Shown: positions 1-64,000 of the stretch, one piece after another | Layout of the letters: each line of letters opens with the position of its first letter | Position numbering within the stretch: the stretch's first letter is position 1 | NCBI GenBank assembly: GCA_020059045.1 | Contig: JAGVCW010000021.1 | Location: forward strand, 27,821-91,820 | Reading direction: 5' to 3' | Length of the DNA stretch: 64,000 nt | Origin: Minisyncoccota bacterium | GTDB lineage: Bacteria; Patescibacteriota; Minisyncoccia; Phycocordibacterales; Zambryskibacteraceae | Position numbers and translations under genes: made by a program | The notes under the pieces: generated by a model | Told to the model about the DNA's origin: nothing | The model's database searches: none | Seen by the model: the letters and a program-made list of their open reading frames with translations, nothing else

Positions 1-1
1 C

Positions 2-2101
2 ATTGATGCTGGTAAGACCACCACATCTGAGCGGGTTTTGTATTACACAGGTTCTCAGCACAAGATTGGAGAAGTGCACGAAGGAGACACTACTACAGAC
101 TGGATGGAACAAGAGCGTGAAAGAGGGATCACCATCACCGCAGCCGCTATTACATGCTTTTGGGCACCCACATATCTTTCTGCCGATGAACGCAAAAAGA
201 CAGAAAACAAATATCGTTTCAATGTCATAGACACACCCGGTCACATCGACTTCACAGTAGAGGTCAAGCGTTCGCTTCGAGTTCTCGATGGTGCGGTTGT
301 AGTGTTTGACGGAGTTGCAGGTGTAGAGCCTCAGTCAGAGACCAACTGGCGTTATGCAGAAGAAGCTCAAGTTCCTAGAATTTGCTTTATAAACAAGTTA
401 GACAGAACTGGTGCAAGTTTTGAGCGTTCATACAAATCGATTCTCGATAGACTTTCGAAGAAAGCAGTGCGAATGCAGATCCCACTTGGTGAAGAAGACG
501 CACACGAAGGTGTGATCGATCTTCTCAAGATGAAGATGTACAAGTTTGAAGGTGAGCTTGGCCGTGATGTAGTTGAACACGATATCCCAGCTGAACTCAA
601 GGCTGATGCGGATAAGTATCGTCATGAGCTTGTAGAGAGAATCGTAGAAAACGATGACGGCCTAATGAGCGCGTATCTAGAAGGTCGTGAAGTAGCACTC
701 GAAGATTTAAAGAAGACATTGCGTAAAGCTGTTATCGAAAACAAAATTTTTCCTGTTTTTACAGGCTCTGCTCTCAAGAACAAAGGTGTACAACTAGTGC
801 TTGACTCAGTTGTAGACTATCTTCCATCTCCACTCGATATCCCACCAATCAAAGGAGTGGATCCTCGCAATGGTGAAGAAGTAATACGCCATGCATCAGA
901 CACGGATCCCTTCGCGGCCCTTGCTTTCAAACTTCAAGCAGATCCATTTGTCGGTCAACTCACATTTTTCCGAGTATACTCGGGAACAATCGAGGCTGGA
1001 ACATATTTATATAATTCAACCACAGGTGAGAAGGAGCGCCTTGGCCGCATAGTGCGTCTCCAGGCAAATGATCGTGAAGAGGTGAAGAAAGTTTACGCTG
1101 GAGAGATTGCAGCCGCAGTAGGACTCAAAAATGCTAAAACATCTCACACTTTTTGCGATGAAGACCATCCTATAATCCTCGATCAGATTACATTTCCAGA
1201 ACCCGTTATCTCACTGCGTATTGAACCTAAGACCAAAGCTGATCAGGAGAAGATGGGACTTGCGCTCAAACGTCTTTCAGACGAGGACCCAACATTTAGA
1301 ATCAAGTCAGACCAAGAGACTGGTGAAACAGTGATCATGGGAATGGGAGAGCTACATCTTGAGATCATTGTTGACCGAATGAAGCGGGAGTTCAGCGTTG
1401 AAGCAAATGTTGGTAAGCCACAAGTGGCCTACAAGGAAACAATCATGGGTGAGGCAGAGGTTGAGAACAAGTACATCAAGCAGTCAGGAGGTAAGGGTCA
1501 GTATGGTCACGTTAGAATAACTATCAAGCCTCTTGAGAAAAGAGATCCAGAAGCGAAAGTTCCTAAGAATGTCAAAATTTCTGAAGGCTTTGAGTTTATA
1601 GACTCGATTAAAGGAGGTGTTATCCCACAAGAGTTCATCCCAGCTGTTGAGAAGGGAGTTAAGGAAGCGATGGAGCGTGGGGTTACTGCTGGATACAAAA
1701 TGACAGATATTTCATGTGAGCTAACGTTTGGAAGTTATCACGATGTTGACTCCTCAGAAATCGCTTACAAGATAGCAGCATCACAAGCTTTCCAGGAAGC
1801 TGCAAGAAAAGCAAAGCCAGTTATTCTTGAACCAATTATGAAAGTAGAAGTGGTGGTACCAGACAAGTTCATGGGTGACATCACAGGAAACCTATCGTCA
1901 CGTCGTGGCCAAGTGGAAGGTATGGAAGAGCGTGGAGAGCTAAAAGTCATTCGTGCCAAGGTTCCTCTGGCAGAAATGTTTGGCTATGTAACAAGTCTCC
2001 GATCAATGACCGAAGGTCGTGGATCTTCTACCATGGAATTCGATCACTACGAGGTGGTACCGGCTAACGTGGCGTTATCTATTATTGAATCTAGGAAATA
2101 A
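2..2101 (+). CDS. fusA: Translation elongation factor G; 5' end lies upstream of the window
   Basis: Frame is open from nt 2 ([17 protein letters not shown]..). GTPase motifs DTPGHIDF and NKLDR, then EF-G domains through to TAA at 2099. Confidence 0.95.
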
Positions 2102-2171
2102 AATAAGTTACTACTCGTAGTATTACCACTTCTCGCCCCGTACGAAATCCGCCGCTTATCTGTGGTAGTTA

Positions 2172-2200
2172 TTGACTTATGGAGTATTAGTCTGTATAAT
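2172..2200 (+). promoter_or_regulatory. Sigma70-type promoter
   Basis: TTGACT (2172-2177), 17-nt spacer, TATAAT (2195-2200). Confidence 0.6.
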
Positions 2201-2234
2201 TTACAAAGATTTAGAACCTCTAATGGGAGGCAAC

Positions 2235-2549
2235 ATGTTTTATTGGTGGGAGCGAACTTGGGAAGAAACAGATATAAGAATTTTCTTAGGAATGTTTGTC
2301 TTTCTCGGCTGGGTTTATTCCTTCTTCGCTTTTATTCACCGGGGGAGTGATATTCATAATGATTTTTATGGTTTGGTGCTTGTTTTTGGTTTTGCATTAT
2401 TCTGGGGCCTACTTTCTTTTTCAGCTTCTTGGAGTGTCTATCCGCGCAAGATGGCTCCGTTCCTCCTAGCTGCTCCATTTGTTGGGCTCATCATGGGTCT
2501 TGTTCCTTACCTGCTTACATACATAATTATACAAATTGCAGGGACGTAG
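2235..2549 (+). CDS. Small multi-pass membrane protein, function unknown
   Basis: ATG at 2235 follows GGGAGG and lies downstream of the 2172 promoter. The product is hydrophobic and a terminator follows. Confidence 0.55.
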   Translation: MFYWWERTWEETDIRIFLGMFVFLGWVYSFFAFIHRGSDIHNDFYGLVLVFGFALFWGLLSFSASWSVYPRKMAPFLLAAPFVGLIMGLVPYLLTYIIIQIAGT

Positions 2550-2579
2550 AAAATTTGCAGCAGTAACTTCAAGTACACT

Positions 2580-2602
2580 CCACGATGATATCGTGGTTTT
2601 TT
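2580..2602 (+). terminator. Intrinsic terminator
   Basis: CCACGAT..ATCGTGG stem followed by TTTTTT. Confidence 0.7.
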
Positions 2603-2669
2603 CATATAAAAAATTACTAAATAAAAATCTCCCGCTTCTCGAGTAGAGAATGGGAGATGCGGATTGAGG

Positions 2670-3170
2670 TTAATCTTTGATAGGAACTTCATCAGTGCTA
2701 CTCGCTCCGAAGATTCGTACGGGGTCTGCATTTTCCTGTCTTGAAAGATTTATCTCGTACTGATACAACAATGTGGGCAAAAGATATTTTTGAAGAAACT
2801 TTGCAAGGAGAGCAAGTTTCTCCTCTGGCGATTTGCCGAATGAATATATTGGCCCCCACAAATCTTCTTCGAAGAAAAGAGTTGCTTCGAAATATTCACT
2901 AGACACTATTGTCTCATGTGCCTTGCCACCTTTCTCATGACCTTCGTGTGTTTTACCATTGAGTTTAAGATGGTTTAGGATAATACCAGTAAGTGCAAAA
3001 AGATAGTCACTCCACTTAAGCTCGCTATGTTCAGTTCCAATCAAAAGCATTTCTCTACTTGCTTTTTCGAGCAGATGCTGCCTCTGCATTTCGCGTCTTT
3101 GCCATGCTGGCATTGTATTCGGCATTCGCCTCTCCTTTGGATGTAGGTACTTCTTGATCGAGCCTATCAC
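2670..3170 (-). CDS. Hypothetical protein
   Basis: 166-codon ORF. A terminator hairpin (TCTCCC/GGGAGA plus T-run on the minus strand, 2623-2657) follows it. I recognise no motif. Confidence 0.5.
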   Translation of the reverse strand: MIGSIKKYLHPKERRMPNTMPAWQRREMQRQHLLEKASREMLLIGTEHSELKWSDYLFALTGIILNHLKLNGKTHEGHEKGGKAHETIVSSEYFEATLFFEEDLWGPIYSFGKSPEEKLALLAKFLQKYLLPTLLYQYEINLSRQENADPVRIFGASSTDEVPIKD

Positions 3171-3254
3171 TCAAGTTTAAAAAAATCAATAAAAAGTTGA
3201 CAAGTATAGAACTTTATTTTACTCTTTCTCATAGAATGAATCCTTGGAGGAAGA

Positions 3255-3722
3255 GTGAAAGGAACGAGGGCAAGCCAGATAGAAGCCAAAGCAAGAAGCT
3301 TGGCAGGTTCAATACACCACCTTCTTGAGCGTGGCGAAGGACTAGTTGTAAATGTCCATATATCGAAACGTGTTAGTTCTCGAATTCAAGTAAGGGACGG
3401 CAGAATGAAATCTACTCGCCGTACGGAAGGACAGTTAGCCAATAGTGAGTGGAAACGTTTATTGAAACTTAGCCACAAGTTGTCTACTCAACTCTGGAAA
3501 GAGAAGGGAATAAATCCTATGTGTGACCTTGTAGCTATGCTTGCCAGAAACGGAAATAAACCTGTTCTGATTGGGAATATATGGACGAATTGGCCCGCTA
3601 GTCTTGGGTTTTGGTCTTTTCGAGATAGATTGAACGCTCTAATTCGTGACGAAGGAATGATGGTTCGTTTGCAGTACCTCAATCGTGACGACAGGCGAGT
3701 TAAATTTTTTAGGGTCAAGTAA
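3255..3722 (+). CDS. Hypothetical protein
   Basis: GTG start preceded by GGAGGA, with TTGACA about 55 nt upstream. No recognisable motif. Confidence 0.5.
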   Translation: MKGTRASQIEAKARSLAGSIHHLLERGEGLVVNVHISKRVSSRIQVRDGRMKSTRRTEGQLANSEWKRLLKLSHKLSTQLWKEKGINPMCDLVAMLARNGNKPVLIGNIWTNWPASLGFWSFRDRLNALIRDEGMMVRLQYLNRDDRRVKFFRVK

Positions 3723-3831
3723 CTGCACGGTATTTTATATGATGGCCGTGTTTTTTATACCTAGACTTTTCTTGATTTACCTGTAATCTCAAAAAAAGAA
3801 GCTCACTTACAATCTGCCACCAAGGTTCTTC

Positions 3832-4422
3832 ATGACTTATATTTCGGAGGGAGATCGTCGGTTCTGGCAAAGGAAGTACCCAGAGTTGACTGACCCGAAG
3901 AGATGGGATGATAAAGTCTGGAAAAGTGTAAAAATTGGAATGCACGCATCTCCAAATGCTTTGATAGCAGAAGTACGAGAAAAAGGTTTTGAAGTGGGAG
4001 AAGAAACTGTGCACATCTTACATAGTGTTACTTCAGAACCACGAACAGTTGAGCTCGTTCGTATGGAGAAGTGGAATATCACTCGCTGCATCACGCCAGG
4101 CATTGATGAGGATTGGTTGGCGAGACATCTCCCGATCTTTGGTCTAGAACCTGCAAACCCAGAAATTGCACTTGCACTACGCATGGACTACAGCGATCAG
4201 CCAGAAGGTGAAGAATTGGGAGTAGTTGTGGAAGATGCAAGAATTTGGCAGTTCGATCCTTCAGAGCTAGTCCATACAGGTGAGGCTCGTCCAGGTATAA
4301 TTTCACTAAAAAATCTGAAGGGAAGTAAGCAAGTGAGAATCTGGACGGGGGATTACACTTCTGCTCCATGGAATTTTGCCCCAGTGTATGATTGGGTCTT
4401 TGCTCGAGTAACTCCAAGATGA
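3832..4422 (+). CDS. Hypothetical protein
   Basis: 196-codon ORF ending in TGA. No recognisable motif; the start is uncertain. Confidence 0.45.
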   Translation: MTYISEGDRRFWQRKYPELTDPKRWDDKVWKSVKIGMHASPNALIAEVREKGFEVGEETVHILHSVTSEPRTVELVRMEKWNITRCITPGIDEDWLARHLPIFGLEPANPEIALALRMDYSDQPEGEELGVVVEDARIWQFDPSELVHTGEARPGIISLKNLKGSKQVRIWTGDYTSAPWNFAPVYDWVFARVTPR

Positions 4423-4506
4423 CCATATATTGTCTTGGTTTTTTGTTTTCGTAGTGATCTTTTCCTCAACATAGAGTATTCTGGAGCGAGAGGCTTTCAT
4501 CCCAAA

Positions 4507-4923
4507 ATGGAGGCAGATATGTCAAAGAAACTTCGTAAGCAAGTATTGGGCGAGGCTACAACAGTTGTGCGTCGCGTAACATCCGTGCCACAGCGTGAGC
4601 TAGCAGAGTCAATAGGGATTGATATAAGCAATTGCACAATTGAAAATGCAAAACCAGTTATTGCTAATCGGCTTAGAGACGAGGCTTGGGAACTTGTAGA
4701 AAGGAACAGAATAGTTCCAGGATTAAAGTGTCTTTGTGATGGCGTACCATGCATTGTACAAAAGATTGGTAGTACAGCCCGCGGGTGGGGTAACCCTGGT
4801 GCGATAGTTGTAGTTCGTAAGCTTACTGAGCGTCCATGGACCGGCCATGTACGTCCATCGAGACTTACTGAATTCGATTACTCTCACCCAGTTTCCGTCG
4901 AGCCTAGAACCGCTGCCCCATAA
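4507..4923 (+). CDS. Hypothetical protein
   Basis: I set the start to the internal ATG at 4507 (MEADMSKK..). A GCTGC/GCAGC hairpin plus T-run follows the stop. Confidence 0.45.
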   Translation: MEADMSKKLRKQVLGEATTVVRRVTSVPQRELAESIGIDISNCTIENAKPVIANRLRDEAWELVERNRIVPGLKCLCDGVPCIVQKIGSTARGWGNPGAIVVVRKLTERPWTGHVRPSRLTEFDYSHPVSVEPRTAAP

Positions 4924-5305
4924 TTTAGGAGCAGCTTTTTTCTTACCTGTTTTTGATTGAACAACTGCAATTCTCCAAGGATCTTTGGATAATTTTCGTT
5001 ATCCCGTTTTCATCCCCAGGATATTCACGATTTTTTAACCTTAAGTTTGACTATTCTACGCTCTCTGTTATGATGTTTCTCACGCTTTTCTCGATAGTAG
5101 TTTTTGGCTTTCCACGCTAGTTGCGGGACGAAACTTGGCCAAAATTTGCAATCAGTTGAGGCGATACTGTCCTTGCTTTGACAGGGAATTTTTTGTTTAT
5201 AAAAAGCATTATTAAAAGAAATTATTATTAGTAGCTCATTTGTATTAGTTGCTTCGGTCCGCTCGTTCTCGCGCAGCGAACCAAAGTAGTTATTACCACA
5301 TTATT

Positions 5306-6514
5306 ATGGCAGATTCACAAGCGTTTGATCGTTCCAAGCCTCACGTAAACGTGGGAACAATTGGTCATGTCGACCACGGCAAGACGACTCTCACAGCAAG
5401 TATTCTTCACATCCTTGATATGAACAAGGATAAGGGATATGGAGCTCGTGTAGAAGCTATAGACAAGATTGATAGTGCCCCAGAAGAGAAGGCCCGCGGT
5501 ATTACTATCGCTCTTCACCACTCAGAGTACTGGACCCCAAATCGTCACTACGCGCACATTGATGCTCCAGGTCACGCCGACTATATAAAGAACATGATTA
5601 CAGGTGCTGCCCAGATGGACGGCGCAGTACTCGTGGTTGCCGCAACTGACGGTGTTATGCCTCAGACTCGTGAGCACGTTCTACTTGCTCGCCAGGTTGG
5701 AGTGCCCAAGATCATAGTGTTTCTTAACAAGTGCGACATGGTTCCTGATAAAGAGCTTATAGATCTCGTGGAAGAAGAGGTTCGTGAACTTCTCACAAAG
5801 CAAGGTTTTGATGGTGCTAATACTCCGATTATCCGTGGTTCAGGTCTCAAGGCACTTGAAGCTAAAGCAGCGGATGACGAGTGGGCAATGAAAGTAATGG
5901 AACTTGTAAACACGCTCGATACTTTCATTCCAATGCCAGTTCGAGAAATCGACAAAGCATTCCTTATGCCAGTTGAAGACATCTTCTCTATTGAAGGTCG
6001 AGGCACGGTGGTAACAGGAAGAATTGAGAGAGGTCAAGTGAAGGTGAACGAAGAGATTGAGGTTATCGGTCTCAAGGACACTGCAAAGACTGTAGTCACA
6101 GGTATCGAAATGTTCAATAAGCAGCTCGATTCAGGTATGGCTGGAGACAATGCTGGTATTCTTCTCCGAGGATTGAAAAAGGAGGACATTACACGTGGTC
6201 AGGTTCTTGCAAAGCCAGGTTCAGTTACACCTCATACGGAGTTTGAATCAGAGGTCTACATCTTGAAGAAGGAAGAAGGCGGACGCCACACGCCATTCTT
6301 TACTGGTTACAAACCACAATTCTATGTTAGAACTACAGACGTTACAGGTGAAGTAACTTTGCCTGAGAAAGTAGAAATGGTTATGCCAGGAGACACAGTT
6401 ACATTCAAGGTCAAACTTGTAGCTCCAGTTGCGCTTGAAGCTCAACAGAGATTTGCTATCCGAGAGGGTGGTAAGACTGTTGGAGCAGGGGTGGTTACGA
6501 AGATAACGGCTTAA
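5306..6514 (+). CDS. tuf: Translation elongation factor Tu
   Basis: [42 protein letters not shown] set the start to ATG 5306 inside the longer TTG-initiated ORF. Confidence 0.97.
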
Positions 6515-6639
6515 CAAGTTGAGAAGTTTAATAAGTTGTATAAATTTAATAAGTTTGAATTCAAAACTTATTAAACTTATAAGCACTAGCCAAGTCAGGC
6601 AGATGCGGAACTTATGTAACTTAATAACTAGTTCATTAC
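6515..6639. repeat. Long AT-rich hairpin spacer between tuf and rpsJ
   Basis: Built from inverted TTAATAAGTT / AACTTATTAA words and centred on GAATTC near 6563. Confidence 0.5.
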
Positions 6640-7026
6640 ATGCCCAAAGCAAAAATAAAAAAAGAAGCTCCTAAGAAAAAGAAAAGTGACTCCAAGGTGA
6701 GTAAGGCTAAAGAAGAGACTGTCTCAAAGCTACGTATTCGAGTCCGAGCCTATGAGTACAAAATTCTTGATGTATCTGTAAAGCAGATCATAGACACAGC
6801 ACTAAGGTTTGACGCCCAAGTGCTTGGTCCTATACCGCTTCCAACAGAAATCAAGAAATATACTGTCAATCGTTCCTCATTTGTGTACAAAAATGCGCGA
6901 GAGCAGTTTGAAATGAGGATTCATAAGCGATTGATAGATATAGTAAACCCTACTCCGAAGTTGATTGAGTCACTTACCAACTTGTCCCTTCCATCAGGAG
7001 TGAACATAGATGTGAAATTGATGTGA
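6640..7026 (+). CDS. rpsJ: 30S ribosomal protein S10 with a Lys-rich N-terminal extension
   Basis: S10 core ([13 protein letters not shown]..) after about 25 extra K-rich residues. The stop is TGA. Confidence 0.93.
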
Positions 7027-7208
7027 TAGAGAAATAACGAACGAAGTGAGTATATTTCTCATCATCCCTCCCCACTTTCACTGTTGATATTAAAAGAATT
7101 ACTTAACACTGAATGGCCGATTTTAGCTAAAGTTATTTATTAATGTCGTTAGTGAAAGTGGGGAGGGATCACGATTGTTTCTAACTCGCTTCGCTCATAA
7201 GAAAAAAC
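7027..7208. repeat. Family-B nested hairpin element, copy B1 (rpsJ-rplC spacer)
   Basis: Outer arms are AACGAACGAAGTGAGT and AACTCGCTTCGCTCAT. The inner stem is a perfect 19 bp (ATCCCTCCCCACTTTCACT / AGTGAAAGTGGGGAGGGAT). Confidence 0.75.
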
Positions 7209-7817
7209 GTGAAATTTATCCTCGCAAAAAAGAATAGAATGTCAGAAGTCTTTACTGAGAGTGGTTTGGTAATTCCTGTTACTATTCTTTCTGCTACTCC
7301 TATGGTGGTAACTCAGATGAAAGATGAGTCGACCGACGGGTACAAAGCTGTACAAGTAGGATTTGGTACACGCAGAGAAAAGAGAATAAACAAGGCGGTA
7401 AAAGGGCATACCAAGGAGCTTGGCAATTTTCTAAAGCTAAAAGAATTTCGCCTCAAGGATGATACATTTGTCCGCGGTGACAAGATAGATGTTTCTGTCT
7501 TTACTGCAGGAGATGTGGTTGAAGTCTCAGCCATTTCTAAGGGTAAAGGTTTCCAAGGTGTCGTGAAGCGCCACGGATTTGCCGGTGGTCCACGAAGTCA
7601 TGGGCAGAAACACTCAGAGCGTGAGCCAGGATCTATCGGCGGAGGATTGCGTACACATGTTCCGAAAGGTATGCGCATGGCAGGGCGAATGGGTGGCGAT
7701 CGTATAACCGTAAGGAATCTTAAAGTTGTCGAGGTTAATCCTACAGAGAATATTATTTTAGTTTCTGGCGCGGTGCCGGGGAGAAGAGGAACGATTGTCG
7801 AAATCAGAGGTAAATAA
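7209..7817 (+). CDS. rplC: 50S ribosomal protein L3
   Basis: GTG start. KGKGFQGVVKRHGFAGGP region, and position within the S10 operon. Confidence 0.93.
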   Translation: MKFILAKKNRMSEVFTESGLVIPVTILSATPMVVTQMKDESTDGYKAVQVGFGTRREKRINKAVKGHTKELGNFLKLKEFRLKDDTFVRGDKIDVSVFTAGDVVEVSAISKGKGFQGVVKRHGFAGGPRSHGQKHSEREPGSIGGGLRTHVPKGMRMAGRMGGDRITVRNLKVVEVNPTENIILVSGAVPGRRGTIVEIRGK

Positions 7818-7888
7818 GTTGTAGATGTTCTAAATGTTATATATGTCTGACAATTACAACAACTAGAACAATTACAACAATTAGAACC
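7818..7888. repeat. Family-A hairpin element, copy A1 (rplC-rplD spacer)
   Basis: Imperfect arms GTTGTAGATGTTCTA.. and ..TAGAACAATTACAAC around the apex ATGTCTGACA. Confidence 0.7.
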
Positions 7889-8659
7889 ATGGACACAACA
7901 GTTTATAACCAAAAAGGTGATTCAGTAGGGAAGATTAAGATTCCTGAATCAGTTTTCGGCGTGAAGTGGAATTCTGACATGGTTCACCAAGTTGTGACGT
8001 CCATGACATCTAGTGCGCGCAGAAACACGGCTCATACAAAGACTCGTGGGGAAGTACGGGGAGGAGGCAAGAAGCCTTGGAAGCAGAAGGGTACAGGACA
8101 GGCTCGTCACGGCTCGACTCGTTCACCAATATGGGTAGGAGGAGGTGTGGCACACGGTCCAAGAAACGATAAGAATTATGATCGCAAGGTGAATCGCAAA
8201 ATGAAGACCAAGGCTCTGTTTGCTATACTTTCTAGAAAGCTAAGTGATGGAGAAATAATTTTTATAGATGCGATTACAATGGGAGAAGCGAAGACAAAGA
8301 ATGCAATCAATATTATTTCAAATTTGAGAAAAATTGAGGGTTTCGATAAGATCTTTAATAAAAAGAAAAACAGTGCTCTCATTACTCTTGGCGAGAAAGA
8401 CGATTCTATAACAAGAAGTTTTAAAAACATAGGGAACGTGAGTGTCGATGAAATTCGTAATATAAACCCAGTTACACTTTTAAATTACAAAGCTCTCATC
8501 ATTTTAAATCCAGAAGCGTCTCTTCGATTACTTGAATCAAGGCTTAAGCAGAAAGCTACAGGTGATGCAGAAGGAGTGATAAAGAAAAAGTTTACAGCTA
8601 AAAAGAAAGGAGCTACAACAAAGAAAAAAGTAGTAGCTGCAAAGCCAAAGTCTTTATAA
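7889..8659 (+). CDS. rplD: 50S ribosomal protein L4 with a Lys-rich C-terminal tail
   Basis: GGGKKPWKQKGTGQARHGS core. The 256 aa include about 50 extra basic C-terminal residues. Confidence 0.93.
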   Translation: MDTTVYNQKGDSVGKIKIPESVFGVKWNSDMVHQVVTSMTSSARRNTAHTKTRGEVRGGGKKPWKQKGTGQARHGSTRSPIWVGGGVAHGPRNDKNYDRKVNRKMKTKALFAILSRKLSDGEIIFIDAITMGEAKTKNAINIISNLRKIEGFDKIFNKKKNSALITLGEKDDSITRSFKNIGNVSVDEIRNINPVTLLNYKALIILNPEASLRLLESRLKQKATGDAEGVIKKKFTAKKKGATTKKKVVAAKPKSL

Positions 8660-8669
8660 CAACTCATTT

Positions 8670-9050
8670 ATGGCCCTATTTTCAAAAAAACCCAAAGAAA
8701 AAGTTAAGAAAGACTCTCCAAAGAGTGTTTCACCAGAAGGACCTGTCGCATCAATCGAAACGATGGGTGGTACATCTTTTGCCCATATTCTCTTGCAGCC
8801 ACGTATTACGGAGAAAGCATCTCTCAAGGCAGAGAGCAATAATGTTTATGTCTTTGAAGTAAGCCCTCGTGCGTCAAAAAGTGACATAAGGCAGGCAGTG
8901 AAAGAAATTTATAAAGTGTCTCCAGAAAAAGTTTCTGTCGCACGAATCCCAAGTAAAAGTATTGTGGTTCGTGGTAAGCAAGGTGTGCGATCAGGTGGCA
9001 AGAAAGCCTATGTGTACCTGAAGAAGGGAGAGAAGATAGAGGTAATTTAG
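8670..9050 (+). CDS. rplW: 50S ribosomal protein L23
   Basis: VYVFEVSPRASKSDIRQAVKEIY core, and operon position. Confidence 0.9.
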   Translation: MALFSKKPKEKVKKDSPKSVSPEGPVASIETMGGTSFAHILLQPRITEKASLKAESNNVYVFEVSPRASKSDIRQAVKEIYKVSPEKVSVARIPSKSIVVRGKQGVRSGGKKAYVYLKKGEKIEVI

Positions 9051-9225
9051 AAATTCAACGAACGAAGTGAGTATGAATTACTTAACCCCAACAAATTTTA
9101 TAGATACACAATTACCCAATTATTCTTGTGTATTTAATAACCACGAGTTATTATCCTTGGGCAATTTCTCAACGATAAAATTTGAGGGGGTCATGATTTT
9201 CTAATCGCTCTGCTCAAGAAAATCT
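9051..9225. repeat. Family-B nested hairpin element, copy B2 (rplW-rplB spacer)
   Basis: 5' arm is AACGAACGAAGTGAGTATGAATTACTTAACCCC. 3' arm is GGGGGTCATGATTTTCTAATCGCTCTGCTCAAGAAAATC, running into the ATG. Confidence 0.75.
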
Positions 9226-10065
9226 ATGAAACATTACAAACCAACAACCAAATCGCGAAGACAGATGACCGGTATAGACTACGGGAAAGTTTTGACCGCG
9301 AAAGATCCTTTGAAAAGTCTTACTCATGGAACTAAGCGTGATGTAGGCCGCAACCACCATGGTCGTGTTACAACACGTCACAAGGGAGGTGGGCACAAGC
9401 GTCTTTTCAGAGACATTGATTTTACATACAACAAATTTGATATTCCATTCAAAGTTTTAACAGTAGAATACGATCCAAACAGAACTGGTTTCATTGGCAT
9501 TGTAGTCTACAAGGATGGAGAAAAGAGATATGTCTTACTCCACAAAGGAGCGCGTGTTGGTGATACCTATATAGTTTCAGCTAAGGCTCCAGAGACAGTG
9601 GGCAACCGCCTGCCACTTGGCAAAATCACAGTGGGTACTTTCGTGTACAACGTAGAAGTTAAACCTCGTGGAGGTGCAAGGCTTGCAAGAAGCGCAGGTA
9701 ACTACATAGAAGTTGTTGCAAAGGATGCAGGCTACGTGGATCTTAAAATGCCATCTACAGAAGTAAGAAAAGTTTTAGAGACTTGCTGGGCGACAATCGG
9801 TGAAGTATCAAACGATGAGAACAGACTAGTAAATATCGGAAAAGCTGGAAGAAGTCGCTGGCTTGGTATAAGGCCTACTGTTCGTGGTTCTGCTATGAAC
9901 CCAGTAGATCATCCACACGGTGGAGGAGAGGGTCGTTCAGGACGCGGACGACGTCGAGCAGTGAGTGCATTTGGCAAACCAACAGGCAAGGGGCAGAAGT
10001 CTCGTACTCCAAAGAAATATTCAAACAAATTTATTGTTCGTCGCAGAAAAGTAGGAAAGAAGTAG
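9226..10065 (+). CDS. rplB: 50S ribosomal protein L2
   Basis: GRNHHGRVTTRHKGGGHKR and HPHGGGEGR signatures. Confidence 0.96.
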   Translation: MKHYKPTTKSRRQMTGIDYGKVLTAKDPLKSLTHGTKRDVGRNHHGRVTTRHKGGGHKRLFRDIDFTYNKFDIPFKVLTVEYDPNRTGFIGIVVYKDGEKRYVLLHKGARVGDTYIVSAKAPETVGNRLPLGKITVGTFVYNVEVKPRGGARLARSAGNYIEVVAKDAGYVDLKMPSTEVRKVLETCWATIGEVSNDENRLVNIGKAGRSRWLGIRPTVRGSAMNPVDHPHGGGEGRSGRGRRRAVSAFGKPTGKGQKSRTPKKYSNKFIVRRRKVGKK

Positions 10066-10103
10066 GATGATAAAGAGTAACCTACGACCGACAACACTAC
10101 TGA

Positions 10104-10121
10104 GTGGAAGCCGAGCTTCCA
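10104..10121. repeat. 18-nt GC hairpin GTGGAAGCCGAGCTTCCA, copy 1
   Basis: The identical 18-mer recurs at 19099-19116. Both copies lie just after the last r-protein gene before an operon interruption. Confidence 0.7.
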
Positions 10122-10154
10122 AAAATGTCTGTATTTCTTGCATAGCAGTGTAAA

Positions 10155-10182
10155 TAAAAAAGCCCCGCATGTTTATGGGGCT
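10155..10182 (-). terminator. Intrinsic terminator of the minus-strand MYG1-like gene
   Basis: AGCCCC/GGGGCT stem, with a T-run on the minus strand (A-run at 10155-10160). Confidence 0.65.
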
Positions 10183-10186
10183 ACGG

Positions 10187-11155
10187 TTATACTGTATCAA
10201 GCACAGCTTGTATCTCTGCGGCCAGTGCATTGGCTTCAGCCGCGTCTCTACTCTCATTTTCCTCAAGTTGAGCAGAGTCAACTGGTACTTCTCCAGGCAG
10301 AAGTGCAAGTTCAGCAAGTCGCAAAGCACCCTCTCTACTCTCGGCTACGATTAGGTATCGGTTTTGGTGGCAAAACACGGCATCTCCTACCCCGGTGATT
10401 TCCTGAAGTTCAAGACCTCTCATACCTGCCCACTCTCTTGGTAACAAGCGAGGCGAAGTTGTATCAGTAGCTCTGTGCCAGCGTTTCACTGTCTGTACGA
10501 GCCAGCCGACCCTTTTGGGGTACACGACGAGGACTATTTCTGGGAAGTTTCTACTTACGTAGTGATCCCAACGGCATGAGTCATCAAGGAGTAAAACCTG
10601 TGGGCTTAAGTGCTTCTCTACAGCTCTCTTGACCACCTCTTCTCCTCGAATCTCTTCTTTTGCGCGGAAGATTGCACCACTTATGTTTGCTCGTGCAAAC
10701 GCAAGAGCAATATCCCAGTCACTTGGCTTAAATGTAGCTACTGCACTTGAAATGCTGTATGGCCGGATTTCACCAGCTTTGTATCTTACCAGAGTATACC
10801 TGTTGTCTGCCGCATCTATGGGTATAACCATGTGCCTCTCAATTTCTTCAGCTATCCGAGTGTCTTGAGCAATTCGCAGTCCGAAATGTTTCCATACAAG
10901 ACCGAAGGCAGCGTATGGAACACCATTTGCTCGTCTACCAGCACCTCCTTGCATATGGTGATCGAAGTCTAGAGTTTCTGGGTTGTACACTCCTCCTACA
11001 TCAATACGTACATTGCTTTCAGCTATTACTCTTGGATCGCGGCTACGCACCACAAGAGCTTCCATGTATTCCGGAAGCAATTGTAAGGCCGCGATCGCGT
11101 ACACCTCGTCTGCATGGATGGGTCCGTCGTGGGTCACAATTTGCACAGACAACAC
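10187..11155 (-). CDS. MYG1/UPF0160-family metal-dependent hydrolase-like protein
   Basis: VTHDGPIHADEVYA, VVRSRDP and IDVGGVYNPETLDFDHH match the family layout I recall (HxGxFHxDE .. DVGG..(Y/F)DHH). Confidence 0.7.
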   Translation of the reverse strand: MLSVQIVTHDGPIHADEVYAIAALQLLPEYMEALVVRSRDPRVIAESNVRIDVGGVYNPETLDFDHHMQGGAGRRANGVPYAAFGLVWKHFGLRIAQDTRIAEEIERHMVIPIDAADNRYTLVRYKAGEIRPYSISSAVATFKPSDWDIALAFARANISGAIFRAKEEIRGEEVVKRAVEKHLSPQVLLLDDSCRWDHYVSRNFPEIVLVVYPKRVGWLVQTVKRWHRATDTTSPRLLPREWAGMRGLELQEITGVGDAVFCHQNRYLIVAESREGALRLAELALLPGEVPVDSAQLEENESRDAAEANALAAEIQAVLDTV

Positions 11156-11369
11156 CTCAAAATGGGAGTGAAATGCTTCTATAACAAAGGGCAGTACAAA
11201 ATACAGAGTACATATTTTTAGAAAATAGTCAAGATTTGCTAGATTTGCAATAAGTCTATGAGTTTATGGGTATTAGTTATTTTCTCACAATATAAGTGCT
11301 TATTTACTCCCAAAATATGGCCTAAGATAGCCCTTTTTGGGGATTTATGTAATTTAAATCAAAAAGTTC

Positions 11370-11397
11370 TTGACAAATAAATTGTATATGTTATACT
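11370..11397 (+). promoter_or_regulatory. Sigma70-type promoter
   Basis: TTGACA (11370-11375), 16-nt spacer, TATACT (11392-11397). Confidence 0.6.
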
Positions 11398-11479
11398 ATA
11401 GGTAGTAGTAAGTAGTACATTTCAGTTGCAGTTCCCCGTTCAAGGTAGTCCACTCAGCACACCTTATGGAGGTATTACC

Positions 11480-12199
11480 ATGGCTAGCAAGAAGAAGCAG
11501 CAGGTAGCAACGAGCCCGGTTCCCAGCATGCAGGCCGCGGTTGCCACGATGGCGGAAGAGGCTCCCGCCGAGAGCAGGCAGTTCTCTTCGAGCCAGCCGA
11601 AGTGGTCCCCGACTCAGTTCATTGAGACCCTGGGGAAGATCAAGGAAGAACTCCCGGCCGCCGTGTCGAACTTCAAGATCGTGAAGAAGATCGTGGGTCT
11701 CGAGATGGACGGCAAGGATGAGATGGCCTTTCGGCAGATGATTCAGCTCGCCGGGGCCGTTGCTACCAAAGCATCCCAGAAGGCGGACGCGGAAGACCCA
11801 TCAAAGGTGTATCTGGATGCCAGGAAGGTCCAGGCTGCGCTCACCGCATGTGAGCGTGCCAATTCCAATCTGGCACGCACCTTCGACAGGTACATCGGGA
11901 ACTGGCGGAAGCGGGCTGACACCATGATGTCGAACGCAAGGCGCAAGGACCCGGACGTGATCGAGCGCGAGAGTGACACAATCGCGGACAACATGGAGGC
12001 ACTGGATGAGGCACTTGAAGGAAAGAAGCCTCGTCAAGAGGTCCTCGAGATCTACAACAGGACCTTCACCCATCTTCGCGAGCTCTCAAAGGAAGCAACG
12101 GCGCTTGCTACTGAAGCTTCGAGGAGAGAGCAGATCGAAACGATCGGCTCACTCGGGGACGACATCCTCGACTCTCTCGCGGAACTCGACAGCATCTAA
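11480..12199 (+). CDS. GC-rich helical orphan protein (239 aa)
   Basis: ATG at 11480 follows GGAGG. It has its own promoter and terminator. Hand counts give 42/60 and 38/60 G+C in two lines, far above the flanks. Confidence 0.6.
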   Translation: MASKKKQQVATSPVPSMQAAVATMAEEAPAESRQFSSSQPKWSPTQFIETLGKIKEELPAAVSNFKIVKKIVGLEMDGKDEMAFRQMIQLAGAVATKASQKADAEDPSKVYLDARKVQAALTACERANSNLARTFDRYIGNWRKRADTMMSNARRKDPDVIERESDTIADNMEALDEALEGKKPRQEVLEIYNRTFTHLRELSKEATALATEASRREQIETIGSLGDDILDSLAELDSI

Positions 12200-12217
12200 G
12201 TGCTGCGAGCAGTAGTA

Positions 12218-12254
12218 CCCCACGAAAAACCCCCAAGGTATCGTGGGGTTTTTC
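12218..12254 (+). terminator. Intrinsic terminator
   Basis: CCCCACGA / TCGTGGGG 8-bp stem followed by TTTTTC. Confidence 0.7.
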
Positions 12255-12472
12255 TTTTATTGCAATTGCGGAGAATACCATGACAGCTAGGCTGCATGGG
12301 ATGAATCCGCAAATACATACTATATGTCGGCGGAGCCGACTCCTCTTGCAACAAAGTTTGCCCTGATGCCTCGTCCTGCTACTCGCCGAGGCTTTGCGAG
12401 GGAATAGCTTACTGCGATTATAGGACGAGGCCAATTTTATTAAGATAATAATCTTTCCTGTATAATTTATAT

Positions 12473-13441
12473 ATGGAATACAAAACTATTATTTTGCCTA
12501 CTAGGCCTCAGGTGGATACTGTTATTTCTATATTCGTATTAAAGCACTTTGGTGAAAGTTTCTTCCCTGGTATTAAGACTGCTAGCTATGAGTTCATGTC
12601 CAACTTACCAGCTGGTGCGAGCGAAGAGAGCTTGGCAGAGGAAGGAAGGCTCCCAATAGATATTGGTGGTGGACGATTTGATCATCACAACAAAGAGGAG
12701 AAAACCACTGTTCTAAATCTTTTGACTAGCTTTCTTGCTCAAGGGAATAATCCTGCTTTAATAAAACTCAAGAAGTTTGTAGAAAGAGATGATTTTTATG
12801 GTAAAGGAATAATATCCTCTGACCCCCTTGATCGTGCTTTCGGTTTGCCCGGGCTTATTGCTTGTCTTAATAAAAAGTATTCAAGTAACCCAGCGAAAGT
12901 GCTGGATATAATTCTTCCAGTTGTTGATGCGTACTACGAAGAAGAAGAGAAGAGGGCAATAGGAATGCCTCTTGAACTTAAGGAGAAAATAGCAAATGGT
13001 AAAGCTAGAGTATTTAATACAGAGCAGAGAGGCAGAAAACTTAAATGCATTTTCATAGAAAGCGATAACATAAGTCTACCGGGTTTTCTTCGATCTAAGA
13101 TTGGAGGGGAGCACGATGTGATTGCAATAAGGCTATCGTCTGGACACACAAATATTCTTACGAGTCTCAAAAATACAGTTGATTTGCGTTCACTCGCAGT
13201 GCTTATTCGCTTACAAGAAGCCGAGGCGCGAGGTGTGAAGCTAGATGGAGTGCCGGAAGATTTAGCAGTACCGGGTAAAATCGATGAAGTACTTAATTGG
13301 TACTACGATACAGCTACTAACTCTTTACTAAATGGTGGTCCTAATCCAAGTGAGACCGACCCAACGGGAATAGCATCTTTCGAATTTGAAAAAATAATGG
13401 AAATAGGGCTCTCTGAGAAACTCTGGTCTCCATCACGATAA
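12473..13441 (+). CDS. Divergent UPF0160/MYG1-like paralog that has lost the N-terminal metal motif
   Basis: Keeps IDIGGGRFDHH. Where the other copy has THDGPIHADE, this one has LPTRPQVDTV. Composition is AT-rich (20/60 G+C in line 12481). Confidence 0.45.
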   Translation: MEYKTIILPTRPQVDTVISIFVLKHFGESFFPGIKTASYEFMSNLPAGASEESLAEEGRLPIDIGGGRFDHHNKEEKTTVLNLLTSFLAQGNNPALIKLKKFVERDDFYGKGIISSDPLDRAFGLPGLIACLNKKYSSNPAKVLDIILPVVDAYYEEEEKRAIGMPLELKEKIANGKARVFNTEQRGRKLKCIFIESDNISLPGFLRSKIGGEHDVIAIRLSSGHTNILTSLKNTVDLRSLAVLIRLQEAEARGVKLDGVPEDLAVPGKIDEVLNWYYDTATNSLLNGGPNPSETDPTGIASFEFEKIMEIGLSEKLWSPSR

Positions 13442-13486
13442 GCCAAATACCCTTTATATTAGCCACGTAATGGTCTATAAAAATCC

Positions 13487-13515
13487 TTGACTTTTATAGA
13501 CCATTATGCTATTAT
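13487..13515 (+). promoter_or_regulatory. Sigma70-type promoter
   Basis: TTGACT (13487-13492), 17-nt spacer, TATTAT (13510-13515). Confidence 0.55.
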
Positions 13516-13564
13516 TATACAAGAACAGCAGTTTCACACACCGACCCTTTCACAAGGAGTTTGC

Positions 13565-14155
13565 ATGGTAAAAAGCAAGGAAGTCGTCGACCCCGCATTT
13601 GTCGGAGAAGTGGAAGCGGCGCTCGTGTACCTCACGGTGCCCGGCAATCTGAAGTATCTTATACCCGGGTGGGTAAAAGAGGCGGACTTCTCGAATACTC
13701 CAAAGTCCGAGCGCCAGATGGCCCCACGATCCGATAAGTTGTTCCAAGTTGCACAAGCGAGGATGGATGGGGTGCTCGGGGATCTTGCCGGCGCTGGTTT
13801 CCTCCCCTCTGAAGTGTTTTATCTGAATCGGGATGGTGGCGCGCGGCGGGTTCGTATCACATGCAAGCGCTTTGGCGCACCGCTGACACTCGATCAGGTG
13901 CAGTCTCTCATTCCCCTCACTACCGAGCGGATATGGGATGTGATGGCTCATCGGACGGCTGCTACCAGGAACATTCCATGGGAGCACATTTCGATCAATG
14001 CCGGACGCCCCGATCATGCTCCAGAAGGGGGATTCGAAGCGGTTCGCGTGGTCGAAGGTCGAGTCTCGGTAGTTTCCCTTCTCAACACGGACGAGCTGCG
14101 GAAGGCGTCTGAGTCCATCATCGGCCTCCTCGAATCGCTGCAGATAACACGCTAA
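13565..14155 (+). CDS. GC-rich orphan protein (196 aa)
   Basis: ATG at 13565 follows AAGGAG, downstream of the 13487 promoter, and a terminator follows. The 13550..14182 minus-strand ORF is its mirror. Confidence 0.55.
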   Translation: MVKSKEVVDPAFVGEVEAALVYLTVPGNLKYLIPGWVKEADFSNTPKSERQMAPRSDKLFQVAQARMDGVLGDLAGAGFLPSEVFYLNRDGGARRVRITCKRFGAPLTLDQVQSLIPLTTERIWDVMAHRTAATRNIPWEHISINAGRPDHAPEGGFEAVRVVEGRVSVVSLLNTDELRKASESIIGLLESLQITR

Positions 14156-14183
14156 TCCTCCTTGCGATAACAGGGGGGTCAAC

Positions 14184-14212
14184 GAGCCAGACAGAAATGT
14201 CTGGCTCTTTTC
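14184..14212 (+). terminator. Intrinsic terminator
   Basis: GAGCCAGAC / GTCTGGCTC stem followed by a T-run. Confidence 0.7.
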
Positions 14213-14219
14213 TATTTAA

Positions 14220-14246
14220 TTGACAACAAGTGTCTATTTCTATAAT
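14220..14246 (+). promoter_or_regulatory. Restart promoter for rpsS and the rest of the S10 operon
   Basis: TTGACA (14220-14225) and TATAAT (14241-14246) with a short 15-nt spacer. A GAAGCTC/GAGCTTT hairpin plus T-run follows in the leader. Confidence 0.5.
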
Positions 14247-14349
14247 ATCTTGAGAAGCTCATCCGAGCTTTTTGTATTCTAATTTTAGTTTTAGTAGCTG
14301 GGCAGGAGTAACCCTTCGACGAGCTCAGGGTAAAAATCTAAAGATTTTT

Positions 14350-14709
14350 GTGACACGATCATCAAAAAAAGGCCCCTATGTATATGAGCGCCTTCTGAAG
14401 AAAATTGAAGGCAAAAAGCCCGAGCAAGCTGGGGTTATTAAGACATGGGCAAGGGACAGCCAGATCGCTCCCGAGATGGTTGGCTACACATTTGGAGTAC
14501 ATAATGGTAAGGATCATATTGAAGTTTTTGTAACTGAAGACATGGTGGGTCATAGACTCGGCGAATTCTCACCTACACGTAAGTTCGTTAAACATGGCGG
14601 TAAGATGCAGAAAGAACTTGAGCAGAAGAAGAAAGAATCAGAAATAGCATCTGCTCAAGCGGCCAAAGCCTCTGTAAGTGCAGGAGCAAATACAGTACCG
14701 GCGAAGTAG
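14350..14709 (+). CDS. rpsS: 30S ribosomal protein S19 with a C-terminal tail
   Basis: I set the start to GTG 14350 (..[15 protein letters not shown]). [21 protein letters not shown] core. Confidence 0.9.
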
Positions 14710-14813
14710 CTTAAATGTTCTAAGTGTTGTATGTGTTATACATGTCATACAACTTCAACAATTCAAACAAATAAAACAACTAGAACATCTATAACAATTA
14801 AAACCGCGAATTT
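14710..14813. repeat. Family-A hairpin element, copy A2 (rpsS-rplV spacer)
   Basis: TGTTCTAAGTGTTGTATG.. and ..CAACTAGAACATCTATAACA arms around the apex CATGTCATACAAC. Confidence 0.65.
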
Positions 14814-15212
14814 ATGAGCGAAATAACTGCACAACTAAATGATTACAGACAGGCACCTCGTAAGGTGCGAGTTGTTGCAGGTCTTGTAAGAGGCAAGTCG
14901 GTCAAAGATGCTTTGGTGTCACTTGAATTTTTGCCTAAGCGTGCAGCAGATCCAATCTCAAAGCTTATAAGATCAGCGGTTGCAAACGCTCGATCTCAGA
15001 ACATTGAAACCGAGAATCTTATTCTAAAGGAACTACGTGTAGACGGAGGAAAAATATTATATCGAAGACGCAGCGCATCCCGCGGCCGAGCACCAGCTAT
15101 ACGAAAGAGGACAAGCCACATTCTCGTTGTCTTATCGGAAGACACCAAGAAGAAGTTGAAAAAGCAAAATGCAAAAAGTAAAAGTAATTCAGACGTAAGC
15201 GCTAAAAAATAA
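14814..15212 (+). CDS. rplV: 50S ribosomal protein L22 with a Lys-rich tail
   Basis: QAPRKVRVVAGLVRGKSVKDAL core, and operon position. Confidence 0.92.
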   Translation: MSEITAQLNDYRQAPRKVRVVAGLVRGKSVKDALVSLEFLPKRAADPISKLIRSAVANARSQNIETENLILKELRVDGGKILYRRRSASRGRAPAIRKRTSHILVVLSEDTKKKLKKQNAKSKSNSDVSAKK

Positions 15213-15248
15213 TTTTAAATTTTGATTTTTAAATTTTAATTTATATTC

Positions 15249-15929
15249 ATGAGTCATACAGTTCACCCATTTTCACACAGACTAGGTATCATAAGAGATT
15301 GGAGATCTCGATGGTTTGGTACAAAGAAGAATTACAAAGAATTTCTTCGCGGTGATCTTTTGATACGAGCATTTCTAGAAGGAAAGCTTCGTGGTATGTA
15401 CGTAAGTACTATTGAAATCGAGCGTAATGAAAAAGTTCTGCGCATTATAGTTGAGACTTCTCGACCCGGTATGATCATTGGTCGTAGTGGCGATGGAGCA
15501 GTCCGGCTCAAAGACCAGATCGTAGCCATGCTTCGCCGAGAGAAGGTGGGTCGTGCTAACGAAGAGGTTCGTCTCGATATTAAGGAGGTTAGATCTCCAG
15601 AATCAAATGCTCACATTGTTTCTCAGATGATAGGAGAGGGACTTGAGAAAAGACTTCCATACAGAAGAGTTGTGAAGCAAATGGTAGAAAAGGTTATGGC
15701 CAATCGTGATGTGAAAGGGGTAAAGGTAACTGTTGCAGGAAGACTCGGGGGCGCAAGTATTGCACGATCAGAGACAAGAAAGCTTGGTAGAATTCCTCTT
15801 CAGACATTTCGTGCTGATGTAGAGTTCGCACGGCACGAAGCTCGTCTCCCATATGGCAATCTGGGTATAAAAGTTTGGATTTACAAAGGTGACATTTTCT
15901 CCACCAAGGTTGGTGGAGAAAAGTCATAA
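15249..15929 (+). CDS. rpsC: 30S ribosomal protein S3
   Basis: HPFSHRLGIIRDWRSRWF, then KH and S3-C regions, with GIKVWIYKGDIF near the end. Confidence 0.95.
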   Translation: MSHTVHPFSHRLGIIRDWRSRWFGTKKNYKEFLRGDLLIRAFLEGKLRGMYVSTIEIERNEKVLRIIVETSRPGMIIGRSGDGAVRLKDQIVAMLRREKVGRANEEVRLDIKEVRSPESNAHIVSQMIGEGLEKRLPYRRVVKQMVEKVMANRDVKGVKVTVAGRLGGASIARSETRKLGRIPLQTFRADVEFARHEARLPYGNLGIKVWIYKGDIFSTKVGGEKS

Positions 15930-16396
15930 TTGTTCTACTTGTTATAGTTGTTCTATATGTCAGAGAGATTTCAAGGATATAGGTTTGAAAAATTGGAAGT
16001 TTGGCAGGTGGGAATGCGTATAGTAAGTAAGGTATATTCAATTACGAAAAGGTTTCCTAAAGACGAGACCTACGCCCTGTCTGACCAGTTAAAAAGAGCA
16101 GCCACTTCGATAGTTTTAAACTTGGCAGAAGGCTCAGGACAGCCAACAAAAAAGTTATTCTCTCTTTATATTGAACGTGCCAAGTCCTCAACACTTGAAT
16201 GTGTGGCTTGTACAAAAATTGCTGTTCAGGAAAAACTTGTAGAACCTGATGAGGTTAAATCTTTGGAAGAGCTACTTGCGGAAGAGTATTTTAAACTTAT
16301 TGCGCTAGCAAAATCTATGAGGTAAGATCTTCCTACTCTAGCTTGTAACCTATCTAACACCTATAACAACTAGAACATATATAACACTTACAACCA
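15930..16396. repeat. Family-A hairpin element, copy A3, with an ORF inserted at its apex
   Basis: Left arm TGTTCTACTTGTTATAG pairs with right arm CTATAACAACTAGAACA. The apex ATGTCAGAG supplies ATG 15957 of the enclosed ORF. Confidence 0.65.
15948..16325 (+). CDS. Four-helix-bundle protein of the 23S rRNA intervening-sequence protein family
   Basis: YRFEKLEVWQ..FPKDETYALSDQLKRAATSIVLNLAEGSG..AKSSTLE matches the family pattern I recall. The start is TTG 15948 or ATG 15957. Confidence 0.75.
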   Translation: MFYMSERFQGYRFEKLEVWQVGMRIVSKVYSITKRFPKDETYALSDQLKRAATSIVLNLAEGSGQPTKKLFSLYIERAKSSTLECVACTKIAVQEKLVEPDEVKSLEELLAEEYFKLIALAKSMR

Positions 16397-16813
16397 ATGC
16401 TTTTCCCAAAAAAAGTAAAATATCGAAAATGGCACACTATGCGCAAGAACCCCAAGAAGGTGGGTTCTGCTACTCGTGGTATAGAAGTTAACTTCGGATC
16501 CTATGGTCTGAAAGCTCTTGAGTATGGCCGTATTAAGTCGAACCAGATTGAGTCAGCAAGAAAGGTTATGTCTCGCTCACTCGGAAAGACTGGCAAGATT
16601 TGGATCAGGATTTTCCCAGACATGCCATACACAGCGAAACCTGCCGAAGTTAAGCTCGGTAAAGGAAAAGGTGATCTCCAAGGTTACGTCGCTCCAGTTC
16701 ACGCAGGCAGAGTACTTTTTGAAGTAGATGGAGTAACGGAGGCTGTGGCAAGAGAGTCGCTCCGTAAAGCAGGAACAAAGCTACCAGTGAAAACAAGGAT
16801 AGTGGCTAGGTAA
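16397..16813 (+). CDS. rplP: 50S ribosomal protein L16
   Basis: MLFPKKVKYRKWH.., then GKGKGDLQGYVAPVHAGRVLFEV. Confidence 0.95.
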   Translation: MLFPKKVKYRKWHTMRKNPKKVGSATRGIEVNFGSYGLKALEYGRIKSNQIESARKVMSRSLGKTGKIWIRIFPDMPYTAKPAEVKLGKGKGDLQGYVAPVHAGRVLFEVDGVTEAVARESLRKAGTKLPVKTRIVAR

Positions 16814-16903
16814 ATAGCGCTTGTTGTAAATGATGTATATGTTCTAAGTGTCTGACAAATACAACATCTACAACATTTAAAAACATTTACAACAAAATAT
16901 AGT
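16814..16903. repeat. Family-A hairpin element, copy A4 (rplP-rpmC spacer)
   Basis: TTGTTGTAAATGATGTATATGTTCTAAG arm, apex GTGTCTGACA, then AATACAACATCTACAACATTT arm. Confidence 0.7.
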
Positions 16904-17095
16904 ATGTCTAAGGAACTCAAAGAAAAAAACGAAAAGGAATTAAGTAAAATGCTTGCGGATAATCAAGAGAATTTACGCTCTTTTCGATTTGGTATCGCAG
17001 GTTCGAAGAATCGCAATGTGAAAGAGGGACGGGCAATTCGCAAAGACATTGCAAGGATCCAAACTGAGATGAGTGCTCGCAAGAAGGCTAAATAG
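16904..17095 (+). CDS. rpmC: 50S ribosomal protein L29
   Basis: 63-aa helical product (ELKEKNEKELSKML..LRSFRF) at the expected operon position. Confidence 0.88.
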   Translation: MSKELKEKNEKELSKMLADNQENLRSFRFGIAGSKNRNVKEGRAIRKDIARIQTEMSARKKAK

Positions 17096-17142
17096 ACAAG
17101 AGTCTGAAAATATGTAGTATAAACACACTAACTTATAGAGAG

Positions 17143-17382
17143 ATGAGTGCAATATCCACAAAAAATAAAGAATTTACAGGTACAGTAGTGTCAGACAAAA
17201 TGAAAGACACGATTGTTGTTAGTGTGGAGAGGTTTACGAAGCACCCTCGTTACGGCAAGTACATCCGAAGCCGTCGTAAGTTCAAGGTTCACGATGTAGG
17301 AAATACGAAAAAGATTGGAGAAAAAGTAGTATTCATTGCTTGTCGCCCAATTTCAAAAGATAAGAGATTCAGAGTTATTTAA
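17143..17382 (+). CDS. rpsQ: 30S ribosomal protein S17
   Basis: GTVVSDKMKDTIVVSVERFTKHPRYGKY core. Confidence 0.93.
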   Translation: MSAISTKNKEFTGTVVSDKMKDTIVVSVERFTKHPRYGKYIRSRRKFKVHDVGNTKKIGEKVVFIACRPISKDKRFRVI

Positions 17383-17558
17383 GGAGCTTGGCGACTATAA
17401 ATAACCTGACCCCCCATCATTTTTAACAATGAAACCTGAAACATTAAAAAAAGATATTGAAAAACATTTCTATTATAGTATCCGATGAAACATATTTTAA
17501 AAATGATGAGGGATGGTGATTTTCAAAAACTCACTATCGCTCGTTAAGAAAATCAACC
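17383..17558. repeat. Family-B nested hairpin element, copy B3 (rpsQ-rplN spacer)
   Basis: Inner stem is CCCCATCATTTTTAA / TTAAAAATGATGAGGG. The 3' end ACTCACTATCGCTCGTTAAGAAAATCAACC is identical to copy B6. Confidence 0.7.
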
Positions 17559-17930
17559 ATGATCCAACCCCGCTCAATAGTAAAAATAGCAGACAACTCA
17601 GGCGCCAAAATCGGTAGAGTTTTCAAGGTGCTTGGTGGGTCTAAGAAGAGATACGCACGTATTGGTGATGTGGTGGTATTGTCGGTTCAGGTAGCACAAC
17701 CTAGAAAGTCAGTGAAAAAGAAAGACATTTTGTACGCGGTGGTAGCACGTCAGAGAACACCATTTCGCAGACAAGATGGTTCCTACATTCGTTTCGATGA
17801 GAATGCAGTGATAATTGTTGATAAAGCAAAGCACGAGCCTATCGCAGGACGTGTTTTCGGACCGATCCCAAGAGAGCTTGGCGAGATGGGATTCCAGCAG
17901 GTAATATCATTAGCACAAGAGGTAGTTTAG
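17559..17930 (+). CDS. rplN: 50S ribosomal protein L14
   Basis: MIQPRSIVKIADNSGAK.. core. Confidence 0.96.
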   Translation: MIQPRSIVKIADNSGAKIGRVFKVLGGSKKRYARIGDVVVLSVQVAQPRKSVKKKDILYAVVARQRTPFRRQDGSYIRFDENAVIIVDKAKHEPIAGRVFGPIPRELGEMGFQQVISLAQEVV

Positions 17931-18149
17931 AAAATCAAGGAGTGAAACGACTATGATTTACTTAACCCCACCTAAATTTTGCATCGAAGACAGAAGCGCA
18001 GTGCGCGGCCGAGTAGGCCAAGCGGTCATGGGCGAAGCGCTGCGCCTCGAAAGGTTTGTGACTATTCGTCACTCGCACTTCTTGTGGTAATGTAAAAGCA
18101 AAATTTAGGCGGGGTCATGATTTTCCAATCGCTCCGCTCAAAAAAATCA
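17931..18149. repeat. Family-B nested hairpin element, copy B4 (rplN-rplX spacer), with a GC-rich insert
   Basis: Arms are ATGATTTACTTAACCCCACCTAAATTTT and AAAATTTAGGCGGGGTCATGATTTT. The loop holds a GC-rich segment (GCGCAG..CTGCGC). Confidence 0.75.
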
Positions 18150-18455
18150 ATGAAAATAAAAAGGGATGACAACGTAATAGTGATAGGAGGCAAGGACAGA
18201 GGCAAAACTGGTAAAGTTTTGCGTGCTTTTCCTCGTGAATCGAAAGTTGTCATCTCGGGCGTAAACTTGAAAAAACTTCATAAGCGTCCCACAAAATCCG
18301 GGCAGAAGGGACAAGTCGTTGAGCAAGCTGCACCCATACATGTATCAAATGTTATGATTGTGGATCCAAAATCTGGGAAGAGAACAAGAGTTCTACGCAA
18401 GATGGAAGGAGACAAGAAAGTCAGAGTAGCAAAAAGTAGCGGCACCACGCTGTAA
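18150..18455 (+). CDS. rplX: 50S ribosomal protein L24
   Basis: I set the start to ATG 18150 (MKIKRDDNVIVIGGKDRGKTGKV, the KOW motif). Confidence 0.92.
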   Translation: MKIKRDDNVIVIGGKDRGKTGKVLRAFPRESKVVISGVNLKKLHKRPTKSGQKGQVVEQAAPIHVSNVMIVDPKSGKRTRVLRKMEGDKKVRVAKSSGTTL

Positions 18456-18532
18456 AGTTATAAATGTTGTAATTGTTGTAGTGTCAGACATTTATAACAT
18501 CTACAACATTTAGAACAATTTCAACATACAAA
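18456..18532. repeat. Family-A hairpin element, copy A5 (rplX-rplE spacer)
   Basis: AAATGTTGTAATTGTTGTAG arm, apex GTGTCAGACA, then TTTATAACATCTACAACATTT arm. Confidence 0.7.
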
Positions 18533-19081
18533 ATGCAAAGCATAAAAGAAAAAACTCAAAAAACGTTTTCATCACTTAAGGCCACTCGTGGTTATAAAAA
18601 TCCCATGCAATCTCCACGTATTGTCAAAGTTGTTGTGAGTGTAGGAACGGGCTCATTTAAGGATGCGAAGAAAAAGGAACTTGCCCTGGATCGTCTTACG
18701 AAGATTACCGGCCAGCGCCCATCAGTACGCGGTGCAAAGCAGTCAATTGCCGCATTTAAAGTCCGACAGGGAGACCCGGTAGGACTTGCAGTCACACTTC
18801 GTGGCAAGAGAATGTACGATTTTCTAGATAAGTTAATCCATGTGGCCCTACCTCGTACCAAGGACTTCAGAGGAGTATCTTCTAAAGCTATTGATAAGAT
18901 GGGCAATTACACTCTAGGTATTAAGGAGCACACTATTTTCCCAGAGACAGCAGACGAGGAACTTAAAGACGTTTTTGGGCTAGCAATAACAATAGTTACG
19001 ACCGCAAGAACGAAGGAGGAGACCAAAGAATTTCTAGATTATCTAAGTTTCCCTTTCAAAAAAACAGAAGAGAAGAAGTAA
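18533..19081 (+). CDS. rplE: 50S ribosomal protein L5
   Basis: PRIVKVVVSVGTG.., then GNYTLGIKEHTIFPE. Confidence 0.95.
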   Translation: MQSIKEKTQKTFSSLKATRGYKNPMQSPRIVKVVVSVGTGSFKDAKKKELALDRLTKITGQRPSVRGAKQSIAAFKVRQGDPVGLAVTLRGKRMYDFLDKLIHVALPRTKDFRGVSSKAIDKMGNYTLGIKEHTIFPETADEELKDVFGLAITIVTTARTKEETKEFLDYLSFPFKKTEEKK

Positions 19082-19084
19082 ATC

Positions 19085-19120
19085 CGTGGAAGCGAAGCGT
19101 GGAAGCCGAGCTTCCACGGA
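19085..19120. repeat. GC hairpin with the shared 18-mer GTGGAAGCCGAGCTTCCA, copy 2
   Basis: CCGTGGAAGC..GCTTCCACGG stem. The 18-mer at 19099-19116 is identical to 10104-10121. Confidence 0.7.
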
Positions 19121-19184
19121 ACATACTGTGTTCAGAATCTTTAAATGCTTGTAAACTTCATATAAATTTGTTTCTATAATAGAT

Positions 19185-19391
19185 ATGACAGAAGAATCAC
19201 TAAACTTAAACGAGACAAAGGAGAAGAGCGCGTTTTCCATGGGCGATCATTCAGATTTTATTGCAAGAGAGCTTGACCAAGTGAATAGGGAGTTACTCGA
19301 TGTAAGTTTAGACATACCAGATGGGGAGGTATCAGGTTTGGAAGAAGTGTATGATGCGATGATAAGGGATCTAAAAATCGAAAATAAATAA
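19185..19391 (+). CDS. Small acidic hypothetical protein
   Basis: 68-codon ATG ORF. No motif. Confidence 0.35.
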   Translation: MTEESLNLNETKEKSAFSMGDHSDFIARELDQVNRELLDVSLDIPDGEVSGLEEVYDAMIRDLKIENK

Positions 19392-19410
19392 TTCAAGTTC
19401 TCACTTTCGT

Positions 19411-19752
19411 ATGAACAAATTTTTATCTTTAGTAACGCGTATTCTGGGTGAGCTAGAATTTTCGCAAGAAAACAAAGAAAAAGTTGCATATGATCTCAAT
19501 CGCCTAATTATGACAAAGGTTGTCATAGCACTTCTTGATGAGGCCCCAGAGAATGTTCAAACTGAAGTTGAAAAACTTTTAAGTGCTGGTGAAACACTTG
19601 AAGTTGCAAATATCCTCAAGTCTACATTTACGACTGAAAGATTCGAAGAAGTAAGCCTTCATATTACTCGAGATGTGGTTCACAAATACTTAAGCGAATT
19701 GTTTGCAAAAACTCACAAGGAAAACAAAGAGAAACTTGTCGCTTCACTCTAA
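19411..19752 (+). CDS. Hypothetical helical protein
   Basis: 113-codon ATG ORF that ends at the hairpin shared with the convergent RNA gene. Confidence 0.4.
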   Translation: MNKFLSLVTRILGELEFSQENKEKVAYDLNRLIMTKVVIALLDEAPENVQTEVEKLLSAGETLEVANILKSTFTTERFEEVSLHITRDVVHKYLSELFAKTHKENKEKLVASL

Positions 19753-19780
19753 TATTTGTGCTGGGCTCTAATAGCACAGT

Positions 19781-20281
19781 ACTTTTGTATAAAAACAAAC
19801 CCGCTCCTTGGTGAGGGCGGGCGATAGTGGGAAGAAAACTTCCAATGGTTTGGAAACTGCATGAAACCGGGTACTTCCTCCCTTTGTCTAGTCAATGGCG
19901 ATTGGGCGCCTATGACATCCTCTTGGCTGTAAACCTCGTAACTCACCATGAGTTACGGCAGGCTAACGCCAACTAAGCTGAGGACTTCGACTGGGCTGTC
20001 TCTGCACGTGGTCCCGAATGAGACGCCTAGTGAGCGAATGACCCGAACGCAGACTACCCGGTTTCACACTTTGTAATGAACTTATATCTTGCACTCTCTT
20101 TCGAGAGATGATTTCGTACCCTGGGGCGGCGAGCGGGCCGAAGCGCCGTCACGACCCCAGGGACTTCCTCGATATTTAACCTCTGATGCCGAGTACCGCA
20201 TCGGAGGCGATCCCCGTTAGGACGTAAGCGAATGCACCGGTTTAGGGCACATCACTGTATCCGAGCCCGCATGGGGGAGCT
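19781..20281 (-). ncRNA. Roughly 500-nt GC-rich structured RNA with RNase P RNA-like motifs; identity unresolved
   Basis: About 640 bp hold no ORF apart from one 66-aa shadow. Consensus promoter upstream; terminator CCCGC..GCGGG plus UUUGUUUUU at 19781-19811. GAAA-capped hairpin, 8-bp hairpin at 19928-19946, 12-bp long-range helix, and GAGGAAGUCC and ACCCGGUUUCA motifs. Confidence 0.6.
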
Positions 20282-20286
20282 TGTGA

Positions 20287-20314
20287 GCTTATGTATATTA
20301 TAGCATGTACACGT
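20287..20314 (-). promoter_or_regulatory. Consensus sigma70 promoter of the structured RNA
   Basis: The minus strand reads TTGACA (20314-20309), a 16-nt spacer, then TATAAT (20292-20287). Confidence 0.7.
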
Positions 20315-20592
20315 TATTTGTCAAGGAGTTTCTCATTATCTTTTCTGTGACACATGAAATATGGCTAAAACTAAGGCTTATTTGAATATCACTTTAAAGT
20401 AGAGGGAAATTTGTTGGCAAGTTCTTGAAATTATCCGCTTAACCCTTATTTTATTGACTTTATACGGCTCAATTGCTAAGCTGTTGCAAAGCTTTTGGAA
20501 GCTTTTTTCTTTACTTAATCGCTTCATTCGTCAATATTCTTCCTTTTGAGGGCTTTCGCTCATGCGAGGTCGCTAGAGGATAAACAATATTT

Positions 20593-20778
20593 GTGGCCAA
20601 GAAATCAGTTATAGCAAGATCAGTTAAAAAGCCTAAATTCTCGACTCGCATCGTGAGGCGTTGTTTCCGTTGTGGTCGAAAGCGTGGCTATATGCAAGAT
20701 TTTGATCTATGTAGAATATGTTTTCGCGAATTTGCAAATGAAGGCAAAATCCCGGGCGTTAAGAAATCAAGTTGGTAA
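20593..20778 (+). CDS. rpsN: 30S ribosomal protein S14, zinc-ribbon type Z
   Basis: 61 aa with a GTG start. [17 protein letters not shown] carries two CxxC pairs. Confidence 0.93.
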
Positions 20779-20881
20779 TAAAAGATTGTTCTAGATGTTG
20801 TAATTGATATACATGTTATAAATGTCTGACAAATACAACAACTAAAACATTTTGAAACAAATATAACATCTCAAACATTAC
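20779..20881. repeat. Family-A hairpin element, copy A6 (rpsN-rpsH spacer)
   Basis: TTGTTCTAGATGTTGTAATTG arm, apex ATGTCTGACA, then AATACAACAACTAAAACA arm. Confidence 0.7.
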
Positions 20882-21265
20882 ATGGATCCCATCGCTGACA
20901 TGATAATAAGAATCAAGAATGCAGGAGAATCCCGCAAGGATACAGTGGCTTTTCCATATTCAAATTTGAAAGCAAGCATCTGCAAAACTCTTCTAGATAG
21001 TGGATACATAAAATCTCTTGTTATAAAAGGGAAGATTGCCAAATCAATAGAAGTCGGACTTATTTACAACGGCAAGTTCCCAAAGATCCAAGGTGTGAAG
21101 AGACTTTCGAAGCCTTCTCGTCGTCTATACAAGGCCTCAAGTGATCTACGGCCGGTTAAGAGAGGGTATGGATCTCTCATCATGTCTACTCCGAAGGGAA
21201 TAATGGTAGGAGAGCATGCCCGTAAGTCTAAAGTCGGTGGTGAGGCATTATTTGAAATATGGTAA
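20882..21265 (+). CDS. rpsH: 30S ribosomal protein S8
   Basis: MDPIADMIIRIKNA.., ending ..GGEALFEIW. Confidence 0.95.
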   Translation: MDPIADMIIRIKNAGESRKDTVAFPYSNLKASICKTLLDSGYIKSLVIKGKIAKSIEVGLIYNGKFPKIQGVKRLSKPSRRLYKASSDLRPVKRGYGSLIMSTPKGIMVGEHARKSKVGGEALFEIW

Positions 21266-21353
21266 TGGCTTTGTCTAAATTTTACGAACGAAGTGAAATA
21301 AAATTTAGTAACAAAACATTAACTCACTATCGTTCGTTAAGAAAATCAACCAC
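21266..21353. repeat. Family-B element, short copy B5 (rpsH-rplF spacer)
   Basis: 88 nt that differ at 2 positions from 21888-21975. Arms are ACGAACGAAGTGA and TCACTATCGTTCGT. Confidence 0.85.
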
Positions 21354-21887
21354 ATGAGCAGAATCGGAAAAGGAAAAATAGATATCCCAGAGAAAACTGA
21401 AGTTATTCTTCTTGCAGACACTGTCGTGGTAAAGGGGCCATTAGGTGAATTGTCTCACAAAGTTCACTCAGATATAGGTATTGAGATTGCTTCCGGAAGC
21501 GTAACATTTGTTCCCAAAGTTAATACTCTTGAAGCAAATGCTCTCTGGGGCACGACGTCTTCTCACTTGTCCAATATGATAGATGGAGTGAACAAACCTT
21601 TTGAAAAGAAATTAGTTTTAGAAGGCATTGGATATAAGGTAGAGGTAAAGGGAGATAAGATTCATCTTGCACTAGGCTTTTCTCATCCTGTAGAAGTTTT
21701 AATACCAAAAGGCTTGAATGTAAAAGTTGAGAAAAATGCCGTAACGATATCTGGCATTAGCAAGGACGATGTCGGGAGTTTCACAGCACGTCTGCGTGAC
21801 TTGAAGAAGCCGGAACCTTACAAAGGCAAAGGATTCAAATATTTTGGCGAAGTGATCAAGATTAAGCAGGGTAAAAAGTCAGTATAA
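21354..21887 (+). CDS. rplF: 50S ribosomal protein L6
   Basis: MSRIGKGKIDIP.., then EPYKGKGFKY. Confidence 0.95.
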   Translation: MSRIGKGKIDIPEKTEVILLADTVVVKGPLGELSHKVHSDIGIEIASGSVTFVPKVNTLEANALWGTTSSHLSNMIDGVNKPFEKKLVLEGIGYKVEVKGDKIHLALGFSHPVEVLIPKGLNVKVEKNAVTISGISKDDVGSFTARLRDLKKPEPYKGKGFKYFGEVIKIKQGKKSV

Positions 21888-21975
21888 TGGCTTTGTCTAA
21901 ATTTTATGAACGAAGTGAAATAAAATTTAGTAACAAAACATTAACTCACTATCGCTCGTTAAGAAAATCAACCAC
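21888..21975. repeat. Family-B element, short copy B6 (rplF-rplR spacer)
   Basis: Near-identical to 21266-21353 (C/T at ..TTTTA[C/T]GAAC and T/C at ..ATCG[T/C]TCG). Confidence 0.85.
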
Positions 21976-22329
21976 ATGAAGACAACTAATCATAAAAGCT
22001 CAAAAAGAAATCGTAGACATACAAAAATCAGGACGAAAGTTTCTGGTACTTCTAGCCGCCCACGTCTTTCTGTATTTCGCTCCAATATGTATCTCTATGC
22101 TCAAGTCATAGATGATGAGAGTGGTAAAACACTTTTCTCCATTTCATCTAAAGGTATGAAGAAGGGAGGTGTCGGGTTTGAATCAGCTCGTGAACTGGGT
22201 AAGACGCTTGCCAAGTCTGTTATCGCAGGCAACATCAAGAAGGTTGTGTTTGATCGGGGTGGATATATGTATACTGGTAAGGTTCGTGCTCTTGCAGACG
22301 GAGCTCGCGAAGGAGGTCTAGAATTCTAA
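21976..22329 (+). CDS. rplR: 50S ribosomal protein L18
   Basis: RPRLSVFRSNMYLYAQVIDD.., then FDRGGYMYTGKVRALADGAREGGLEF. Confidence 0.95.
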   Translation: MKTTNHKSSKRNRRHTKIRTKVSGTSSRPRLSVFRSNMYLYAQVIDDESGKTLFSISSKGMKKGGVGFESARELGKTLAKSVIAGNIKKVVFDRGGYMYTGKVRALADGAREGGLEF

Positions 22330-22351
22330 TCAAATATTAATAATCAAATCA

Positions 22352-23005
22352 ATGCCGAACGAAGAAGAAAAAATTTCAACAACTGAACCAACGACACCAG
22401 CAGATGTAAATGTAGATGTTCCTATTGCTGCATCTGTCGCCACATCTCCCGACCCTCAAGCTGATGGTAAGAGAGGTTTTGTAAGGAGAGACCATGGTGA
22501 GAGGAAGAAAAATCCTCGCAAGGCACCAAGACGAGAGGCTAGAGTTAAACCAGAATTCGACAATAAAATGGTTTCAATTAGACGTGTAACTCGTGTGGTA
22601 GCTGGAGGACGCAGGTTTAGCTTCTCTGTGACTCTTGTTGCAGGTAATCGCAAAGGGACTGTTGGAGTGGGTCAAGGTAAAGCATCAGACACTCCTATTG
22701 CGATCGATAAGGCCATGAGAGATGCGAAGAAAAACATGATCCAAATTCACACCACGAAGGACATGTCGATACCTCACGAGGTTGCAGCTAAATATGGAAG
22801 TTCAAGAGTGCTCATCATGCCAGCTCCTGGCCGCGGGATGCTCGCAGGTAGCTCAATAAGAACAGTTCTGGAGCTTGCAGGTCTTACTGGAATAAATGCC
22901 AAGCTTCTTTCCGGGAGTAAAAACAGAGCAAACAATGCAAAAGCTGCTGTAGAAGCGCTTCGCAAACTAGCAAGAACACAAGTAAGAACAGCAGTGAAGA
23001 AATAA
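22352..23005 (+). CDS. rpsE: 30S ribosomal protein S5 with an N-terminal extension of about 55 aa
   Basis: VSIRRVTRVVAGGRRFSFSVTLVAGN.., then S5 C-terminal domain. Confidence 0.94.
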   Translation: MPNEEEKISTTEPTTPADVNVDVPIAASVATSPDPQADGKRGFVRRDHGERKKNPRKAPRREARVKPEFDNKMVSIRRVTRVVAGGRRFSFSVTLVAGNRKGTVGVGQGKASDTPIAIDKAMRDAKKNMIQIHTTKDMSIPHEVAAKYGSSRVLIMPAPGRGMLAGSSIRTVLELAGLTGINAKLLSGSKNRANNAKAAVEALRKLARTQVRTAVKK

Positions 23006-23032
23006 TTTACATCATCCAAACCATTTCCGCCC

Positions 23033-23476
23033 ATGCAAATGAATACCATAAAAAGAAGAATAAAGAACAAGAAATCACGTCAAGTGGCGCGTGGTGGCAC
23101 ACGTGGTAAAACTGCAGGGCGCGGAACCAAAGGGCAGAATGCCCGCTCAGGAAGAAAGAAACGTCCAGAAATAAGAGACATGATCAAGCGTATACCGAAG
23201 CTTCGTGGGCGTGGTGTTTCTTCACTTAAAAGTATTCAAAGAGATGCGATCGCAGTTAACCTTACAGTGCTTAACAAGTCTTTCAATTCAGGCGACACTG
23301 TGTCTAAAGAGACTCTTCTTGAGAAGGGAATTGTGAAGAAAGTATCAGGTAAATATCCAAATGTGAAGATCCTTTCAGGTGGAACTCTCGATAAGAAATT
23401 GGATTTTGTTTCTTGCCAGGTGTCAGCGGGGGCAAGGGCGAAGATTGAATCTTTGGGTGGAAGTATAAAAGTGTAA
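23033..23476 (+). CDS. rplO: 50S ribosomal protein L15
   Basis: GGTRGKTAGRGTKGQNARSG. It starts 27 nt after rpsE, so there is no room for an L30 gene. Confidence 0.93.
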   Translation: MQMNTIKRRIKNKKSRQVARGGTRGKTAGRGTKGQNARSGRKKRPEIRDMIKRIPKLRGRGVSSLKSIQRDAIAVNLTVLNKSFNSGDTVSKETLLEKGIVKKVSGKYPNVKILSGGTLDKKLDFVSCQVSAGARAKIESLGGSIKV

Positions 23477-23616
23477 TAGAATATAAGAACTTGTCCCGTT
23501 AGGTGTGATCGGGATATAAGATAATGATAAATTTGTATATGTCAGATAATCGAAATAATGTTTTATTTACTAACCTAACCAAGACAGGAGTCTAAGGACT
23601 CCTTACATCTAACGGG
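23477..23616. repeat. Structured rplO-secY spacer
   Basis: CCCGTTAGGTG (23495-23505) pairs with CATCTAACGGG (23606-23616), abutting the secY ATG. Internal GGAGTC/GACTCC hairpin and an ATATGTCAGATA apex-like motif. Confidence 0.55.
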
Positions 23617-24888
23617 ATGAACTCATTTTTTGATAAGGCACGTCTTGTTTTCACCGACAAAGTACTGCGCAAGCGTATATTCTTTGTGCTTGGCGCACTT
23701 ATTGTTTTTCGATTTCTTTCTACTATACCTGTCCCGGGTGTAGACGCAGATAAACTTGCAAGTTTCTTTTCTTCAAGTGAACTCCTTGGCCTCATAAACC
23801 TTTTTTCTGGAGGAGGATTTTCTAATCTTTCTATAATAATGCTTGGTGTTGGTCCTTACATTACGGCCTCGATCATAATGCAGCTTTTGACTATCATATT
23901 CCCAAAGTTAAAAGCAATGTATCAAGAAGAAGGTGATCTTGGAAGAAAGAAGTTTTCTCAGTACAGTCGTATGCTTTCTGTTCCTCTCGCTGTTATACAA
24001 GGTTTTGCCTTTCTGACACTTCTATCAAGGCAGGGCATCATGGCGCCTCTTAGCGGCTTTGAAATGGCTGTAAACATAGTTGTAATCACAGCAGGTTCAG
24101 TGCTTCTAATGTGGCTAGGTGAGCTTATGACAGAATTCGGAATCGGTAATGGTACGTCACTTATCATCTTTGCCGGTATAGTAAGCCAGCTTCCTCAGAT
24201 ACTTGGCCAGCTTGTGTTTACATTTGATGCGTCTCAGATTCCTCTATATTTATCATTTGTTGTAGCGGCCGTTATTATTATTTTTGCTGTTGTTATTATT
24301 ACAGAGGCAGAGCGTCCGATCCCAATAACATATGCGAAGCGTGTGAGAGGCGCGAGAGTTTATGGGGGGCTTTCTACGTACCTTCCAATCAGAGTTAACC
24401 AGGCTGGTGTTATACCTATAATATTTGCGTTATCTATCCTCCTATTTCCTCAACTAATATTTAGCTTCCTTGCAAATGTAGATAACAACATTATTAAAAC
24501 GGTTTCCACTTTCCTTCTTGGCCTTGTTGGCAACCCATGGTTCTATGCCGTTGCCTACTTTTTCCTAGTTTTTATTTTCACATATTTTTACACAGCTGTT
24601 ACGTTCGATCCTCATATGATTTCGACCAATCTACAGAAAAATGGAGCGTTTATCCCAGGAGTTAGACCAGGGGAGTCTACTGCAGACTATATTGCAAAGA
24701 TTTTGACACGTCTTACTCTTGTTGGCGCAATATTCCTCGGTCTCATTGCAGTCTTGCCTCTTATTATGAGAGGTGTTACGGGAATCCAATCTCTAGCTAT
24801 CGGTGGTACAGCACTTCTAATTGTGGTTTCTGTGGTTATTGATCTTATTAAAAAGATTGAGGCTCAGGTTTCGGTTAGGGAATATTAA
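23617..24888 (+). CDS. secY: Preprotein translocase subunit SecY
   Basis: 423-aa polytopic product with the SecY layout (..GGGFSNLSIIMLGVGPYITASIIMQLL..). Confidence 0.95.
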   Translation: MNSFFDKARLVFTDKVLRKRIFFVLGALIVFRFLSTIPVPGVDADKLASFFSSSELLGLINLFSGGGFSNLSIIMLGVGPYITASIIMQLLTIIFPKLKAMYQEEGDLGRKKFSQYSRMLSVPLAVIQGFAFLTLLSRQGIMAPLSGFEMAVNIVVITAGSVLLMWLGELMTEFGIGNGTSLIIFAGIVSQLPQILGQLVFTFDASQIPLYLSFVVAAVIIIFAVVIITEAERPIPITYAKRVRGARVYGGLSTYLPIRVNQAGVIPIIFALSILLFPQLIFSFLANVDNNIIKTVSTFLLGLVGNPWFYAVAYFFLVFIFTYFYTAVTFDPHMISTNLQKNGAFIPGVRPGESTADYIAKILTRLTLVGAIFLGLIAVLPLIMRGVTGIQSLAIGGTALLIVVSVVIDLIKKIEAQVSVREY

Positions 24889-25009
24889 AATTAGTAAAGA
24901 GTAATTGGTAGGCAGAAAATTATTGGTTATTGTTTTTTATCTACTGTCTACTTATTACTGATTACCAATAACTATTAAAAAACCATCCTTTAGGGATGGT
25001 GGTTTGTTG

Positions 25010-25486
25010 CTAGAGACCAGCAGCTACCCGCTCAGCTGGAACAAGGCAAATTGTACTATCGTTTTTGTTCTCACTAATTTCGTGGTATGACACAAACCAC
25101 TTTCTCCCATTCCAGTCTATCGTTTGGAATGGTCGGCACTGTTCTGCAATTTCTTCAGGAAGCTCGATATCAACGTCTGTTGCCCAAATGGGGGGAAGGT
25201 TTTTCCCCCGCCACCAAAAAGTTAATTGTGGAATAGAATATTTCTTAAAAACATCATTATCCATAATGCCATTTTCAAATACTTCCCCCGCACACATTTC
25301 TCTGTCTTCTCGTCGAAGTAAAGATAGTGGAACAGGTCCGTGCACCTCGTTTTCTGATTGAAGTCGGGAAAATGCTTGGAAAAACAATTTGCCGAGAGTA
25401 CTCTGAGGGTCAAGAGTAAGTGCGGCCGTCATTAGGGCCGGGTTTTCTTTTCCCATTTCACAAACTGCCGGCCAATTCATGTACAT
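25010..25486 (-). CDS. Hypothetical protein on the opposite strand between secY and adk
   Basis: 158-codon ATG ORF, less AT-rich than its neighbours. No motif. Confidence 0.5.
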   Translation of the reverse strand: MYMNWPAVCEMGKENPALMTAALTLDPQSTLGKLFFQAFSRLQSENEVHGPVPLSLLRREDREMCAGEVFENGIMDNDVFKKYSIPQLTFWWRGKNLPPIWATDVDIELPEEIAEQCRPFQTIDWNGRKWFVSYHEISENKNDSTICLVPAERVAAGL

Positions 25487-25660
25487 GAGTACTCCTTGTG
25501 GGTAAGGGAGGTATATTCCTCATATGTATTACCATTTAGGTGGCGCTTTAGTCAAACTGAATTTTTCTAAGTAAACCCATGGTATAGCATCACAAAACTA
25601 GCAATTTGTGTTATTATAATCAGACACTGCACCGTATTTCTAATGTCTTGTCGCCTGGTT

Positions 25661-25709
25661 TCATTCCTCATTCCTCATTCCTCATTCCTCATTCCTCATT
25701 CCTCATTAC
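25661..25709. repeat. Heptanucleotide tandem repeat (TCATTCC)x5 plus 2 degenerate units
   Basis: Five perfect units at 25661-25695, then TCATTAC and TTATTCA. The repeat ends 21 nt before the adk ATG. Confidence 0.9.
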
Positions 25710-25729
25710 TTATTCATAATTCTTCCTTC

Positions 25730-26320
25730 ATGTTCTCCTTTATTTTCATAGGTCGCTCTGGTTGTGGTAAAGGTACTCAAGCCGATTTGCTACAAGCCTA
25801 TATTAAATCCAAGGATGAAAGTCCAATTCTCTACATTGAGACTGGCGCTAATTTCAGAGAATTCATTAAAGGTGCAAATTATACAAACACTCTTTCAAAG
25901 CAAGTTTACGAAAGTGACCATGTCCAGCCCGCCTTTCTCGCAGCTTATATGTGGAGTTTCGAAATGGTAGCAAAGTATACGGGTAAGGAGCACCTGATTT
26001 TTGACGGGACTCCGCGGTCTCTTGAGGAAGCTCAGATTTTAGCTGGTGCACTAGACTTTTATTCAATTGCAAGTACTGTGGTGATTCATCTCGAAGTTTC
26101 ACGTGCTTGGTCGGAGCGTCATCTCTTGAGTCGCGGAAGGTCAGATGATGCTAATATCTCACGCATAGATAAGAGGCTTGATTGGTTTGATGCCAATGTG
26201 ATTCCAGCTATAAATTATTTTAAAAGTAACAGCAAGTATCACTTTGTAGAAGTAAATGGCGAGCAAACTATAGCTGAGGTCCAAAATGAAATTATTGAGA
26301 AACTTAAACCCGTTTTATAA
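25730..26320 (+). CDS. adk: Adenylate kinase
   Basis: FIFIGRSGCGKGTQA P-loop sits a few residues after ATG 25730. The longer ORF from 25643 only translates the tandem repeat. Confidence 0.85.
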   Translation: MFSFIFIGRSGCGKGTQADLLQAYIKSKDESPILYIETGANFREFIKGANYTNTLSKQVYESDHVQPAFLAAYMWSFEMVAKYTGKEHLIFDGTPRSLEEAQILAGALDFYSIASTVVIHLEVSRAWSERHLLSRGRSDDANISRIDKRLDWFDANVIPAINYFKSNSKYHFVEVNGEQTIAEVQNEIIEKLKPVL

Positions 26321-26341
26321 CATCATATTTTATTTACGGTA

Positions 26342-27109
26342 ATGATTACGTACAAAAGTGCTAAAGAAATACAAATTTTAATCGAAGGTGGTAAGAGGCA
26401 CAGTGCAATTCTAAGAAAGCTTCGAGAAATGATTGTTCCCACCCTTTCCGCAAGAGTTCTAAATGATTTTGCTTTGAGTGAAATAAATAAGTATGGAGAT
26501 ACACCTGCATTTCTCGGTTACACTCCAGATGGTGCCAAGCGCCCATATCCTGCAGCACTCTGTGTATCACTAAACGATGAGATTGTGCACGGTATTCCAA
26601 ATGAGAAAGAAAAAATCTTGAAAGAAGGCGACATTGTAAGTATAGACTTAGGTCTTGTACACCAAGGACTAATTACCGACGGAGCTTTCACTTGTGGAGT
26701 GGGTAAAATATCAAAAGAGGATCAAAATCTTATTAAGATGACAGAAAAAGCTCTGTGGTTTGGGATCGAAGAGGCCAAAGCTGGTAATACAACTGGTGAT
26801 ATCGGTTTTGCAATCGAATCGGTTGCGCGAAGTGCGGGGCTAAATATTACTGAAGGTCTTGCGGGTCATGGAGTAGGTTACCATGTCCACGAGGATCCAT
26901 ACGTTCCAAATTATGGAGAAAAAGGAATGGGAGACATACTGAAGACAGGAATGGTAATAGCCATAGAGCCCATGCTTACAAGCGGCAGTGGAGCTATTAT
27001 ACTTGCGAAAGACGGTTATACATACAAAACAAAAGATGGCAGGAATTGCGCACATTTTGAACACACGGTGGTTATTACAGAAGGCGACCCGATTGTTGTA
27101 ACTGCATAA
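26342..27109 (+). CDS. map: Type I methionine aminopeptidase
   Basis: Pita-bread metal-ligand context (..DIVSIDLG.., ..GHGVGYHVHEDP.., ..IAIEPM.., ..HFEHTVVIT). Confidence 0.93.
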   Translation: MITYKSAKEIQILIEGGKRHSAILRKLREMIVPTLSARVLNDFALSEINKYGDTPAFLGYTPDGAKRPYPAALCVSLNDEIVHGIPNEKEKILKEGDIVSIDLGLVHQGLITDGAFTCGVGKISKEDQNLIKMTEKALWFGIEEAKAGNTTGDIGFAIESVARSAGLNITEGLAGHGVGYHVHEDPYVPNYGEKGMGDILKTGMVIAIEPMLTSGSGAIILAKDGYTYKTKDGRNCAHFEHTVVITEGDPIVVTA

Positions 27110-27127
27110 TTGTGTAATATTAACTTT

Positions 27128-27526
27128 ATGACAGAAGGATTATCACTAGAACACTTTGAAGAATCTCGACGACAAATAGACCCGCGTCCAACTATAGTTA
27201 ATGCCGAATTTGGAGACGAGTCTTCAGAGCCTGATTTCGAATCTCCATATGTTCCAGTGACTCTCCCAGAGGAAGATCTAAAGGTGGATGCAGCAACAAA
27301 GGAAAAGGAAGAGACGAGTTTCGAGCGAGAAATTCGTGAGAGACAAATTTCACAGCATGCAAATTATGAAATAGAAAGAAGTGGTTTCCAGGCAAGACTC
27401 GATGTACTTAGAGAAAGAGCAGATAATTACAAGAAAGCTGGGATGAGCCCCCACGAACTCGAAGAATCGAATCGAGAATTGAAAGACACAGAACATTTTG
27501 CAAAGTATATTACGCAAATGATCTAA
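27128..27526 (+). CDS. Acidic hypothetical protein
   Basis: ORF directly after map. I set the start to ATG 27128. Glu/Asp-rich with no motif. Confidence 0.4.
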   Translation: MTEGLSLEHFEESRRQIDPRPTIVNAEFGDESSEPDFESPYVPVTLPEEDLKVDAATKEKEETSFEREIRERQISQHANYEIERSGFQARLDVLRERADNYKKAGMSPHELEESNRELKDTEHFAKYITQMI

Positions 27527-27845
27527 AGGAGTATGTAAGAAAGGTAGGAAAATTTTCTTATGATATTTATTCCTCAAAATCATTTGAAGATTTGGTGGTT
27601 ACAATAGAGCTGTGGGGCGGTTTGCCTACAAGTGAGGCTAAGGGTGGCTTCATGCCGCAAGAAGTTTTTAAACAAAACCTGGAAAAAATAATTTTCCCAA
27701 ATCCAGAGGATAGGGAAAATCTTTTGAATTCAATTTTTGAGGATGGAGAAATTAAACGAAAGATAAGGGTACTTCTTAATAAACCTAAATAGTTTTGCAT
27801 TTGTCTCACATATTCTGTATTATCTGTGTCTAATATTTTTTTGTC

Positions 27846-28457
27846 ATGAATACACCTCAAAAAGAAAGAACATTTGTTTTTGTTAAGCATGATGGAATAC
27901 AGCGCTCTCTTGTGGGAGAAATAATAAAGAGAATAGAGAGAACTGGGCTCAAAATTGTTGCTATGAAGATGTTTGTGCCAGATCGCAAACGTGCGGAGAT
28001 TCATTATGGCAAAAACGACACTTGGTGCGCGGAGAAAGGTCAAATCCAGGTAGAAAATCTAAAAAAGATGGGGATTGAGCCGACTAAGCCTGCAATAGAA
28101 TACGGACGTGACAAAGTAGAAGCAATAATAAATTACATAACAGTTGGACCTGTGATAGCCATGGTGATAGAAGGGAATCAGGCTGTAGGAATAGTGAAAA
28201 AGATTGTTGGGGGAACGGAACCCCTTACATCTGATGTTGGGACCATTCGAGGCGACCTTACACTAGACTCTTATGCTGCAGCAGATAGTGGTGGGGCGGT
28301 TACTAGGGCAGTTAGAAACCTAATGCATTGCACAGGCAAACCAGAGGAAGCAGAAGGGGAGATTAACCTGTGGTTTAAAGAAGATGAGATAATCAATTAT
28401 CGTCTTGTTCAGGAAGCGATTCTTTACGACGTAAATCTAGACGGCATCCTCGAATAA
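27846..28457 (+). CDS. ndk: Nucleoside diphosphate kinase, long form
   Basis: ERTFVFVKHDGIQRSLVGEIIKRIERTGLKIVAMK core. 203 aa, with internal insertions relative to the usual 140-150 aa. Confidence 0.85.
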   Translation: MNTPQKERTFVFVKHDGIQRSLVGEIIKRIERTGLKIVAMKMFVPDRKRAEIHYGKNDTWCAEKGQIQVENLKKMGIEPTKPAIEYGRDKVEAIINYITVGPVIAMVIEGNQAVGIVKKIVGGTEPLTSDVGTIRGDLTLDSYAAADSGGAVTRAVRNLMHCTGKPEEAEGEINLWFKEDEIINYRLVQEAILYDVNLDGILE

Positions 28458-28482
28458 ATGTTAAACACTCGGTGTTGTACAT
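28458..28482. repeat. 25-nt palindrome-like boundary repeat, left copy
   Basis: ATGTTAAACACTCGGTGTTGTACAT. Its reverse complement matches 29190-29214 at 23 of 25 positions. Confidence 0.8.
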
Positions 28483-28540
28483 TAACCAACGGTCTACAAA
28501 AAAGCCTTATTTCAAGGCTTTTTTGGTAAGTAAAAACTTC

Positions 28541-28570
28541 TTGACTTTTCTACTCAGTCTATGGTATAAT
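28541..28570 (+). promoter_or_regulatory. Sigma70-type promoter with an extended -10
   Basis: TTGACT (28541-28546), 18-nt spacer, TGG-TATAAT (28562-28570). Confidence 0.6.
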
Positions 28571-28666
28571 ATTGGTATATCTAGCTCCATTTAGGGTCTG
28601 GGTATGTATTAAAGGAATTGGCACTTAGGCCTCTTCCTCAACCGTTCTTTCCAGTTTGGAGGTCGT

Positions 28667-29110
28667 ATGGAACCCTATTCCAGGCTCCAGTATGTCGTAC
28701 TCGTTCTCTGCAGTGTTATTACTCTCGGGACGATCCTCTTCATGCTCAATCGGCAGTACAAGATAAGAAAGGCGGGTGCATTTCAGGAGATCTTTGGTTT
28801 CAATCCCATGCAAACGTGGGTCGAGACTCCTATGACAAGGCACGAGCGTCAAGATAAAGTCAATCTTGCTCTAGAGCACCTGGCTATGATGCTCTCAGTG
28901 CAGACCCATCTCGCAGGACGTGAGTTTGGGCATCCTCCGACCGCAAAAGGCGTAAAGAAAATGTTCTGGCAGGCGCACAAGATTGCCCGCTCATGGGGAT
29001 ACCAAGTGAGAGGCAGTTGGACTGAGTATCTTGATGTGAATCCTCTGCAATGGTTAGTTCTCGGTCAATCGATCCATGCAGCGACAGTGGCAGCAGCAAA
29101 GAAACCATAA
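28667..29110 (+). CDS. Orphan protein with an N-terminal TM helix
   Basis: 147-codon ORF with its own promoter and terminator. The segment is flanked by the 25-nt inverted repeats. Confidence 0.55.
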   Translation: MEPYSRLQYVVLVLCSVITLGTILFMLNRQYKIRKAGAFQEIFGFNPMQTWVETPMTRHERQDKVNLALEHLAMMLSVQTHLAGREFGHPPTAKGVKKMFWQAHKIARSWGYQVRGSWTEYLDVNPLQWLVLGQSIHAATVAAAKKP

Positions 29111-29128
29111 CCCCATCAGGAGGAGTAA

Positions 29129-29151
29129 ACCCCACCTGTTGGGGTTTTTTT
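29129..29151 (+). terminator. Intrinsic terminator
   Basis: ACCCCA / TGGGGT stem followed by a T7 run. Confidence 0.7.
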
Positions 29152-29189
29152 ATTTTAGAGACGTACAACTTAAGCGATAAGACCATTAA

Positions 29190-29214
29190 ATGTTAAACAC
29201 CGAGTGTTTAACAT
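29190..29214. repeat. 25-nt perfect palindrome boundary repeat, right copy
   Basis: ATGTTAAACACCGAGTGTTTAACAT, with 11-bp arms. Confidence 0.8.
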
Positions 29215-29317
29215 ACTACATAAGCTGCATGGTCGGTAAAGCTTTTCATAATGAGGTTTTTGTTTCCTACTGTGCTCTTCACACTTTCCTTATATTGTGT
29301 GAGTAATATAATGTATG

Positions 29318-29494
29318 AGGGTTATTTGGCATATTATCTAGATTAAAGTAATTTTAAAGGGAGTCCTATATTTCCTCACTTTAATGAAGCCTTCGGGCAT
29401 CTGACAAGTGAGGTTGCGGACACCCACCTGGCAAATAGCTAGGGCAATATGTCCAAGTAACCCACACAAAGAACCCCGTATACGGGATTTTTTG
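29318..29494 (+). ncRNA. Candidate small RNA of about 175 nt, unclassified
   Basis: TATAAT at 29306-29311. 8-bp stem CCTCACTT/AAGTGAGG (29374-29413) encloses a GCC-UUCG-GGC hairpin. Terminator CCCG-TATA-CGGG plus T-run lies at 29475-29494. Confidence 0.3.
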
Positions 29495-29542
29495 TTTACA
29501 TGACTAAATTTTAAAACAAACAGGTTATAATATTCGTAATAA

Positions 29543-29932
29543 ATGAAGCGACCACTTGTAACTACTGTAGTCATACTAGTTCTTGTTCTAGTTTTTCATC
29601 TTAGTGCACTTTCCAACTTTTGGTACTGGAAATATTGGTGGTTTGATATTTTAATGCATATTGCTGGTGGCTATGTCATTTTGCTTCTAATAATTATAGG
29701 TTGGGAAAGGTATCTGCGTGCCCACAGTGGTAGTTTAAAAAGAGCAATCATTACAGCCCTGTTTGGTGTACTTCTCGTTGCTGTAGGTTGGGAAGTTTTT
29801 GAGTACAAAGCTGGTGTAACATTTTTGGATGACAATTATTACGTGGACACAGCCCTCGATATTTTTATGGGAGTTCTAGGAGCAATTCTTGGAGCAAGGC
29901 AGATGTTTACTTACTTTAAAAAAAATGAATAA
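29543..29932 (+). CDS. Small polytopic membrane protein, paralog of 46175..46693
   Basis: It shares G(W/N)E(V/I)FE(Y/F) and a DTxLD..G..G motif pair with the 46175 gene. Confidence 0.55.
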   Translation: MKRPLVTTVVILVLVLVFHLSALSNFWYWKYWWFDILMHIAGGYVILLLIIIGWERYLRAHSGSLKRAIITALFGVLLVAVGWEVFEYKAGVTFLDDNYYVDTALDIFMGVLGAILGARQMFTYFKKNE

Positions 29933-31307
29933 AGATTTTTCTGTTACATTTTATGGAGGAGTAGGTACAGTCACTGGGTCCAACTTTCTTTTCGCGGGTC
30001 CAGAGTTTAGAGCACTTGTGGATTGTGGAATGTTTCAAGGTGATGCCGGTGTGGGTGGAAGGAATAGTGATCCGTTTCCATATGATCCTGCGTCAATTGA
30101 TTTTCTTTTTGTTACCCATGCACACATTGATCATATAGGGAGAATTCCTCATTTAGTCAAAGCAGGATTCAATGGCAAAATTTATTCCACACCTGAAACG
30201 AAAAGTATCGCGGAGCTTATGCTTCTTGACGCACTTCACATTGAGGAGATGTCTTCAAGAGAGAAAGGTATTCTTGCATTGTATGACGAAGTGGATGTCA
30301 GAAAAAGTTTTACACTTTGGCAGACACTTCCATATCGTATGGATCATGAAATCACAAATATTCTATCTGTAAATTTAAAAGATGCGGGGCATATACTCGG
30401 ATCTGCGATGTACCTTTTCACATATACGCAAGAAACTGGGGGCAAGCAGACAATTCTTTTTACCGGAGACTTGGGCAACTCGCCATCTGTGCTTCTTCCC
30501 GACACTGAGTATGTAGATGAGGCGGATTATGTTGTTATGGATAGTGTGTATGGCGATAGGAATCACGAAGATAGGTATACAAGTCTAAACAAATTTAAAA
30601 CTGCACTTCTCGAGGCTATATCAAGACAGGGCGCAGTTCTAATACCTGCTTTTTCACTTGAGCGTACACAAACAATTCTATATGAATTGAATAACCTAAT
30701 TGAAAACAAGGAGATTCCATCAATCCCAGTATTTTTAGACTCGCCGCTTGCCATCAAGCTTACGACAATATATGAAAGAATTTCTTCTTTATACAACAGT
30801 GATGTGCAAAAGGACATAAAAGGGGGAGACAAGATTTTCGAGTTTCCTCGACTGAAAGAAACGGCAAGGGTAGAGGAGTCAAAGAGAATCACAAATACTC
30901 CAAACCCGAAAGTTATTATTGCAGGCTCAGGTATGTCTACGGCAGGTAGGATTCTCCATCATGAAGAGCACTACCTTCCAGATCCGAAGACAACACTCAT
31001 TCTTATGGGATATCAAGCTCCAGGTACAATAGGGCGCAATCTAGAGGAGGGCATTAAAAAGATCAATTTTAAAGAGAAAGAAGTCATAGTTAGAGCCAAA
31101 GTTGTTAAAATTGATGGTTTTTCTGGCCATAAAGACTCAGACAATTTAGTAGATTTTGTTGCTCATTTTGACACACAGAAACTTAAAAAAGTCTTTATTT
31201 TACTGGGTGAACCGAAATCATCACTTTTTCTTGCACAGAGGCTTCACGACTATTTGGGGGTTAAAACTGTAATTCCAGAGGGGGGAAAGACCTATTCATT
31301 AGACTAA
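29925..31307 (+). CDS. Metallo-beta-lactamase / beta-CASP family nuclease (RNase J / CPSF-like)
   Basis: THAHIDHIGR (HxHxDH) and a beta-CASP-like length and layout. I set the start to ATG 29925. Confidence 0.65.
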   Translation: MNKDFSVTFYGGVGTVTGSNFLFAGPEFRALVDCGMFQGDAGVGGRNSDPFPYDPASIDFLFVTHAHIDHIGRIPHLVKAGFNGKIYSTPETKSIAELMLLDALHIEEMSSREKGILALYDEVDVRKSFTLWQTLPYRMDHEITNILSVNLKDAGHILGSAMYLFTYTQETGGKQTILFTGDLGNSPSVLLPDTEYVDEADYVVMDSVYGDRNHEDRYTSLNKFKTALLEAISRQGAVLIPAFSLERTQTILYELNNLIENKEIPSIPVFLDSPLAIKLTTIYERISSLYNSDVQKDIKGGDKIFEFPRLKETARVEESKRITNTPNPKVIIAGSGMSTAGRILHHEEHYLPDPKTTLILMGYQAPGTIGRNLEEGIKKINFKEKEVIVRAKVVKIDGFSGHKDSDNLVDFVAHFDTQKLKKVFILLGEPKSSLFLAQRLHDYLGVKTVIPEGGKTYSLD

Positions 31308-31360
31308 TGACAAATTTTTTGGTGTATACTTATAGCAATTAATTATAAAGTGAAATTCAT

Positions 31361-34300
31361 ATGAAAAAGATTGTCATAGCAGTTATTTTGCTCGCAGTGT
31401 TGCTGTTGTCTGGTCCGATTTCGGCTCAAACCCTAGAAGCACAAACCATAAACGACATGTATGCGGTAGTGTTGTCGCTTCAAAACTTGATTCGTCAGTT
31501 AGTTGCGCTTGTTTCTCAGGGAGGAAATCTTGCGCAAGTTACGAACATAGTCACAGTAACTGGGTCAGTCTCTCCTGTACCAGTAACTCTTGGTGACCAG
31601 GCCAATCTTACATGGGACTCAACTAATACAACATCCTGTCTGCTTGATATAGGTACAGCAAACATAACAGGCCAGGCAGTGTCTGGCACATACACTGTGA
31701 CACCAACAAAGTCGATGGATTATATAGTCAAATGTACTGGATCGACTGGCTCAAAATTCGTAAAAGTCCCAGTAGTCGTGGTGGCAGCCTCAACTCCTTC
31801 CACCCCGTCCACTCCAGCAACTCCTTCCACCCCGTCCACACCATCTACTCCATCTACTCCATCTACACCATCTACACCATCTACACCATCAACACCAGCA
31901 ATTCCAAGTGGTCCAATAGTTTTACCAGATTTACCACAAACCTTTTCCGTGTCGGTTCCAGCTCAAACTGGAACAGTCATCTCAGTTCCGGCCGGGAACG
32001 CTGCAGCTTTTCAAGCGGCACTCAACAGTGCAGTCCTGGGTGATGTGATCGAGCTCCAAGCAGGCTCCACCTACACCGGAACATTTACGTTTCCCAATAA
32101 AACTTCTGGCAGCGGCTGGATTACAGTACGCTCCAGTGCCCACAACAGTCTCCCTCAAGGAATTCGAGTAGACCCCGGGGATGTTTCTAAAATGGCTAAA
32201 ATTATCACTAATGCCGTTGGATCAGGGGGGGCAGCATCAGGTTCTGCTATAATTTTTGCTAATAGTGCTCATCATTATTATCTACTAGGCTTAGAAGTGA
32301 CTGCGGCCACTGCAGCCAAGATTGCCACAGGTCCTACTATCCAGATGGACTTTACTACTCCTCTTTCTAATCAGCCCACGAACATTACACTCGATCGCAT
32401 GTATGTTCACGGTCATTCTAATTTAGACATGACCAGATGTATTCTAGCCAACGGTGCCTACATCGCTGTTATCAATAGTTATGTTTCTGAATGTCACTCT
32501 GGAGCGGATGCTCAAGCCATCGAAGTATGGACTGGATCTGGACCATTTAAATTTGTAAATAACCACCTGGAAGCGTCCGGCGAAAATATCATGTTCGGGG
32601 GTGCAGATCCCAAAGTGCAAGGACTCATTCCGTCGGACGCCGAAATTCGTGGAAATTATATTTATACTCCCATTGCCTGGGGGCCCTCGACTCCGTGGAC
32701 TAGAAAAAACTTATTTGAGACTAAAAATGCGCAAAGAGTACTTCTCGAAGGTAATATTCTAGATGGATCTTGGGCAGATGGGCAAGTGGGGTATGCTATT
32801 GTGCTCAAATCTTCAGATCAAGGAGGTGTTGGCACCGGGTGTACTTGGTGTGCATCAAAAGATATTACCGTAAGGTACAACATTATTCGCAATGCAGCCG
32901 GTACAGTGGATATAAGTGGAAAGCAAAACGCTATCGGTACTGCTCCGGCCCTTACCGAACGAATCCTAATTGAACACAACATTTTTGAAAATATTAATGT
33001 TGCCCCATACACCGGGGCTGCCCGACTGCTTAGTTTTAGCCTCGATGTGCGTGATCTTATATATAGGAATAACACTGTTAATACCACGGGCTATCTTCAG
33101 GGTATGATATTAGTGGGTGGAACTCCATCGAACTCTCTGAGTTTCCCGGGTGTCACAAACTTTGAATACAAGGACAATATCACTCCTTTTGGAGAATTCG
33201 GTATATTTGCCACTAACCTAATCGGGGAAGCCCTTTTTGCTGGCTCGCCAAACATTGCTGGTATCTCTAATTATTCGGGTAACGTGACTTACAACAATAC
33301 GTCAGCAAATAAGTACAATGCAACTACTCATCCCACGACTAAACTTTATTCAAGTTACAGCGCAGCAGTGGCCAGTGGTAAAGGCGCAAATACAGCGGCT
33401 GTGCTTGCGGCTACTAAGAATGCGCAAAACGGCGGAGGCGCTGGGACCCAGCCACCTCCTCCACCTCCTCCACCCCCGCCTAACACAACTGTTCCTACCC
33501 CTCCTTCTCCCGTTGCCATTACAACCTATGTTACACCTCCGGCAAACGGAGAGTCGACGCCTCCTTCTGCGGTAAAAAATTTACGTACTTGGGGAGTGTG
33601 CGACAACATGATCGGAGTTACTTGGGATCACGCTACAGATAATTACGGAGTGGCGGGTTATATTATTTCTCGAGACGGACAACCCTATACTATGACGGTG
33701 AGAAGTAGACCTCTCGGCACAACCGGAGGTGTTCCCAACAATACTGCCACCACCATAAGAAATTGGGTCACTGACTCCGGCCGGCAACCCAACACCTCGC
33801 ATTCTTACTCCGTGCAAGCGTTCGATACCTCCAACAACAAAGGCCCCGTGGCTACTTTCTCTGCCAAGACATCAACGGGCGGTTGTTTTGACCCGACCCC
33901 CCCAGTGCCGATGAATCTTAGACTTACAGGTTCGACATTAAATAGCGCGGGGTTAACTTGGGATCCCGTTACAGATTCCCGTTATAACGTAGTTCAATAT
34001 AGAATATATCTGGATTTTCCGCTCTTTACGCCTTTTCCTTTTCCCGCAGCACCTACATTTATGAATCCTGCTACTCCTCCTTTTGTCTATGGGAATCTTC
34101 CCTCAGCTCCTAGTCACAATTTCTTTGTTTCCTCTCGTAGCAACCTTGGTAAAGAGGGTGACTGGACTATGCCTCTTATTATGACTCCCGGTCAAACCAC
34201 GCCTGCTCCTACCGTGATGCTATCCGCTTCACCAAGCTCTGTGATTCCAGGTGGACAAACAATTCTCACCTGGTCTTCTACTAATGCAACAAGCTGTACC

Positions 34301-35746
34301 GCAAGCGGCGGGTGGTCTGGTTCGCAAGCTTTAGTCGGGACTCTTACAATCACACCCATAACAAGTTCACCATACACACTTTCATGTAGTGGAGCAGGTG
34401 GATCATCAATTAAATCAGTAACGGTTACTGTTGGTGGAATCATACCTCCACCACCAAACCCATTGTTTAGTATAGGAGATAGAGCAGAAACCACAGCTAA
34501 CCTAAATGTTCGATCTGGCCCAAGTGTCGATGCAACAGTTTTTGGTATCCAATCTCTTGGATCACTTGGCACCATTATTGAAGGACCAAGTATAGGTTCA
34601 ATTTACACTTGGTGGAATATTAACTTCGATGCGGGTGTAGATGGATGGAGTGCAGAAAGTTTCCTAAAGAAATCTACCATCTCGACACCACCTCCAGCTA
34701 GTCAACCCGTTGTTACTCTTTCTGTTTCACCTTCCACAATCACTTCTGGTTCGCCAGCAACTCTCACCTGGTCTTCTACTAATGCAACAAGCTGTACTGC
34801 AAGCAGTGGGTGGTCTGGTTCTAAGTCCACGTCTGGTGTGCATGGTATTGCTCCTGCTACAAACACTACGTATACACTCTCATGTAGTGGGGGAGGTGGA
34901 TCGTCAAGTAAATCTGTAACAGTCACAGTAATATCTACTACTCCAACTCCAACACCTAGTGATCCTACGCCTACTGACCCAACCCCGACTCCAACTCCAA
35001 CTCCTACACCTAATCCCGTTCCTACCCCAGGAGATGGCCAGGTATGTGCTCAAGTTGCAACATGGGCTAAAAGTCCATCAGGACAAATTAGGCAGTTCCC
35101 AAGTGCATGTATTCCAAGTGGTTGGGTCGTAATAGCATCTCCACTTATAGAAATTCCTAAAATTCCTACGACTCCAATTCCACCTGTTGGAGAGGTTCCT
35201 ACTATCCCAACAACTGAATCTCCAAGAACAGTTATTACTAAACAGCTTTACTTTGGAGTATCTGATCCCCAAGTTACAGCTCTTCAGATTTTCTTGAGGT
35301 CAAAAGGACTGTATTCAGATGACATTACTGGATTCTTCGGTACAAAAACTCTTCAATCTGTGCGTCTATACCAGACATCAAAGGGGATAGATGCGACAGG
35401 TGCTGTGGGCCCACAAACAAGAGCATCAATATCGGCTGAGACGACAGGTATCACTACGCCATCTACACCAACGACGCAAGCCCCAAGCGCACCTACGACC
35501 GGTTCGCTACCAAGAACACTGTATCGAGGTATATCAGGTAGTGATGTTTCATCTCTACAGACCATACTTATGAACCTGGGATATTACAATGACGAGATTA
35601 CAGGATACTTCGGTGTGAAAACGGAAGCGGCAGTTCAGGCATTCCAGAGAGCAAATGGAATAGTATCTTCAGGTAGTCCTGGTACTACTGGGTATGGGCT
35701 CGCAGGGCAACTAACAAGAGCAAAACTTATTGAACTAAGCCAATAA
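31361..35746 (+). CDS. Giant secreted cell-surface protein (1461 aa)
   Basis: Signal peptide, (S/A)TP repeat, parallel beta-helix-like repeats, a P10 run, and repeated LTWSSTNATSCTASGGWSG beta-domains. Also an SH3b-like NVRSGPS..WWNINF segment and two C-terminal peptidoglycan-binding-like repeats. Confidence 0.85.
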   Translation: MKKIVIAVILLAVLLLSGPISAQTLEAQTINDMYAVVLSLQNLIRQLVALVSQGGNLAQVTNIVTVTGSVSPVPVTLGDQANLTWDSTNTTSCLLDIGTANITGQAVSGTYTVTPTKSMDYIVKCTGSTGSKFVKVPVVVVAASTPSTPSTPATPSTPSTPSTPSTPSTPSTPSTPSTPAIPSGPIVLPDLPQTFSVSVPAQTGTVISVPAGNAAAFQAALNSAVLGDVIELQAGSTYTGTFTFPNKTSGSGWITVRSSAHNSLPQGIRVDPGDVSKMAKIITNAVGSGGAASGSAIIFANSAHHYYLLGLEVTAATAAKIATGPTIQMDFTTPLSNQPTNITLDRMYVHGHSNLDMTRCILANGAYIAVINSYVSECHSGADAQAIEVWTGSGPFKFVNNHLEASGENIMFGGADPKVQGLIPSDAEIRGNYIYTPIAWGPSTPWTRKNLFETKNAQRVLLEGNILDGSWADGQVGYAIVLKSSDQGGVGTGCTWCASKDITVRYNIIRNAAGTVDISGKQNAIGTAPALTERILIEHNIFENINVAPYTGAARLLSFSLDVRDLIYRNNTVNTTGYLQGMILVGGTPSNSLSFPGVTNFEYKDNITPFGEFGIFATNLIGEALFAGSPNIAGISNYSGNVTYNNTSANKYNATTHPTTKLYSSYSAAVASGKGANTAAVLAATKNAQNGGGAGTQPPPPPPPPPPNTTVPTPPSPVAITTYVTPPANGESTPPSAVKNLRTWGVCDNMIGVTWDHATDNYGVAGYIISRDGQPYTMTVRSRPLGTTGGVPNNTATTIRNWVTDSGRQPNTSHSYSVQAFDTSNNKGPVATFSAKTSTGGCFDPTPPVPMNLRLTGSTLNSAGLTWDPVTDSRYNVVQYRIYLDFPLFTPFPFPAAPTFMNPATPPFVYGNLPSAPSHNFFVSSRSNLGKEGDWTMPLIMTPGQTTPAPTVMLSASPSSVIPGGQTILTWSSTNATSCTASGGWSGSQALVGTLTITPITSSPYTLSCSGAGGSSIKSVTVTVGGIIPPPPNPLFSIGDRAETTANLNVRSGPSVDATVFGIQSLGSLGTIIEGPSIGSIYTWWNINFDAGVDGWSAESFLKKSTISTPPPASQPVVTLSVSPSTITSGSPATLTWSSTNATSCTASSGWSGSKSTSGVHGIAPATNTTYTLSCSGGGGSSSKSVTVTVISTTPTPTPSDPTPTDPTPTPTPTPTPNPVPTPGDGQVCAQVATWAKSPSGQIRQFPSACIPSGWVVIASPLIEIPKIPTTPIPPVGEVPTIPTTESPRTVITKQLYFGVSDPQVTALQIFLRSKGLYSDDITGFFGTKTLQSVRLYQTSKGIDATGAVGPQTRASISAETTGITTPSTPTTQAPSAPTTGSLPRTLYRGISGSDVSSLQTILMNLGYYNDEITGYFGVKTEAAVQAFQRANGIVSSGSPGTTGYGLAGQLTRAKLIELSQ
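31789..31900 (+). repeat. In-frame 9-bp tandem repeat encoding (S/A)TP units
   Basis: TCTACACCA-type units encode STPSTPATPSTPSTPSTPSTP... Confidence 0.85.
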
Positions 35747-35809
35747 GAAAAGATAACAAAAAATCTTGTCTACTTAGACAAGATTTTTTGTTATAAAGAT
35801 TTTAGAGAC

Positions 35810-36154
35810 TTATTTCACCTGTTCAAATATTCTTTTGAAAGTTTCTGGGTTACTTCCTGCTAATGTCGAAAGTATTTTTCTATCTATCAAAATATTTTTC
35901 TTCTTCATATTACCCATAAATTTACTGTAAGTACCTCCAAGTTCGCGAAGTGCGGCATTAATACGTACATTCCATAGGCGACGGAAATCACCCTTTTTGT
36001 CTCTTCGGTGAGCAAAGGCATAGCTTCCAGCATGAACAATCGCCTCGTTTGCCGCTCTCTCCTTCTTACTACGAGAAAAGCGATAGCCCTTTACTTGTTT
36101 AAGGATATTACGGCGTGTCTTTAATGCATTTACTCCCTTCTTTACTCTTGTCAT
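35810..36154 (-). CDS. rplT: 50S ribosomal protein L20
   Basis: MTRVKKGVNALKTRRNILKQVKGYR.., then AHRRDKKGDFRRLWNVRINAA. Confidence 0.95.
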   Translation of the reverse strand: MTRVKKGVNALKTRRNILKQVKGYRFSRSKKERAANEAIVHAGSYAFAHRRDKKGDFRRLWNVRINAALRELGGTYSKFMGNMKKKNILIDRKILSTLAGSNPETFKRIFEQVK

Positions 36155-36193
36155 TTGATTGATTTCTACTCGCTACTTATTACTTTCTACTAT

Positions 36194-36385
36194 TTATATA
36201 TTAACTAAATACCTGCTTCTTTCTTTGTTTGCCATTACGATTGAACCCTGGCGTTTCTTGCCAAGCTGACTGCGGCGACTTTCCTTGGCGTTGAAGTGAT
36301 TCTGGCCAGCCTTACGTGCTAAAACTTTGCCGCCCTTTGTGAGCTTCAATCTTTTCGAGTACGACTTATTGGTTTTCATTGCCAT
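36194..36385 (-). CDS. rpmI: 50S ribosomal protein L35
   Basis: 63-aa basic product (KTNKSYSKRLKLTKGGKVLARKAGQNH) between infC and rplT. Confidence 0.9.
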   Translation of the reverse strand: MAMKTNKSYSKRLKLTKGGKVLARKAGQNHFNAKESRRSQLGKKRQGSIVMANKERSRYLVNI

Positions 36386-36427
36386 AGGAAGCTAATCTTA
36401 ACTATTTTTGGAATATTGTCCAGCACG

Positions 36428-36474
36428 TACCCCACACTTACTTGGCAGTGAAACTGCCAAGTAAGTGTGGGGTA
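36428..36474. promoter_or_regulatory. Perfect 21-bp hairpin in the infC-rpmI spacer
   Basis: TACCCCACACTTACTTGGCAG, loop tgaaa, CTGCCAAGTAAGTGTGGGGTA. No U-tract on either strand. Confidence 0.6.
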
Positions 36475-36644
36475 ACTTAACATAATAATTATTTATATAA
36501 ATCTTTGGCCCTTTTGCAGATTTAAATATTTAGTACAGTTCCTGGTCTTATTAGTACGAATGTGCGAATAGCATTGAATTACCTATACTGATAAATCTTC
36601 ATCTAAAATTCAAAAAATAAAGACCACTTGGTTGTTTGCAGGTG

Positions 36645-37184
36645 CTAATTGCTTGTATTCTGCTTTCCTCCTTCGTTTGATTTCTCAACGAGGAGGGTAA
36701 GACCTTTAGGACTTTTCTGGGGAGGTTCAGCAATTTTATACTCTTCAGAAATGAGCTTAAGGATTCGCTCAAGTCGAGTGTTTAGAAAATTTCTATCTAG
36801 GTACTTCGCACGCCCGGGTAGGAATAGATCTATCTTAACTCTGTGACCTTCTCGGAGCCACTCTGATATCTTCTTAGCTTTGAGAGCAAGGTCATGTTCT
36901 CCAGTACCGAGCTTCACTTGGGCGCTCTTCACTTCCACACTATGACTCTTTGCTTTGCTTGCTTTAGCTTTTTTGTTTTCTAGATATTGGAATTTTCCAA
37001 AATCCATTATCTTTGCTACTGGAGGGGTAGCATTGGGAGAGATTTCTATTAGATCAAGTCCGTACTCCTTGGCTTTTACAAGGGCAGATGATAGTTCCAA
37101 TACACCTATATTTTCACCTTCTGGGCCTATTACTCGTACTTCTTTCGCTTTTATTTGATGATTAATTCGTGTTTGTGTACTCAA
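36645..37184 (-). CDS. infC: Translation initiation factor IF-3
   Basis: INHQIKAKEVRVIGPEGENIGV.. Apparent TTG start. Operon order is infC-rpmI-rplT. Confidence 0.93.
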   Translation of the reverse strand: MSTQTRINHQIKAKEVRVIGPEGENIGVLELSSALVKAKEYGLDLIEISPNATPPVAKIMDFGKFQYLENKKAKASKAKSHSVEVKSAQVKLGTGEHDLALKAKKISEWLREGHRVKIDLFLPGRAKYLDRNFLNTRLERILKLISEEYKIAEPPQKSPKGLTLLVEKSNEGGKQNTSN

Positions 37185-37243
37185 CAGGGTGTATGTTTAA
37201 TGTCGGTTAATACTAAATGATTATTCAATGCAGCTATAATATA

Positions 37244-37828
37244 CTAATTATTCTTTAATTCAAATGATCTCATAATGATGTCGAAATCGCGAACAATTTG
37301 ATCATTTGGGCCGAGGTAAGTGACACTCGACATAATAATATTCCCCTTGTGTGAGAAGACAATGGAGTTTCCCTCATATAGCCCAGACCACCTGTAGGCA
37401 TAACCGTCACGACTGCCAACTTTTGCTGTGAGTAGTATCCCGTCAGGTGATAATTTAAAGTTTGAGTTGCCATTGCCGCGTATCCAGCTCTCTCCAGTTT
37501 CGTTCTCTAAGTTTTGGAACACGTCGATAGTGATAGCGGTGGGCCCCTCACGTGCAGTTGTACTAGCCGTGCCTTCTCGTAGAGTCCGATTTTCTTCCGA
37601 ATCTTCTGTTAATACTAGTACAGTGTGCATTCGTTCAGAATTTCCTAAGTCCTTCTCTTCCAGAAAATAATTTTCGGGGTAATCAAATGAAAATCCAAAC
37701 AAAGATGAGTTGTACGTTTTAGTATTTACGTCTCCCGTGTTAGTCCCAAGGTTCTTTATTTGAAGTGTCCAAACAATAAGTCCAAGCACGACAATTATTA
37801 TCCCAGTTATTATAATTTTTTTAGTCAT
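37244..37828 (-). CDS. Membrane-anchored or secreted hypothetical protein
   Basis: N-terminal TM helix (KKIIITGIIIVVLGLIVW). No motif. Confidence 0.55.
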   Translation of the reverse strand: MTKKIIITGIIIVVLGLIVWTLQIKNLGTNTGDVNTKTYNSSLFGFSFDYPENYFLEEKDLGNSERMHTVLVLTEDSEENRTLREGTASTTAREGPTAITIDVFQNLENETGESWIRGNGNSNFKLSPDGILLTAKVGSRDGYAYRWSGLYEGNSIVFSHKGNIIMSSVTYLGPNDQIVRDFDIIMRSFELKNN

Positions 37829-37940
37829 ATAGGTATTATAGCAAAGAGGTGTTTTCTATGAGAAATATGCCTTATTTTTCAAAAAAAAAGACAAGAAACG
37901 TTAACCCACAGAAGAGAATCGGTTGTAATATAATTTATAT

Positions 37941-38204
37941 ATGGACGAATCATTCAAAAAGTTGCCGCCTGAAGATTGGGTTTCAGAAAAAACTCTTGCT
38001 CGAGAACTAAGACTTACCCCGGAAGTCATCAATCATGAGATAGGGTGGCAGATAGAGAAGATTTTAGAGGAAAGTAATGGAGAGGGGATAGAGTGGATAA
38101 ATAACCAGGAACGCTATTGGTCACCTGAAGCTGCCGAAAAAGTGAAAGCAGGTATTATTGTCCGCGTGCAGGCAATAAGTGCAACAGTAAACAAAAAACA
38201 CTAA
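37941..38204 (+). CDS. Small hypothetical protein
   Basis: ATG lies 8 nt after a TATAAT at 37928-37933, so the mRNA may be leaderless. Confidence 0.4.
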   Translation: MDESFKKLPPEDWVSEKTLARELRLTPEVINHEIGWQIEKILEESNGEGIEWINNQERYWSPEAAEKVKAGIIVRVQAISATVNKKH

Positions 38205-38239
38205 GTAAAACTAGTAGGGTATAAGTTTTCTAGCTAAAT

Positions 38240-38653
38240 TTAAAGCATAGAAACTATTATAATCCCAGAGATCATGAGAGTAACGATAGAGTAGAGTGCG
38301 TTTATCATAAAGAGTTTCATTGATTTCATGTCCCAGAGAACTGAACCGATGTGTATTGGTACCTGGAAGCCAAGCCATGCCCATAATGCAAGACTTAGTG
38401 CTCCCGCAATAGATGTCACTTCTTGGATAGCGATAAAGTGAGCAAGTATATAAGTAGAAATAAGTGCGAATATAAACATAAAGATGTAAGACTTCGCTAC
38501 ACCTTTAGTCTTCGCACCCGCCATCATCTCGTCTGTAATGCCAGATTCTCTTTGCCAAATTTTGCCAAACAGCGGTCCATACCAGAGGCCACCCACAATC
38601 ATGGAAGCTATTCCTCCCATAAGTACTGCCCAATAATTTATTGCAATTTCCAT
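38240..38653 (-). CDS. DUF1761-like membrane protein
   Basis: INYWAVLMGGIASMIVGGLWYGPLFGKIW resembles the DUF1761 N-terminus as I recall it. Confidence 0.5.
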   Translation of the reverse strand: MEIAINYWAVLMGGIASMIVGGLWYGPLFGKIWQRESGITDEMMAGAKTKGVAKSYIFMFIFALISTYILAHFIAIQEVTSIAGALSLALWAWLGFQVPIHIGSVLWDMKSMKLFMINALYSIVTLMISGIIIVSML

Positions 38654-38764
38654 AATAAATATTATTACTTTTTAATGTGTGTATTCTACCACTCTAAATG
38701 TTTTGGGGTATAACAAAAAACCGACCACGACTGATAGAAGTGGGAGGCTTTTTGTAAGGAGTAA

Positions 38765-39019
38765 TTATTCTTCTTCTGTAAACGATCCATCAAGTAGATC
38801 CTGGACATTCTTCAAAGCATCTGCACATGTATCCCTTCCTGCTTCAGTTGTCATATCACTACATGCTGGCCCCACTTTGGCTCGAAGGTCTGCAAGCTCA
38901 GTATTGAAGTCAGATACACTATCTGGCTTATTCAACTCCATAATGTAGAGAGCACCTACAATCACTAGCGCAATTGCTAGAACGTAGATCCATATGGTTT
39001 TTGTATCTTGTTGTGCCAT
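38765..39019 (-). CDS. Small membrane-anchored protein
   Basis: One TM helix (IWIYVLAIALVIVGALYI) followed by a Cys-containing tail. Confidence 0.45.
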   Translation of the reverse strand: MAQQDTKTIWIYVLAIALVIVGALYIMELNKPDSVSDFNTELADLRAKVGPACSDMTTEAGRDTCADALKNVQDLLDGSFTEEE

Positions 39020-39239
39020 ATTTGTTAGTTAATGTTATTACGACCTCATGGTTATTACTACACTATGGTGGTGAAGGCTTCATGAAGAGAGTACTACAAA
39101 AATAACAATTCTTCTCATATACAAAACTGCGAGTTTTGTCCGTTAGATTGATAAAGGTGGCAATAAAAACAAGTTTGTTATAGACTCGCTATGCAAGGCC
39201 TCGATCTTGCATAGAGCTCTTTAACCACAGGAATGGGCC

Positions 39240-39992
39240 ATGACCTCGGACAAGGCCGGAAGTTCGCGAACACGCAATCAGCTGGACTACGCTTTGGGCA
39301 AGAAGAGAATAAGCCTTAGAGGGCTTAAACCGAAAGAATTTGATGATTTTCTGGAAGCGGAACTATCGAAGATCAATCTTCGGGAGCTTCAAGGGTTTGA
39401 GCCTCTTGAGGAGTTGATTTCTCGAAGGCCGGGTAGTGTAATTTATGGTTCTCATGTTAGGCAGGATCCTTCAGAGACAGTAAGTGTAGCACCGGCAACT
39501 AAGTTCGAAGTAGCTAGTTCCGTTCCTCCACCGTTCAACTTGAAAACCCATGTAGTATGGGTTTCACAAGGAGTACTTAGTCAACTGGTTACCTGGCGCA
39601 GGTTTGAATCTCAGGAGGAGACTACTGATTGGAAGGTGGCTGACAACTGGAAAGGAGGTAGATATATTCAGAAAATGGAAGAGGAGATCCTTGTGCTTCG
39701 TTGTCCTGCAGATCACAGTGGGGCAGATGAAAACATTTTTATTGTCTGGTACGTTGCGGAGAAAGTTCCGCATGAGGATGAGATGGTTGTTAAAGTAGTA
39801 AGAGTGAAACTAGTGCCAATATCAAAGTTCCGAAAACAGTTCGGGAAAAAGTACCCATCTGTTGCTATAGAACTCATCTCAAGGATTGCGATGTTGTCTA
39901 GTATTACACTTGATGCACTTAAGAACAACGTTACTGTTTTTCAAAGGAGTGTGGTTGATATTCAAAGACTTTCTGATGCGCTCCTTCCGTAA
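39240..39992 (+). CDS. Hypothetical protein
   Basis: 250-codon ATG ORF. A 9-bp hairpin CTATGCAAG/CTTGCATAG lies in the leader and a terminator-like hairpin follows the stop. Confidence 0.5.
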   Translation: MTSDKAGSSRTRNQLDYALGKKRISLRGLKPKEFDDFLEAELSKINLRELQGFEPLEELISRRPGSVIYGSHVRQDPSETVSVAPATKFEVASSVPPPFNLKTHVVWVSQGVLSQLVTWRRFESQEETTDWKVADNWKGGRYIQKMEEEILVLRCPADHSGADENIFIVWYVAEKVPHEDEMVVKVVRVKLVPISKFRKQFGKKYPSVAIELISRIAMLSSITLDALKNNVTVFQRSVVDIQRLSDALLP

Positions 39993-40180
39993 AGCATGAG
40001 CATCGCTTACCTTTAAAAGGTGAGCTTTTTATTTGTCATATCTAATTTACTCTATTATTTTATTAACAATCATAATTCCTGCCAATCGGAGGCAATTATA
40101 ATGAGATAAATTTTCGTATCAAGGAAAATTTTGATCTTGTGTAAATGAAAAATCACACCAAGTTTTGTGTGATTATATGA

Positions 40181-40435
40181 TCAGTGTGGTCGGAAGTGGG
40201 AAATGTATAGAACACTACGATCCTTGAGTGCTTGGAGCTCTTTTTTCGTAAGTTTTCTTACAGTACCAGCACCAATTGCTGGGGTATGGCGTTGACCCTT
40301 TGACCTTTCTTCGCAATAAATGCCACTCACATTTCTATGTCGACGCAGTTTTCCATCTGCTCGTAATAGAATCATCCGCCAGCATTTTCGACATTCTCCG
40401 GCGTATGTAGACTGTGGTTTCTTTTTCTTCCCCAC
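40181..40435 (-). CDS. Small basic Cys-containing protein
   Basis: 84 codons. A CRKC pair is followed by a lone distal Cys, so it could be a zinc-ribbon-like fold. Confidence 0.4.
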   Translation of the reverse strand: MGKKKKPQSTYAGECRKCWRMILLRADGKLRRHRNVSGIYCEERSKGQRHTPAIGAGTVRKLTKKELQALKDRSVLYISHFRPH

Positions 40436-40696
40436 GTGGGTCTCCTTGTACAGTAAATTTCTGTACGAAGCTTAGTACATAGAATAAAAAAACACAACTT
40501 CAGTAAGTAAAACATAAAAAACAAAAGCGCCCGAAGGCGGTTAGATTTATTTGTGGCGCCACAGAGTACTGCGGCATCCTACAAAAATATAGTCACTATG
40601 TTTCTTTTTTTGTGGACTTAGTAAGCCGAAATTGGAACCAGCTCCACATGTATGGGCTTTCGAGGCGTCTGAGGCGATTTTAGGGAAGCAATGGCC

Positions 40697-41131
40697 TTAT
40701 AACCGTATCTGATACATTAGCATATTGTCTTCATCTGTATATACATATGAAAAACCAGCTTTTTCTAGAAGTTTTTTAGATATTTCGTTTTCCTTTTCAA
40801 TTCCGGCTTCCACAACTTTTACTTGTTTTACTTCGGGAAGTTTTAGGCCTTCTGTTAAGAGCTCATAACCGAAACCCTTACCTCTCAATTCTGGTGCGAT
40901 AAAGAACGCGACGTATCCTATTTCAGGAGTGTCTATTTCAAAGTCTAGAAAACCAATTGGGTTCTCATCGTTTGAGACTATGAATAAATATCTCTTTTTA
41001 AAATCTATAAGATGTTTATAATCGTCCGTAGATCTATAGGTGGGTAAAAATCTCATCCCAATAGAATCATTTTCAAACCACTTCTTGATGAGTTCTCGGT
41101 CTTTTTCCTTAAATTTTCTGAAATTGATCAT
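40697..41131 (-). CDS. GNAT-family N-acetyltransferase
   Basis: GFLDFEI..VAFFIAPELRGKGFGYELL is the acetyl-CoA motif A context. Start is ATG 41131 or TTG 41155. Confidence 0.7.
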   Translation of the reverse strand: MINFRKFKEKDRELIKKWFENDSIGMRFLPTYRSTDDYKHLIDFKKRYLFIVSNDENPIGFLDFEIDTPEIGYVAFFIAPELRGKGFGYELLTEGLKLPEVKQVKVVEAGIEKENEISKKLLEKAGFSYVYTDEDNMLMYQIRL

Positions 41132-41243
41132 GTCTCTATCATAGAGCAAAAGCACCCTGAGGGTGTTTTTGCTATTTCGCTCCCAGGTGGTTTACCACGA
41201 GCGAGCCTTCGACCTGGCTCAGGCCAGGGCGAAGCGAGTCGAG

Positions 41244-41678
41244 TGGAGATGGGCGGAATCGAACCGCCGTGCAATAGAAGAGATGAAAGATTTCTACAAG
41301 AGGTAGTTTGTTTCAATCTGCCTGTTGGCAGATATTTAGACTCTGTAAGTATGGAACAAACAAAATCTTACAAAGTCGAGCTTCTACATTTCGGAAACAA
41401 GCAAAGCAATTTGTTTCCAGAGTCTCAAGTTATTACGCGAGCAACTTGTTATGAGACATCACAAGTGCTAACGTCGCTTAGGCCGACCCAGACACCGAAG
41501 TGTCGGGTTAAGAGGCGTAAACGAAAGCGAAATCCTTAGCTCCAAAATATGGAGAAACTAGAGACCCAGCTTTTGCGACAATGCTGTTTGCAATTATCGG
41601 TTGTGGCGGATTTAAGAGTCACCACAGCTCTCCCTTGCATCTATCAAATGAATTCTACTGTCTAGGCCGATCATCCCC
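41244..41678 (-). ncRNA. ssrA: tmRNA
   Basis: 5' GGGGAUGAUCGGCCUAGACAG and 3' GGCGGUUCGAUUCCGCCCAUCUCCA. The acceptor stem GGGGAUG/CAUCUCC has the G3:U identity pair. smpB lies 350 nt away. Confidence 0.85.
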
Positions 41679-41746
41679 TAAATCATCTTGACTACAAGAT
41701 GATCGGGCGAACAATTTGCGGAGCAAAATTGTTTTAGCCCCACAAA

Positions 41747-42019
41747 CTAATTGTTACGCCCTATTTTGTCTAAATATTTCTTTAGTATTTTCTTTTTTTC
41801 TCTTGCTGACCACAATGTCTTAAGAAAACGCTCCCTTTGGAATGCATCTGACTTGTCTAAGTATTTTTCTTGGTGAATAACAACAAGAGGTCTGCGCGAT
41901 CTAGTAGAAAGTACTTTTCCACTATTGTGCGCTTGAATTCTTTTTTGTATATTCTTCGTGCATCCAACATAGAGCCCACTGTCTTTGGTACTAAGCAATA
42001 TGTATACAAAATAGTGCAT
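41747..42019 (-). CDS. GIY-YIG nuclease-superfamily small protein
   Basis: YFVYILLSTKDSGLYVGCTKNIQKRIQAHN is the GIY..YVG..R..H pattern. Confidence 0.75.
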   Translation of the reverse strand: MHYFVYILLSTKDSGLYVGCTKNIQKRIQAHNSGKVLSTRSRRPLVVIHQEKYLDKSDAFQRERFLKTLWSAREKKKILKKYLDKIGRNN

Positions 42020-42023
42020 AAGC

Positions 42024-42467
42024 CTATTTATATTTCAAAGTTCTTCTCATCTCTCTCTCGGTCTCTCTTTTCTTTATACTCTGACGTTTGTCCCGTGTTT
42101 TCTTACCACGGGCTATGCCGATTGCTACCTTGATTTTTCTTCCTTTATTATACACCGAAAGTGGTACTACTGTCAAACCTCTTTGCCTCTCAGAATCCAT
42201 AATAGTTTTAATCTCAGCTTTGGTTAGCAGGAGCTTGCGGTTTCTTCTCGAATCATAACCTTTTGGGGTGTTCGCAGCCTGATAGGGAGGAATATCTGAG
42301 CCCACGAGGAATGCTTCATTACCTCGTGCGATTACGTGCGATCCGTCGAGTGACCCACGTTTCATGCGCAAAGCTTTAACTTCAAATCCAAGCAGCTCTA
42401 TACCCGCCTCGATTTTCTCGAGTATTTCGTAGTTAAACCCTACCTTTTTGTTCTCAACTAGTGACAT
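42024..42467 (-). CDS. smpB: SsrA-binding protein
   Basis: NKKVGFNYEILEKIEAGIELLGFEVKALR core. Confidence 0.93.
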   Translation of the reverse strand: MSLVENKKVGFNYEILEKIEAGIELLGFEVKALRMKRGSLDGSHVIARGNEAFLVGSDIPPYQAANTPKGYDSRRNRKLLLTKAEIKTIMDSERQRGLTVVPLSVYNKGRKIKVAIGIARGKKTRDKRQSIKKRETEREMRRTLKYK

Positions 42468-42609
42468 ATGTGAATAATATCAGATTTATTCTACTCTATT
42501 GGTCTAACACTCTAAGCTCCACACTTTGCGCTCTGTGTCATTTTAATTGACACTTCATCATAAATACAATATTGTTTGGGTAGAACTCACAACAGGAGAC
42601 GAGTATAAG

Positions 42610-42873
42610 ATGTTACGTCGTCAGTGTCATGCCGCACCAAAGAGAAGTATGGTGCCGCTCTGTCGGAAGGAAACAGTTGAGCAGACACAGATCCAAATTG
42701 GTGAGTTATGGGCAGAACCTCATGAAAAAGATTTGGTTGATTGTCCCGAGTGTGTAGCACTTATCGATAAGTATCTTCTGGGGCAAAAGGAGATACGTAT
42801 GAGAAAAGAAGTTAATACAAAGAATGATCGCAGGTCCAAGTACTTGCTCAACGATCTTTCAAACGTAGCGTGA
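42610..42873 (+). CDS. Small Cys-containing hypothetical protein
   Basis: ATG 42610 follows AGGAG. Two lone Cys residues and a distal CPEC pair. A terminator-like hairpin follows. Confidence 0.4.
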   Translation: MLRRQCHAAPKRSMVPLCRKETVEQTQIQIGELWAEPHEKDLVDCPECVALIDKYLLGQKEIRMRKEVNTKNDRRSKYLLNDLSNVA

Positions 42874-42960
42874 TCCCGGGGAATCGGGGTCATTTTTTAT
42901 TTATAATTTTCATAGCAAAATAAGTATATTTGTGTATAATTGCTCTCTAATATTAGCCAT

Positions 42961-44892
42961 ATGGCAACACAGAATCCTAAAAACAAAAAGCAGTTCAAGG
43001 TGGTAATGAAGAAGGACTGGAAGAGCCCGGGAAGCAGTTCTATGTGGAAGAACTTTCTGTCAGTCGTTCTCATTTTTTTAATTATTTCTACAATTTATTC
43101 AGCGTTAACTGAAGGCAGTCAAGAGGCACTTCAGATTCCCATTTCAGAATTAGCTCGCGATGTGAACCAAGAGCTTGTTCTAAAAGTAGTGGTTGAAGGT
43201 GATGAGGTGAAAGCAGAATACAAGTCAGGAGAGATAAAGGATACTAAGAAGGAAGAGGGTATCGCACTCACTGAGACACTCGTAAGATATGGTGTAACGC
43301 CAGAGAAGCTTCTGGGTCTCAATATTGAAATAGTAAAGGAGAGTGGTTTCATGTTTTGGCTTTTGAATCTTTTGCCGATAATTCTGCCAATTCTCTTCAT
43401 TGTTTTTTTCATTTGGTATTTATCTCGCCAGGTCAAGGGTGCTGGGATGCAAGCATTTACATTCGGCCAATCCAAGGCTCGTCTCATACCGCCAAACGAC
43501 AAGAAACAGAAAGTAACTTTCAAGGATGTTGCCGGGGTCAAGGAAGCAAAGCAAGAGCTCACCGAGATCGTAGATTTTCTTCGAAATCCTAAAAAGTTTT
43601 TAGACATTGGAGCACAGATTCCAAAAGGAGTACTGCTCATGGGTGCCCCAGGAACAGGTAAAACTTTGCTTGCTCGAGCTGTAGCGGGAGAAGCAAACGT
43701 GGCTTTCTTTTCTATATCTGGTTCTGAGTTCGTAGAAATGTTTGTAGGAGTTGGAGCTTCGCGTGTACGTGACCTTTTTCAGCTTGCCAAGCGTGCAGCA
43801 CCCGCGATTATTTTCGTTGATGAGATAGATGCTGTAGGACGAGTGCGAGGAGTGGGTGCGGGTGGTGGTAATGATGAAAGGGAACAGACTTTGAACCAGA
43901 TTCTAGTTGAGATGGACGGTTTCGAGCCAAATGAGAAAGTTATTGTGATGGCAGCGACCAATAGACCGGACGTTCTAGACCCTGCACTCCTGCGTCCTGG
44001 CCGATTCGACAGGCGCGTTGTTATAGATCTGCCAGACCGAGCAGAAAGAGAAGAGATTCTCCATATTCACTCACGGCAAAAACCTTTTGGTGAAGACGTA
44101 AAATTGAATGTAATAGCTGAGAGAACACCAGGATTTTCTGGTGCAGACCTCTATTCACTTATGAATGAGGGTGCGATACTTGCTGCACGTGAAGATAGAA
44201 CGAAGATTTCTCAGTTTGATCTGATTCGCTCTATTGAGAAGGTGATCCTTGGCCCGGAGCGAAAGAGCCATATCTTGTCTCTCAAAGAGAAAGAGATCAC
44301 CGCGTATCACGAAGCCGGTCATGCACTTGTCTCATCAGTTCTTGATTATGCCGACCCAGTGCACAAAATTTCAATAATTTCTCGTGGCAGAGCTGCTGGC
44401 TACACTCTCAACTTGCCAATAGAAGATCGCAAGCTTCAGTCTAAGAAAGAGTTTCTAGATGATATAGCTATGGCTCTCGGTGGCTATGTTGCTGAGCGTA
44501 CTGTCTTTGGTGATCTTACTACTGGTCCATCCAATGATCTCCAGGTTTCCACGGGCCTTGCACGTGATATGGTGACCAAGTATGGAATGTCTGAAAAGAT
44601 TGGCCCCATAGCTCTAGAGGAGCCAACAGGCAGGGTGCTCTTTGGTAAAGGTCTTGAAGATAGGGAATACTCCGAGAAGGTAGGTGCAGAGATTGACGGA
44701 GAAGTCTCAAAAATTATGAAGGAAGCCCTAGAGCGCGCAGAGAAGGTGATTGGTGAGTACAGAAAAGCACTCGATGCTATTGCCAAGCGACTGATAGAAG
44801 TAGAAACTATAGAGAGGGACGAGTTCGAGCTTATTTTAATCGCTCATGGCATTACTCCCAAGAAGAAAAAAGATATAGAACATCAAGTTTAA
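42961..44892 (+). CDS. ftsH: ATP-dependent zinc metalloprotease FtsH
   Basis: Walker A GAPGTGKT, the SRH region, and HEAGHAL zinc motif. I set the start to ATG 42961. Confidence 0.96.
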
Positions 44893-44898
44893 ATTTTT

Positions 44899-45756
44899 AT
44901 GAGATCATTTGAAGCGGAAAGCTTACATAATGCAGATATAGATAGGTTTTACCAGAAAGCTACAGAAAGGTTAGCAGCGGGAGGTTTTAAAGAAGAAGAA
45001 TTTATCGATCCGTATGGGGAGCAAACAGTGGGGGCAGACTTAATTGAAGTTAAGAAAAGAGAAGCGGTACATAATCGCACAAGAGACGAACAGACAGAAG
45101 AGCAGAAAAAAGTCGCAGATATATTTGAAGCAATTGTACTTGAGGTTGGAGAACTCAACGAATGGTGGGGCAGCAATGCCTTCATTTTGCAAACCTCTAA
45201 GTATGATGATTATGTTAATGGAGTTGATGCGGTAATTGAATTTAGAGTTGAAGATCCTAAATCTGCCTCGTACTTAGGTCTTGCAACTGACGTCACGTTT
45301 TCTGGAGATACAGGAGACAAATTTTTAAGAATTTTCAGCCAGATTGACAGTGGAAATCTTACAAAAGTTAAATATTTCCACTCTAAGCATATGGGCATAC
45401 ACGGGCCGCTAAGTGACTTGCCCAAGGTGATAATTGGTGCGCATAGAGAAACTGTTCTTGAGGTTGCAGAAAAATGGATTGCAGGGAAATACAATGCTCT
45501 AGCAAGACACAAACTCCAAATAATGATTCTTCTGCAAACAGTTGAGCAGCTAAGAGTATTTCGAAATTATGCAAAAAAAATAGGCAAAGAAGATCTTGTA
45601 CGGATTTATTCAGAACGAATTACTGTAGTGGAGAGAATTCTGGAAGAAAAGAAAGATATTTATAATCAAGTAAAAAGTGATTTAAATGATGATAATGTTC
45701 ATTACTCAATTATGGATTTCCTGAAAAGGAAACAAAGGGAGATAGACCAAATGTAA
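44899..45756 (+). CDS. Hypothetical protein
   Basis: 285-codon ORF starting 6 nt after ftsH. No motif. Confidence 0.55.
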   Translation: MRSFEAESLHNADIDRFYQKATERLAAGGFKEEEFIDPYGEQTVGADLIEVKKREAVHNRTRDEQTEEQKKVADIFEAIVLEVGELNEWWGSNAFILQTSKYDDYVNGVDAVIEFRVEDPKSASYLGLATDVTFSGDTGDKFLRIFSQIDSGNLTKVKYFHSKHMGIHGPLSDLPKVIIGAHRETVLEVAEKWIAGKYNALARHKLQIMILLQTVEQLRVFRNYAKKIGKEDLVRIYSERITVVERILEEKKDIYNQVKSDLNDDNVHYSIMDFLKRKQREIDQM

Positions 45757-45839
45757 TAATTTTGGCAGCTTGGGCTAGGTGCTTGTCATTCGCATCAATG
45801 TTGCTATTCTGTACTTAGAATCGAGCCCTCGAGGTGCAA

Positions 45840-46013
45840 ATGGACGTAACTCTCTTGCTCGAGTATTGGAAGCTTATGGAAAGAGAGAAAGAGCTTGCCG
45901 ATATGGGGCAAGCAGAGTCAAAAATAAATGTTCGTAAAGAGCAAATACAAAAAGCTCTTGTGTCTACTCATGAAGAGATTGTAGAGAAAATTGAAGAACT
46001 GCATGTATCCTAG
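45840..46013 (+). CDS. Small helical ORF (57 aa), below the ORF-track cutoff
   Basis: ATG follows GAGGTG. The product is MDVTLLLEYWKLMEREKELADMG... A terminator-like hairpin and T-run follow. Confidence 0.35.
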   Translation: MDVTLLLEYWKLMEREKELADMGQAESKINVRKEQIQKALVSTHEEIVEKIEELHVS

Positions 46014-46174
46014 CTACGTACTCGCACAACCCAAGGTGTGAGTTTTTGTTTCAATTTTTATACATCTTAACCCACCCCGCATAATTTATTACCCTATTCG
46101 TACGAATAAGACCAGTAGATTTTGTTTTATATATAGAAGGAATTAGCAAGGAATCATTGCTTTAATTTTCCGTT

Positions 46175-46693
46175 TTAGTGTTCACTACTTTCAAGTAATG
46201 AAGACTCTCTATCTTGAATTCTTATAAACGGAGTGAATATGACACCTGCTAGGAGTATACCGAGAGAGTTGCTTATAAGATCAAGCCAAGTGTCGTTTAT
46301 TGTTGTCGCCATTACGAGATTAGTATAGTTTTGAAGGAAAAATTCGAAAATCTCGTTTCCTACTCCGAGTGCAGTTACGACAAGTGCAGTAAATACTAAA
46401 AATTGGAATCTACTTACTTTTGCTCCTGAATCTTTTACAGCAAGAAAGCAAATGAGAAATGCGGCGAATCCTCCTGCAAAGCCATGCTGAATCCTGTTGG
46501 CTATTTCGCGATCCGGAGTTAGATACACGATTGCGAAAGCTACAACACAGAACAAAACTATAATTCCAAGTGATCGAGAAGTGTTGCCATCTCTCATGTT
46601 CATTTCGTTATCGTTTGCAAAAAACTTAGAGAAGAGATATCTAAGAGGGAAGTAGGCAATACAGTATGTAATTGTAGTTAAAATTGAAAACAT
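46175..46693 (-). CDS. Polytopic membrane protein, paralog of 29543..29932
   Basis: I set the start to ATG 46693, right after the ABC-gene stop. GNEIFEF and NDTWLDLISNSLG motifs. Confidence 0.55.
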   Translation of the reverse strand: MFSILTTITYCIAYFPLRYLFSKFFANDNEMNMRDGNTSRSLGIIVLFCVVAFAIVYLTPDREIANRIQHGFAGGFAAFLICFLAVKDSGAKVSRFQFLVFTALVVTALGVGNEIFEFFLQNYTNLVMATTINDTWLDLISNSLGILLAGVIFTPFIRIQDRESSLLESSEH

Positions 46694-46694
46694 A

Positions 46695-48443
46695 TTATTC
46701 TTCTCGTACCGCACTCTGCTGTCTCCACAAGGCCGAGTAGAGACCGTTTTTTGAAAGCAGCTCCACGTGACTACCAGCTTCGGACAAGCTGCCCTTTTCG
46801 AGAACATATATTGTATCAGCGTGTGCGATTGTTGACAGCCTATGAGCAACCATCACTATTACAAGATCAGGTTTGGTCTTTGCAATGTCTTGTATTGTTT
46901 TTGTAATCTCTTTTTCTGTAATCGAGTCTAGACTAGATGTCGCCTCGTCAAATATTATTAAGTCAGGATTTCGTAGTAGCGCTCGTGCAATGGCAAGTCT
47001 TTGGCGTTCCCCACCAGAGACCTTTATGCCACCTTCACCAATCTTTGTATCAAGTCCCTCTGTACTCCGCTCAATAATAGAAAGCACTGCCGCACCACGT
47101 AGAGCCTCCAAGCACTCTTCATCACGAGCTTTCGGATTTACGAAGAGCAAGTTTTCGCGAATGGTGCCTGCGAAGAGCTGAGTTTCTTGTGATACGTATC
47201 CTATGCGACGACGGAGAAGGTCGTAATCAATATTTTCTCCAGAAATATTATTAACTAACACTGTGCCTTCTGTGGGTTTATACAAGCCTACAAGTAGTTT
47301 AATCGTTGTAGATTTTCCAGATCCTGATGGTCCGACGAAAGCAGCTACTTCTCCCTTCTTAATTTTGAAAGTTAAATCTTTAACCGCAGGGCTATTGCCT
47401 GTTGCATGAGTGAACCCAACCCGCTCGAACCGAATACTATCGAGTGCCCCAAGCGTTGTTGGATTTTCTGGTTTTACCTCTGGCTTTTGTTTCAGTATGT
47501 CATCGAGCTTCTCCATACTTGCACGAGCTTCCTGGAAAATGTTTGCAACGGTTCCAAGCTCGCCAAGCGGTCCAAATACGAAGAAAAGATATATGTATAG
47601 ACTGAAGAATTCTCCAAACGTAATGAGCTTCTCATAAATGAGGTACATCATTATAAGAAGTAAGACTGACCGGATAGCGTTTATGAGTGTGCCCTGTACG
47701 AAGCTAAGAAGACGAATGACTTTGATCTTTCGTAGCTCAAGAGATAATATTTTTTTATTTACTATATTGAGTCGATCTGTTTCTTGGTTTTCAAGCCCTA
47801 GAGATTTTACAAGTTCTACATTGCGCAATGTTTCTGTTGTCGATCCTGAGAGAGCGGCCGTTTCTGTCACGATCTCTTTCTGCATTGCCTTTATGCGTCG
47901 CGTAAGGAAAAAGGTTACAGTTCCAACAGTAGGAATGATAAGAATATACATGAGCCCCACAAGCCAGTGAACATAGAAACCGTATCCTACTACGAAGATA
48001 ATAGAAACAAGTGGTAGAAAAATAATTCCGACAGCGGCACCTATGAGCTGTTCAGAATCCTTACGAGCCTTCTGAAGCTTTTGTAATAGCTCACCAGATC
48101 TTTCATCTTCGAATGCGGCATAGGGGAGAGAGAATGAATGCGCAACACTTTTTTCATACATTGTTGCACCCACTCGCTGAGTTACCGTGCTTAAGTAGTA
48201 GTCTTGAAAGTTTTTCGCGACTCTTGAGACAAAAGCTACACCGACGGATGCAAGAAGCAGGAGTATTATTCCCTGGAAGAATTCTTCCCGGGGTATCTCA
48301 AAGGCTCGAGACGCATAGTTGTCTACAATAAGTCTGAAAATCTGAGGGTCAAGAAGTGAGAAGACTTGGTTAATGGTTGCAAGAACAAGCGCGAAAGTAA
48401 GCATCACTTTCTGCTCCTTTAGGTATACAAGAAGTTGTCGCAT
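46695..48443 (-). CDS. ABC transporter, fused permease and ATPase (exporter type)
   Basis: Six-TM N-terminal domain, Walker A GPSGSGKST, signature VSGGERQR, Walker B LIIFDEATS. The start is ambiguous (48443-48476). Confidence 0.9.
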   Translation of the reverse strand: MRQLLVYLKEQKVMLTFALVLATINQVFSLLDPQIFRLIVDNYASRAFEIPREEFFQGIILLLLASVGVAFVSRVAKNFQDYYLSTVTQRVGATMYEKSVAHSFSLPYAAFEDERSGELLQKLQKARKDSEQLIGAAVGIIFLPLVSIIFVVGYGFYVHWLVGLMYILIIPTVGTVTFFLTRRIKAMQKEIVTETAALSGSTTETLRNVELVKSLGLENQETDRLNIVNKKILSLELRKIKVIRLLSFVQGTLINAIRSVLLLIMMYLIYEKLITFGEFFSLYIYLFFVFGPLGELGTVANIFQEARASMEKLDDILKQKPEVKPENPTTLGALDSIRFERVGFTHATGNSPAVKDLTFKIKKGEVAAFVGPSGSGKSTTIKLLVGLYKPTEGTVLVNNISGENIDYDLLRRRIGYVSQETQLFAGTIRENLLFVNPKARDEECLEALRGAAVLSIIERSTEGLDTKIGEGGIKVSGGERQRLAIARALLRNPDLIIFDEATSSLDSITEKEITKTIQDIAKTKPDLVIVMVAHRLSTIAHADTIYVLEKGSLSEAGSHVELLSKNGLYSALWRQQSAVREE

Positions 48444-48538
48444 GGCACCCATAATACAGCAATACCAAGTACCCACAAAATATTTATGATAACAAAACTA
48501 CTCCGTCACGCCGTGACGGAGTAGTTTTGTTATAGAGC

Positions 48539-48739
48539 CTACATTGATGGCCGAGAATCGCAATCTCTGCAATTCTTTTTGTGTGTGAAGATTTCGTAAA
48601 TAGCGGCAAGACCTACAAGGACGTATATGATTTTTACAATCATAGCCGGGATTCCCCAAGATCCTAGTCCATAGCTAAATGCTTCGAGAAGCCAGTTTAA
48701 GCCCCCAATAATAAGTAAAACGAAAGCAACTTTATGCAT
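48539..48739 (-). CDS. DUF378-like small membrane protein
   Basis: LLIIGGLNWLLEAF..IIYVLVGLAAIYEI pattern. Confidence 0.55.
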   Translation of the reverse strand: MHKVAFVLLIIGGLNWLLEAFSYGLGSWGIPAMIVKIIYVLVGLAAIYEIFTHKKNCRDCDSRPSM

Positions 48740-48802
48740 AATTTCTTTCTAATTAATAATTTGAAACTACGTTTAGTATATCAAGTTATGCAAGAATATT
48801 TG

Positions 48803-48876
48803 TCCACCCTCCACGATTTGAACGTGGGACCCTCGAGGTATAAGCTCGATGCTCTAACCAACTGAGCTAAGGGTGG
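48803..48876 (-). tRNA. tRNA-Ile with a genomically encoded UAU anticodon
   Basis: Hand-folded cloverleaf: CCACCCT ta GCTC agttggtta GAGC a TCGAG CTTATAC CTCGA gggtc CCACG ttcaaat CGTGG AGGGTGG a. No CCA is encoded. Confidence 0.8.
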
Positions 48877-49053
48877 TATAGCGCTCAAATACTATATCAA
48901 ATATGGAAATCCTTCAATTATTACAGTCGTGCGGTTAAGTGTCCCAGCTATCCACAACGTGAGTATTCACATTGTTATAACCTAAGGGTATACTTCTAAT
49001 CAAGTTGCGGTCCTGTCTTGAAACCTTATTTATTCTTAACTTCTCTTAATAAT

Positions 49054-52000
49054 ATGTTCTCTAAAAAATTGCCATTAGTAATTGGTTTTGTTTTTGCTTT
49101 TCTTTTTATTGGACTATCTGTAGATGCACAAACTACTTCTCTAAGTTTGACGAGAAACCTAAGTTTTGGTTCTAGCGGCACAGACGTCAGCTCTCTCCAA
49201 CAATTTTTAATATCACAAGGACATTTGTCTTCTGGGAACGCCACAGGTTACTTTGGCCCCTTGACTCAAGCTGCCGTGCAAAGCTTTCAGCGAGCGCAAG
49301 GGATCGTTACTACAGGAACTGTTCAGACAACTGGGTACGGTTTAGTGGGCATACGAACACGTGCAGCCTTGGCTACATTTACGGGAGCTCAAGGCACCTT
49401 TACGCAGAATGCTACTATTGGTACTACTTTTAATACCGCAGTTTCTACGACTCTACCCCCGACCGTGGATCTAAAAGTTAATGGTTCGGATGGGCCTGTC
49501 TTGTTGCCTCCGTCTATTTCGATACAAGCCCACCAACAAGCAAACTTATCCTGGTCCTCGACTAACGCTACCAGTTGTACTGCATCGGGGGGTTGGAGTG
49601 GTACCCAAAAAACTTCAGGCAGTCAGTCATTTAAACCAACAGTAAATACTCTATATATAATTACATGTACAGGATCGGGTGGAAGTGCTAGCGATGAAGT
49701 AACTGTAAATAAAATTGGGGCCCCAAGCTCAAGCATGTTTAATCTCGGGGAAGACGTTGAAACTATTTATAGTAGCGGAAATATTTTTAATTATCCCGCT
49801 CCTGACCCCAGGGGAGGTCAAAGTATGTTTGGCGGTGTAAAAGGTAGAGTTGTTGGGGGTCCAGCGGCAGGCACATGTTGTGGCCATATTTTTTGGCATG
49901 TGGATTATGTAAACGGAATGAAGGGGTGGACCGAAAAAGATAATCTTAAAAAAGCTATCATTAATTCTACCTATACTCTTTCAAATATGGGAGATGTGAT
50001 TGTAACGAAAACCAACTTCACCCAGGCTAAGATAGTTACTTTTACAATGACTGCGATTTCTGGTAAACCCGTAGTATCAGCCGTAATAAGCTCTTCCCTG
50101 CCATCTGGCGTAACAGTCAGTCCTGATCATTATAACTCTGGTAGTCATAACGCTTGTGGCGCAGACCCAAGTGCCGCAGACCCAACTTGTTCGCATAAAC
50201 CTGTTTTTTCCATAGCTAGTAACGCGGCTACCGGAGTCTTCCCAGTTACTCTGACTACTTATGGTCCCAGCGCTCCTACAGAAACCAGCACATTTAATCT
50301 GCATATTCTTCCCGCTGGAACGGCTGTTCCCACCGTATCTCTAAAAGCTAACAACACACCTGGCACACTTTCTATCACTAACGGTACCCAGATCTCTCTC
50401 ACTTGGGACTCAACCAATGTTACGAGTTGTGACCTTAGTGGAGACGGCTGGAGTGGCACAAAATATGCGGCCAAAATGCCAAGTCCAGGATTCTCTGCTA
50501 TACCGCTATCCAATAAAACCACCACATACATTATTATTTGTTCTGATGTTGCCGGCCAAAAGAGCGCGCCGAGCACGGTGGTGGTCACGACCACGGCCGG
50601 TTCTCAAACTAACAAATTTAACCAAAATGATAAGGTTGAAACCAATGCTGATGCTGTAAACGTTCGATCTACGCCGAATGGTAATCCTCCTATAGATTCT
50701 AAAAGCAAAGGAGCTAAGGGCGTGATTATGTGGGATGCTACGACAAGCGCAGGGGGTCATAATTGGTGGGAGATCAACTACGATACAGGAAAAGACGGCT
50801 GGACTGCGGAGCAGTATCTTAATCTTATATTGTCTACAGCTACTCCGCCTCCGCCACCAGGTACCCCAACAGTCGAACTTAAAGCTAATAACACTCTTGG
50901 CTCACTTTCTGTCACTAACGGTACCCAGATTTCTCTCACTTGGGTCTCCACGGATGCTACCGGTTGCGCCCTTAGTGCCAACAGCTGGAGCAGTACGAAC
51001 TTTTCGGCCCAGATGGGAAGTCCAGGATTCACTACTACTCCGTTGTCTAATACCACTACCACTTATACTATCACTTGCTATGATGCAAATGGCGTGAAAA
51101 GTGCACCAAGTACTGTAGTGGTGACAACAACTGGCTCAAGTAATACATTTAAAGACGGAGATACGGTGGAGGTGACAAACACGACCACTTCAGTCAATGT
51201 CCGCTCTTCTGCAAACGGAACAGTAATTGGCACTCAGCCACTTGGGGCTCTAGGATTAATTAAAGGTACAAGTATTAACTCTGGAGGATACGACTGGTGG
51301 AATGTGGATTACGTTCACGCCCCTGACGGCTGGACCGCAGAGCAGTTTCTTCAAAAGAATGCCGGAGGAATCCCAAGTTCCAGCAGAGTGAGTCTTCAAG
51401 CCACTCCAAATTCAGTGGCAGTCAATACCCCTGTTCTCCTTATCTGGGCACTTAGCAACTGGCCCACCAGCAGTCCCACTACTACATGTAATGCGACCGG
51501 TGGCACGGCGGGATGGCCCGGTACAAAATACGGTTTTATGACCGGCGGACAAGCTGTAGTTACTCCTACAACTGCTGGTACTCACACTTTCAACATTGAC
51601 TGTAGCGGTTATAAAGACTCGGTGACTGTGACGGTGACTACTGCGGGTTCAACCAACAAACCTCCAGTCGCGAATGCTGGCCAAGACAAAACAATCACTC
51701 TACCCACGAGCTCCGTTTCTGTGGTGAGCCCTCCAGTCGACGCAACCGATCCTGATGGTTCAAGCGACATAAATACCCATACCTGGTCTTTCGTCTCTGG
51801 TCCTGCTGGTGTTACTCCAGGCATCGCCGCTCCCGGCAACAAGAACAGTACTTTTTCTGGTCTTACTGTTGCAGGTACCTACACTTTCCGCTTCACCGTG
51901 GAAGATAAAGGGGGACTCAGGGCAACCGATGACATGAATGTAGTTGTTTTAACAAGTGGCACGCAGTCATCGGGTCCAGTTGTCGATCTAAAAGCAAATG

Positions 52001-53538
52001 GTTCAAACGGACCAGTAACTCTTTCAAAGGGTGATTCGGTTCAGTTTTCTTGGACGGGATCCAACTTAGTAAATTCTTGTTCCATTAAGGACGAAAATAA
52101 TAGCACTATATCTGGGGGGACAGGACTCAATCCTTTGGGGGGTACTCTCACTCTAGTAAATCTTACTTCTACACACACCTATACAATTACTTGTTTTACA
52201 AGTAACAACAGTACTGCAACTGATAGCGTGACGGTAATTATTTCTGGAGTATTCACAACCCCAGTTGTAGATCTCAAAGCAAATGGCTCAGACAATCCTA
52301 TAACGCTTACTGCGAACCAAGATCTTACTTTGAGTTGGACAATACAAGGAGTGTTACCAACTTGCTCATTGCGTGGTTGGGGAGTGTCCGGCTCTAATTC
52401 ATCTGGCTATGTTGAACTCTCTTCTAAAGTATTAATCGGTTCAGCATTCACTATTACCCCAACTACTGCAGGCTATCCGACTGCTGCTGGCAATATGTAC
52501 GAGATCAACTGTACAGTTTCTGGAGCAGTCACAAAGTACGATCGAGTAATAGTGACGGCAGCAGCGGTAACACCTCCAGGAGGAGGGACTACTGCATCTC
52601 CAGTAGTAACTTTATCTGCTAGTTCTGGCTCTGTAGCCGATGGTCAATCTGTTGCTCTGACTCTCACTTCTCAAAACGCTACTTACTGCACAGGAAATGT
52701 TTTTTCTGACAACAGAACTTCTGGCACGGCATATGTTGTTCCTCCCTTTGGCGGAAATACTAGCGTGGGCTACTCTGTAATATGTTACAACGGTCTTGGC
52801 GGCCCATCTAAAACTGCCTCCGTAAACGTCACCAAGTCAACGTCTGGAGGCTCACCCTCTAGCGGGGCACCGACACTTGATTTCAAAGCTGATAACTCTA
52901 AGGGGCCACTTTCTGTAGGAACTTCCGGGTCTGTATATCTCAGCTGGTCAACAACAAATGTATCTAGCTGTACGTTGAGTAATGCTGGAATATCGTACGT
53001 TTCACTTCCTAGTGGTTTCTGGAATGCAACTCCAAGTAGCTACACTTCGAAAGTCATATACACTATGAGCTGTACTGGGACAAACGGCGCTTCTATATCA
53101 GAATCAATCACCGTATATCCTGTCTACACTACAGTAAGCGTCAACAGTAGCTATCCTCTACCAAAAACTACTTATACGCTACACAATTCCCAAGACCTTA
53201 ACTTGGCTTGGAGTGCCCCAAATCTTCCAGCAGATGCACACTGTGATCTCACTTCACCTGTTAGTCTTACAAACCCCGCAGGTCAGAAGACCGGATCATG
53301 GAAGTTTACATCTACATCAACAAACTATCCTCCAAACAATGTGAGCAGCTGGTATTCACCTGGAATTGTCTACACTGTTACATGTAGTAATTCTGGCGGC
53401 ATCGTAGGCATGGCCACGGCCAATATTCTTCTTGACCCAAATACTACGAGTCTCAATAGCTCTAGTTCAAACCAACTAGCTGCTATATTTTCAGCCATAC
53501 AAAACATTTTGGCTGAGCTTAGTCTATCTGCTCGGTAG
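49054..53538 (+). CDS. Giant secreted cell-surface protein (about 1494 aa)
   Basis: Signal/TM segment, an N-terminal peptidoglycan-binding-like repeat, and many LSWSSTNATSCTASGGWSG-type beta-domains. Also SH3b-like NVRSTPNG..WWEINYD segments and a PKD-like PPVANAGQDKTITLP domain. Confidence 0.85.
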   Translation: MFSKKLPLVIGFVFAFLFIGLSVDAQTTSLSLTRNLSFGSSGTDVSSLQQFLISQGHLSSGNATGYFGPLTQAAVQSFQRAQGIVTTGTVQTTGYGLVGIRTRAALATFTGAQGTFTQNATIGTTFNTAVSTTLPPTVDLKVNGSDGPVLLPPSISIQAHQQANLSWSSTNATSCTASGGWSGTQKTSGSQSFKPTVNTLYIITCTGSGGSASDEVTVNKIGAPSSSMFNLGEDVETIYSSGNIFNYPAPDPRGGQSMFGGVKGRVVGGPAAGTCCGHIFWHVDYVNGMKGWTEKDNLKKAIINSTYTLSNMGDVIVTKTNFTQAKIVTFTMTAISGKPVVSAVISSSLPSGVTVSPDHYNSGSHNACGADPSAADPTCSHKPVFSIASNAATGVFPVTLTTYGPSAPTETSTFNLHILPAGTAVPTVSLKANNTPGTLSITNGTQISLTWDSTNVTSCDLSGDGWSGTKYAAKMPSPGFSAIPLSNKTTTYIIICSDVAGQKSAPSTVVVTTTAGSQTNKFNQNDKVETNADAVNVRSTPNGNPPIDSKSKGAKGVIMWDATTSAGGHNWWEINYDTGKDGWTAEQYLNLILSTATPPPPPGTPTVELKANNTLGSLSVTNGTQISLTWVSTDATGCALSANSWSSTNFSAQMGSPGFTTTPLSNTTTTYTITCYDANGVKSAPSTVVVTTTGSSNTFKDGDTVEVTNTTTSVNVRSSANGTVIGTQPLGALGLIKGTSINSGGYDWWNVDYVHAPDGWTAEQFLQKNAGGIPSSSRVSLQATPNSVAVNTPVLLIWALSNWPTSSPTTTCNATGGTAGWPGTKYGFMTGGQAVVTPTTAGTHTFNIDCSGYKDSVTVTVTTAGSTNKPPVANAGQDKTITLPTSSVSVVSPPVDATDPDGSSDINTHTWSFVSGPAGVTPGIAAPGNKNSTFSGLTVAGTYTFRFTVEDKGGLRATDDMNVVVLTSGTQSSGPVVDLKANGSNGPVTLSKGDSVQFSWTGSNLVNSCSIKDENNSTISGGTGLNPLGGTLTLVNLTSTHTYTITCFTSNNSTATDSVTVIISGVFTTPVVDLKANGSDNPITLTANQDLTLSWTIQGVLPTCSLRGWGVSGSNSSGYVELSSKVLIGSAFTITPTTAGYPTAAGNMYEINCTVSGAVTKYDRVIVTAAAVTPPGGGTTASPVVTLSASSGSVADGQSVALTLTSQNATYCTGNVFSDNRTSGTAYVVPPFGGNTSVGYSVICYNGLGGPSKTASVNVTKSTSGGSPSSGAPTLDFKADNSKGPLSVGTSGSVYLSWSTTNVSSCTLSNAGISYVSLPSGFWNATPSSYTSKVIYTMSCTGTNGASISESITVYPVYTTVSVNSSYPLPKTTYTLHNSQDLNLAWSAPNLPADAHCDLTSPVSLTNPAGQKTGSWKFTSTSTNYPPNNVSSWYSPGIVYTVTCSNSGGIVGMATANILLDPNTTSLNSSSSNQLAAIFSAIQNILAELSLSAR

Positions 53539-53622
53539 GCAAAGGTGTTTCCTGTTTTTTTAAAATAAAAACCATTCCCGAATTAAATAGGGAATGGTTT
53601 TCATTTCGCTTAATATAATTAA

Positions 53623-55782
53623 CTATTCAAAATGGAATTGTTTGCGCTTCTCATCTATTTGATTTTTCAAAATGGGATATTTTTTAAGCTCTGGGTCTTC
53701 TTCAATAAGTTTTCCTGCTTCAAGTCGAGCAGCTTCAACCATCTTCAGATTTTTTATTGCTTCCATTCCTATATCAGAGAGCCCCCACTGCTTGCGACCG
53801 TAGAGCTCGCCTGCACCTCTCTGCACAAGGTCGAACTCGGCAAGCTCAAAGCCACTTTTTGCAGTGCGAAGTGCTTTGAGACGATCCATACTCTTACCAC
53901 TCTTTGTCTCAGAAAATATATAGCAGTAAGGTTGGTGTGAGCTTCGCATTACTCGCCCGCGAAGCTGGTGAAGCTGAGCAAGACCAAATCTTTCTGCCCC
54001 TTCAATTATGATTATTGTGGCATTTGGAACATTTACTCCAACTTCAACAACAGAAGTTGAAACCAAAATATTTATTTTTCCATCCTTAAAGTCGTTCATG
54101 ACTTCATCCTTCTCCCCAGGTTTCATTTTGCCGTGCATGACCCCAACTTGAAATTCGGTAAAAACATCTTTTTTAAGACGCTTTGCTTCTTCTGTAACAG
54201 ATTTTGCAATCAAAGCCATTTCCCGAGTAGGGTCTGGTTCATCAATACGAGGGCAAATCACGTATGCTTGGCGACCAGACCTTAGCTCTTTACGTATTTT
54301 TTCGTACACTTGGCCTCGAGTATTTGGCAATACAATTTCTGTAATAGGCCATTTACGACCAGGAGGTAGCTCATCAAGTAGTGAAAGATCGAGGTCCCCA
54401 TAGACAGTTAGGGCCAGTGTGCGGGGTATGGGGGTCGCAGTCATGCTCAAAAGGTGGGGGATGACTCCACCTCTCTCTCTAAATTTCTGCCTCTGTGTGG
54501 TTCCAAATTTGTGTTGTTCGTCGATAATTGAAAAAGCAAGATGTTTAAATTTAACGCTTTTCTGGATAAGAGTGTGAGTGCCAATAAGTATTGGTATCTC
54601 GCCACTTGCGACCCACTTGAGGAGCTGGGAACGAGAGATGTTTGTCGCACCAAGCGGATTTATTTTGGACGGAAACTTCCTTGCACCACTTCCGGTGATG
54701 AGGCCCACCTGAACTCCAGTATATGCAAAGTATTTAACAAATGACTCAAAGTGTTGCTCAGCCAAGATTTCTGTTGGAACCATGTATGCAACCTGAAGGT
54801 TCCCAAAGTCCTGATTCTTCGGCTTTGTGGAGATTACAGCGAATGATGCGGTGGCGGCGACAGCAGTTTTCCCACTTCCCACATCTCCTTCGAGAAGCCG
54901 AGCCATAGGCACACCCTTCTTGAAGTCATCTAGAATATGGTTTACAGATTTTTTTTGGGCTTCTGTAAGAGGGAAGGGAAATCTGCTGATAAAGTCCGTT
55001 AGTTCACTAAATTTTTTAGAGATCTCAAATGAATCATGTTGTTGCCAAAGTTTGCGACTCTTGTGTTTCTCAAGTTGAATGAAGAATACTTCTTCAAATG
55101 CAAACCGTTTACGTGCTGAGAGTGCATCGTCTTTGTTCTTCGGAGTGTGGATCCATATGAGAGCAGTTTTAAGTGTAGGAAGATTGTATTTTTTTAAAAT
55201 ACTTTCAGGTATGGGGTCCACCAGCTCATCAAGCAATCCTGATTTGAAAACTTTTTGGATTGCATGGAATATCCAGTTGGATGTTACACCACGGGTTTCA
55301 GGGTAGACAGGGTATAGGTAGTGGTCCTCGTTACCTTCACCAAATAGTGAAGTTGCCCCAGTGTGAAGTGGAAGCTTCGCAATATTTTCTATCTTCGGGT
55401 TAGAAAGATAGAGCTCTCCTTTTCTCTCCGAAACTTTTCCTTCGGCACGGACAAAGCTGCCATCCTGAAGCATTTTTGCCAAGTATGGCTGATTGAACCA
55501 AACAACCTTTATACTTCCAGTCTCATCTTCAAGCATACCTTCAGCCATAGGGATTTTCTTCTTCCATGCTTTCTTCATTTTGAGCCCAGAAATTTTCCCA
55601 AATATTACTGCCGCTTCTCCTCGAGCCAAGCTTTCTATAGATTTAATTTCTGAGGTGTCTCCATACCGGCTGGGGAAGTAGTGGAGAATGTCCTCGACAG
55701 TTAGTATGTCAATCTTCTTAAGAGCCTTTTGTTGAGGAGGAAGAATGCGTAGGTGATCCGTAAGTATAGAATCATTTTTCAT
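53623..55782 (-). CDS. recG: ATP-dependent DNA helicase RecG
   Basis: GDVGSGKT, DEQHKFG, SMTATPIPRTL, and QLHQLRGRV. Confidence 0.93.
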   Translation of the reverse strand: MKNDSILTDHLRILPPQQKALKKIDILTVEDILHYFPSRYGDTSEIKSIESLARGEAAVIFGKISGLKMKKAWKKKIPMAEGMLEDETGSIKVVWFNQPYLAKMLQDGSFVRAEGKVSERKGELYLSNPKIENIAKLPLHTGATSLFGEGNEDHYLYPVYPETRGVTSNWIFHAIQKVFKSGLLDELVDPIPESILKKYNLPTLKTALIWIHTPKNKDDALSARKRFAFEEVFFIQLEKHKSRKLWQQHDSFEISKKFSELTDFISRFPFPLTEAQKKSVNHILDDFKKGVPMARLLEGDVGSGKTAVAATASFAVISTKPKNQDFGNLQVAYMVPTEILAEQHFESFVKYFAYTGVQVGLITGSGARKFPSKINPLGATNISRSQLLKWVASGEIPILIGTHTLIQKSVKFKHLAFSIIDEQHKFGTTQRQKFRERGGVIPHLLSMTATPIPRTLALTVYGDLDLSLLDELPPGRKWPITEIVLPNTRGQVYEKIRKELRSGRQAYVICPRIDEPDPTREMALIAKSVTEEAKRLKKDVFTEFQVGVMHGKMKPGEKDEVMNDFKDGKINILVSTSVVEVGVNVPNATIIIIEGAERFGLAQLHQLRGRVMRSSHQPYCYIFSETKSGKSMDRLKALRTAKSGFELAEFDLVQRGAGELYGRKQWGLSDIGMEAIKNLKMVEAARLEAGKLIEEDPELKKYPILKNQIDEKRKQFHFE

Positions 55783-55909
55783 ATAGTCTCCAAATCATAG
55801 CCGATTTGGTCTTTATGACAAATGTTAGTTCCTGTGCTCACACTAACTAAAGCACCAAGTCGTACGACTTGGTGCTTTAGTTAGTGTTTAATACCCCTAC
55901 AGCTTACTA

Positions 55910-56164
55910 CTATGTAAGATGCTTTGAAACAAGCTTTGTCATCTCAAACATGTTCACAGTTTCCTTGCCTCCGAAGACTTTCTTCAAGTTTTCGTCTGCG
56001 TTGATGTTGCGCTTGTTAGTAGGGTCCTGGAGATTCTTCCCTTTAATGTAAACCCAGAGCTTCTTAACAACTTCTGATCTAGGCATAGGTCCATTGCCCA
56101 CAACAGCCGCTAGTTCATCACTAACGTTCAAAGGCTTCATAAATGCTGAATTTGCTTTTGGCAT
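55910..56164 (-). CDS. SWIB/MDM2-domain protein
   Basis: LNVSDELAAVVGNGPMPRSEVVKKLWVYIKGKNLQDPTNKRNI..LKKVFG is the SWIB pattern. Confidence 0.75.
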   Translation of the reverse strand: MPKANSAFMKPLNVSDELAAVVGNGPMPRSEVVKKLWVYIKGKNLQDPTNKRNINADENLKKVFGGKETVNMFEMTKLVSKHLT

Positions 56165-56284
56165 GTATTTTTTATTTATATTTAACCCTACTATCCTACC
56201 ATATTTGCTGTTTTAGGGAAGGGGATGATTGGGGGTTGAAAAAACCTCCACAAAAGATGCGGAGGCTAAAGGGTTCAAATAGAG

Positions 56285-57073
56285 TCAAAAACTTAAGAAC
56301 TCAGGTTTCTGTCTAAATGCAGCTGACAAACCGACGGATTTACCGCGGTAGTCGTCGCTATAGCTGGTGATAGCGAGACCTCGATGATCAAAGTCGCCAA
56401 CAGCGACACGGGCACCGAATGAGTCGACATTGATGCAACGAACGTAGATCCCTTCAAACAAGCGCTCATCGGTGGCAAGAAAGTGACCGATTATGGTGTA
56501 AACCATGATCTGAGCAGTCGGGAGTTCCTCGTTTTTTGAAAGGAGTGCCAACTGGCCTTCCAAGGTTTCCCAGACTGAGTTGGGAATTGGTTCCTTGCGG
56601 ACCAACTGCCATGTGGGTATACCTTTGTCTGCCGCGAACGGCAGCTTTTTATACCAGTTCATGCTGTAAAGCAGGGTTTGGTCGGGCAGGTTCTTATCAA
56701 CGCCATGGATGTCGAGAATAGACAGTGGGAAAACTGCAACGAGAATGTGCGTATCCTTACAGGATTCGAGCACACTCTTTTTGAACGGAATTTCGCCGAG
56801 ATCGGAAAGCTGTTGCTTCGTGGCTTTAACCCCGAAGTACTTGATCGCCTCCTCGATACCGAAGAAGTTCCTTCCCATGATCACTCGTGCAAGTATCTGT
56901 GATTCGGAAGGTTCATAACCACCGCTGATCATGAATCGTGCAACTTTTCCCACGAATTCAGGGTCCGTATTGAGGCGGTCGGCGACTTCGTCAGCGTTGT
57001 TCCTGAAAGCCCTCCATAAGCGTTGATTGGCGGCATTGATGTCACCATGGGGGACTTGAGTCCATACTTTCAT
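56285..57073 (-). CDS. Orphan protein (262 aa)
   Basis: I set the start to ATG 57073 after AAAGGTG. TTGCTT-17-TATAAT on the minus strand near 57250-57290. The leader contains a 12-bp inverted repeat. Confidence 0.5.
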   Translation of the reverse strand: MKVWTQVPHGDINAANQRLWRAFRNNADEVADRLNTDPEFVGKVARFMISGGYEPSESQILARVIMGRNFFGIEEAIKYFGVKATKQQLSDLGEIPFKKSVLESCKDTHILVAVFPLSILDIHGVDKNLPDQTLLYSMNWYKKLPFAADKGIPTWQLVRKEPIPNSVWETLEGQLALLSKNEELPTAQIMVYTIIGHFLATDERLFEGIYVRCINVDSFGARVAVGDFDHRGLAITSYSDDYRGKSVGLSAAFRQKPEFLSF

Positions 57074-57439
57074 GTTTTTCACCTTTTCTGTTAGCCTTTT
57101 TGAAGTTATCTTGAAGGCGACTAGAAAGTGGGAATACGATCCCGGTTTACGTCTTGCCTCGGATGAGACAAGCTTTTTAAGTCCTAATATTTTAAGGCCC
57201 AGAAAGCTTGTCTCACTTGAGTTTTGTATGAAGAGCAGTTGTTTATGTTCTTTTTGTATTATACTATATATGAGCTTAAAAAGCAAGGGCTATTTCCGGC
57301 CTATAAATATGCCGTTTTTTGGTTGTAATATGTCTTGACATGTATGTTATAATATGCTATGTTGCAAGTGGATTCAGCGGTATGTCCTTGGGCAATTTCG
57401 CTTCAGGGGTGAGTCGCTGACCAAAACAAGGAGCTAGGC

Positions 57440-58015
57440 ATGTCATTTGGAAAAGATTACCGTCTCGTTGGTGAAGCTACAGTGACCGGAGAGAAGTTTG
57501 GTGCTGGAACAACCTTCTGGTCATCTCTTGTACATACCGACATTATCGGTCGGATCAGGCTGATGGTTGAACACTACGCCATTGTTGGGAAGTACATTGG
57601 TCAGCCACTGGTCTATGATCGGGAAGAGCTCATTGCATGGCTCACTGATCGATCTAGCAACTGTCTCAAGTGTTACCCGTATTACGTGGATGATGAGAAA
57701 ATGTTAATAACGGACCAACCCCGTTTCATTTCCGAGTTTTTTTCCAAAATGAAGGAAATCGGGCTCGGGTGGATGGAGTTCCGGCTGTATTACGGTAGGC
57801 TAATCGACAAGTATTTTCAAAGAAATACCAAGTCCCTCGAATCCGATTGGGATGAGAAGGAAATCTTTCGCTCAGAACCGCGTCCTGGGGCACTCTTCGA
57901 TGATTGCATAACTCCCCAACGCTTCGTTGATGTTCTGGATGAGATCGTAGCGAACCGGCGACGGATACACGAGCTTCCTGTTGCACGGGCTGTGCCCACG
58001 TATAGCTATAAGTAA
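57440..58015 (+). CDS. Orphan protein (191 aa)
   Basis: ATG follows AAGGAG, with TTGACA at 57335 upstream. A strong terminator follows. Confidence 0.5.
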   Translation: MSFGKDYRLVGEATVTGEKFGAGTTFWSSLVHTDIIGRIRLMVEHYAIVGKYIGQPLVYDREELIAWLTDRSSNCLKCYPYYVDDEKMLITDQPRFISEFFSKMKEIGLGWMEFRLYYGRLIDKYFQRNTKSLESDWDEKEIFRSEPRPGALFDDCITPQRFVDVLDEIVANRRRIHELPVARAVPTYSYK

Positions 58016-58053
58016 AATCGTACTCGGCGAAATCGAGTAGAGAAATCATATCG

Positions 58054-58083
58054 GTCGGTAGGCCAAAAACCTACCGACTTTTT
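58054..58083 (+). terminator. Intrinsic terminator
   Basis: GTCGGTAGG / CCTACCGAC stem followed by TTTTT. Confidence 0.75.
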
Positions 58084-58099
58084 CATGTAAATTTATTTT

Positions 58100-58560
58100 G
58101 AGAGAGAGTGGGAATTTCTCCCTCGACTCAAAATTGTTTCATTTTACTTAAAATAGATTGAAAAGGGATTCGGTCACAGATAATTTTCTGTTGAAAAAGT
58201 TCACCCCACAAGTTTTTGCATACTTGCAAAACTTGCAGGCCCACCTCAGCTCGACAGCTTCCGGTCTTGCGAAAGCTTCAACTATTCGCTTTCTCACCCC
58301 GCCTCGCGCCGTCGCGCTCCGGCTTTCGAATCCCACCTCTCACGCGCCGACGTCCGACTCGAACAGCACATTTGGCTGTTCTTTCCGGTCGTTGCGGAGA
58401 CGATGCCCGGAACTTTGAACCAAAAATACGGCTCAAATTCGAGGATCTTGATAAAAGTATACAGAAACTAAGAGCTATCTACAAAGTCCACCCTGAATGG
58501 TTTGAAGTACCAAAACCCAAATCAACCAAAGGTAAGAACGAGGTAGACTATTCGATTTAG
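58100..58560 (+). repeat. Composite tRNA-Ser-debris plus coding-fragment module, copy 1
   Basis: Contains GAGAGAGTGGGAATT (antisense tRNA-Ser 3' remnant), a 36-nt block at 58167-58202, and TTCGAATCCCAC (58325-58336). A conserved 53-codon segment at 58396-58554 ends in TAG at 58558. Confidence 0.8.
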
Positions 58561-58570
58561 CACTGGTTAT

Positions 58571-59497
58571 TTAGTAACTTTGTGCAAGAGTATTATCAAA
58601 TACATGCTCGTATCTTTCGGGCGAACCAAATCCATGCTCATCAAAATCATCAAGTAAATCTTTTAGCGGAAATGACCTGGCGCCATCTTTTCTCCTGACT
58701 ATGCAGCGACCACCTTGTTTAGTACCAAAAGGATGCCTTTGAGGACTGACCACATCTTCTTGGATATAAGGCTTAGAAAAGACCTCTTTATTAAAGTAAG
58801 CAATGACTTTCTTGTGAACCGTATCTAAATAATTCTTTCCTGAATCATCCCCGTTGAAATATTCCCCATGCACCAATCGATTTCTTAACCCATTTTCATC
58901 TGCAAATATTTCTGTTGCTAAATCCTCACCTAAAATCTTTGTATATAAATTTATTGACTTTTTGAATACAGATTTATTCCTTTTCCGAGCCATTGCTTCC
59001 ATTGCAGAAAACATCAAAAGAAGTTTTGCAGAATAACCTGAAGCGTTTACAGCGTCATTCCAGTAATGATAGAAGGGTTCTGGAATTTCCTCATGTTTTA
59101 GGAGTTCTACTAGACCGTCTCGTTCTTTCTCCATAAACATCAACCCTCCTGATTTCACATCTTGACTGTACTCAAAAAACGCAATGTCTCTACTGAGATC
59201 ATGAACTATAAAAGGTTCTCTTGTGAATTCTATGTACGACTGACAAATTAATGATATGCGTGGAATGAGTTTGTTCAACCTTGCTCTAAAAACATTTATT
59301 GCGTCTATAAAGTTTTCAGCTTCAATTTCACAGGTTGCAATCCAAGCATCTGAATCTTTCCAGCCATCTCTAAAATTAAAGTCACAATGGGAAAATTCCA
59401 AACCTTCAATTTCAAACGAAGCAGGTTTTTCTTTCACCTCCATTACTGCGCAATGAGCAAGTGTGAGAATTTTATGTTCTATTCTGTATTTTTTCAT
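58571..59497 (-). CDS. Orphan protein with a HEPN-like RNxxxH motif (putative RNase or Abi-type)
   Basis: GLRNRLVHGEY sits in a helical C-terminal half, after a beta-rich N-terminal half. The start codon abuts the guaA stop (TAAATG). Confidence 0.4.
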   Translation of the reverse strand: MKKYRIEHKILTLAHCAVMEVKEKPASFEIEGLEFSHCDFNFRDGWKDSDAWIATCEIEAENFIDAINVFRARLNKLIPRISLICQSYIEFTREPFIVHDLSRDIAFFEYSQDVKSGGLMFMEKERDGLVELLKHEEIPEPFYHYWNDAVNASGYSAKLLLMFSAMEAMARKRNKSVFKKSINLYTKILGEDLATEIFADENGLRNRLVHGEYFNGDDSGKNYLDTVHKKVIAYFNKEVFSKPYIQEDVVSPQRHPFGTKQGGRCIVRRKDGARSFPLKDLLDDFDEHGFGSPERYEHVFDNTLAQSY

Positions 59498-61030
59498 TTA
59501 TTCGTACTCAATTGTAGCTGGAGGCTTTTGAGTAATATCGTAAAGAACGCGATTTACCCCTCGCACCTTGCCGATAATCGCGCTGGATATTTTTTCCAGC
59601 AGCTCATTTGGGATTTTGTGCCAGTCAGCACTCATACCATCTATCGAATCAACTGCGCGAAGCGCGATCACGTATTCATACGTACGACCATCGCCCATAA
59701 CACCTACCACTTTAACTGGCAGTAGTGCGGCAAAGGCCTGCCAGATCTTTTCGTACTCTCCTGCTTTGCGTAGCTCCTCAATAAATACCGAATCAGCTTC
59801 GCGGAGGATTTGAAGCCGCTCTTCGGTGATTTCTCCGACAATACGTACTGCAAGTCCTGGACCTGGGAATGGATGCCTCCAGAGAAGTTCTCTTGGAAGT
59901 CCTAGAGTTAAACCTACGCGACGCACTTCATCTTTGTACAAATCCTTTATGGGCTCAAGTATTTTGAAGCCCATCTTTTCGGGAAGCGTGAGGTTGTGAT
60001 GGCTCTTGATTTTCGCTACCGTTTTAGATGTTGAAGCAGACTCAATACGGTCGGGATAAATAGTACCTTGAGCTAAATATGCGATTGTATGTTTTTTGAG
60101 TTCATTTTTAATTGCTTTCTCAAACACTTCAATAAAGCTGTGGCCGATGATTTTACGTTTCTGCTCTGGGTCGGAAATGCCCTTTAAGCGTTTTAAGAAG
60201 AGAGGGCTTGCATCTATGACATGTAGTTGTCTGAAGCCATTTTTGCGTAGGTATGAAGCTACTTGTTCAACCTCCCCCTTACGAAGAAGCCCTGTATCGA
60301 CAAAGACTGCATGTAGGCGATTGCCAATGGTCCTATGGATAAGTGTAGCTGCTACCAGTGAATCGACGCCGCCTGAAATACCCACAACTACGTGCCTGTC
60401 TCCAACCTCATTTTTAACCTCCGCGACGATATTTTCTGTCACTGAGTTAATCCTCCAGTTCTTTTTGGCTTTACATATTGAGAATAGGAAGTTCTTAAGT
60501 AATTTTTCTCCATGCTGAGTATGGGTGACCTCTGGATGGAACTGGATGCCGTAGAAGTTGTTTTGTAAATCAGCAAAAGCAGCATATTTGCAGCCAATAG
60601 TAGATGCTGTCTGTTTAAACCCCTTAGGCAAAGCTGATACTTGGTCACCATGCGAGAACCACACAACTTCTTTTGAGGAGAGCGTCTGGAAAATTCCGCT
60701 CTTGTTTTTGATTGCAAGATTTTCTTTGCCGAACTCTCGATGTTTCCCTTTGGCAACCTTGCCACCAAGCATTTGCGCCATGACTTGATGCCCGTAGCAG
60801 ATGCCAAGAACTGGAATACCGATTTTGAATATTGGTTTGTCGGGTCTAGGACTACCTTTTTCTAGGACTGATGCAGGGCCACCTGAAAGGATGATACCAA
60901 CAGGATTATGTTTCTGTATTTCAGAAGCAGGAGTATCAAAAGGCAAAATCTCGGCTTTTACACCGAGATCCCGCACGCGTCTTGCAATGAGATGGGCAAA
61001 CTGGCTTCCGAAATTGAGGATTATGACCAT
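59498..61030 (-). CDS. guaA: GMP synthase (glutamine-hydrolysing)
   Basis: GATase region (GICYGHQ), the ATP-PPase SGGVDS loop, and C-terminal ..PPATIEYE. I set the start to ATG 61030. Confidence 0.95.
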   Translation of the reverse strand: MVIILNFGSQFAHLIARRVRDLGVKAEILPFDTPASEIQKHNPVGIILSGGPASVLEKGSPRPDKPIFKIGIPVLGICYGHQVMAQMLGGKVAKGKHREFGKENLAIKNKSGIFQTLSSKEVVWFSHGDQVSALPKGFKQTASTIGCKYAAFADLQNNFYGIQFHPEVTHTQHGEKLLKNFLFSICKAKKNWRINSVTENIVAEVKNEVGDRHVVVGISGGVDSLVAATLIHRTIGNRLHAVFVDTGLLRKGEVEQVASYLRKNGFRQLHVIDASPLFLKRLKGISDPEQKRKIIGHSFIEVFEKAIKNELKKHTIAYLAQGTIYPDRIESASTSKTVAKIKSHHNLTLPEKMGFKILEPIKDLYKDEVRRVGLTLGLPRELLWRHPFPGPGLAVRIVGEITEERLQILREADSVFIEELRKAGEYEKIWQAFAALLPVKVVGVMGDGRTYEYVIALRAVDSIDGMSADWHKIPNELLEKISSAIIGKVRGVNRVLYDITQKPPATIEYE

Positions 61031-61079
61031 AGTAAATAATATCACTAATTATTGGCCAAACGAACCTTATTTTACCTTG

Positions 61080-61106
61080 GTTCAAAGTTGCCAATCTGGC
61101 GGAGAG
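61080..61106. repeat. 27-bp att-like core, copy 1 (tRNA-Ser 3' end plus 17 nt of downstream flank)
   Basis: GTTCAAAGTTGCCAATCTGGCGGAGAG is identical to 62654-62680. Confidence 0.9.
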
Positions 61107-61186
61107 AGTGGGATTCGAACCCACGGTTCCGGTAAAGGAACGACGGTTTAGTAAACCGTTGATTTAAACCACTCATCCATCTCTCC
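61097..61186 (-). tRNA. Class II tRNA (Ser-type long variable arm); anticodon loop UUACUAA reads ACU
   Basis: GGAGAGA tg GAT gagtggtttaa ATC a ACGGT TTACTAA ACCGT, variable arm cGTTCCtttaccGGAACc, GTGGG ttcgaat CCCAC TCTCTCC g CCA. Confidence 0.8.
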
Positions 61187-61258
61187 ATATATTTACTTCG
61201 CTCAAATGGAGGCGCATACGCGCATCGGTGGACTCGTGGTCAGCTTTAAGGCCGGCTT

Positions 61259-61302
61259 GGATAGAAGCAGTTCTATCCTTCGCCCATCTCATCCGTCTCT
61301 CC
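61259..61302 (-). pseudogene. Decayed tRNA-Ser(GCU)-like 5' half
   Basis: GGAGAGACGGATGAGATGGGCGAAGG mirrors the acceptor and D-arm of the neighbouring tRNA. TAGAA-CTGC-TTCTA looks like a GCU anticodon arm with a shortened loop. There is no T-arm. Confidence 0.5.
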
Positions 61303-61358
61303 ATTGTTCAGGTAAGAAGTATACCTTGTGAATGAAAAGTGTTAAATATAGTTTATAT

Positions 61359-61634
61359 CTAGTCGGAAAAGAGAATACTTCTTAATTTATTGTATTCCTC
61401 TTCATTAAGTTTGTACTCTTGAACAACAAAGTGGGCAAAGGCATCTCCTGCCCAATTATCTATGCCTGGGCGGATTTCTCCTTTTTGAAAAGCTTCTACA
61501 AACTGAGGGAAGTTCTCAGAAGGTGACGTGGGGTAACTCTCAAGTAACCTGCGAGCAATTTTCTCTCTAATTTCAGCTAAAAATGCTCTGCTCTCTACAT
61601 CGGGACGTTCTTTTTTAGGTTGTTCTGGAGTCAT
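61359..61634 (-). CDS. Small hypothetical protein
   Basis: 91-codon ATG ORF. No motif. Confidence 0.45.
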   Translation of the reverse strand: MTPEQPKKERPDVESRAFLAEIREKIARRLLESYPTSPSENFPQFVEAFQKGEIRPGIDNWAGDAFAHFVVQEYKLNEEEYNKLRSILFSD

Positions 61635-61712
61635 GATGAAAATTATATATGAATTGGTCGTAATTTGTAATTAATCTTCAAGACTTTTGAACTTAAATTA
61701 AAGTTTAGAACC

Positions 61713-62261
61713 TTATTCTAAAGTATATTCCCATCCCGGCTTCCAAGATTTTGTTTTTCGCCAATCTTCAGCAAGTGCCTGCTTCCAAGTCTTTCCTTTA
61801 AGCAAAACATCGAGTGAAAGCTGTGGGGCTTTATGGCCAACAATCGCAATATTTTTCCCATCATAATTTTGCTTTAGAAATTCGAGAAAATCAGCAATGC
61901 GAGCTTTTACGTCTTCATAACTTTCACCTTCGGGAAAGGATTTTTCGATACACTCTTCCTCCTGCATTGGCTCAACAATATCTGAAGAAGCGCCGTTCAA
62001 TTTTCCGTAGTTACATTCACGCAATCTCGCGTCGGGGATGATTTGGTATATGTCTTCCCATGCAAGCTTTGCAGAATCATAAGCACGTTTTAGGTCAGAG
62101 CAGAAAACCACATCAAATTTCTGATCTTTGGTTTGGTCTTTGAGTGCGATTGATTGCTGTACGCCAAGTTCTGAAAGTTCAACATCCTTCCAGCCGGAAG
62201 AAATATGCTGCTCGTTGTCAGTTGTGGTGCCGTGTACGAAATAAGTAATTTTGATTGCCAT
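61713..62261 (-). CDS. Histidine-phosphatase (PGAM-like) family protein
   Basis: ITYFVHGTTTDNE.. N-terminus and a later ..VGHKAP.. context. I set the start to ATG 62261. Confidence 0.6.
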   Translation of the reverse strand: MAIKITYFVHGTTTDNEQHISSGWKDVELSELGVQQSIALKDQTKDQKFDVVFCSDLKRAYDSAKLAWEDIYQIIPDARLRECNYGKLNGASSDIVEPMQEEECIEKSFPEGESYEDVKARIADFLEFLKQNYDGKNIAIVGHKAPQLSLDVLLKGKTWKQALAEDWRKTKSWKPGWEYTLE

Positions 62262-62265
62262 AAGA

Positions 62266-62622
62266 TTAGGATAATTTACTTCCAAGTATTACCGAGTCGC
62301 TTTTAGGCTCAATGAGTACCCATCCATCACCTGCACTATTTTTAAAACCAAGAGTGAGAACTTCTGACCTAAATGGACCAACTTGCTTGGGTGGAAAATT
62401 AACAACACAACACACAAGCGAATTCAGAAGCTCTTCCTTGGTATGTGCTCCTACTGCCTGAACGCTCGATTGTTTTATTCCAATTTCAGTACCGAAATCG
62501 ATCTTGAGCTTATATGCAGGCTTTCGGGCTTCTGGAAAATCGGAAACCTCGACAATTTTACCAACTCGAATATCGACTTTTTCAAAATCGTCAAATGTTA
62601 TGGTTTTAGGTTTGTTGTCCAT
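62266..62622 (-). CDS. CsaA/Trbp111-like tRNA-binding-domain protein
   Basis: FEKVDIRVGKIVEVSDFPEARKPAYKLKIDFG..VCCVVNFPPKQVGPFRSEVLTLG is the OB-fold tRNA-binding pattern. Confidence 0.8.
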   Translation of the reverse strand: MDNKPKTITFDDFEKVDIRVGKIVEVSDFPEARKPAYKLKIDFGTEIGIKQSSVQAVGAHTKEELLNSLVCCVVNFPPKQVGPFRSEVLTLGFKNSAGDGWVLIEPKSDSVILGSKLS

Positions 62623-62653
62623 AATTTGTTCAAAATGGCCTTACTTTGCTTAA

Positions 62654-63073
62654 GTTCAAAGTTGCCAATCTGGCGGAGAGGGAAGAATGATTCGGTCACG
62701 AATCTTTTTCTGTTGAAAAAGTTCTCGACCTGGATTTCGAATCTGTTTCGAGTCTTACAGACTCTGTACACCTTTCGTATCGTGCTCGTAAACTGCGCGC
62801 GATGTACTCAAGGTTTTCGAATCTCCCACGTCCCGCTGTGGTGGGACTCCTCTCTCGCAAAATCACATCCCTTAAGAAGGGATAGATTTTGGCGGGGATG
62901 ATGCTCGGAACTTTGAACCTAAAACACGGCTCACGTTCGAGAATCTTGATAAAAGTATACAGAAACTAAGGGCTATCTACAAAGTCCACCCTGAATGGTT
63001 TGAAGTTCCTAAGCCGAAATCAGATAAAGGCAGGAATGAGGTTGATTACACTGAGCTTAACCAACCTTCATGA
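62654..63073 (+). repeat. Composite tRNA-Ser-debris plus coding-fragment module, copy 2
   Basis: Starts with the 27-bp att-like core. Then a 36-nt block (62689-62724), TTCGAATC-T-CCCAC (62816-62829), and the conserved coding segment at 62894-63052, open from 62876 to TGA 63071 with no ATG/GTG/TTG. Confidence 0.8.
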
Positions 63074-63990
63074 GCAGAATCGGCTGCTTTCGTATTGTCG
63101 AAAATAGAGTCAATGCGACGGATTATCGGAGCGTCGAGTGCAGAACCAACGTGCAAGAGAAATTCTTTTGTCGTTTCTAATATTAACTGTGCAATTGGCA
63201 GTATTTGTTGAGGTCTTGGGCGCCCCCATTCAAATTTTGGACTGAATCCTTGATCGCTGTATTCAAGATGATGGTCTAAAATGTCCGTCCAGTTACCATG
63301 AATGCTACGAGAACTACCGCCGTAAAGAGCAAGATACGTAGACTCAAGTCCTACGTCCCTAGTTCTCTCATAGAAGTTTTTATTTCCCCATTCTTTCGGT
63401 TGGTTTGGTAATACATCATCAATTTTTATTCCTGACTTCCTCGCGACTTTTTCAATAGATGAGAGCATTCGGTGCTCAATGTGTAAACTTATTCCTTTTC
63501 TATTTTCAATGTTTTTTGAAATTAAATCTCGTAATTTTCTCTCATTGCGTAATGCGTATTTTACGTATGAGTCGAACAGTTCTGTTGAATCATTTTTAAT
63601 TAAAAACTTTATGTTTACTACGTTTTCAAATAGAAGACGCGAAATAATAAAAACGACTTCTTGCCGTTTTTGACAAATTTGATCTAAATGAGCAGATAAG
63701 AGTTTGGAAAGACGTACAAAGTTGCCACCAATGATAGCTTGATCTCGAGTCCACTTCTTTGAGTCCGGGGGCAATACACCAGCAGCGAGCGCTACTATTG
63801 AAGCTGTTTCTTTCATCAGCTCTACTGACAGATGCATAAAATCGTCTTCGTTCTTTAGAGAATCAAGCTGTTCAGGAGTTATTTCGATGTGATTGATGGT
63901 CTCGAGTATCTCACCAATATCCGCTAATTCAGTTTCTTTACTTTCATTCATGAATGTCGTGCTTACCGTCGTTATAAAGTTTACGACCAT
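63046..63990 (-). CDS. Orphan helical protein, possibly Abi-like
   Basis: 314-codon ORF whose 3' end overlaps module copy 2 convergently by 28 nt. NRKGISLH fits Rx5H and GGSSRSIHGNW is also present. I cannot place the family. Confidence 0.45.
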   Translation of the reverse strand: MVVNFITTVSTTFMNESKETELADIGEILETINHIEITPEQLDSLKNEDDFMHLSVELMKETASIVALAAGVLPPDSKKWTRDQAIIGGNFVRLSKLLSAHLDQICQKRQEVVFIISRLLFENVVNIKFLIKNDSTELFDSYVKYALRNERKLRDLISKNIENRKGISLHIEHRMLSSIEKVARKSGIKIDDVLPNQPKEWGNKNFYERTRDVGLESTYLALYGGSSRSIHGNWTDILDHHLEYSDQGFSPKFEWGRPRPQQILPIAQLILETTKEFLLHVGSALDAPIIRRIDSIFDNTKAADSAHEGWLSSV

Positions 63991-64000
63991 ACATGACTGG

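Follow-up and report, generated by a model that had tools for sequence, protein, structure and literature searches.

The window analysed here is the whole stretch of 64 kb of DNA, in which the S10 ribosomal operon is cut between rplB and rpsS by an insert of 4.3 kb. The insert is made up of two orphan genes, here named ORF A and ORF B, and two phosphoesterase-type genes. Its left edge is rplB, which closes the upstream half of the split operon, and its right edge is the rpsS side. The features are:

9226-10065, + strand: rplB (ribosomal protein L2; Pfam Ribosomal_L2_N, E 2.5e-28, and Ribosomal_L2_C, E 2.7e-49; GC3 0.34)
10187-11155, - strand: gene assigned by profile to the MYG1/UPF0160 family (MYG1_exonuc, PF03690; GC 0.49, GC3 0.40)
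11370-11479, + strand: predicted ORF A promoter (11370-11399) and 80-nt 5'UTR
11480-12199, + strand: ORF A, 239 aa (GC 0.58, GC3 0.75)
12218-12254, + strand: intrinsic terminator of ORF A (core 12231-12248; CCCCACGA ... TCGTGGGG, then TTTTT)
12255-12472, + strand: non-coding spacer of 218 nt, about 50% GC, which folds unusually well
12473-13441, + strand: gene for a protein of 322 aa (GC 0.405, GC3 0.32)
13455-13564, + strand: hairpin (13468-13504), predicted ORF B promoter (13487-13515) and 49-nt 5'UTR
13565-14155, + strand: ORF B, 196 aa (GC 0.57, GC3 0.61)
14184-14217, + strand: intrinsic terminator of ORF B, a 10-bp stem followed by a T-run
14220-14709, + strand: promoter of the downstream operon half (14220-14248), leader hairpin (14251-14274) and rpsS (Pfam Ribosomal_S19, E 6e-34)

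ORF A and ORF B each form an independent unit with a predicted promoter, ribosome-binding site and terminator of their own. The ORF A promoter (TTGACA, a spacer of 16-18 nt, TATACT) agrees with the consensus at 11 of 12 positions and has an extended -10 TG; the 5'UTR behind it has 45% GC, far less than the coding sequence (CDS), and ends with a GGAGG ribosome-binding site. The promoter of ORF B reads TTGACT, 17 nt, TG-C-TATTAT, and AAGGAG is the ribosome-binding site in its 5'UTR. Its -35 box sits in the loop of a 14-bp hairpin (the inverted repeat 13468-13504), which, judged from its sequence, probably terminates the 322-aa gene. Transcription of the downstream operon half would be restarted from a predicted promoter with TTGACA, 17 nt and TAATAT; a terminator-like leader hairpin lies between it and rpsS, the start of which is probably the GTG at 14341. 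The promoter pattern of ORF A and ORF B is that found upstream of tuf and rpsS. For ORF A and ORF B, the initial annotation was right about the promoter-ORF-terminator anatomy, the composition foreign to the surroundings and the orphan status between conserved genes. The spacer that follows ORF A (minimum free energy -71.5 kcal/mol, z -4.2) folds better than all of 200 shuffled sequences and has no match in Rfam; it may act as a small RNA or as a leader for the gene that follows.

The two partner genes differ in how readily they can be classified. The gene at 10187-11155 matches PF03690 over the complete profile (positions 1-318 of 318; E 1.2e-50, 173 bits vs a cut-off of 22.1 bits) and on this basis is classified as a MYG1/UPF0160-family metal-dependent phosphoesterase/exonuclease, transcribed opposite to the operon. 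On the minus strand it has a promoter-like site (11232-11205; TTGACT-N16-TACTCT with an extended TG) and, as read from the sequence, a putative terminator consisting of a hairpin at about 10158-10186 and a T-run. The 322-aa protein contains a G-G-G-x-F-D-H-H-N-K motif weakly recalling the MYG1/DHH metal site. It gave no Pfam or NCBIfam match, however, and only a motif-level BLASTP similarity to the MYG1 gene (E 0.016); having no match to the family profile, it was rejected as a member of MYG1/UPF0160. Homologs of this gene occur at four related loci (L003, 51% identity; L004, 31-34%; L007, 60%; L002, 71% over the C-terminus), which makes it a conserved, AT-rich partner of the cassettes. In the relatives it is joined to an additional N-terminal domain, possibly a 2H phosphoesterase, as suggested by the similarity of the L003 domain to tRNA_lig_CPD (E 5.7e-4, under the Pfam cut-off). 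That ORF A repeatedly neighbours this phosphoesterase-like gene is a hint of some connection with RNA metabolism and of nothing beyond that.

The compositional background is provided by the window, and the z scores of GC3 and codon usage are relative to its genes. The GC content is 42.4% (500-nt windows: mean 0.424, sd 0.041), and the gene medians are 0.422 for GC and 0.370 for GC3. The two highest GC peaks across the 64 kb, at 11501-12000 (0.604) and about 13601-14100 (0.578), fall on ORF A (GC 0.583; GC1/2/3 0.58/0.43/0.75; robust z of GC3 +7.8) and ORF B (GC 0.569; GC1/2/3 0.66/0.44/0.61; robust z +5.1). The neighbours of the two genes have GC of 0.40-0.49, as compared to 0.58 and 0.57. The same two ORFs are also the poorest fits to the synonymous codon usage of the window (z -4.2 and -4.7, respectively). 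The sharp GC mosaic described by the initial annotation is therefore real at ORF A and ORF B, the strongest outliers in sliding-window GC, GC3 and codon usage alike. In ORF A, for instance, the ratios of AAG/AAA, CAG/CAA and ATC/ATT/ATA are 18/1, 11/1 and 11/2/0. G/C-ending codons, including those containing CpG, are preferred for all amino acids. The GC3 is elevated throughout the CDS, from the first 30 codons to the last 30, and the excess is confined to the CDS (5'UTRs 41-51% GC vs CDS GC3 0.60-0.82). The codons of ribosomal proteins and EF-Tu are AT-rich (GC3 0.34-0.41), and ordinary translational selection is consequently not directed to G/C-ending codons here.

Several other orphans in the window had been listed as less AT-rich than their surroundings. 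This holds, to a moderate degree (z about +3), for three of them, which are listed below with a neighbouring gene:

28667-29110, + strand: orphan, 147 aa, with an N-terminal hydrophobic helix (GC3 0.53, z +3.4; consensus promoter 28541-28570)
55910-56164, - strand: SWIB-domain gene beside the divergent pair formed by the next two (Pfam E 1.8e-32; GC3 0.48)
56285-57286, - strand: orphan with a probable true start near 57076 (GC3 0.52, z +3.2)
57440-58015, + strand: orphan (GC3 0.52, z +3.0; promoter 57335-57363)

The remaining ones are within the normal spread of GC3: 3832-4422 (z -0.1), 4435-4923 (-0.5), 25010-25486 (+0.3) and 39240-39992 (+0.7). Neither 28667-29110 nor the divergent pair has a match in Pfam, NCBIfam, PADLOC or PHROG or any viral relatives. 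An all-vs-all comparison revealed that the orphans are mutually unrelated, and they are thus not copies of a single mobile cassette.

As one possible explanation of the mosaic, the initial annotation proposed repeated acquisition of single-gene cassettes from a higher-GC donor, and the composition itself speaks in favour of it. Separate and fairly recent horizontal transfers of single-gene cassettes from one or more such donors (a host bacterium, a phage or a plasmid), not yet ameliorated, would leave genes resembling those of a genome of about 60% GC at all three codon positions, with the worst codon fit in the window; indeed, GC1 and GC2 of ORF A and ORF B are somewhat raised too, as expected of a foreign origin. 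The cassettes are self-contained units between conserved genes, as are phage morons (PMC3594210), and every GC3-high gene is an orphan: all five belong to the 21 ORFs without a Pfam match, and not one is among the approximately 50 genes with an annotation (Fisher p = 0.0016).

Islands of high GC in an AT-rich genome are also a classic mark of structured RNA genes. The cassettes might accordingly be RNA genes taken for ORFs or, given that the DNA was assembled from a metagenome, the product of chimeric assembly with reads of a GC-rich organism. The ORF A transcript does fold better than its shuffled versions (z -3.3). In a codon-permutation test of mRNA structure, however, the z of -3.0 for ORF A was equalled by rpsJ, rplW and rpsC, the values for ORF B and 28667-29110 were -0.6 and +1.0, and there was no consistent structure excess in the GC3-high genes. 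Both ORFs show strong three-base periodicity (GC3 far higher than GC2) and have ribosome-binding sites, and neither matches Rfam, whether at the gathering threshold or with E relaxed to 1. The junctions of promoter, ORF B, terminator and rpsS recur in independent assemblies of other samples (L001 from ENA and L002 from Logan), and analogous junctions of the ORF A family recur in L005, L006 and L007. For ORF B, the sense frame gives a dN/dS of 0.15, whereas the antisense frame gives one above 1, and by this substitution pattern ORF B is a protein-coding gene of the + strand under purifying selection. Its AlphaFold2 (AF2) model is unusable (pLDDT 51). The model of ORF A, on the other hand, is confident (pLDDT 83); the product is modelled as soluble, with a bundle of long helices behind a basic, disordered tail rich in Lys, Ser and Ala (residues 1-36). 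An artefact or a non-coding origin is accordingly very improbable.

Opposite ORF B there does exist a long mirror ORF (13550-14182), as was also pointed out initially; it is an in-register antisense frame. It is open solely because ORF B is devoid of TTA, CTA and TCA codons, and it was rejected as a gene, being broken in both relatives and having a non-coding substitution pattern.

No donor was found. ORF A is a singleton among 5.8e9 protein clusters and has three distant relatives (42, 34 and 27% identity) among 1.84e9 representatives, making a conserved family of four members in all; ORF B has only two homologs (86 and 57% identity). No homologs of either gene were found in other kinds of organism, phages or plasmids (5.8 billion clusters, 1.84 billion representatives, IMG/VR, INPHARED and PLSDB), and in approximately 15 billion proteins there was none outside similar AT-rich contexts. 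All the relatives reside in AT-rich, CPR-like contexts behind the same promoter. ORF A gave no match by fold or in Pfam, NCBIfam, PADLOC or PHROG, and for both ORFs searches for defence genes (PADLOC) and RNA families (Rfam) were negative. There are no phage genes in the window, and neither ORF has relatives in PHROG, IMG/VR, INPHARED or BFVD. Integrases, transposases, tRNA targets and flanking direct repeats are absent at 9.9-14.5 kb as well as elsewhere in the window. The donors may be unsampled, but the promoters and 5' leaders of the cassettes are of the native, AT-rich type.

The genomic positions of the relatives add to this picture. The three relatives of ORF A and the two of ORF B come mostly from contigs of 0.7-4.5 kb. 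The notion of the same slot is therefore supported by few genomes, and none of the relatives recovered shows the insert on its rplB side. ORF B occupies all three of the loci available, and in none of the relatives was the slot seen empty. In L002 the order is the 322-aa gene, promoter, ORF B, terminator, promoter and rpsS; both neighbours are the same as here, with identities of 57% for ORF B and 71% for the protein beside it. L001 and L002 both conserve the -35 and extended -10 elements of ORF B. In L001 the hairpin 13468-13504 has been retained by compensatory changes and the ORF B terminator hairpin is present, while L002 keeps the rpsS promoter, the rpsS start and the leader hairpin, the latter with a compensatory change. 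Homologs of ORF A follow an MS-channel gene and the same type of promoter in L005, L006 and L007. In L007 they are succeeded by a terminator and the 322-aa homolog, and the gap that corresponds to the spacer 12255-12472 holds the terminator only.

The high GC3 has persisted in these relatives. In ORF B and its two orthologs it is 0.61, 0.60 and 0.64, as opposed to 0.33 in the flanking gene, although the synonymous sites are saturated (pS 0.78 to L002). In the four members of the ORF A family it is 0.75, 0.82, 0.77 and 0.80, whereas the neighbours or hosts have GC3 of 0.32-0.60; pS is 0.55-0.66, which is about saturation for such a composition. When third-position changes of ORF B were polarised, 16 were S>W and 12 W>S, implying an equilibrium GC3 of about 0.54. 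Decay to a GC3 of 0.35 would predict 74% S>W, from which ORF B departs (p = 0.035), the test being a weak one with 28 events, a saturated outgroup and p of about 0.04-0.06. The GC excess of the two genes, found mainly at third positions, is thus stationary and specific to them: it has outlasted a full replacement of the synonymous sites and is not tied to the GC of the host. Distant relatives carrying the two families in the same slots and equally rich in GC indicate long-resident genes and not fresh imports. Repeated and fairly recent acquisition from a higher-GC donor, which fails to account for the missing homologs, the synteny of ORF B down to 57% identity, the GC3 unmoved at saturation and the missing mobility signatures, is consequently quite unlikely.

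The second proposal of the initial annotation, a mobile gene pool, fared better in part. A hypervariable slot could be fed from a lineage-wide pool, the 5'UTR and ORF being swapped by homologous recombination via the conserved flanks and GC-biased gene conversion keeping the GC high. The DNA of L005, L006 and L007 is closely alike from the MS-channel gene and its terminator up to the -35 and -10 boxes, and the similarity collapses right after the -10, that is, at the start of the transcribed cassette; the flank proteins are approximately 86% identical, the ORF A-family proteins only 23-35%. Slot content differs as well, since the ORF A homolog is followed by orf233, another GC-rich orphan, in L005 and by the 322-aa homolog in L007. 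In addition, a preference for G/C-ending codons over all amino acids resembles a general compositional pressure, and an association between recombination and the GC of genes has been reported across bacteria (PMC4450053). The dN of the ORF A family (0.7-1.1) is six to nine times that of the neighbouring gene, but the dS of the MS-channel gene is 1.4-2.0, meaning that neutral divergence of the hosts is near saturation. The ORF A-family dN is therefore what vertical descent of weakly constrained genes could give by itself, with no need for an exchange of alleles. Moreover, ORF B and its flank diverge roughly together. The 5'UTRs, which lie within the variable tract, have GC of only 41-51% and not the 0.6-0.8 that conversion of the entire tract would predict, although UTRs may have constraints of their own. 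To our knowledge, the GC3 excess of +0.25 to +0.45 far exceeds the effects credited to gene conversion in bacteria. When all the family members were compared to the 64-kb window by tblastn and blastn, no extra or silent copies were found. Recombination from such a pool is on the whole unlikely. An expression site with silent cassettes (of the pilE/pilS or vlsE type) was likewise considered and dismissed, as the window contains no partial copies.

The analysis established the composition and coding status of the two genes, their synteny, the saturation of their synonymous sites and the stationarity of their GC3. On this basis we favour, with a probability of about 0.5, the reading that they are narrow-lineage coding genes of a probable CPR/Patescibacteria host, old residents whose high GC3 is kept by a force acting on the CDS. 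Most likely they would have entered the lineage once, long ago, or arisen inside it, an antiquity that we infer. The insert would have split the S10 operon, with a new promoter and leader hairpin restarting transcription at rpsS. A force on the coding sequence itself would since then have retained the G/C-ending codons, while the ORF A protein sequence was free to diverge quickly. This force would be selection at synonymous positions, favouring for instance stable transcripts or the translation of strongly expressed accessory proteins; strong expression is in this case deduced solely from the match of the promoters to the consensus (sigma-70-type, extended -10). No specific selective agent for high GC was found.

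More generally, and as a tentative proposal that may well not hold, some CPR/Patescibacteria could possess lineage-specific, strongly promoted and fast-evolving genes, the CDS of which are actively held at a GC3 of about 0.6-0.8 whatever the GC3 of the host (0.32-0.60). If so, selection would act on the nucleic acid itself, favouring for example transcripts that resist AU-directed RNases or toxin endoribonucleases or that persist in dormancy. The GC of such genes would then be a gene-specific compositional equilibrium and no relic of transfer, and deviant GC would be an unreliable clock of horizontal transfer in these genomes.

Comparison with known systems reveals partial similarities. According to the amelioration model, said to have been put forward by Lawrence and Ochman in 1997, the GC3 of acquired genes drifts to the value of the host. 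Like atypical acquired genes and genomic islets, ORF A and ORF B are orphans without an assigned function and with odd composition and codon usage. Unlike what the model predicts, their GC3 is unchanged past synonymous saturation and independent of host GC3, and no donor, mobility genes or insertion scars were found. Bacterial ORFans and recent acquisitions are reportedly (Daubin and Ochman, in 2004) usually A+T-richer than their own genome, whereas ORF A and ORF B are G+C-richer.

Phage morons are independent units of promoter, gene and terminator that deviate in GC and have been inserted among the conserved genes of phages (PMC3594210). The two cassettes resemble them in being single-ORF units with a predicted sigma-70 promoter, an intrinsic terminator, deviant GC and flanks of conserved order. 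Unlike morons, they are located in a chromosomal ribosomal-protein operon, with no phage genes nearby and no phage relatives, and in the few loci recovered they have been kept in place over deep divergence and would not seem to be variably present, their GC deviation being stable. The hypothesis of GC-biased gene conversion relates GC enrichment of bacterial genes to recombination (PMC4450053). Here as well GC3 is raised at particular genes apart from optimal-codon selection, and a fast-diverging gene lies between conserved flanks; however, the adjoining UTRs of the cassettes are not GC-rich.

With narrowly distributed homologs, a dN/dS of 0.15 (ORF B) and a pLDDT of 83 (ORF A), the two are taxonomically restricted (ORFan) protein-coding genes. 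They share with the ORFans of CPR/Patescibacteria the small size, the lack of known domains and homologs confined to a narrow related set, and ORF A also the fast divergence. A limited full-text literature search retrieved no description of a conserved slot, a strong promoter and a stationary high GC3 in combination. What distinguishes ORF A and ORF B from the known CPR ORFans is precisely this combination, a conserved slot with a conserved strong promoter and a GC3 that is stationary at 0.6-0.8 in genomes of 32-50% GC.

The window has a GC content of 42.4% and is dominated by the str-S10-spc ribosomal supercluster of a bacterial chromosome, in which EF-G, EF-Tu, S10, L3, L4, L23 and L2 are followed by S19, L22, S3, L16, L29, S17, L14, L24, L5, S8, L6, L18, S5, L15, SecY, Adk and Map. 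Beyond the supercluster lie giant surface proteins, IF3-L35-L20, SmpB, tmRNA, FtsH, RecG and GuaA. L15 comes directly after S5 and L30 is absent between them, an order typical of the Candidate Phyla Radiation. The closest genome matches to one gene of the region were an 'uncultured bacterium' bin and a 'Patescibacteria group bacterium' MAG. From both features, the source is probably a member of the Patescibacteria/CPR. ARAGORN reported a tRNA-Ile (anticodon TAT, 48802-48876, minus strand) and a putative tRNA-Ser with the anticodon ACT (61097-61186, minus strand); serine tRNAs with A at the first anticodon position are unusual in bacteria.

Extra genes are present at many junctions of the supercluster (2172-4923, 15948-16325, 19411-19752, 25010-25486 and 27110-27526), which is unusual given how conserved the gene order is. 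The fusA-tuf interval holds five ORFs with no Pfam match, the rpsC-rplP interval a four-helix-bundle gene of the 23S-IVS/Avd-like type (TIGR02436, E 3e-22), and single orphans are found before rpsH, between secY and adk (on the opposite strand) and after map. In addition, approximately 650 nt at 19950-20600 are devoid of genes. GC rises locally to 0.72 over 60 nt near 20110, and two opposed consensus promoters lie on the minus strand at 20324 and on the plus strand at 20454. No Rfam match was obtained there at the gathering threshold, and the region may be the site of an unannotated small RNA.

Approximately 4.3 kb foreign to the S10 operon separate rplB from rpsS:

9226-10065, rplB
10187-11155, opposite strand, MYG1/UPF0160 gene (Pfam E 1e-50)
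11480-12199, plus strand, ORF A, an orphan of 239 aa
12255-12472, plus strand, structured non-coding spacer of 218 nt (fold z -4.2)
12473-13441, gene of 322 aa from an uncharacterised family, with a GGGxFDHHNK motif
13565-14155, plus strand, ORF B, an orphan of 196 aa
14341-14709, rpsS, with GTG 14341 as the probable start

The insert, one of whose genes is transcribed against the operon, thereby splits S10, an unusual change in a gene order that is among the most conserved in bacteria. The insert has no marking repeats, tRNA or mobility genes, and insertion scars were rejected, as only short chance repeats were found. Both orphans are predicted to have their own near-consensus promoter (TTGAC(A/T), 16-18 nt spacing, extended -10), a 5'UTR of 50-80 nt, a Shine-Dalgarno site and an intrinsic terminator. 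Since tuf and rpsS have the same promoter pattern, these appear to be the normal strong signals of the organism.

Several RNA elements accompany the genes of the insert. The spacer that separates the ORF A terminator from the 322-aa gene has a GC content of about 50% and a minimum free energy of -71.5 (none of 200 shuffles folded as well) and contains a long stem, CCUCGUCCU...AGGACGAGG; it has no Rfam match, is missing from the equivalent gap of L007, a contig with an ORF A relative, and is a candidate leader or small RNA. In a 14-bp hairpin at 13468-13504 (plus strand), the loop contains the -35 box of the ORF B promoter. Compensatory changes on both arms preserve this hairpin in L001 (4-40), the locus with the closest ORF B relative; it probably terminates transcription of the 322-aa gene and overlaps the promoter that follows. 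Further downstream (14220-14341, plus strand), rpsS has gained a consensus promoter of its own (14220-14248), with a terminator-like leader hairpin and a T-run immediately after it. This hairpin is kept in L002 (1128-1205), the locus of the other ORF B relative, with a compensatory change (AAGCTCATCCGAGCTT versus AAGCTCTCTGGAGCTT), and looks like an attenuator for the S19-L22-S3 half of the split operon.

Hand counts in the initial annotation had marked ORF A and ORF B as GC-rich. Indeed, the two highest GC peaks of the window, measured at the 500-700 nt scale, are at 11.5-12.0 kb (0.604) and 13.6-14.1 kb (0.578), the window mean being 0.424 (sd 0.041). GC3 is 0.75 in ORF A (robust z +7.8) and 0.61 in ORF B (+5.1), and the window median is 0.37. 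These two genes are also the worst fits to the synonymous codon usage of the window, ORF A having AAG/AAA at 18/1, CAG/CAA at 11/1 and ATC/ATT/ATA at 11/2/0. GC driven by amino acid content was rejected: amino acid usage is shifted only mildly and the GARP fraction is 0.28 in ORF A and 0.31 in ORF B (mean 0.24, sd 0.05), thus the excess is mostly synonymous. It is restricted to the coding sequence, with 41-51% GC in the 5'UTRs, and spans it from the first 30 codons through the last 30. The 322-aa gene lying between the two orphans is AT-rich, as had been noticed (GC3 0.32).

The same description had been extended to other orphans of the window, and here it held in part. GC3 is moderately raised in 28667-29110, 56285-57286 and 57440-58015 (z +3.0 to +3.4) but ordinary in 3832-4422, 4435-4923, 25010-25486 and 39240-39992 (z -0.5 to +0.7). 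In sum, two genes deviate clearly in composition, three do so moderately and four show no deviation. All five GC3-high genes are among the 21 ORFs with no Pfam match and none among the approximately 50 annotated genes (Fisher p = 0.0016). The listed orphans do not form one cassette family, being unrelated to each other in all-vs-all BLASTP. A gene for a SWIB/MDM2-domain protein (55910-56164, minus strand; Pfam E 1.8e-32), a domain known mainly from eukaryotes and chlamydiae, adjoins the two moderately GC-rich orphans at 56.3-58.0 kb and, because its GC3 is slightly raised (0.48), the three may make up a small compositionally distinct block. Two giant secreted proteins, of 1461 aa (31361-35746, plus strand) and 1506 aa (49018-53538, plus strand), have Ser/Thr/Pro-rich linkers, repeated Ig-like modules and peptidoglycan-binding-like repeats. 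As their genes have very high GC2 (0.56) and normal GC3, this anomaly, unlike that of ORF A and ORF B, derives from amino acid content.

ORF A and ORF B are genuine genes. Between ORF B and its 86%-identical relative, the sense frame has dS 0.56 and dN 0.084 (ratio 0.15). An antisense gene was rejected, because the mirror ORF (13550-14182) is broken in both L001 and L002 and dN/dS in the in-register antisense frame is above 1; the full-length mirror ORF is open only because ORF B has no TTA, CTA or TCA codons. A structured RNA gene was likewise rejected, Rfam giving nothing in the region, whether at the gathering threshold or with E relaxed to 1, and so was a defence system, as PADLOC matches were at noise level only. 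Neither protein matched Pfam, NCBIfam, PADLOC, PHROG or PDB sequences. The AlphaFold model of ORF A is confident (pLDDT 83). In it a disordered basic tail (residues 1-36) precedes long helices, and a fold search with this model returned only generic long-helix proteins (best E 0.22, TM 0.33), which is no fold match. The model of ORF B (pLDDT 51) is below the quality usable for a fold search.

ORF A is a singleton among 5.8 billion protein clusters, and an exhaustive scan of 1.84 billion representatives yielded three relatives (42, 34 and 27% identity). ORF B has two (86 and 57%). JGI metagenome scans and a profile word search added no further family members. In L002 (57%) the C-terminus of the 322-aa gene, 71% identical to that of the window, is followed by the same -35/extended -10, ORF B, the terminator, the rpsS promoter and hairpin, and the rpsS start. 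In L007 (27%) a gene for an MS channel, a terminator and the promoter precede the ORF A relative, after which come another terminator and a 322-aa-gene homolog that is 60% identical to the one in the window. The same MS-channel gene and promoter stand 5' of the ORF A relatives in L005 and L006. Since these arrangements recur in independent assemblies, a chimeric contig was rejected. The L005 locus lies just downstream of rplJ-rplL, and its ORF A relative is followed by a further GC-rich orphan, orf233, whose homology to ORF B is not supported (BLASTP E 0.96, 23% identity in MAFFT). In L003, from a genome of 36% GC, an unrelated orphan (265-1077, plus strand; GC 0.50, GC3 0.49, neighbours 0.19-0.30) lies directly 5' of another 322-aa-gene homolog (1145-2569, plus strand), thus a GC-rich orphan beside this gene family recurs. 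The C-terminus of the L003 orphan is weakly similar to the cold-shock domain (E 0.05). The 322-aa homologs of L003 and L007 carry an additional, fused N-terminal domain, which has two H-x-T motifs and matches tRNA-ligase CPD/2H-phosphoesterase weakly (E 5.7e-4).

The high GC3 is shared by the relatives. It is 0.61, 0.60 and 0.64 in the three genomes with ORF B, where the adjoining 322-aa gene has 0.33 in both measurable genomes, and 0.75, 0.82, 0.77 and 0.80 in the ORF A family, whose neighbours range from 0.32 (L007) to 0.47-0.60 (L005). Synonymous sites are saturated, with pS 0.78 between ORF B and L002 and 0.55-0.66 in the ORF A family (the ceiling for that composition being approximately 0.67), and the host genomes are far apart (MS-channel dS 1.4-2.0). 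A foreign gene under host mutation pressure would long since have reached the GC3 of its host. Polarised third-position changes in ORF B (16 S>W, 12 W>S) give an equilibrium near 0.54; decay towards 0.35 would predict a ratio of 3:1 (p = 0.035, a weak test given the small number of events and a saturated outgroup). With no donor, no decay of GC3 and no mobility signatures, recent import from a high-GC donor, as first proposed, is not supported. A shared gene pool, the other proposal, is a possible source but is not needed to explain the data. Phage or plasmid origin was rejected: ORF A, ORF B and the three moderate orphans have no relatives in IMG/VR, and INPHARED, PLSDB, PHROGs and BFVD gave no match.

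Proteins of the ORF A family change rapidly. Across L005, L006 and L007, identity is 83-86% for the MS-channel protein (dN 0.12) but only 17-35% for the ORF A-family proteins encoded in the slot after it (dN 0.7-1.1, 6-9 times faster). DNA similarity holds across the flanking gene, the terminator and the promoter and is lost just past the -10. This is not by itself proof of allele swapping, as with host dS already at 1.4-2.0 the divergence fits vertical descent under weak constraint. What is seen, in the few and short contigs of the relatives, is a long-lived gene-specific GC3 equilibrium in fast-evolving orphans that interrupt a ribosomal operon.

Ordinary translational selection probably does not maintain it, since the genes for ribosomal proteins and EF-Tu favour AT-rich codons in this genome. 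Selection for mRNA structure beyond composition was rejected as a common cause on the synonymous-codon permutation z scores (ORF A -3.0, ORF B -0.6, 28667 +1.0, 57440 -1.1; window mean -0.49, sd 1.46), rpsJ, rplW and rpsC being equally extreme. A putative recombination hot spot with gene conversion (PMC4450053) would account for both the across-the-board G/C codon endings and the fast divergence, but such conversion fits poorly with the AT-rich UTRs within the same variable tract. Silent donor cassettes were rejected, none being present within the 64-kb window. With modest confidence, we infer instead that selection on the coding sequence of strongly promoted accessory genes may keep their GC high.

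Deviant GC is routinely taken as a sign of recent horizontal transfer. Here it has outlasted full synonymous turnover in at least two gene families, independently of host composition. Should this be true genome-wide, composition-based detection of transfer would be misleading in small, AT-rich symbiont genomes, and some force would hold particular coding sequences GC-rich. Orphans and recent acquisitions are usually AT-richer than their genome; ORF A and ORF B are, on the contrary, GC-richer. Like phage morons (PMC3594210), they have a promoter and a terminator of their own, deviate in GC and sit between conserved genes, but they are not located in a phage, no phage relatives exist and their inheritance is stable. 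Horizontally acquired islets have a similar look, but ORF A and ORF B fail the tests of donor, decay and mobility signatures, and because of this we class them as compositionally atypical orphan cassettes rather than as morons or recent transfers.

Follow-up and report, generated by a model that had tools for sequence, protein, structure and literature searches.

The window analyzed here, a 64-kb stretch of DNA, contains a ribosomal protein (r-protein) operon in which a 467-nt spacer separates rpsC from rplP. A single ORF lies within this spacer. A sequence-only reading of the window had described it as a 125-aa ORF with the hallmarks of the four-helix-bundle proteins first found in 23S rRNA intervening sequences (IVSs). 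The ORF is real, and the family assignment holds, as described below, although its length requires correction. Specifically, the ORF list gives a TTG start (15948-16325, 125 aa). An ATG start at 15957 is preferred because of an alignment of 34 homologues and an identical 122-aa database protein (P0001), both of which support the ATG, rather than the TTG, as the true start. The predicted protein is thus 122 aa long. Elsewhere in the window, further IVP (PF05635) gene copies and LemA or M48 genes are absent, and Rfam identifies no rRNA genes in the 64 kb.

Profile searches and structure prediction agree on what the gene encodes. The ORF matches Pfam PF05635 with 94.6 bits (E=5e-27; cut-off 33.8) and TIGR02436 with 79.2 bits (cut-off 24), both above cut-off, and the family profile matches PDB entry 2gsc (XCC0516) with E=2e-27. 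An AlphaFold (AF2) monomer model of the 122-aa protein has a pLDDT of 93.3 and consists of four helices, at residues 14-30, 41-60, 65-91, and 97-121. Foldseek ranks 2gsc as the best structural match to this model (TM 0.91, rmsd 0.8 A), followed by 2rld (BT_0352) and then by Avd (4dwl, 8ub7) at a TM of approximately 0.77. All three, 2gsc, 2rld, and Avd, are known pentamers. In an alignment of 35 sequences, R47, S51, N55, and E58 are invariant and form an R-x3-S-x3-N-x2-E motif in helix 2, a motif that has been described for PF05635-type proteins (PMC3936711). The protein is mildly basic, with a pI of 8.85 compared to a family median of 9.0. It has no match to a transposase family in Pfam or NCBIfam. 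No catalytic site is recognizable in it, and we know of no catalytic activity for any PF05635 protein.

Two arrays of tandem 9-nt units enclose the gene (Table 1). The 5' arm reads, in order, TTGTTCTAC, TTGTTATAG, TTGTTCTAT, and ATGTCAGAG; the TAA stop codon of rpsC (15927-15929) adjoins the first of these units, and the start codon of the ORF lies inside the last, ATGTCAGAG. The 3' arm reads AACCTATCT, AACACCTAT, AACAACTAG, AACATATAT, AACACTTAC, and AACC, and it ends 1 nt before the rplP ATG. Its units are the reverse-complement type of the 5' units: the 5' consensus is nTGTTnTAn, and the 3' arm consists of the reverse complement of that consensus. The two arms can pair. TGTTCTACTTGTTATAG (15931-15947) and CTATAACAACTAGAACA (16361-16377) are complementary at 16/17 positions, and complementarity extends at 76% over the 49 nt of the wider arms (15927-15975 and 16342-16390). 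In the best 24-nt arm window, 20/24 positions are paired, compared to 13.7 +/- 1.1 in shuffled sequences, and none of 500 composition-preserving shuffles reaches the pairing observed for the cassette. The minimum-energy fold of 15920-16400 is closed by the arms.

Table 1. Features of the gene-bearing cassette, its host genes, and the ORF-less hairpins (positions in the window)
Feature	Position	Strand	Basis
ORF-less hairpin, fills rplC/rplD spacer	7817..7888	+	RNA fold -18 kcal/mol, z -3.3
ORF-less hairpin, rpsS/rplV spacer	14716..14805	+	RNA fold z -1.2
rpsC (ribosomal protein S3), upstream host gene	15249..15929	+	Pfam Ribosomal_S3_C, KH_2
5' arm, tandem 9-nt units	15927..15965	+	Repeat search, TRF period 9, motif search
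Four-helix-bundle protein gene, 122 aa	15957..16325	+	PF05635 / TIGR02436, "23S rRNA intervening sequence protein"
3' arm, tandem 9-nt units	16342..16395	+	Repeat search, TRF, shuffle test
rplP (ribosomal protein L16), downstream host gene	16397..16813	+	Pfam Ribosomal_L16
ORF-less hairpin, rplP/rpmC spacer	16822..16894	+	RNA fold z -2.5
ORF-less hairpin, rplX/rplE spacer	18456..18526	+	RNA fold -21.7 kcal/mol, z -3.8
ORF-less hairpin, between S14-like ORF and rpsH	20787..20877	+	RNA fold z -2.1

The same units recur in the operon without the gene. The unit pattern TGTTNTANNTGTTNTA, with at most one mismatch allowed, has 35 matches in the window, compared to 0.48 expected, and 33 of the 35 fall at six loci, the cassette and five ORF-less hairpins, all between 7817 and 20877. 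These six family-A copies are thus clustered within 13 kb, and all are oriented as the operon is. Each arm of the five ORF-less copies has three to five units, and the arms pair better than those of shuffled sequences, the observed pairing being matched in 0-1 of 500 shuffles. As RNA, the ORF-less hairpins fold with -13 to -22 kcal/mol (z -1.2 to -3.8). An alignment of copies has 39 invariant periodic columns. At the center of all five ORF-less copies stands [AG]TGTC[AT][GT]AC, an ATGTCWGAC-like motif that resembles the ORF start, ATGTCAGAG. The arrangement, several short copies sharing their ends with a gene-bearing partner, is MITE/REPIN-like. The sequence-only reading had portrayed the gene as bracketed by mutually pairing arms, its ATG as lying in an apex motif common to the ORF-less family-A copies, and those copies as five in number, and each of these statements is borne out here. 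The 9-nt tandem-unit build of each arm is an addition to that reading.

Homologues of the gene exist in other Patescibacteria at 55-75% identity, in quite different gene contexts. One (L001) has a Ser-hydrolase-family gene on one side and an HSP20 gene on the other, others (L002-L007 and L168-L175) lie between LemA and M48 peptidase genes, and the remainder occupy at least ten further contexts, for a total of at least 12. What accompanies the gene to these sites is its pair of arms. Specifically, almost all homologues in the clade have GTTCTAnnn or GTTGTAnnn units directly upstream and nnnTAGAAC or nnnTACAAC units directly downstream, and a strict regular expression detects 9-nt arrays both upstream and downstream for about 25 of the 31 proteins in the clade. 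The fit to the neighboring genes is also similar: the first unit often supplies the host stop codon, as in the GTTCTAA that ends LemA, and 3-6 nt separate the last unit from the next ATG. In 23/24 Patescibacteria cassettes, representing at least 12 independent sites, the upstream neighbor is co-directional, and it ends 27-107 nt before the ORF. In a neighbor-joining protein tree, genes with arms of the 9-nt GTTnTA type, the one in the window included, group into a single contiguous clade; close relatives in the tree share units, and both repeat period and unit follow the tree. The cargo between the arms can vary. At one locus (L020), the arms enclose the IVP gene together with a 132-aa ORF in which a SET-domain-like motif was recognized by eye, and at another (L030), the arms lie 1.7 kb apart.

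Cassettes located inside rRNA genes were not found when the 14 closest IVP loci were scanned with Rfam at the gathering threshold or when all fetched loci were compared by blastn with the E. coli rrn operon. The only nearby rRNA among the scanned loci is a 16S gene 1.3 kb downstream of one cassette (L043). A search of viral contigs revealed no relative of the 122-aa protein. The arm pattern gave at least 120 matches in viral contigs, all unspecific tandem repeats and thus uninformative.

Outside the 9-nt clade, the layout is the same and the units are different, mostly 7 nt long, and specific to each lineage. The arm units are TTGGCTG/CAGCCAA in Bacteroidia, GGCTCAG/CCCGAGC in Planctomycetales, AGTTCGG/CCGAACT in Nitrospirota, and AGTTCAT/ATGAACT in an Elusimicrobia MAG. 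The crystallized XCC0516 conforms to this layout: in Xanthomonas, its orthologue sits between accB and accC. Four GGGAATC-type units follow the accB stop codon directly, upstream of the orthologue, and four CCCATTC-type units lie downstream of it and run up to the accC ATG; with a length of 30 nt, these arms show 83% complementarity. Family-wide, the complementarity of the flanks exceeds the 95th percentile of same-locus controls in 51/77 loci, and the flanks are tandem-periodic in 41-44 of the 77, with periods of almost only 7 and 9. The architecture is therefore that of an approximately 120-aa PF05635 gene, encoding an Avd-like four-helix bundle, between two inverted arrays of short repeats, and gene and arms are inherited and relocated as one unit.

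From these observations, we consider it probable that the rpsC/rplP cassette is an IVS-type selfish element that landed in an mRNA operon instead of in rRNA and that gave rise to miniature derivatives. The sequence-only reading had proposed just such an IVS-like cassette living in an mRNA, and the proposal gains support from the protein family, the fold, the co-conservation of arms and ORF in other genomes, and the architecture known from Coxiella. The following scenario can be drawn. The cassette would be co-transcribed with rpsS-rplV-rpsC-...-rplP; a scan finds no promoter- or terminator-like site within it, counts being at background, and the nearest promoter-like site is at 14220-14248, upstream of rpsS. 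In the transcript, the arms could fold back on each other and so place the host stop codon next to the host start codon at the stem base. Because of this juxtaposition, the insertion would be tolerable and presumably do little harm, much as an IVS that extends an rRNA helix. By analogy to 23S IVSs, the stem is probably an RNase III substrate. The repeats may also be binding sites of the encoded pentamer that serve autoregulation, propagation, or both. Finally, the five ORF-less copies would be miniature, non-autonomous derivatives formed by internal deletion. Loss of the ORF from five copies is the more economical direction because the ORF plus its arms is the unit found elsewhere.

Whether the arms act in the transcript or in the DNA is a question on which the evidence is mixed. 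The cassette arms are AU-rich and approximately 70-80% complementary, which is weaker than the Coxiella stem. Across cassettes, an arm pairs with its own partner at 25.2 of 36 positions and with the partner arm of another cassette at 24.2 (p=0.05). Among the arm mismatches, G-U is not favored on the sense strand, with 57 of the sense and 56 of the antisense type, alongside 184 transversions. The self-versus-cross and G-U asymmetry tests for a compensatory signature are thus negative or marginal, and we make no claim of a conserved RNA stem. There is, in turn, a strand-specific signal. On the coding strand, the 5' arm is rich in G and the 3' arm rich in C at 26/30 and 38/48 loci (p ~6e-5 each), and clades with unrelated unit sequences share this polarity. 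Since cross pairing nearly equals self pairing and G-U bias is lacking, the motif rather than the stem is conserved; selection keeps an array of repeat motifs in inverted orientation with fixed polarity, not a particular stem. Pairing may, then, not be the sole or main function of the arms. Given that a conserved motif array is maintained with fixed strand polarity, the pattern suggests that the repeats are read sequence-specifically, most simply by the encoded pentamer, besides or instead of pairing. The conservation of the motif, its co-variation with the protein tree, and the basic character of the protein together make the repeats putative binding sites of the pentamer.

Those same features can be accommodated by an element that operates entirely at the DNA level. 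If the element were transposon- or foldback-like, the pentamer would bind the 7-9-bp units of the inverted arrays as double-stranded DNA and would lend specificity to a host nuclease or recombinase, with RNA pairing a by-product. Multiple binding sites of this kind are known from the sub-terminal repeats of transposon ends. A motif conserved without a compensatory or G-U signature, near-equal self and cross complementarity, a repeat type that tracks the protein phylogeny, a basic protein family, and arms that can flank extra or other cargo (L020, L030) all speak for this reading. The sense orientation behind a co-directional gene and the conserved G-rich/C-rich polarity count against a double-stranded DNA mechanism, because both are strand-specific and a symmetrical mechanism does not predict them. 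Moreover, no catalytic partner gene is linked at the loci examined, and no target-site duplication could be defined by comparing the junctions with the empty sites of relatives, which are too divergent for the purpose. On balance, we regard a purely DNA-level element as unlikely.

A different possibility is that the family-A hairpins belong to the host, as regulatory or processing signals of the r-protein operon (mRNA stabilizers, RNase sites, or devices for translational coupling), and that the gene merely landed in one of them. The distribution within the window fits this idea: all six copies are in r-protein spacers, and they occupy 5/24 co-directional junctions in the operon region compared to 0/27 outside it (Fisher p=0.018). 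Also consistent are the proximity of upstream stop and downstream start that the hairpins create and the absence of Shine-Dalgarno motifs from the operon, in which the 3' arms provide A/C-rich leaders. The relatives of this genome argue otherwise. In the two closest, identified via rplB (83-84% identity), the spacers at all corresponding junctions are 1-31 nt long, the rpsC/rplP spacer measures 14-31 nt compared to 467 nt here, and r-protein spacers contain no arrays. The named rplB matches mark the organism of the window as a Patescibacteria / Parcubacteria-type bacterium. In 80 further metagenomic relatives, with rplP 67-86% identical, the rpsC/rplP spacer is usually 1-30 nt; none of the 80 has a PF05635 gene in the sampled region, and 778 kb of the relatives' sequence is essentially free of family-A arrays. 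Relatives thus differ in presence and absence of the element, at a distance of only 67-86% identity in r-proteins. Because the closest and the 80 further relatives lack the elements and have spacers of 1-31 nt, sequence comparison indicates that the six copies are lineage-specific insertions; "recent" is a relative term for them, the closest relatives being only 83-86% identical in r-proteins. In addition, the gene of other genomes has the same arms outside ribosomal contexts, and the hairpins match no Rfam family in scans at the gathering threshold and at E<=1. Host signals are accordingly a very improbable origin of the hairpins.

The last alternative, that the gene is an orphan Avd accessory gene left by a diversity-generating retroelement (DGR), takes its appeal from the Avd-like fold and from weak matches to two Avd profiles, and we reject it as improbable in the extreme since those matches lie far below cut-off (DivGenRetAVD, NF033474, 21 bits versus 80; bAvd, PF22296, 17.6 bits versus 40), the neighbors are r-protein genes with no reverse transcriptase or TR/VR pair nearby, and the repeats are short tandem arrays rather than a TR/VR pair.

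An IVS-type cassette inserted in an mRNA operon, our preferred reading, has implications for the protein family as a whole. The PF05635 family has solved structures and thousands of members, and, to our knowledge, the proteins encoded by rRNA IVSs have had no known function since the early 1990s. The present comparison shows that the gene does not stand alone. Almost always, it is enclosed by inverted arrays of 7- or 9-nt repeats that are specific to the lineage, with 51/77 loci above controls. Its host sites are entered in the sense orientation, between rpsC and rplP here, LemA and M48 in related Patescibacteria, and accB and accC in Xanthomonas. The rRNA IVS would then be one case of a general operon-invading cassette, and ORF-less IVSs and some intergenic hairpin repeats would be relics of such cassettes. 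We tentatively speculate further, in a proposal that may well prove too broad, that PF05635 proteins are the hallmark of a very large class of hairpin cassettes that invade operons and rRNA across phyla and among which 23S IVSs are the rRNA subset, with 7- or 9-nt repeats as cognate sites, one unit per pentamer subunit, and with gene-less hairpins as satellites. Reading of repeated units by a protein ring has a parallel in the TRAP ring, which reads GAG repeats. If true, the cognate-repeat reading would be the first function for the 30-year-old "S23p / IVS protein" family. Questions of excision and repeat binding are testable in culturable Xanthomonas, at accB-XCC0516-accC.

The searchable literature, in which subscription journals are mostly outside coverage so that an earlier mention is possible, yields no description of a PF05635 cassette with tandem-repeat arms outside rRNA. 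Likewise, we found no literature link of IVP to STRR heptamers or to a HEPN relation. Partial precedents exist: 23S_rRNA_IVP (PF05635) ORFs are present in insertions in CPR 16S and 23S genes (PMC11270868), and PF05635 ORFs are found between cas genes, for example cmr3 and cmr2 (PMC3936711).

Known systems resemble the cassette in different respects. One of them, Avd, has the four-helix-bundle fold in common with it; this basic pentamer makes contact with structured RNA within the DGR ribonucleoprotein. Unlike Avd, the cassette comes without a reverse transcriptase or TR/VR, and its HMM scores are far below the Avd cut-offs. XCC0516 (2gsc) and BT_0352 (2rld), known from structural genomics as pentamers of the "S23 ribosomal protein family," match the cassette protein by profile and by fold, with E=2e-27 and TM 0.91 for 2gsc, and the XCC0516 gene likewise lies inside an operon with inverted 7-nt arms. 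They differ from the cassette in repeat unit and period, and identity is 30% at most.

23S IVSs with an S23p/PF05635 ORF occur in Leptospira, Coxiella burnetii, and Brucella. In Coxiella, three to four tandem heptamers, GACAGAT, lie upstream of the S23p ORF, and the terminal inverted repeats of the IVS form a 28-bp stem that is cut by RNase III (PMC4990558). The cassette and the 23S IVS encode the same protein family, and in both, an inverted-repeat stem encloses the ORF, which sits at the apex of the hairpin. Both also have short tandem repeats adjoining the ORF start, both are in sense orientation in a highly transcribed host RNA (transcription of the cassette being presumed), and both have ORF-less short versions. 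In contrast to the IVS, which is inserted in a helix of rRNA, the cassette occupies the rpsC/rplP site rather than a 23S or 16S rRNA gene, and its host RNA would be a polycistronic r-protein mRNA. Its stem consists of AU-rich 9-nt units with approximately 76% pairing, whereas the Coxiella stem is near-perfect; RNase III cleavage, known for Coxiella, is suggested here by analogy; and the family-A element is present in six copies within 13 kb. Being outside rRNA, the cassette is not a 23S IVS in the strict sense.

A final parallel is the REP/REPIN-RAYT arrangement, in which, as here, a single gene is bracketed by its own cognate palindromic repeats, gene-less hairpin copies occupy intergenic spacers of the same genome, and repeat type co-varies with protein lineage. 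The RAYT protein is a Y1 transposase with a known mechanism, whereas PF05635 proteins are small bundles without known catalysis, and in place of a single GC-rich palindrome, the cassette has arms of 7-9-nt units in tandem. Nonetheless, in its genome-level behavior, the cassette most resembles the REP/REPIN-RAYT arrangement.

Family A, the set of hairpins built from the 9-nt units of the IVP cassette, shares its ribosomal-protein operon with a second hairpin family. This second family, which we call family B, occupies further spacers of the operon (see table). Its two 88-nt copies, in the rpsH/rplF and rplF/rplR spacers, are near-identical to each other, and the four longer copies have common ends, ACGAACGAAGTGAG ... 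CTCACTATCGCTCGTTAAGAAAATCAACC. In the relative L087, the rpsC/rplP spacer holds a family-B-type element. The sub-motif TCGCTTCGCT / AGCGAAGCGA also lies within the arms of some IVP cassettes, specifically those at comparison loci L020, L022, L032, L037, L039, L040 and L073. Gene-less hairpins of the cassette-arm type exist outside the window's genome as well, at L022, L048, L073 and L143.

The 9-nt arms can bracket more than the four-helix-bundle gene, as exemplified by L020 and L030. By eye, the additional ORF enclosed at L020 carries a SET-domain-like motif, RFINHSRNPN. At L030 (1767-1880), and at the same site in L033 and L040, 3' arm units continue past the start of the next gene downstream and overlap its N-terminal coding region. 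This gene has the P-loop motif GLDGSGKST, and the repeat units appear to have been recruited to extend its N terminus.

Other features mark the operon region. None of the 21 operon gene starts (window 6640-23617) is preceded by a Shine-Dalgarno-like motif, and the leaders of these genes are A/C- or A/T-rich. The block between rplB and rpsS contains three ORFs that lack a Pfam match and, on the minus strand, an MYG1/UPF0160 gene. After these come a terminator-like hairpin at 14184-14207 and a promoter-like site at 14220-14248; many relatives harbor blocks of 0.7-4.8 kb at the same junction. The non-coding stretch at 19753-20500 is GC-rich and structured-looking, and an Rfam scan of it returned no match at the gathering threshold or at E<=1. 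Beyond the operon, two tRNAs called by ARAGORN, tRNA-Ile (anticodon TAT) and tRNA-Ser (anticodon ACT), are each unusual in bacteria.

Coordinates of features in the window and at comparison loci from other genomes (L-numbers, own coordinates)
Feature	Locus	Position	Remarks
Periodic hairpin, 9/18 nt	window	6511-6560	tuf/rpsJ spacer; units AAGTTGnnn, differing from other arrays
Family B, longer copies (n=4)	window	7027-7208, 9051-9225, 17383-17558, 17931-18116	
Inserted block, 4.2 kb	window	10066-14271	between rplB and rpsS
Non-coding stretch, ~750 nt	window	19753-20500	between ORF 19411-19752 (no assigned identity) and S14-like ORF
Family B, 88 nt	window	21266-21353	rpsH/rplF spacer
Family B, 88 nt	window	21888-21975	rplF/rplR spacer
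tRNA-Ile (TAT)	window	48802-48876	minus strand
tRNA-Ser (ACT)	window	61097-61186	minus strand
ORF-less hairpin	L022	6881-6982	immediately upstream of tRNA gene
ORF-less hairpin	L048	1835-1901	adjoins IVP gene
ORF-less hairpin	L073	~383-470	adjoins IVP gene
ORF-less hairpin, 7-nt GGTTCTA version	L143	1255-1340	fills rpsQ/rplN spacer
9-nt arms with extra cargo	L020	4935-5843	IVP gene and 132-aa ORF inside
Left and right 9-nt arrays	L030	2435-4259	1.7 kb of other sequence enclosed
XCC0516-type gene	L296-L299 (Xanthomonas)	3501-3830	between accB and accC
Arms of XCC0516-type gene	L296-L299	3430-3459, 3843-3872	7-nt units

In Xanthomonas, the four-helix-bundle gene is of the crystallised XCC0516 type (PDB 2gsc), a fold match of the window's protein. 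There, the repeat arms reach from the stop codon of accB up to the start codon of accC. Thus, the accB/accC locus offers a culturable system for testing mechanism.

Follow-up and report, generated by a model that had tools for sequence, protein, structure and literature searches.

A candidate orphan structured RNA gene of about 500 nt in the rplE–rpsN spacer of a Patescibacteria genome

We conclude that the spacer between rplE and rpsN very probably holds a genuine gene, transcribed on its own, whose product is a structured non-coding RNA (ncRNA) of about 500 nt, located on the minus strand of the 64-kb stretch of DNA that was analysed (the window). The conclusion is based on a promoter and a terminator that are correctly oriented and lie some 500 nt apart, and on an island of high GC content that coincides with the transcript between them. 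As to the nature of the RNA, we lean, with some reserve, towards an orphan: a large, lineage-specific structured ncRNA with a self-contained gene and no detectable membership of a known family. The original prediction had offered a choice between a strongly remodelled RNase P RNA and an undescribed large RNA; the latter fits, as no Rfam family was matched in a search whose E. coli control worked, and the former is not supported.

Transcription unit and predicted fold

The promoter (Table 1) matches the sigma-70 consensus at 12 of 12 positions in a promoter scan; its 16-nt spacer ends in TG, which makes it an extended -10 promoter, and the RNA is predicted to start near 20290. Perfect TTGACA-N15-19-TATAAT arrangements occur at three sites in the 64 kb against 0.07 expected, an enrichment of about 40-fold. 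As the other two precede rpsS and the unit comprising an ORF and tmRNA, the consensus seems to mark strongly expressed units in this genome. At the opposite end, the intrinsic terminator reads CCCGCCCU-CACCA-AGG(A)GCGGG and then UUUGUUUUU, with a free energy of -14.4 kcal/mol (z -3.5); it is absent from the list produced by a simple scan. The simple scan gives a terminator-like site on the plus strand at 19756-19779.

The GC content of the transcript is 0.53-0.575, compared to 0.335-0.435 in the adjoining 200-nt windows and 42% in the window as a whole; the high values start near the predicted start and drop at the terminator. Such an elevation in A+T-rich genomes is a known trait of stable RNAs, and the window has no second large GC-rich non-coding island. 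The coding capacity is negligible: the longest ORF with a start codon has 66 aa, with its AUG in a hairpin loop, and when all stop-free frames of at least 35 aa were concatenated and searched at E<=10 against 5.8 billion proteins, the six-frame translations of the RNA gave no match; the search was also meant to reveal homologous RNAs over which a spurious ORF had been annotated. The original prediction was therefore right that the transcript is far richer in GC than its surroundings and that it contains no credible ORF. It also recognised the minus-strand TTGACA-16-TATAAT promoter, the terminator and the roughly 500-nt length of the RNA, but most of its coordinates are displaced by about 10 nt: it had the promoter at 20314-20287, the terminator at 19790-19811 and the ends of the RNA at 20281 and 19781 (compare Table 1).

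Table 1. Features of the RNA gene and its immediate surroundings, in coordinates of the window (P, pair probability)
Feature	Position	Strand	Description
Promoter	20297-20324	-	-35 TTGACA 20324-20319; -10 TATAAT 20302-20297
Predicted transcript	19791-20290	-	About 500 nt; GC about 0.55; without credible ORF
Hairpin H1	20220-20262	-	RNA positions 31-73; P 0.57-0.65, the least certain helix
Hairpin H2, CCUCCGAUGC..GCAUCAGAGG (GCCUCCGAUGC..GCAUCAGAGGU)	20179-20208	-	-16.3 kcal/mol, z -4.0; P 0.87-0.99
CR-I-like motif GAGGAAGUCC	20161-20170	-	3' end enters H3
Hairpin H3, CCCUGGGGU..GCCCCAGGG	20119-20162	-	-33.3 kcal/mol, z -4.45; P at least 0.94
Hairpin H4, CUCUC-GAAA-GAGAG	20094-20107	-	GNRA tetraloop; P at least 0.92
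A/U-rich linker UGCAAGAUAUAAGUUCAUUACAAA	20070-20093	-	Predicted unpaired (MFE and centroid); joins 5' hairpins to 3' domain
15-bp long-range helix, 5' strand GUGUGAAACCGGGUA	20055-20069	-	Inverted repeat 12/12; P at least 0.95; holds 'L15-like' motif
3' domain interior	19874-20054	-	Short stem 20042-20040/19888-19886 bearing three arms
15-bp long-range helix, 3' strand UACCCGGUUUCAUGC	19859-19873	-	P at least 0.95; holds 'CR-V-like' motif
Hairpin H6, UUUCCAA-ACCA-UUGGAAG	19839-19856	-	Between 3' domain and terminator; P about 0.5
Intrinsic terminator	19791-19821	-	Stem of 8 pairs, one bulged A, 5-nt loop (19821-19800); then UUUGUUUUU (19799-19791)
orf68	19185-19391	+	Small ORF inside insertion; converges on RNA gene
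orf113	19411-19752	+	Small ORF inside insertion; converges on RNA gene
rpsN (S14) promoter and leader hairpin	20454-20513 (approximate, read by eye)	+	Divergent from RNA promoter

The fold of this single sequence is a thermodynamic prediction, and z-scores may be inflated for GC-rich segments; with this proviso, the sense strand folds to -196.4 kcal/mol against -162.9 +/- 6.6 kcal/mol for dinucleotide shuffles (z -5.1), while the antisense strand reaches a z of -3.45 and the window's own tmRNA one of -6.8. In the partition function, helices with a pair probability of at least 0.9 span most of the RNA, and its earlier description as full of helices is borne out. The predicted layout is a 5' row of four hairpins and an A/U-rich linker of 24 nt, followed by a 3' domain some 210 nt long, which is closed by the 15-bp helix. 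H2 is the hairpin that had been called P3-like. H3 encloses GUGACGG/CCG.UCGC and a UUCG-containing loop, and its strands CCCUGGGG/CCCCAGGG lie at 20162-20155 and 20126-20119. The three arms of the 3' domain span 20038-19986, 19985-19917, and 19916-19891, the second being capped by a 9-bp hairpin (19957-19937); taken alone (219 nt), the domain folds to -88.4 kcal/mol (z -5.0).

Several of these elements had been seen before at other positions: the CCCUGGGG/CCCCAGGG helix at 20109-20152, the CUCUC-GAAA-GAGAG hairpin at about 20084-20097, the perfect small hairpin at 19928-19946 (described as 8 bp rather than 9 bp), and the long-range helix at 20055-20066 with 19852-19863 (described as 12 bp rather than 15 bp). 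The three motifs quoted with them, and the three copies of GAAGU(C/A)C, are all present. A duplication of an internal module (GAGGAAGU occurs twice, as does CAUUCGCU) was considered and rejected, the score of the half-against-half alignment being equal to the shuffle mean.

Comparison with RNase P RNA and other known RNAs

The Rfam 15 scan comprised 4227 models, including RNaseP_bact_a, bact_b, arch, nuc, and type T. At E<=10, none of the RNase P models matches the 901-nt or the 493-nt segment around the RNA, or any other part of the window, and the remodelled RNase P RNA that had been proposed thus finds no counterpart in the class A and class B models. In a control with the same settings, E. 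coli rnpB scored 318.6 bits (the RF00010 gathering score is 100) and matches down to 10-14 bits were listed on 1.2 kb; an RNase P alignment above about 12-15 bits would therefore have shown. At gathering thresholds, the whole window contains one tmRNA (41241-41678) and two tRNAs only.

The individual elements were evaluated against the RNase P architecture. In the RNase P RNA family, the three A's of CR-I (GAGGAAAGUCC) are conserved. The CR-I-like GAGGAAGUCC is present as predicted but falls one A short of these three, and a related copy, GAGGAAGUACC, is found at 19880-19870. In the favoured fold, the 'L15-like' GAAACCGGGUAG pairs with the 'CR-V-like' UACCCGGUUUC in a single 15-bp helix (P at least 0.95), which leaves neither of them free, in that fold, for the role that had been assigned to it. 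It is possible to draw a P4-like helix with six pairs and a bulged U between RNA positions 126-132 and 425-430; its 3' strand, however, is occupied in the 15-bp helix, and constrained folding with the AAG(U)CC/GGUUU pairing enforced gives -175.3 instead of -195.7 kcal/mol, a penalty of about 20 kcal/mol that disfavours the proposed bulged-U P4 geometry. By inspection, the segment 5' of the P3-like hairpin has no complement upstream of the CR-V-like motif that could form P2, and the only P1-like pairing is cut off from the would-be P4 3' strand by the hairpin at 19856-19839. Where the specificity domain (P7-P12, CR-II, CR-III) should be, there are about 60 nt with two simple hairpins and no partial model match; CR-II, CR-III, and CR-IV were not found in the RNA.

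Alignment to E. coli M1 RNA gives a single 16/18 match, to E. coli positions 284-301 (the P16/L15/P15 strand), which includes GGGUA; in RNase P RNA, the GGU motif of the P15/L15 internal loop, an element that is optional in CPR, contacts the 3' CCA of tRNA. The score is reached by about 1% of shuffles and equalled by the reversed candidate, which places the similarity at chance level; the strand is also paired otherwise in the favoured fold, and an alignment allowing long gaps adds no more collinear blocks. A covariance model of the 3' domain finds no match in the E. coli rnpB locus, and the RNR motif of an rnpA-like protein is absent from the 64-kb window. The RNase P reading is accordingly not supported: it fails on model match, CR-I, P4, P1-P2-P3, and specificity domain alike.

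To rescue it, one would have to suppose that the organism's RNase P RNA has been remodelled beyond detection by covariance models. It would then have a P3-like hairpin, a CR-I minus one A, and a six-pair P4 with a bulged U, formed with a GGUUUC close to the 3' end; a hairpin stub would replace the specificity domain, and the position of P18 would be taken by a large novel insertion. Certain likenesses to bacterial RNase P RNA (RF00010, RF00011) are real enough. The RNA is likewise stand-alone, several hundred nucleotides long, and GC-enriched in an A+T-rich genome; its size, GC enrichment, and strong promoter fit a housekeeping stable RNA; and the rest of the 64-kb window gave no RNase P RNA. 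Much as P3 precedes CR-I, a hairpin and an A/U-rich linker precede a GAGGAA(A)GUCC-like motif, GAGGAAGUCC. Similarity to the E. coli L15 region with its GGU motif is seen in one 18-mer, a local P15/L15/P16-like fold can be drawn by reading the sequence at RNA positions 201-244, and a long-range helix closes a multi-arm domain. Against these stand the results given above, to which are added hairpins that RNase P RNA does not have and, in particular, the location of the gene: it sits in a lineage-specific insertion that is missing from relatives, whereas rnpB is essential and ancient. We regard such a remodelled RNA as very unlikely, and the version in which it is the bacterium's only RNase P RNA, invisible to models, with a short CR-I, a new domain of about 170 nt, and neither a canonical specificity domain nor P2, as a shade less likely again. 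That we do not put the probability lower is due to two considerations: an unassigned stable RNA of 400-500 nt in a small genome is a priori most often RNase P RNA, and divergent forms are known to be missed. Lui et al. (PMC8172020) report that default Rfam thresholds failed to detect the RNase P RNA of 10 out of 35 complete CPR genomes; the missed RNAs, in which helices are often absent, were recovered at an RF00010 threshold of 5 bits.

No other known family fits either. At E<=10, the Rfam models give nothing beyond noise on the RNA region; in particular, none of the tmRNA, 6S, SRP, OLE, GOLLD, ROOL, raiA, and HEARO models matches it, nor do the group II intron models. Group I introns deserved consideration, as Patescibacteria carry many of them in tRNA and rRNA genes, some missed by standard annotation (PMC13011429), and AAGAUAUAAGUUC resembles their S element when the sequence is read by eye. 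The RNA differs from them in having its own promoter and terminator and in the order of its R-like and S-like elements. Tested as a tRNA-borne, free-standing, or permuted intron, the candidate was rejected: there is no RF00028 match, the elements are in the wrong order, and no exon halves are present, with ARAGORN, Rfam, and sequence inspection finding no tRNA halves at the ends of the RNA.

OLE, GOLLD, ROOL, raiA, and HEARO/omega RNA are comparable in size, and they share a multi-domain fold and GNRA-capped hairpins with the RNA. These classes are, however, defined by many covarying representatives, whereas here there is one sequence, and the RNA has no phage, tRNA-cluster, or IscB/TnpB neighbourhood. 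The GC/IGR surveys of the Breaker laboratory reportedly flag long, GC-rich, ORF-free intergenic regions, and the RNA stands out as just such a region.

Locus, relatives, and rival explanations

The genome to which the window belongs is one of the Paceibacteria/Parcubacteria (CPR). Its L5 has its best matches in Zambryskibacteria-like MAGs, and even the closest L5 in a set of 5.8 billion protein clusters shares only 79% identity with it. The spacer between rplE (18533-19081) and rpsN (20593-20778) measures 1512 bp and contains orf68 and orf113 on the plus strand and then the RNA gene on the minus strand. Its ORF-free stretch extends over 840 bp (19753-20592) and not the 640 bp first estimated; the right part carries the rpsN promoter and leader. 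The gene had been described as antisense within the spc operon; the minus orientation holds, and no gene is overlapped. An insertion of some 1.4 kb, located between rplE and the promoter of rpsN, carries the RNA gene and both ORFs; its right edge is the conserved rpsN promoter/leader, seen in the same arrangement in relatives. No relatives of orf68 were detected, and orf113 belongs to a rare family of helical proteins of about 120 aa (matches at E 1e-5 to 7e-4). Elsewhere, loci of the orf113 family have another small ORF in front and, as judged by nhmmer, no such large RNA alongside, which shows that the RNA is not a fixed partner of orf113. Short repeats common to the RNA and orf68/orf113 are at chance level. 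Ordinary housekeeping genes surround the RNA gene, and the genome is otherwise compact.

The relatives comprised 80 species-representative loci around L5, 69 of them also with S14. The gap between L5 and S14 is 2-200 bp in 58 of the 69, a 9-bp overlap in one, and 214-5759 bp in ten, compared to 1512 bp here. Nothing similar to the RNA was found by nhmmer over the 80 loci, and the longer spacers that were inspected hold other sequence; the original prediction had counted a lack of conservation in relatives, together with a canonical rnpB elsewhere, against function, and conservation of the locus is indeed lacking in the relatives. In the two relatives nearest by L5 (79% and 78% identity), the rplE-rpsH region is compact with room for rpsN only, and nhmmer over 6 loci of the closest relatives gave no homolog of the RNA. 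From the compact spacing in relatives, we conclude that the RNA gene lies in a lineage-specific insertion.

Wider searches were also negative. No homolog was found by blastn ('distant') among phages and plasmids, by five exact DNA patterns in viral contigs (one of which gave chance matches only), by a pseudo-protein of the stop-free frames, which put six degenerate 24-nt patterns into each scan of viral and metagenome contigs, or by the 3'-domain covariance model over about 1.85 Mb of loci. A helix-pair pattern, which is self-complementary, was swamped in metagenome contigs by more than 120 unrelated GAAACCGGGTTTC palindrome arrays. Together, the searches exclude numerous close relatives in the collections reached, whereas exact-pattern scans are blind to distant homologs. 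Absence from the relatives and from all collections searched also fits a recently acquired, possibly decaying foreign fragment.

Two explanations would deny the RNA a role in the host. It could be the cargo or remnant of a mobile or horizontally acquired element, such as a degenerate ribozyme, an intron fragment, or an element-encoded RNA, that landed in the rplE-rpsN spacer and is transcribed without serving the host. Two further insertions in the same ribosomal protein cluster, at 10187-14155 and 15948-16325, are absent from relatives, and the first has two ORFs of 55-58% GC, near the 55% of the RNA; with three lineage-specific insertions in one cluster, and with the RNA missing from all relatives examined, a horizontal origin is plausible. 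We nevertheless consider the cargo explanation unlikely. The window contains no integrase, transposase, reverse transcriptase, TnpB, IscB, Cas, or defence gene, terminal repeats and target duplications do not exceed chance, the phage, plasmid, and viral collections give no match, and neither the group I nor the group II intron models match. In addition, the promoter is of host-consensus quality and the GC island stops at the transcript boundaries. A partner protein for the RNA (reverse transcriptase, TnpB, IscB, Cas, transposase, or defence protein) was sought in its own right and rejected, none being encoded within the 64-kb window.

The other explanation is that a GC-rich leftover without function, for example of a decayed gene, happens to lie beside a promoter and a terminator. 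It would account for a single, unconserved instance, and use of the terminator region could be shared by the convergent orf113, next to which the plus-strand terminator-like site is found. Yet a perfect extended -10 promoter is hardly expected by chance (0.07 per window), and this one faces a terminator at a sensible distance; a former protein has left no trace in any frame; the sense strand folds more strongly than the antisense strand; and the genome is otherwise compact. We therefore judge a leftover of this kind quite unlikely.

Possible role and significance

If the RNA is the orphan structured ncRNA that we favour, it would be made abundantly and constitutively, and we suggest that it may act in trans as a folded RNA, serving as a protein-binding scaffold or, less likely, as a ribozyme. 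An action by antisense pairing is not proposed because the RNA overlaps no gene and no complementarity of 13 nt or more was found elsewhere in the window; pairing with a target was rejected on the latter ground. In this lineage the RNA is probably a recent acquisition or invention, which would probably make it accessory rather than essential.

Large, highly structured bacterial RNAs are rare, and RNase P, tmRNA, OLE, ROOL, and GOLLD have each proved unusual. At present, the RNA is a single unconserved instance, a candidate of the kind yielded by surveys of GC-rich intergenic regions and not yet a discovery. The genomes of CPR/Patescibacteria are minimal, however, and a well-promoted non-coding stretch of 500 nt probably comes at a cost. 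Should it turn out to be RNase P RNA after all, the minimal form of the bacterial enzyme would have to be redefined; homologs whose helices covary, if found, would make it a new class of large ncRNA in a poorly understood phylum.

Insertions between ribosomal protein genes

A block of about 4 kb separates rplB from rpsS and is missing from the loci of the closest relatives (L085-L090). It carries a minus-strand gene for a MYG1/UPF0160 exonuclease, together with three ORFs that have no Pfam match, two of which have a GC content of 55-58%. The perfect promoter that immediately follows the block starts the rpsS operon anew after the insertion. Between rpsC and rplP lies a gene for a 23S_rRNA_IVP/bAvd-like four-helix protein, an interval that holds no gene in relatives. 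The small ORF orf113, located in the same rplE-rpsN insertion as the orphan structured RNA, has no close match except itself. Its three remote homologs, 120-126 aa in length (P0122, P0124 and P0126), are each preceded by another small ORF on CPR-like contigs (L211-L214); orf113 therefore belongs to a rare family made up of small helical proteins.

Other RNAs and palindromic repeats

Features of the window outside the orphan RNA
Feature	Position	Strand	Detail
rplB-rpsS block	10187-14155		~4 kb
TTGACA-15-TATAAT promoter	14220-14246		perfect
Four-helix protein gene	15948-16325	+	125 aa
orf113	19411-19752	+	
rpsN promoter and leader	~20454-20513	+	
ORF-free gap	29111-29542		432 nt
6S RNA model match	29311-29470	+	26.4 bits, E=0.22
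tmRNA	41241-41678	-	438 nt, 101.5 bits
90-aa ORF	41747-42019		
TTGACA-18-TATAAT promoter	42147-42176	-	perfect
tRNA-Ile	48802-48876	-	anticodon UAU
tRNA-Ser	61097-61186	-	anticodon ACU (A34)

The 6S RNA match, which falls below the gathering score of 46.4 and sits within the ORF-free gap, may be the 6S RNA of the source genome. The long tmRNA has a perfect promoter some 470 nt upstream, with the 90-aa ORF between them. A34 is unusual in bacterial tRNAs except tRNA-Arg ACG.

On many unrelated metagenome contigs matched by the helix-pair pattern (L091-L210), the palindrome GAAACCGGGTTTC / GAAACCCGGTTTC forms dense arrays of short repeats, in some cases within longer GGGGAAACCGGGTTTCCCC units. 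These arrays look like REP-like elements and are without relation to the orphan RNA (19791-20290, minus strand).

The rpsN promoter and leader

In the source clade, both in the window and in the spacers of four related loci (L008, L013, L018 and L023), rpsN is preceded by a promoter of its own, TTGAC[A/T]..TGCTAAG[A/C]T, and a hairpin in the leader, AAGCUU-loop-AAGCUUUUUU, lies just 5' of the gene. The hairpin might serve as a conserved leader element, either for attenuation or for autoregulation. As rpsN has its own promoter and leader, the spc operon is divided after rplE.

Follow-up and report, generated by a model that had tools for sequence, protein, structure and literature searches.

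Do the two inverted palindromes that enclose a single orphan gene behind ndk mark the ends of a mobile cassette, or do they belong to some other kind of element? The first-pass annotation had compared them with hairpin-ended cassettes, either attC-like or of the REP/IS200 type, whose geometry could explain how orphan genes move. We give a probability of roughly 0.6 to a different reading of the bracket, in which the palindromes are REP-type repeats of a RAYT/TIRYT-like Y1-HUH enzyme and the gene simply lies between two 3'-end copies, the whole not being a demonstrated transposition unit. Throughout, the window means the entire 64-kb stretch of DNA that was analysed.

The left palindrome (28458-28482, ATGTTAAACACTCGGTGTTGTACAT, loop TCG) is an imperfect, decayed copy, while the right one (29190-29214, ATGTTAAACACCGAGTGTTTAACAT, loop CGA, in inverted orientation relative to the left) is a perfect consensus copy with an 11+3+11 architecture; no strand is assigned to either. 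As had been reported, the two 25-mers are complementary at 23 positions and the right one has perfect 11-bp arms, the left copy differing from the reverse complement of the right at only 2 of 25 positions. Both substitutions of the left copy fall in its right arm (GTGTTGTACAT against the consensus GTGTTTAACAT), which leaves three pairs, two mismatches and five pairs. Each palindrome is indeed a hairpin, the single-stranded DNA folds having energies of -5.4 kcal/mol (z -3.8) on the left and -8.9 kcal/mol (z -7.6) on the right. With up to three mismatches allowed, the window contains exactly these two copies, against 0.00 expected from 100 dinucleotide-preserving shuffles, and its half-sites are no more frequent than chance would give (6, against an expectation of 5.9). 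The left 25-mer starts at 28458 and abuts the ndk stop codon (TAA, 28455-28457); the 1-nt overlap with the stop that had been described arises only if the A28457-T28483 pair, which the fold predicts, is counted as part of the stem. Around the two copies we found no target-site duplication apart from the shared TAA, and their flanks are otherwise unrelated; a 14-nt direct identity, TAAATGTTAAACAC, was rejected as a duplication, as it consists of the motif arm plus TAA, and the A-rich 5' flanks are a trait of the whole family. Other long, perfect palindromes occur in the window without the motif: one between convergent genes (35753-35794) reads as a terminator, one in the infC-rpmI spacer (36428-36474) is likely an operon-leader hairpin, and two more lie at 48489-48533 and 55840-55887.

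What the palindromes enclose agrees with the earlier description: an ndk-type terminator, an extended -10 promoter, a 147-aa orphan with a hydrophobic helix, and a terminator. The ndk gene (27846..28457, + strand) codes for a nucleoside diphosphate kinase of 203 aa (Pfam NDK, E 3.9e-33), and its adk-map-ndk synteny is kept in relatives. Repeat and fold analysis places behind it an intrinsic, bidirectional-type terminator (28497..28525, + strand; A-run, 12-bp stem, 5-nt loop, T-run), which in style and in distance from the stop matches the ndk terminators of two relatives (L115 and L116) and is probably the ancestral ndk terminator. Since the left hairpin lies upstream of this terminator, it would sit in the ndk 3'UTR. 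The sigma-70-type promoter of the orphan (28541..28570, + strand; extended, TTGACT-18-TG-TATAAT, 11 of 12 matches) follows, with its -35 box 58 nt downstream of the left hairpin and the terminator in between; a GGAGG (28658-28662) precedes the ORF (28667..29110, + strand), whose product carries the hydrophobic helix at its N-terminus. The orphan has its own intrinsic terminator (29127..29157, + strand), made of a stem-loop at 29127-29147 with an 8-bp stem and four G-C pairs, then a T-run; the stem-loop is called by the terminator scan. The right hairpin lies ~32 nt beyond the end of that T-run and ~95 nt upstream of a 6S-like RNA gene (29311..29495, + strand) with a terminator of its own (29472-29495). 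This RNA matches the Rfam 6S model over its full length at 26.4 bits (E 0.005), below the gathering score, and its fold is conserved, with compensatory change at 21 of 56 pairs among six sequences.

By composition the orphan is the sole clearly foreign gene of the window, with a GC content of ~0.51 against 0.36-0.42 in its surroundings. It has no match in Pfam, NCBIfam or PADLOC. Among 5.8e9 clustered proteins it matches itself alone, and an exhaustive phmmer search of 1.8e9 representative proteins returned one borderline relative (P0242, 32% over 94 aa) from another genome, at a locus with no motif at up to five mismatches and no hairpin with arms of at least 8 bp around the gene. A single-sequence AlphaFold model was unusable (pLDDT 49.8). 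We also considered the orphan or the Y1-HUH enzyme as a defence system and dropped the idea, as neither has a PADLOC match. Nine ORFs of the window returned no Pfam family, and none of them is bracketed by hairpins, because the window holds only the two copies.

The same spacer was compared in 66 ndk relatives, whose Ndk proteins are 56-80% identical to that of the window. The downstream neighbours, p129 and/or an MBL gene, are kept in ~20 of the 66, and the gap is mostly ~260-560 nt. Five relative spacers were read, and they contain a terminator, the 6S-like RNA or both, with the orphan in none; the RNA lies directly 3' of ndk in L115, L116, L117, L138 and L149, so that it is the usual right-hand neighbour of ndk and marks the right boundary of the insertion. 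No copy of the motif and no dialect variant occurs in the 436 kb from these relatives, and sites without the unit, which the first-pass annotation had proposed to look for, are thus present, with the limits that the closest relative reaches no more than 80% Ndk identity and that the left side of the spacers is not alignable base for base. As the relatives have neither orphan nor hairpin there, the unit is, as far as sequence comparison goes, a lineage-specific, GC-rich insertion into an otherwise short spacer between ndk and the 6S RNA, a variable spot that would have acquired a foreign orphan gene.

The core of the 25-mer is not unique. Its family has the core TGTTAAACAC-NNN-GTGTTTAACA with the loop consensus YSR, and an exact-match scan of one genome per species returned at least 138 perfect copies in at least 114 loci with unrelated flanks, all listed matches being in Patescibacteria MAGs. 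Among the matches listed, a tally by accession prefix gives at least ~54 assemblies of Parcubacteria/Paceibacteria-type MAGs, the identical 23-mer recurring in ~54 assemblies other than that of the window and across several candidate 'phyla' of Parcubacteria, and several MAGs hold at least 7-13 perfect copies each. A phage origin was rejected, since IMG/VR viral contigs gave 0 motif matches. The listed copies are intergenic in 54% of cases against 10% expected (p 6e-44), the remaining 46% lying in ORFs; 29 of 85 gene 3' ends next to copies are within 8 nt, and the intergenic contexts comprise 23 convergent, 29 tandem and 7 divergent spacers. Most copies across the family are solitary, near stop codons or intragenic.

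Several properties of the family concern the fold of the repeat. In 9 of 41 variant copies there are two or four substitutions and the pairing is still perfect, and 16 of 134 copies have flanks that lengthen the palindrome by at least 4 nt, where 2.2 would be expected. The flanking positions show an A/T preference only, with no conserved tetranucleotide and no 5' GT[AG]G foot. In one dialect a G-T wobble is confined to one of the strands, which points to a folded single strand. A copy is held at the same UvrC position in five species. The loop orientation flips between orthologous sites, uvrC among them, and 'inverted' orientation is therefore not a stable property. Overall, the family gives the impression of a DNA hairpin kept by selection over a long time, and not of junk. 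Two other roles were set aside: that of a DNA-uptake sequence, as half-sites are not enriched and the density is ~1 per 30-100 kb, and that of a parS-like chromosome landmark, which intragenic and own-gene copies recall (parS in spo0J), as the co-varying partner is an HUH gene.

The first-pass annotation had proposed to look for such a partner, a Y1/HUH transposase, elsewhere in the genome, and one was found in other genomes. A homologous Y1-HUH gene for a protein of ~220 aa was detected by tblastn in ~24 of the 114 listed motif loci, bracketed by the same motif; within the 64-kb window we found none. Two tested enzymes match Pfam Y1_Tnp above threshold (E 5e-10), and the best and only NCBIfam match is REP_Tyr_transpos (NF047646), at 39.1 and 28 bits, below its cut-off of 80. 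Of 120 homologues, 117 have PNHFH and 110 have Y[IV]H[RK]NP, and the enzyme profile matches both ISDra2 TnpA and E. coli TnpArep. The suggestion of a REP/IS200-type element was therefore well aimed, in that a family of repeated hairpins accompanies a Y1-HUH gene. The layout of the gene is fixed in 15 genomes, with three hairpin copies: in the promoter (-32 to -54), inside the ORF at codons 57-63, encoding VKH[S/R]VFN (+170; 182 in L049, 173 in L038), and at or just past the stop (+634 to +726). The upstream copy overlaps the core promoter, either as TTAACA-16-TATAAT or with the motif directly before TATAAT. Three hairpin dialects exist (TGTTAAACAC, TGTTCAACAC and TGTTAAAAAC), and the enzyme variants VKH[SR]VFN, VQHSVLN and VKNRAFN carry matching variant hairpins at all three positions, with pairing kept: the VQHSVLN variant has TGTTCAACAC..GTGTTGAACA, and the VKNRAFN variant has TGTTAAAAACCGAGCTTTTAACA at two of three positions and the one-base variant TGTTGAAAAC... 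at the third. Judging from these sequences, the hairpin co-varies with the enzyme lineage, as a cognate repeat would.

In the mechanism that we propose, both palindromes of the window are copies of a REP-type repeat spread through Parcubacteria/Paceibacteria-type CPR genomes, and this repeat is the predicted cognate DNA site of the ~220-aa class-2 Y1-HUH (RAYT/TIRYT-like) nuclease. By analogy with REP/RAYT and IS200/IS605 biology, the enzyme may bind the hairpin in single-stranded DNA, and cut and rejoin it there. Dispersed copies lie mainly beside gene 3' ends, like classical REPs, and the simplest view of the bracket is that two successive, co-directional genes each have a REP copy at their 3' end, both copies possibly deposited when the ndk-6S spacer was remodelled, the orphan between them being in this scheme a lineage-specific, GC-rich, self-contained expression unit. 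By the same analogy, transcription of the left copy would place a stem-loop right behind the ndk stop, with a possible effect on termination or on the stability of the ndk mRNA 3' end.

The arrangement of the locus keeps another reading alive. The only two copies in 64 kb lie in adjacent intergenic spaces and flank its one clearly foreign gene, a placement whose chance, by rough inference, is ~0.03 if copies were random among ~60 gene ends, and the Y1-HUH gene itself has the same hairpin-gene-hairpin layout with the loops inverted; both observations count against a simple REP reading. They are what would be expected if the orphan had arrived with both hairpins as a non-autonomous IS200/IS605-like unit, a 'REPIN with cargo', which a RAYT-like Y1-HUH enzyme in trans would excise and insert as single-stranded DNA. 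We consider this unlikely. As no copy or variant occurs in the relatives, which have neither gene nor hairpins, a joint arrival is plausible, and bracketed units are found elsewhere: an accessory unit with promoter, SD, GC-rich gene and terminator (L113, 2618-3617), a RhuM/Bro-N gene (L008, 1528-2300), and units beside the enzyme gene in L061. The L113 unit was nevertheless rejected as a second cassette of like design, its gene being a frameshifted one of DGR-target type, from a ~285-aa family found beside bAvd and a reverse transcriptase, five other loci of which are without the motif. Moreover, the proteins searched contain no second copy of the orphan, its sole remote homologue has neither motif nor flanking hairpins, most family copies are solitary or intragenic, the window is without the enzyme gene, and nothing beyond the motif and the shared TAA is alike in the flanks. 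With the ndk-type terminator lying behind it and ahead of the cassette promoter, the left hairpin looks like an ndk 3'UTR element. The earlier idea that the hairpin pair explains the movement of the orphan is thus weakened; cassette mobility is unproven, and nothing shows that the hairpins moved the unit. Its generalisation, a gene-cassette shuttle in CPR in which a REP-type hairpin pair and a RAYT-like Y1-HUH enzyme in trans would move promoter-bearing accessory or orphan genes as single-stranded DNA, strikes us as quite doubtful; if true, it would make REP/RAYT a gene-gain route in reduced genomes and an HUH-driven functional analogue of integron cassettes.

The remaining explanations account for less of the family. 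Perfect dyad symmetry, ~10 or more copies per genome (within the range of a regulon) and the overlap with the core promoter at the enzyme gene would suit an operator bound as double-stranded DNA by a dimeric regulator, perhaps the Y1-HUH protein repressing itself, the two copies then being regulatory sites near the orphan and 6S promoters. We hold this very improbable, given that nearly half of the copies are intragenic (including the shared UvrC position), that the intergenic ones gather near stop codons and in spacers of convergent genes, with few in divergent, promoter-type spacers (7 of 59), and that the window copies lie beyond a terminator from the orphan promoter and well before the start of the 6S-like RNA; the preserved pairing and the one-strand wobble also speak against a double-stranded site. 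Inverted sites around one gene resemble the pdif modules of Acinetobacter plasmids, and the arms of the palindromes contain the heptamers GTTAAAC and GTTTAAC, which agree with the core (GTTRRRY) and inverse core (RYYYAAC) of attC sites. Yet a site-specific recombination module, in which a tyrosine recombinase would integrate or invert the cassette at attC-like or Xer/pdif-like sites, is extremely improbable: the site is a perfect palindrome of 25 nt around a 3-nt centre, unlike the 57-141-nt imperfect attC with its extrahelical bases, there is no 6-8-bp crossover region as in Xer, Cre or Flp sites, and a Pfam search of 25 window ORFs returned neither an integrase nor a recombinase domain. The attC-like part of the first-pass annotation finds no support here, what recurs and co-varies beside the motif being a Y1-HUH gene; many copies per genome, some of them intragenic, and a loop orientation that flips between orthologous sites fit such a module no better. 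Scarcely credible, finally, is that the palindromes are ordinary terminators or a chance pair. Both do lie in 3' regions, and T-runs follow some copies elsewhere (L113, L024 and L109), but in the window neither is followed by a T-run, the terminator scan calls neither, ndk and the orphan are co-directional and not convergent, with a separate canonical terminator each, and the shuffles and the recurrence of the 23-mer in other assemblies leave little room for chance.

REP/RAYT systems, to which we liken the window palindromes and their predicted enzyme, are described mainly in Proteobacteria, Cyanobacteria and Bacteroidetes. The TnpA-REP 'REPtrons' of E. coli, Pseudomonas and Stenotrophomonas (Nunvar 2010, Bertels and Rainey 2011, Ton-Hoang 2012) have been reviewed (PMC6006769, PMC3733652), and REPs are reported near gene 3' ends and inside repair genes and tRNA synthetases (PMC3733652), as well as inside tnpA-REP genes of subclass 2.4 (PMC6006769). 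The family described here shares with them a short palindromic repeat (here a 25-nt hairpin), dispersed in several other MAGs, a low-copy Y1-HUH gene, found in other genomes, with the class-2 Y---NP motif and usually inverted flanking repeats, co-variation of repeat and enzyme, a preference of the copies for gene 3' ends in spacers of co-directional and convergent ORFs, and occasional copies in repair genes, tRNA synthetases and, as in subclass 2.4, its own enzyme gene. It differs in lacking the 5' foot (GT[AG]G or CGTC), and in having a perfect, A+T-rich stem of 10-11 bp with a conserved 3-nt loop, the same 23-mer across many species where REPs are species-specific, more copies in ORFs than usual, an internal copy whose codon position is fixed and lies ahead of the HUH motif, and copy numbers that look like tens, not hundreds. 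The absent foot, the sequence common to many species and the share of copies in ORFs are to be counted against the REP reading.

In protein signature, the basis of this placement, the enzyme is closest to TIRYT / TnpAY1 subclass 2.1 ('TIRtrons', Di Nocera 2013; Quentin 2018): it has NH[YF]H (here PNHFH), FQ and not WQ (here LFQG), Y[IV]HxNP, an 'SS' tail motif (here WSSY) and a length of ~220-240 aa, and its gene is likewise flanked by inverted repeats, some of them self-complementary. That subclass is reported without REP-like hairpin families and with the TIR consensus GGGG[AT][CG]A[CG] (Di Nocera 2013; Quentin 2018), unlike the dispersed hairpin family seen here. As in IS200/IS605 elements and PATEs or MITEs, a Y1-HUH enzyme goes together with a ~0.7-kb unit that has a subterminal hairpin at either end, and 'peel and paste' would leave a hairpin-free empty site, the relatives having neither unit nor hairpins there. 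In IS200/IS605 elements, in contrast, the two ends carry hairpins that differ from each other but lie on one strand, together with guide and cleavage tetranucleotides, where the window has the same palindrome at both ends; their enzymes are Y---Q and not Y---NP, and the elements are multi-copy and nearly identical, whereas the cargo here is unique, the proteins searched showing no such unit or cargo at other sites, as a PATE or MITE would. With integron cassettes the locus shares a single promoter-proximal gene between hairpin-forming sites, recombined in integrons as folded single strands, and the heptamers in the arms; it departs from them in the size and perfect symmetry of the sites, in the lack of extrahelical bases, in the HUH enzyme in place of a tyrosine recombinase, and in the promoter of the cassette, integron cassettes being usually promoterless. 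No IntI is present among the 25 window ORFs tested.

REP/RAYT-type repeats are thus a known kind of genomic punctuation in a new setting, the CPR, for which we found no description of such a system in the searchable literature. What is unusual is that one 23-mer is common to dozens of species, that enzyme lineages have compensatory hairpin 'dialects', that copies are written into the reading frame and the promoter of the enzyme, and that copies are kept at orthologous positions of housekeeping genes, uvrC among them, with a loop that changes orientation from one species to the next. The family supplies an enzyme and a putative substrate on which the role of RAYT-type nucleases could be cleanly tested. 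In annotation work, it accounts for conspicuous palindromes beside stop codons in CPR genomes, and advises caution before these are called cassette ends, attC sites or operators.

The intragenic copies recall the Rickettsia palindromic elements, which are also palindromic repeats in frame inside housekeeping genes. Those are insertions of 100-150 bp that add a peptide segment, whereas the 23-nt core lies in variable protein loops, with alignment gaps of either sign and no consistent gain in length. In RecG of L078, for instance, the motif is read as LNTECLT and aligns gaplessly to FKSGLLD of the window RecG.

Two 25-nt hairpins bracket a single orphan gene downstream of ndk, the left one at 28458-28482 and the right one at 29190-29214. 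As the first-pass annotation had described, they are reverse complements of each other except at 2 positions, and the right copy is a perfect 11+3+11 palindrome. The left copy, which had been said to overlap the ndk stop codon by 1 nt, in fact abuts it; an overlap arises only when one A-T pair is added to the stem. The fold energies as single-stranded DNA are -5.4 kcal/mol for the left copy and -8.9 kcal/mol for the right one. With up to 3 mismatches allowed, the palindrome occurs exactly twice in the 64-kb window and never in 100 shuffles; single arms of the palindrome show no enrichment in the window.

The core recurs in other genomes. An exact scan with TGTTAAACACNNNGTGTTTAACA, taking one genome per species, returned at least 114 loci with at least 138 perfect copies in unrelated flanks, and several metagenome-assembled genomes (MAGs) carry at least 7-13 copies each. 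All matches listed are Patescibacteria MAGs (Nomura-, Kaiser-, Sung-, Zambryski-, Yanofsky-, Vogel- and Nealsonbacteria, Minisyncoccia and third-party bins labelled 'Saccharibacteria'), and none was found in 2.9 million viral contigs. The 3-nt loop is conserved as TCG or its complement CGA; the minor variants TCA/TGA and CCG/CGG each predominate, not exclusively, in particular assemblies. In 16 of 134 copies (2.2 expected), flanking bases extend the palindrome by at least 4 nt. One locus (L003, 880-1004) holds two perfect inverted copies 102 nt apart around an A+T-rich spacer (GC 0.25), resembling a REPIN doublet.

A Y1/HUH transposase had been suggested as a possible partner, and a gene for a ~220-aa protein that passes Pfam Y1_Tnp indeed adjoins the motif in ~24 of the 114 loci listed from other genomes. 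Its only NCBIfam match is REP_Tyr_transpos, below the cut-off, and its profile matches ISDra2 TnpA and E. coli TnpArep weakly. Of 120 homologues, 117 have PNHFH and 110 have Y[IV]H[RK]NP. The family takes in at least 1230 clusters, whose sole annotations are 'transposase' or 'hypothetical'. In 15 diverse genomes the motif layout at this gene, which is A+T-richer than its host loci, is fixed at three copies: one that overlaps the core promoter, 32-54 nt ahead of the start; one within the ORF, where it encodes VKH[S/R]VFN, at nucleotide +170 (182 in locus L049, 173 in locus L038); and one at the stop or just past it. The upstream copy is followed after 16 nt by TATAAT in L005, L018, L024, L046 and L051, and stands immediately before the -10 box in L020, L023, L099 and L181; its TTAACA can act as the -35 box. 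Since the motif overlaps the core promoter and the start codon lies just 6-10 nt past the -10 box, the arrangement suggests autoregulation and near-leaderless mRNAs. In L049 (181-2127, a Kaiserbacteria MAG), two Y1-HUH gene units are repeated in tandem with a period of 1136 nt, each with several degenerate hairpins.

Enzyme and hairpin vary together. The VQHSVLN enzyme variant is found with the hairpin TGTTCAACAC..GTGTTGAACA, and the VKNRAFN variant with TGTTAAAAACCGAGCTTTTAACA at two of the three positions, the third carrying a one-base variant; in the hairpin variant of the VKNRAFN enzyme, a G-T wobble occurs on just one of the two strands. Of 41 variant copies, 9 carry double or quadruple substitutions that leave the pairing perfect. 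Such matched variants and pairing-keeping substitutions are the signature of a putative cognate enzyme-hairpin pair, as in REP/RAYT systems.

Of the copies in 839 kb of motif loci, 54% are intergenic (10% expected), in 23 convergent, 29 tandem and 7 divergent gene contexts; among 85 neighbouring gene 3΄ ends, 29 are no more than 8 nt away from the motif. The remaining 46% are in ORFs, among them those for RecG, LigA, LeuRS, MetRS, MnmA, Tgt, a Mur ligase and UvrC. These in-ORF cores bring no consistent length change. In RecG of locus L078 (2230-2252) the motif encodes LNTECLT, which aligns without a gap to FKSGLLD of the window RecG (about 55,240), so that the core would here replace sequence and add none. 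The LeuRS of L083 (2827-5760) bears a DUF559/Vsr-like endonuclease domain inserted at residues 264-367. The core occupies the same codon position, in diverged flanks, in uvrC of five species (L028, L084, L089, L097, L103) and in further orthologous groups (L006/L007/L055; L054/L075/L114; L095/L098). Orthologous sites show the loop in either orientation (VKHSVFN or VKHRVFN); loop orientation is therefore evolutionarily labile, and the inverted relation of the window's two copies has little weight. A core kept while its flanks diverged and its loop flipped between species would imply conservation at the DNA level and templated loop inversion.

The same placement rules are described in published REP surveys, which also record REPs lying within repair genes, tRNA synthetases and tnpA-REP (PMC3733652; PMC6006769). 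Unlike known REP/RAYT systems, the present family lacks the GT[AG]G foot, has a perfect, A+T-rich stem, and conserves a single 23-mer across many species; its enzyme signature is nearest to subclass 2.1, which has been reported without REPs (PMC6006769). The class-wide conservation may stem from selection on a host function or from the enzyme gene having spread horizontally. We found no description of such a repeat/enzyme family in CPR in the searchable literature.

The unit between the hairpins has the content first ascribed to it: a bidirectional-type terminator (28497-28525), a near-consensus extended -10 promoter (28541-28570), a GGAGG, the 147-aa orphan ORF (28667-29110) and a second terminator (29127-29147 plus a T-run). 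The orphan has a GC content of ~0.51, against 0.36-0.42 in its surroundings, and matched only itself among 5.8 billion protein clusters. An exhaustive phmmer search added one borderline relative, P0242 (178 aa; locus L192, 4001-4537), 32% identical over 94 aa and sharing the C-terminal FWxAH...G[YF]xVRxS[WY]TEYL; its gene (GC 0.51, against 0.44 for the locus) is one of several small unannotated genes in a row. Among 66 loci of Ndk relatives (436 kb), the nearest being L138, L115 and L116 (80, 76 and 70% identical), neither the motif nor a variant of it was found. Downstream neighbours (a 129-aa membrane protein and/or an MBL-fold protein) are kept in ~20 of the 66, some also keeping adk-map upstream; in most of these the gap from ndk to the next gene is ~260-560 nt, compared with 1086 nt in the window. 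Each of the five relatives' spacers that were read lacks an orphan and contains a terminator and/or a 6S-like RNA. Relatives lack both unit and hairpins; the closest, L138, has at the same spot a different extra segment of ~400 nt, with a 102-aa minus-strand ORF (6589-6897) matching neither Pfam nor NCBIfam. Because of this segment, the ndk/6S spacer looks like a recurrent insertion spot. The orphan's absence from relatives, its GC content and its near-uniqueness mark the unit as a foreign-looking insertion, specific to this lineage, into a variable spacer. The right hairpin is followed directly by a 6S-like RNA gene (29311-29495, plus strand) with its own promoter and terminator, matching Rfam 6S over its full length at 26.4 bits, under the gathering score of 46.4; a homologous region follows ndk in relatives, with compensatory changes in 21 of 56 pairs.

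Did the hairpins move the orphan, as the first-pass annotation supposed? The window's only two motif copies flank its only clearly foreign gene, gene and hairpins alike are missing in relatives, and the motif likewise brackets the enzyme gene and further accessory genes (L113, L008, L061), as expected if the hairpins were the ends of a mobile cassette. However, the orphan is single-copy everywhere, and its sole remote homologue, P0242, sits in another genome, at a locus without the motif and with no sizeable hairpin around the gene. The bracketed L113 gene (2618-3617) is frameshifted and belongs to a ~285-aa Patescibacteria family that has no Pfam domain and is highly conserved, with up to about 80% identity across candidate phyla; since its relatives (L185-L191) lie, without the motif, beside bAvd and a reverse transcriptase, it is probably a DGR target gene.

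Within the window, a terminator with the style and position of the relatives' ndk terminators separates the left hairpin from the cassette promoter, so that this hairpin reads as a probable ndk 3΄UTR element. Neither flank similarity nor target duplication extends beyond the motif, none of the nine window ORFs that matched no Pfam family is bracketed by it, no Y1-HUH gene was found in the window, and none of the 25 window ORFs searched against Pfam gave a recombinase domain. On this evidence we favour, with a probability of about 0.6, the reading that two REP-type copies lie at the 3΄ ends of successive genes in a spacer that has been remodelled, and consider transport of the orphan by its hairpins unlikely. 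Taking the palindromes for operators, attC/Xer-like sites or terminators is a minor alternative in each case.

The window also contains very long perfect intergenic palindromes with 19-22-bp arms (35753-35794, 36428-36474, 48489-48533 and 55840-55887), none of the four with a REP-type core. The one at 35753-35794, between convergent genes, reads as a terminator, and that at 36428-36474, in the infC-rpmI spacer, may be an operon-leader hairpin. ARAGORN predicts two tRNAs on the minus strand with anticodons unusual for bacteria, tRNA-Ile (TAT, 48802-48876) and tRNA-Ser (ACT, 61097-61186).
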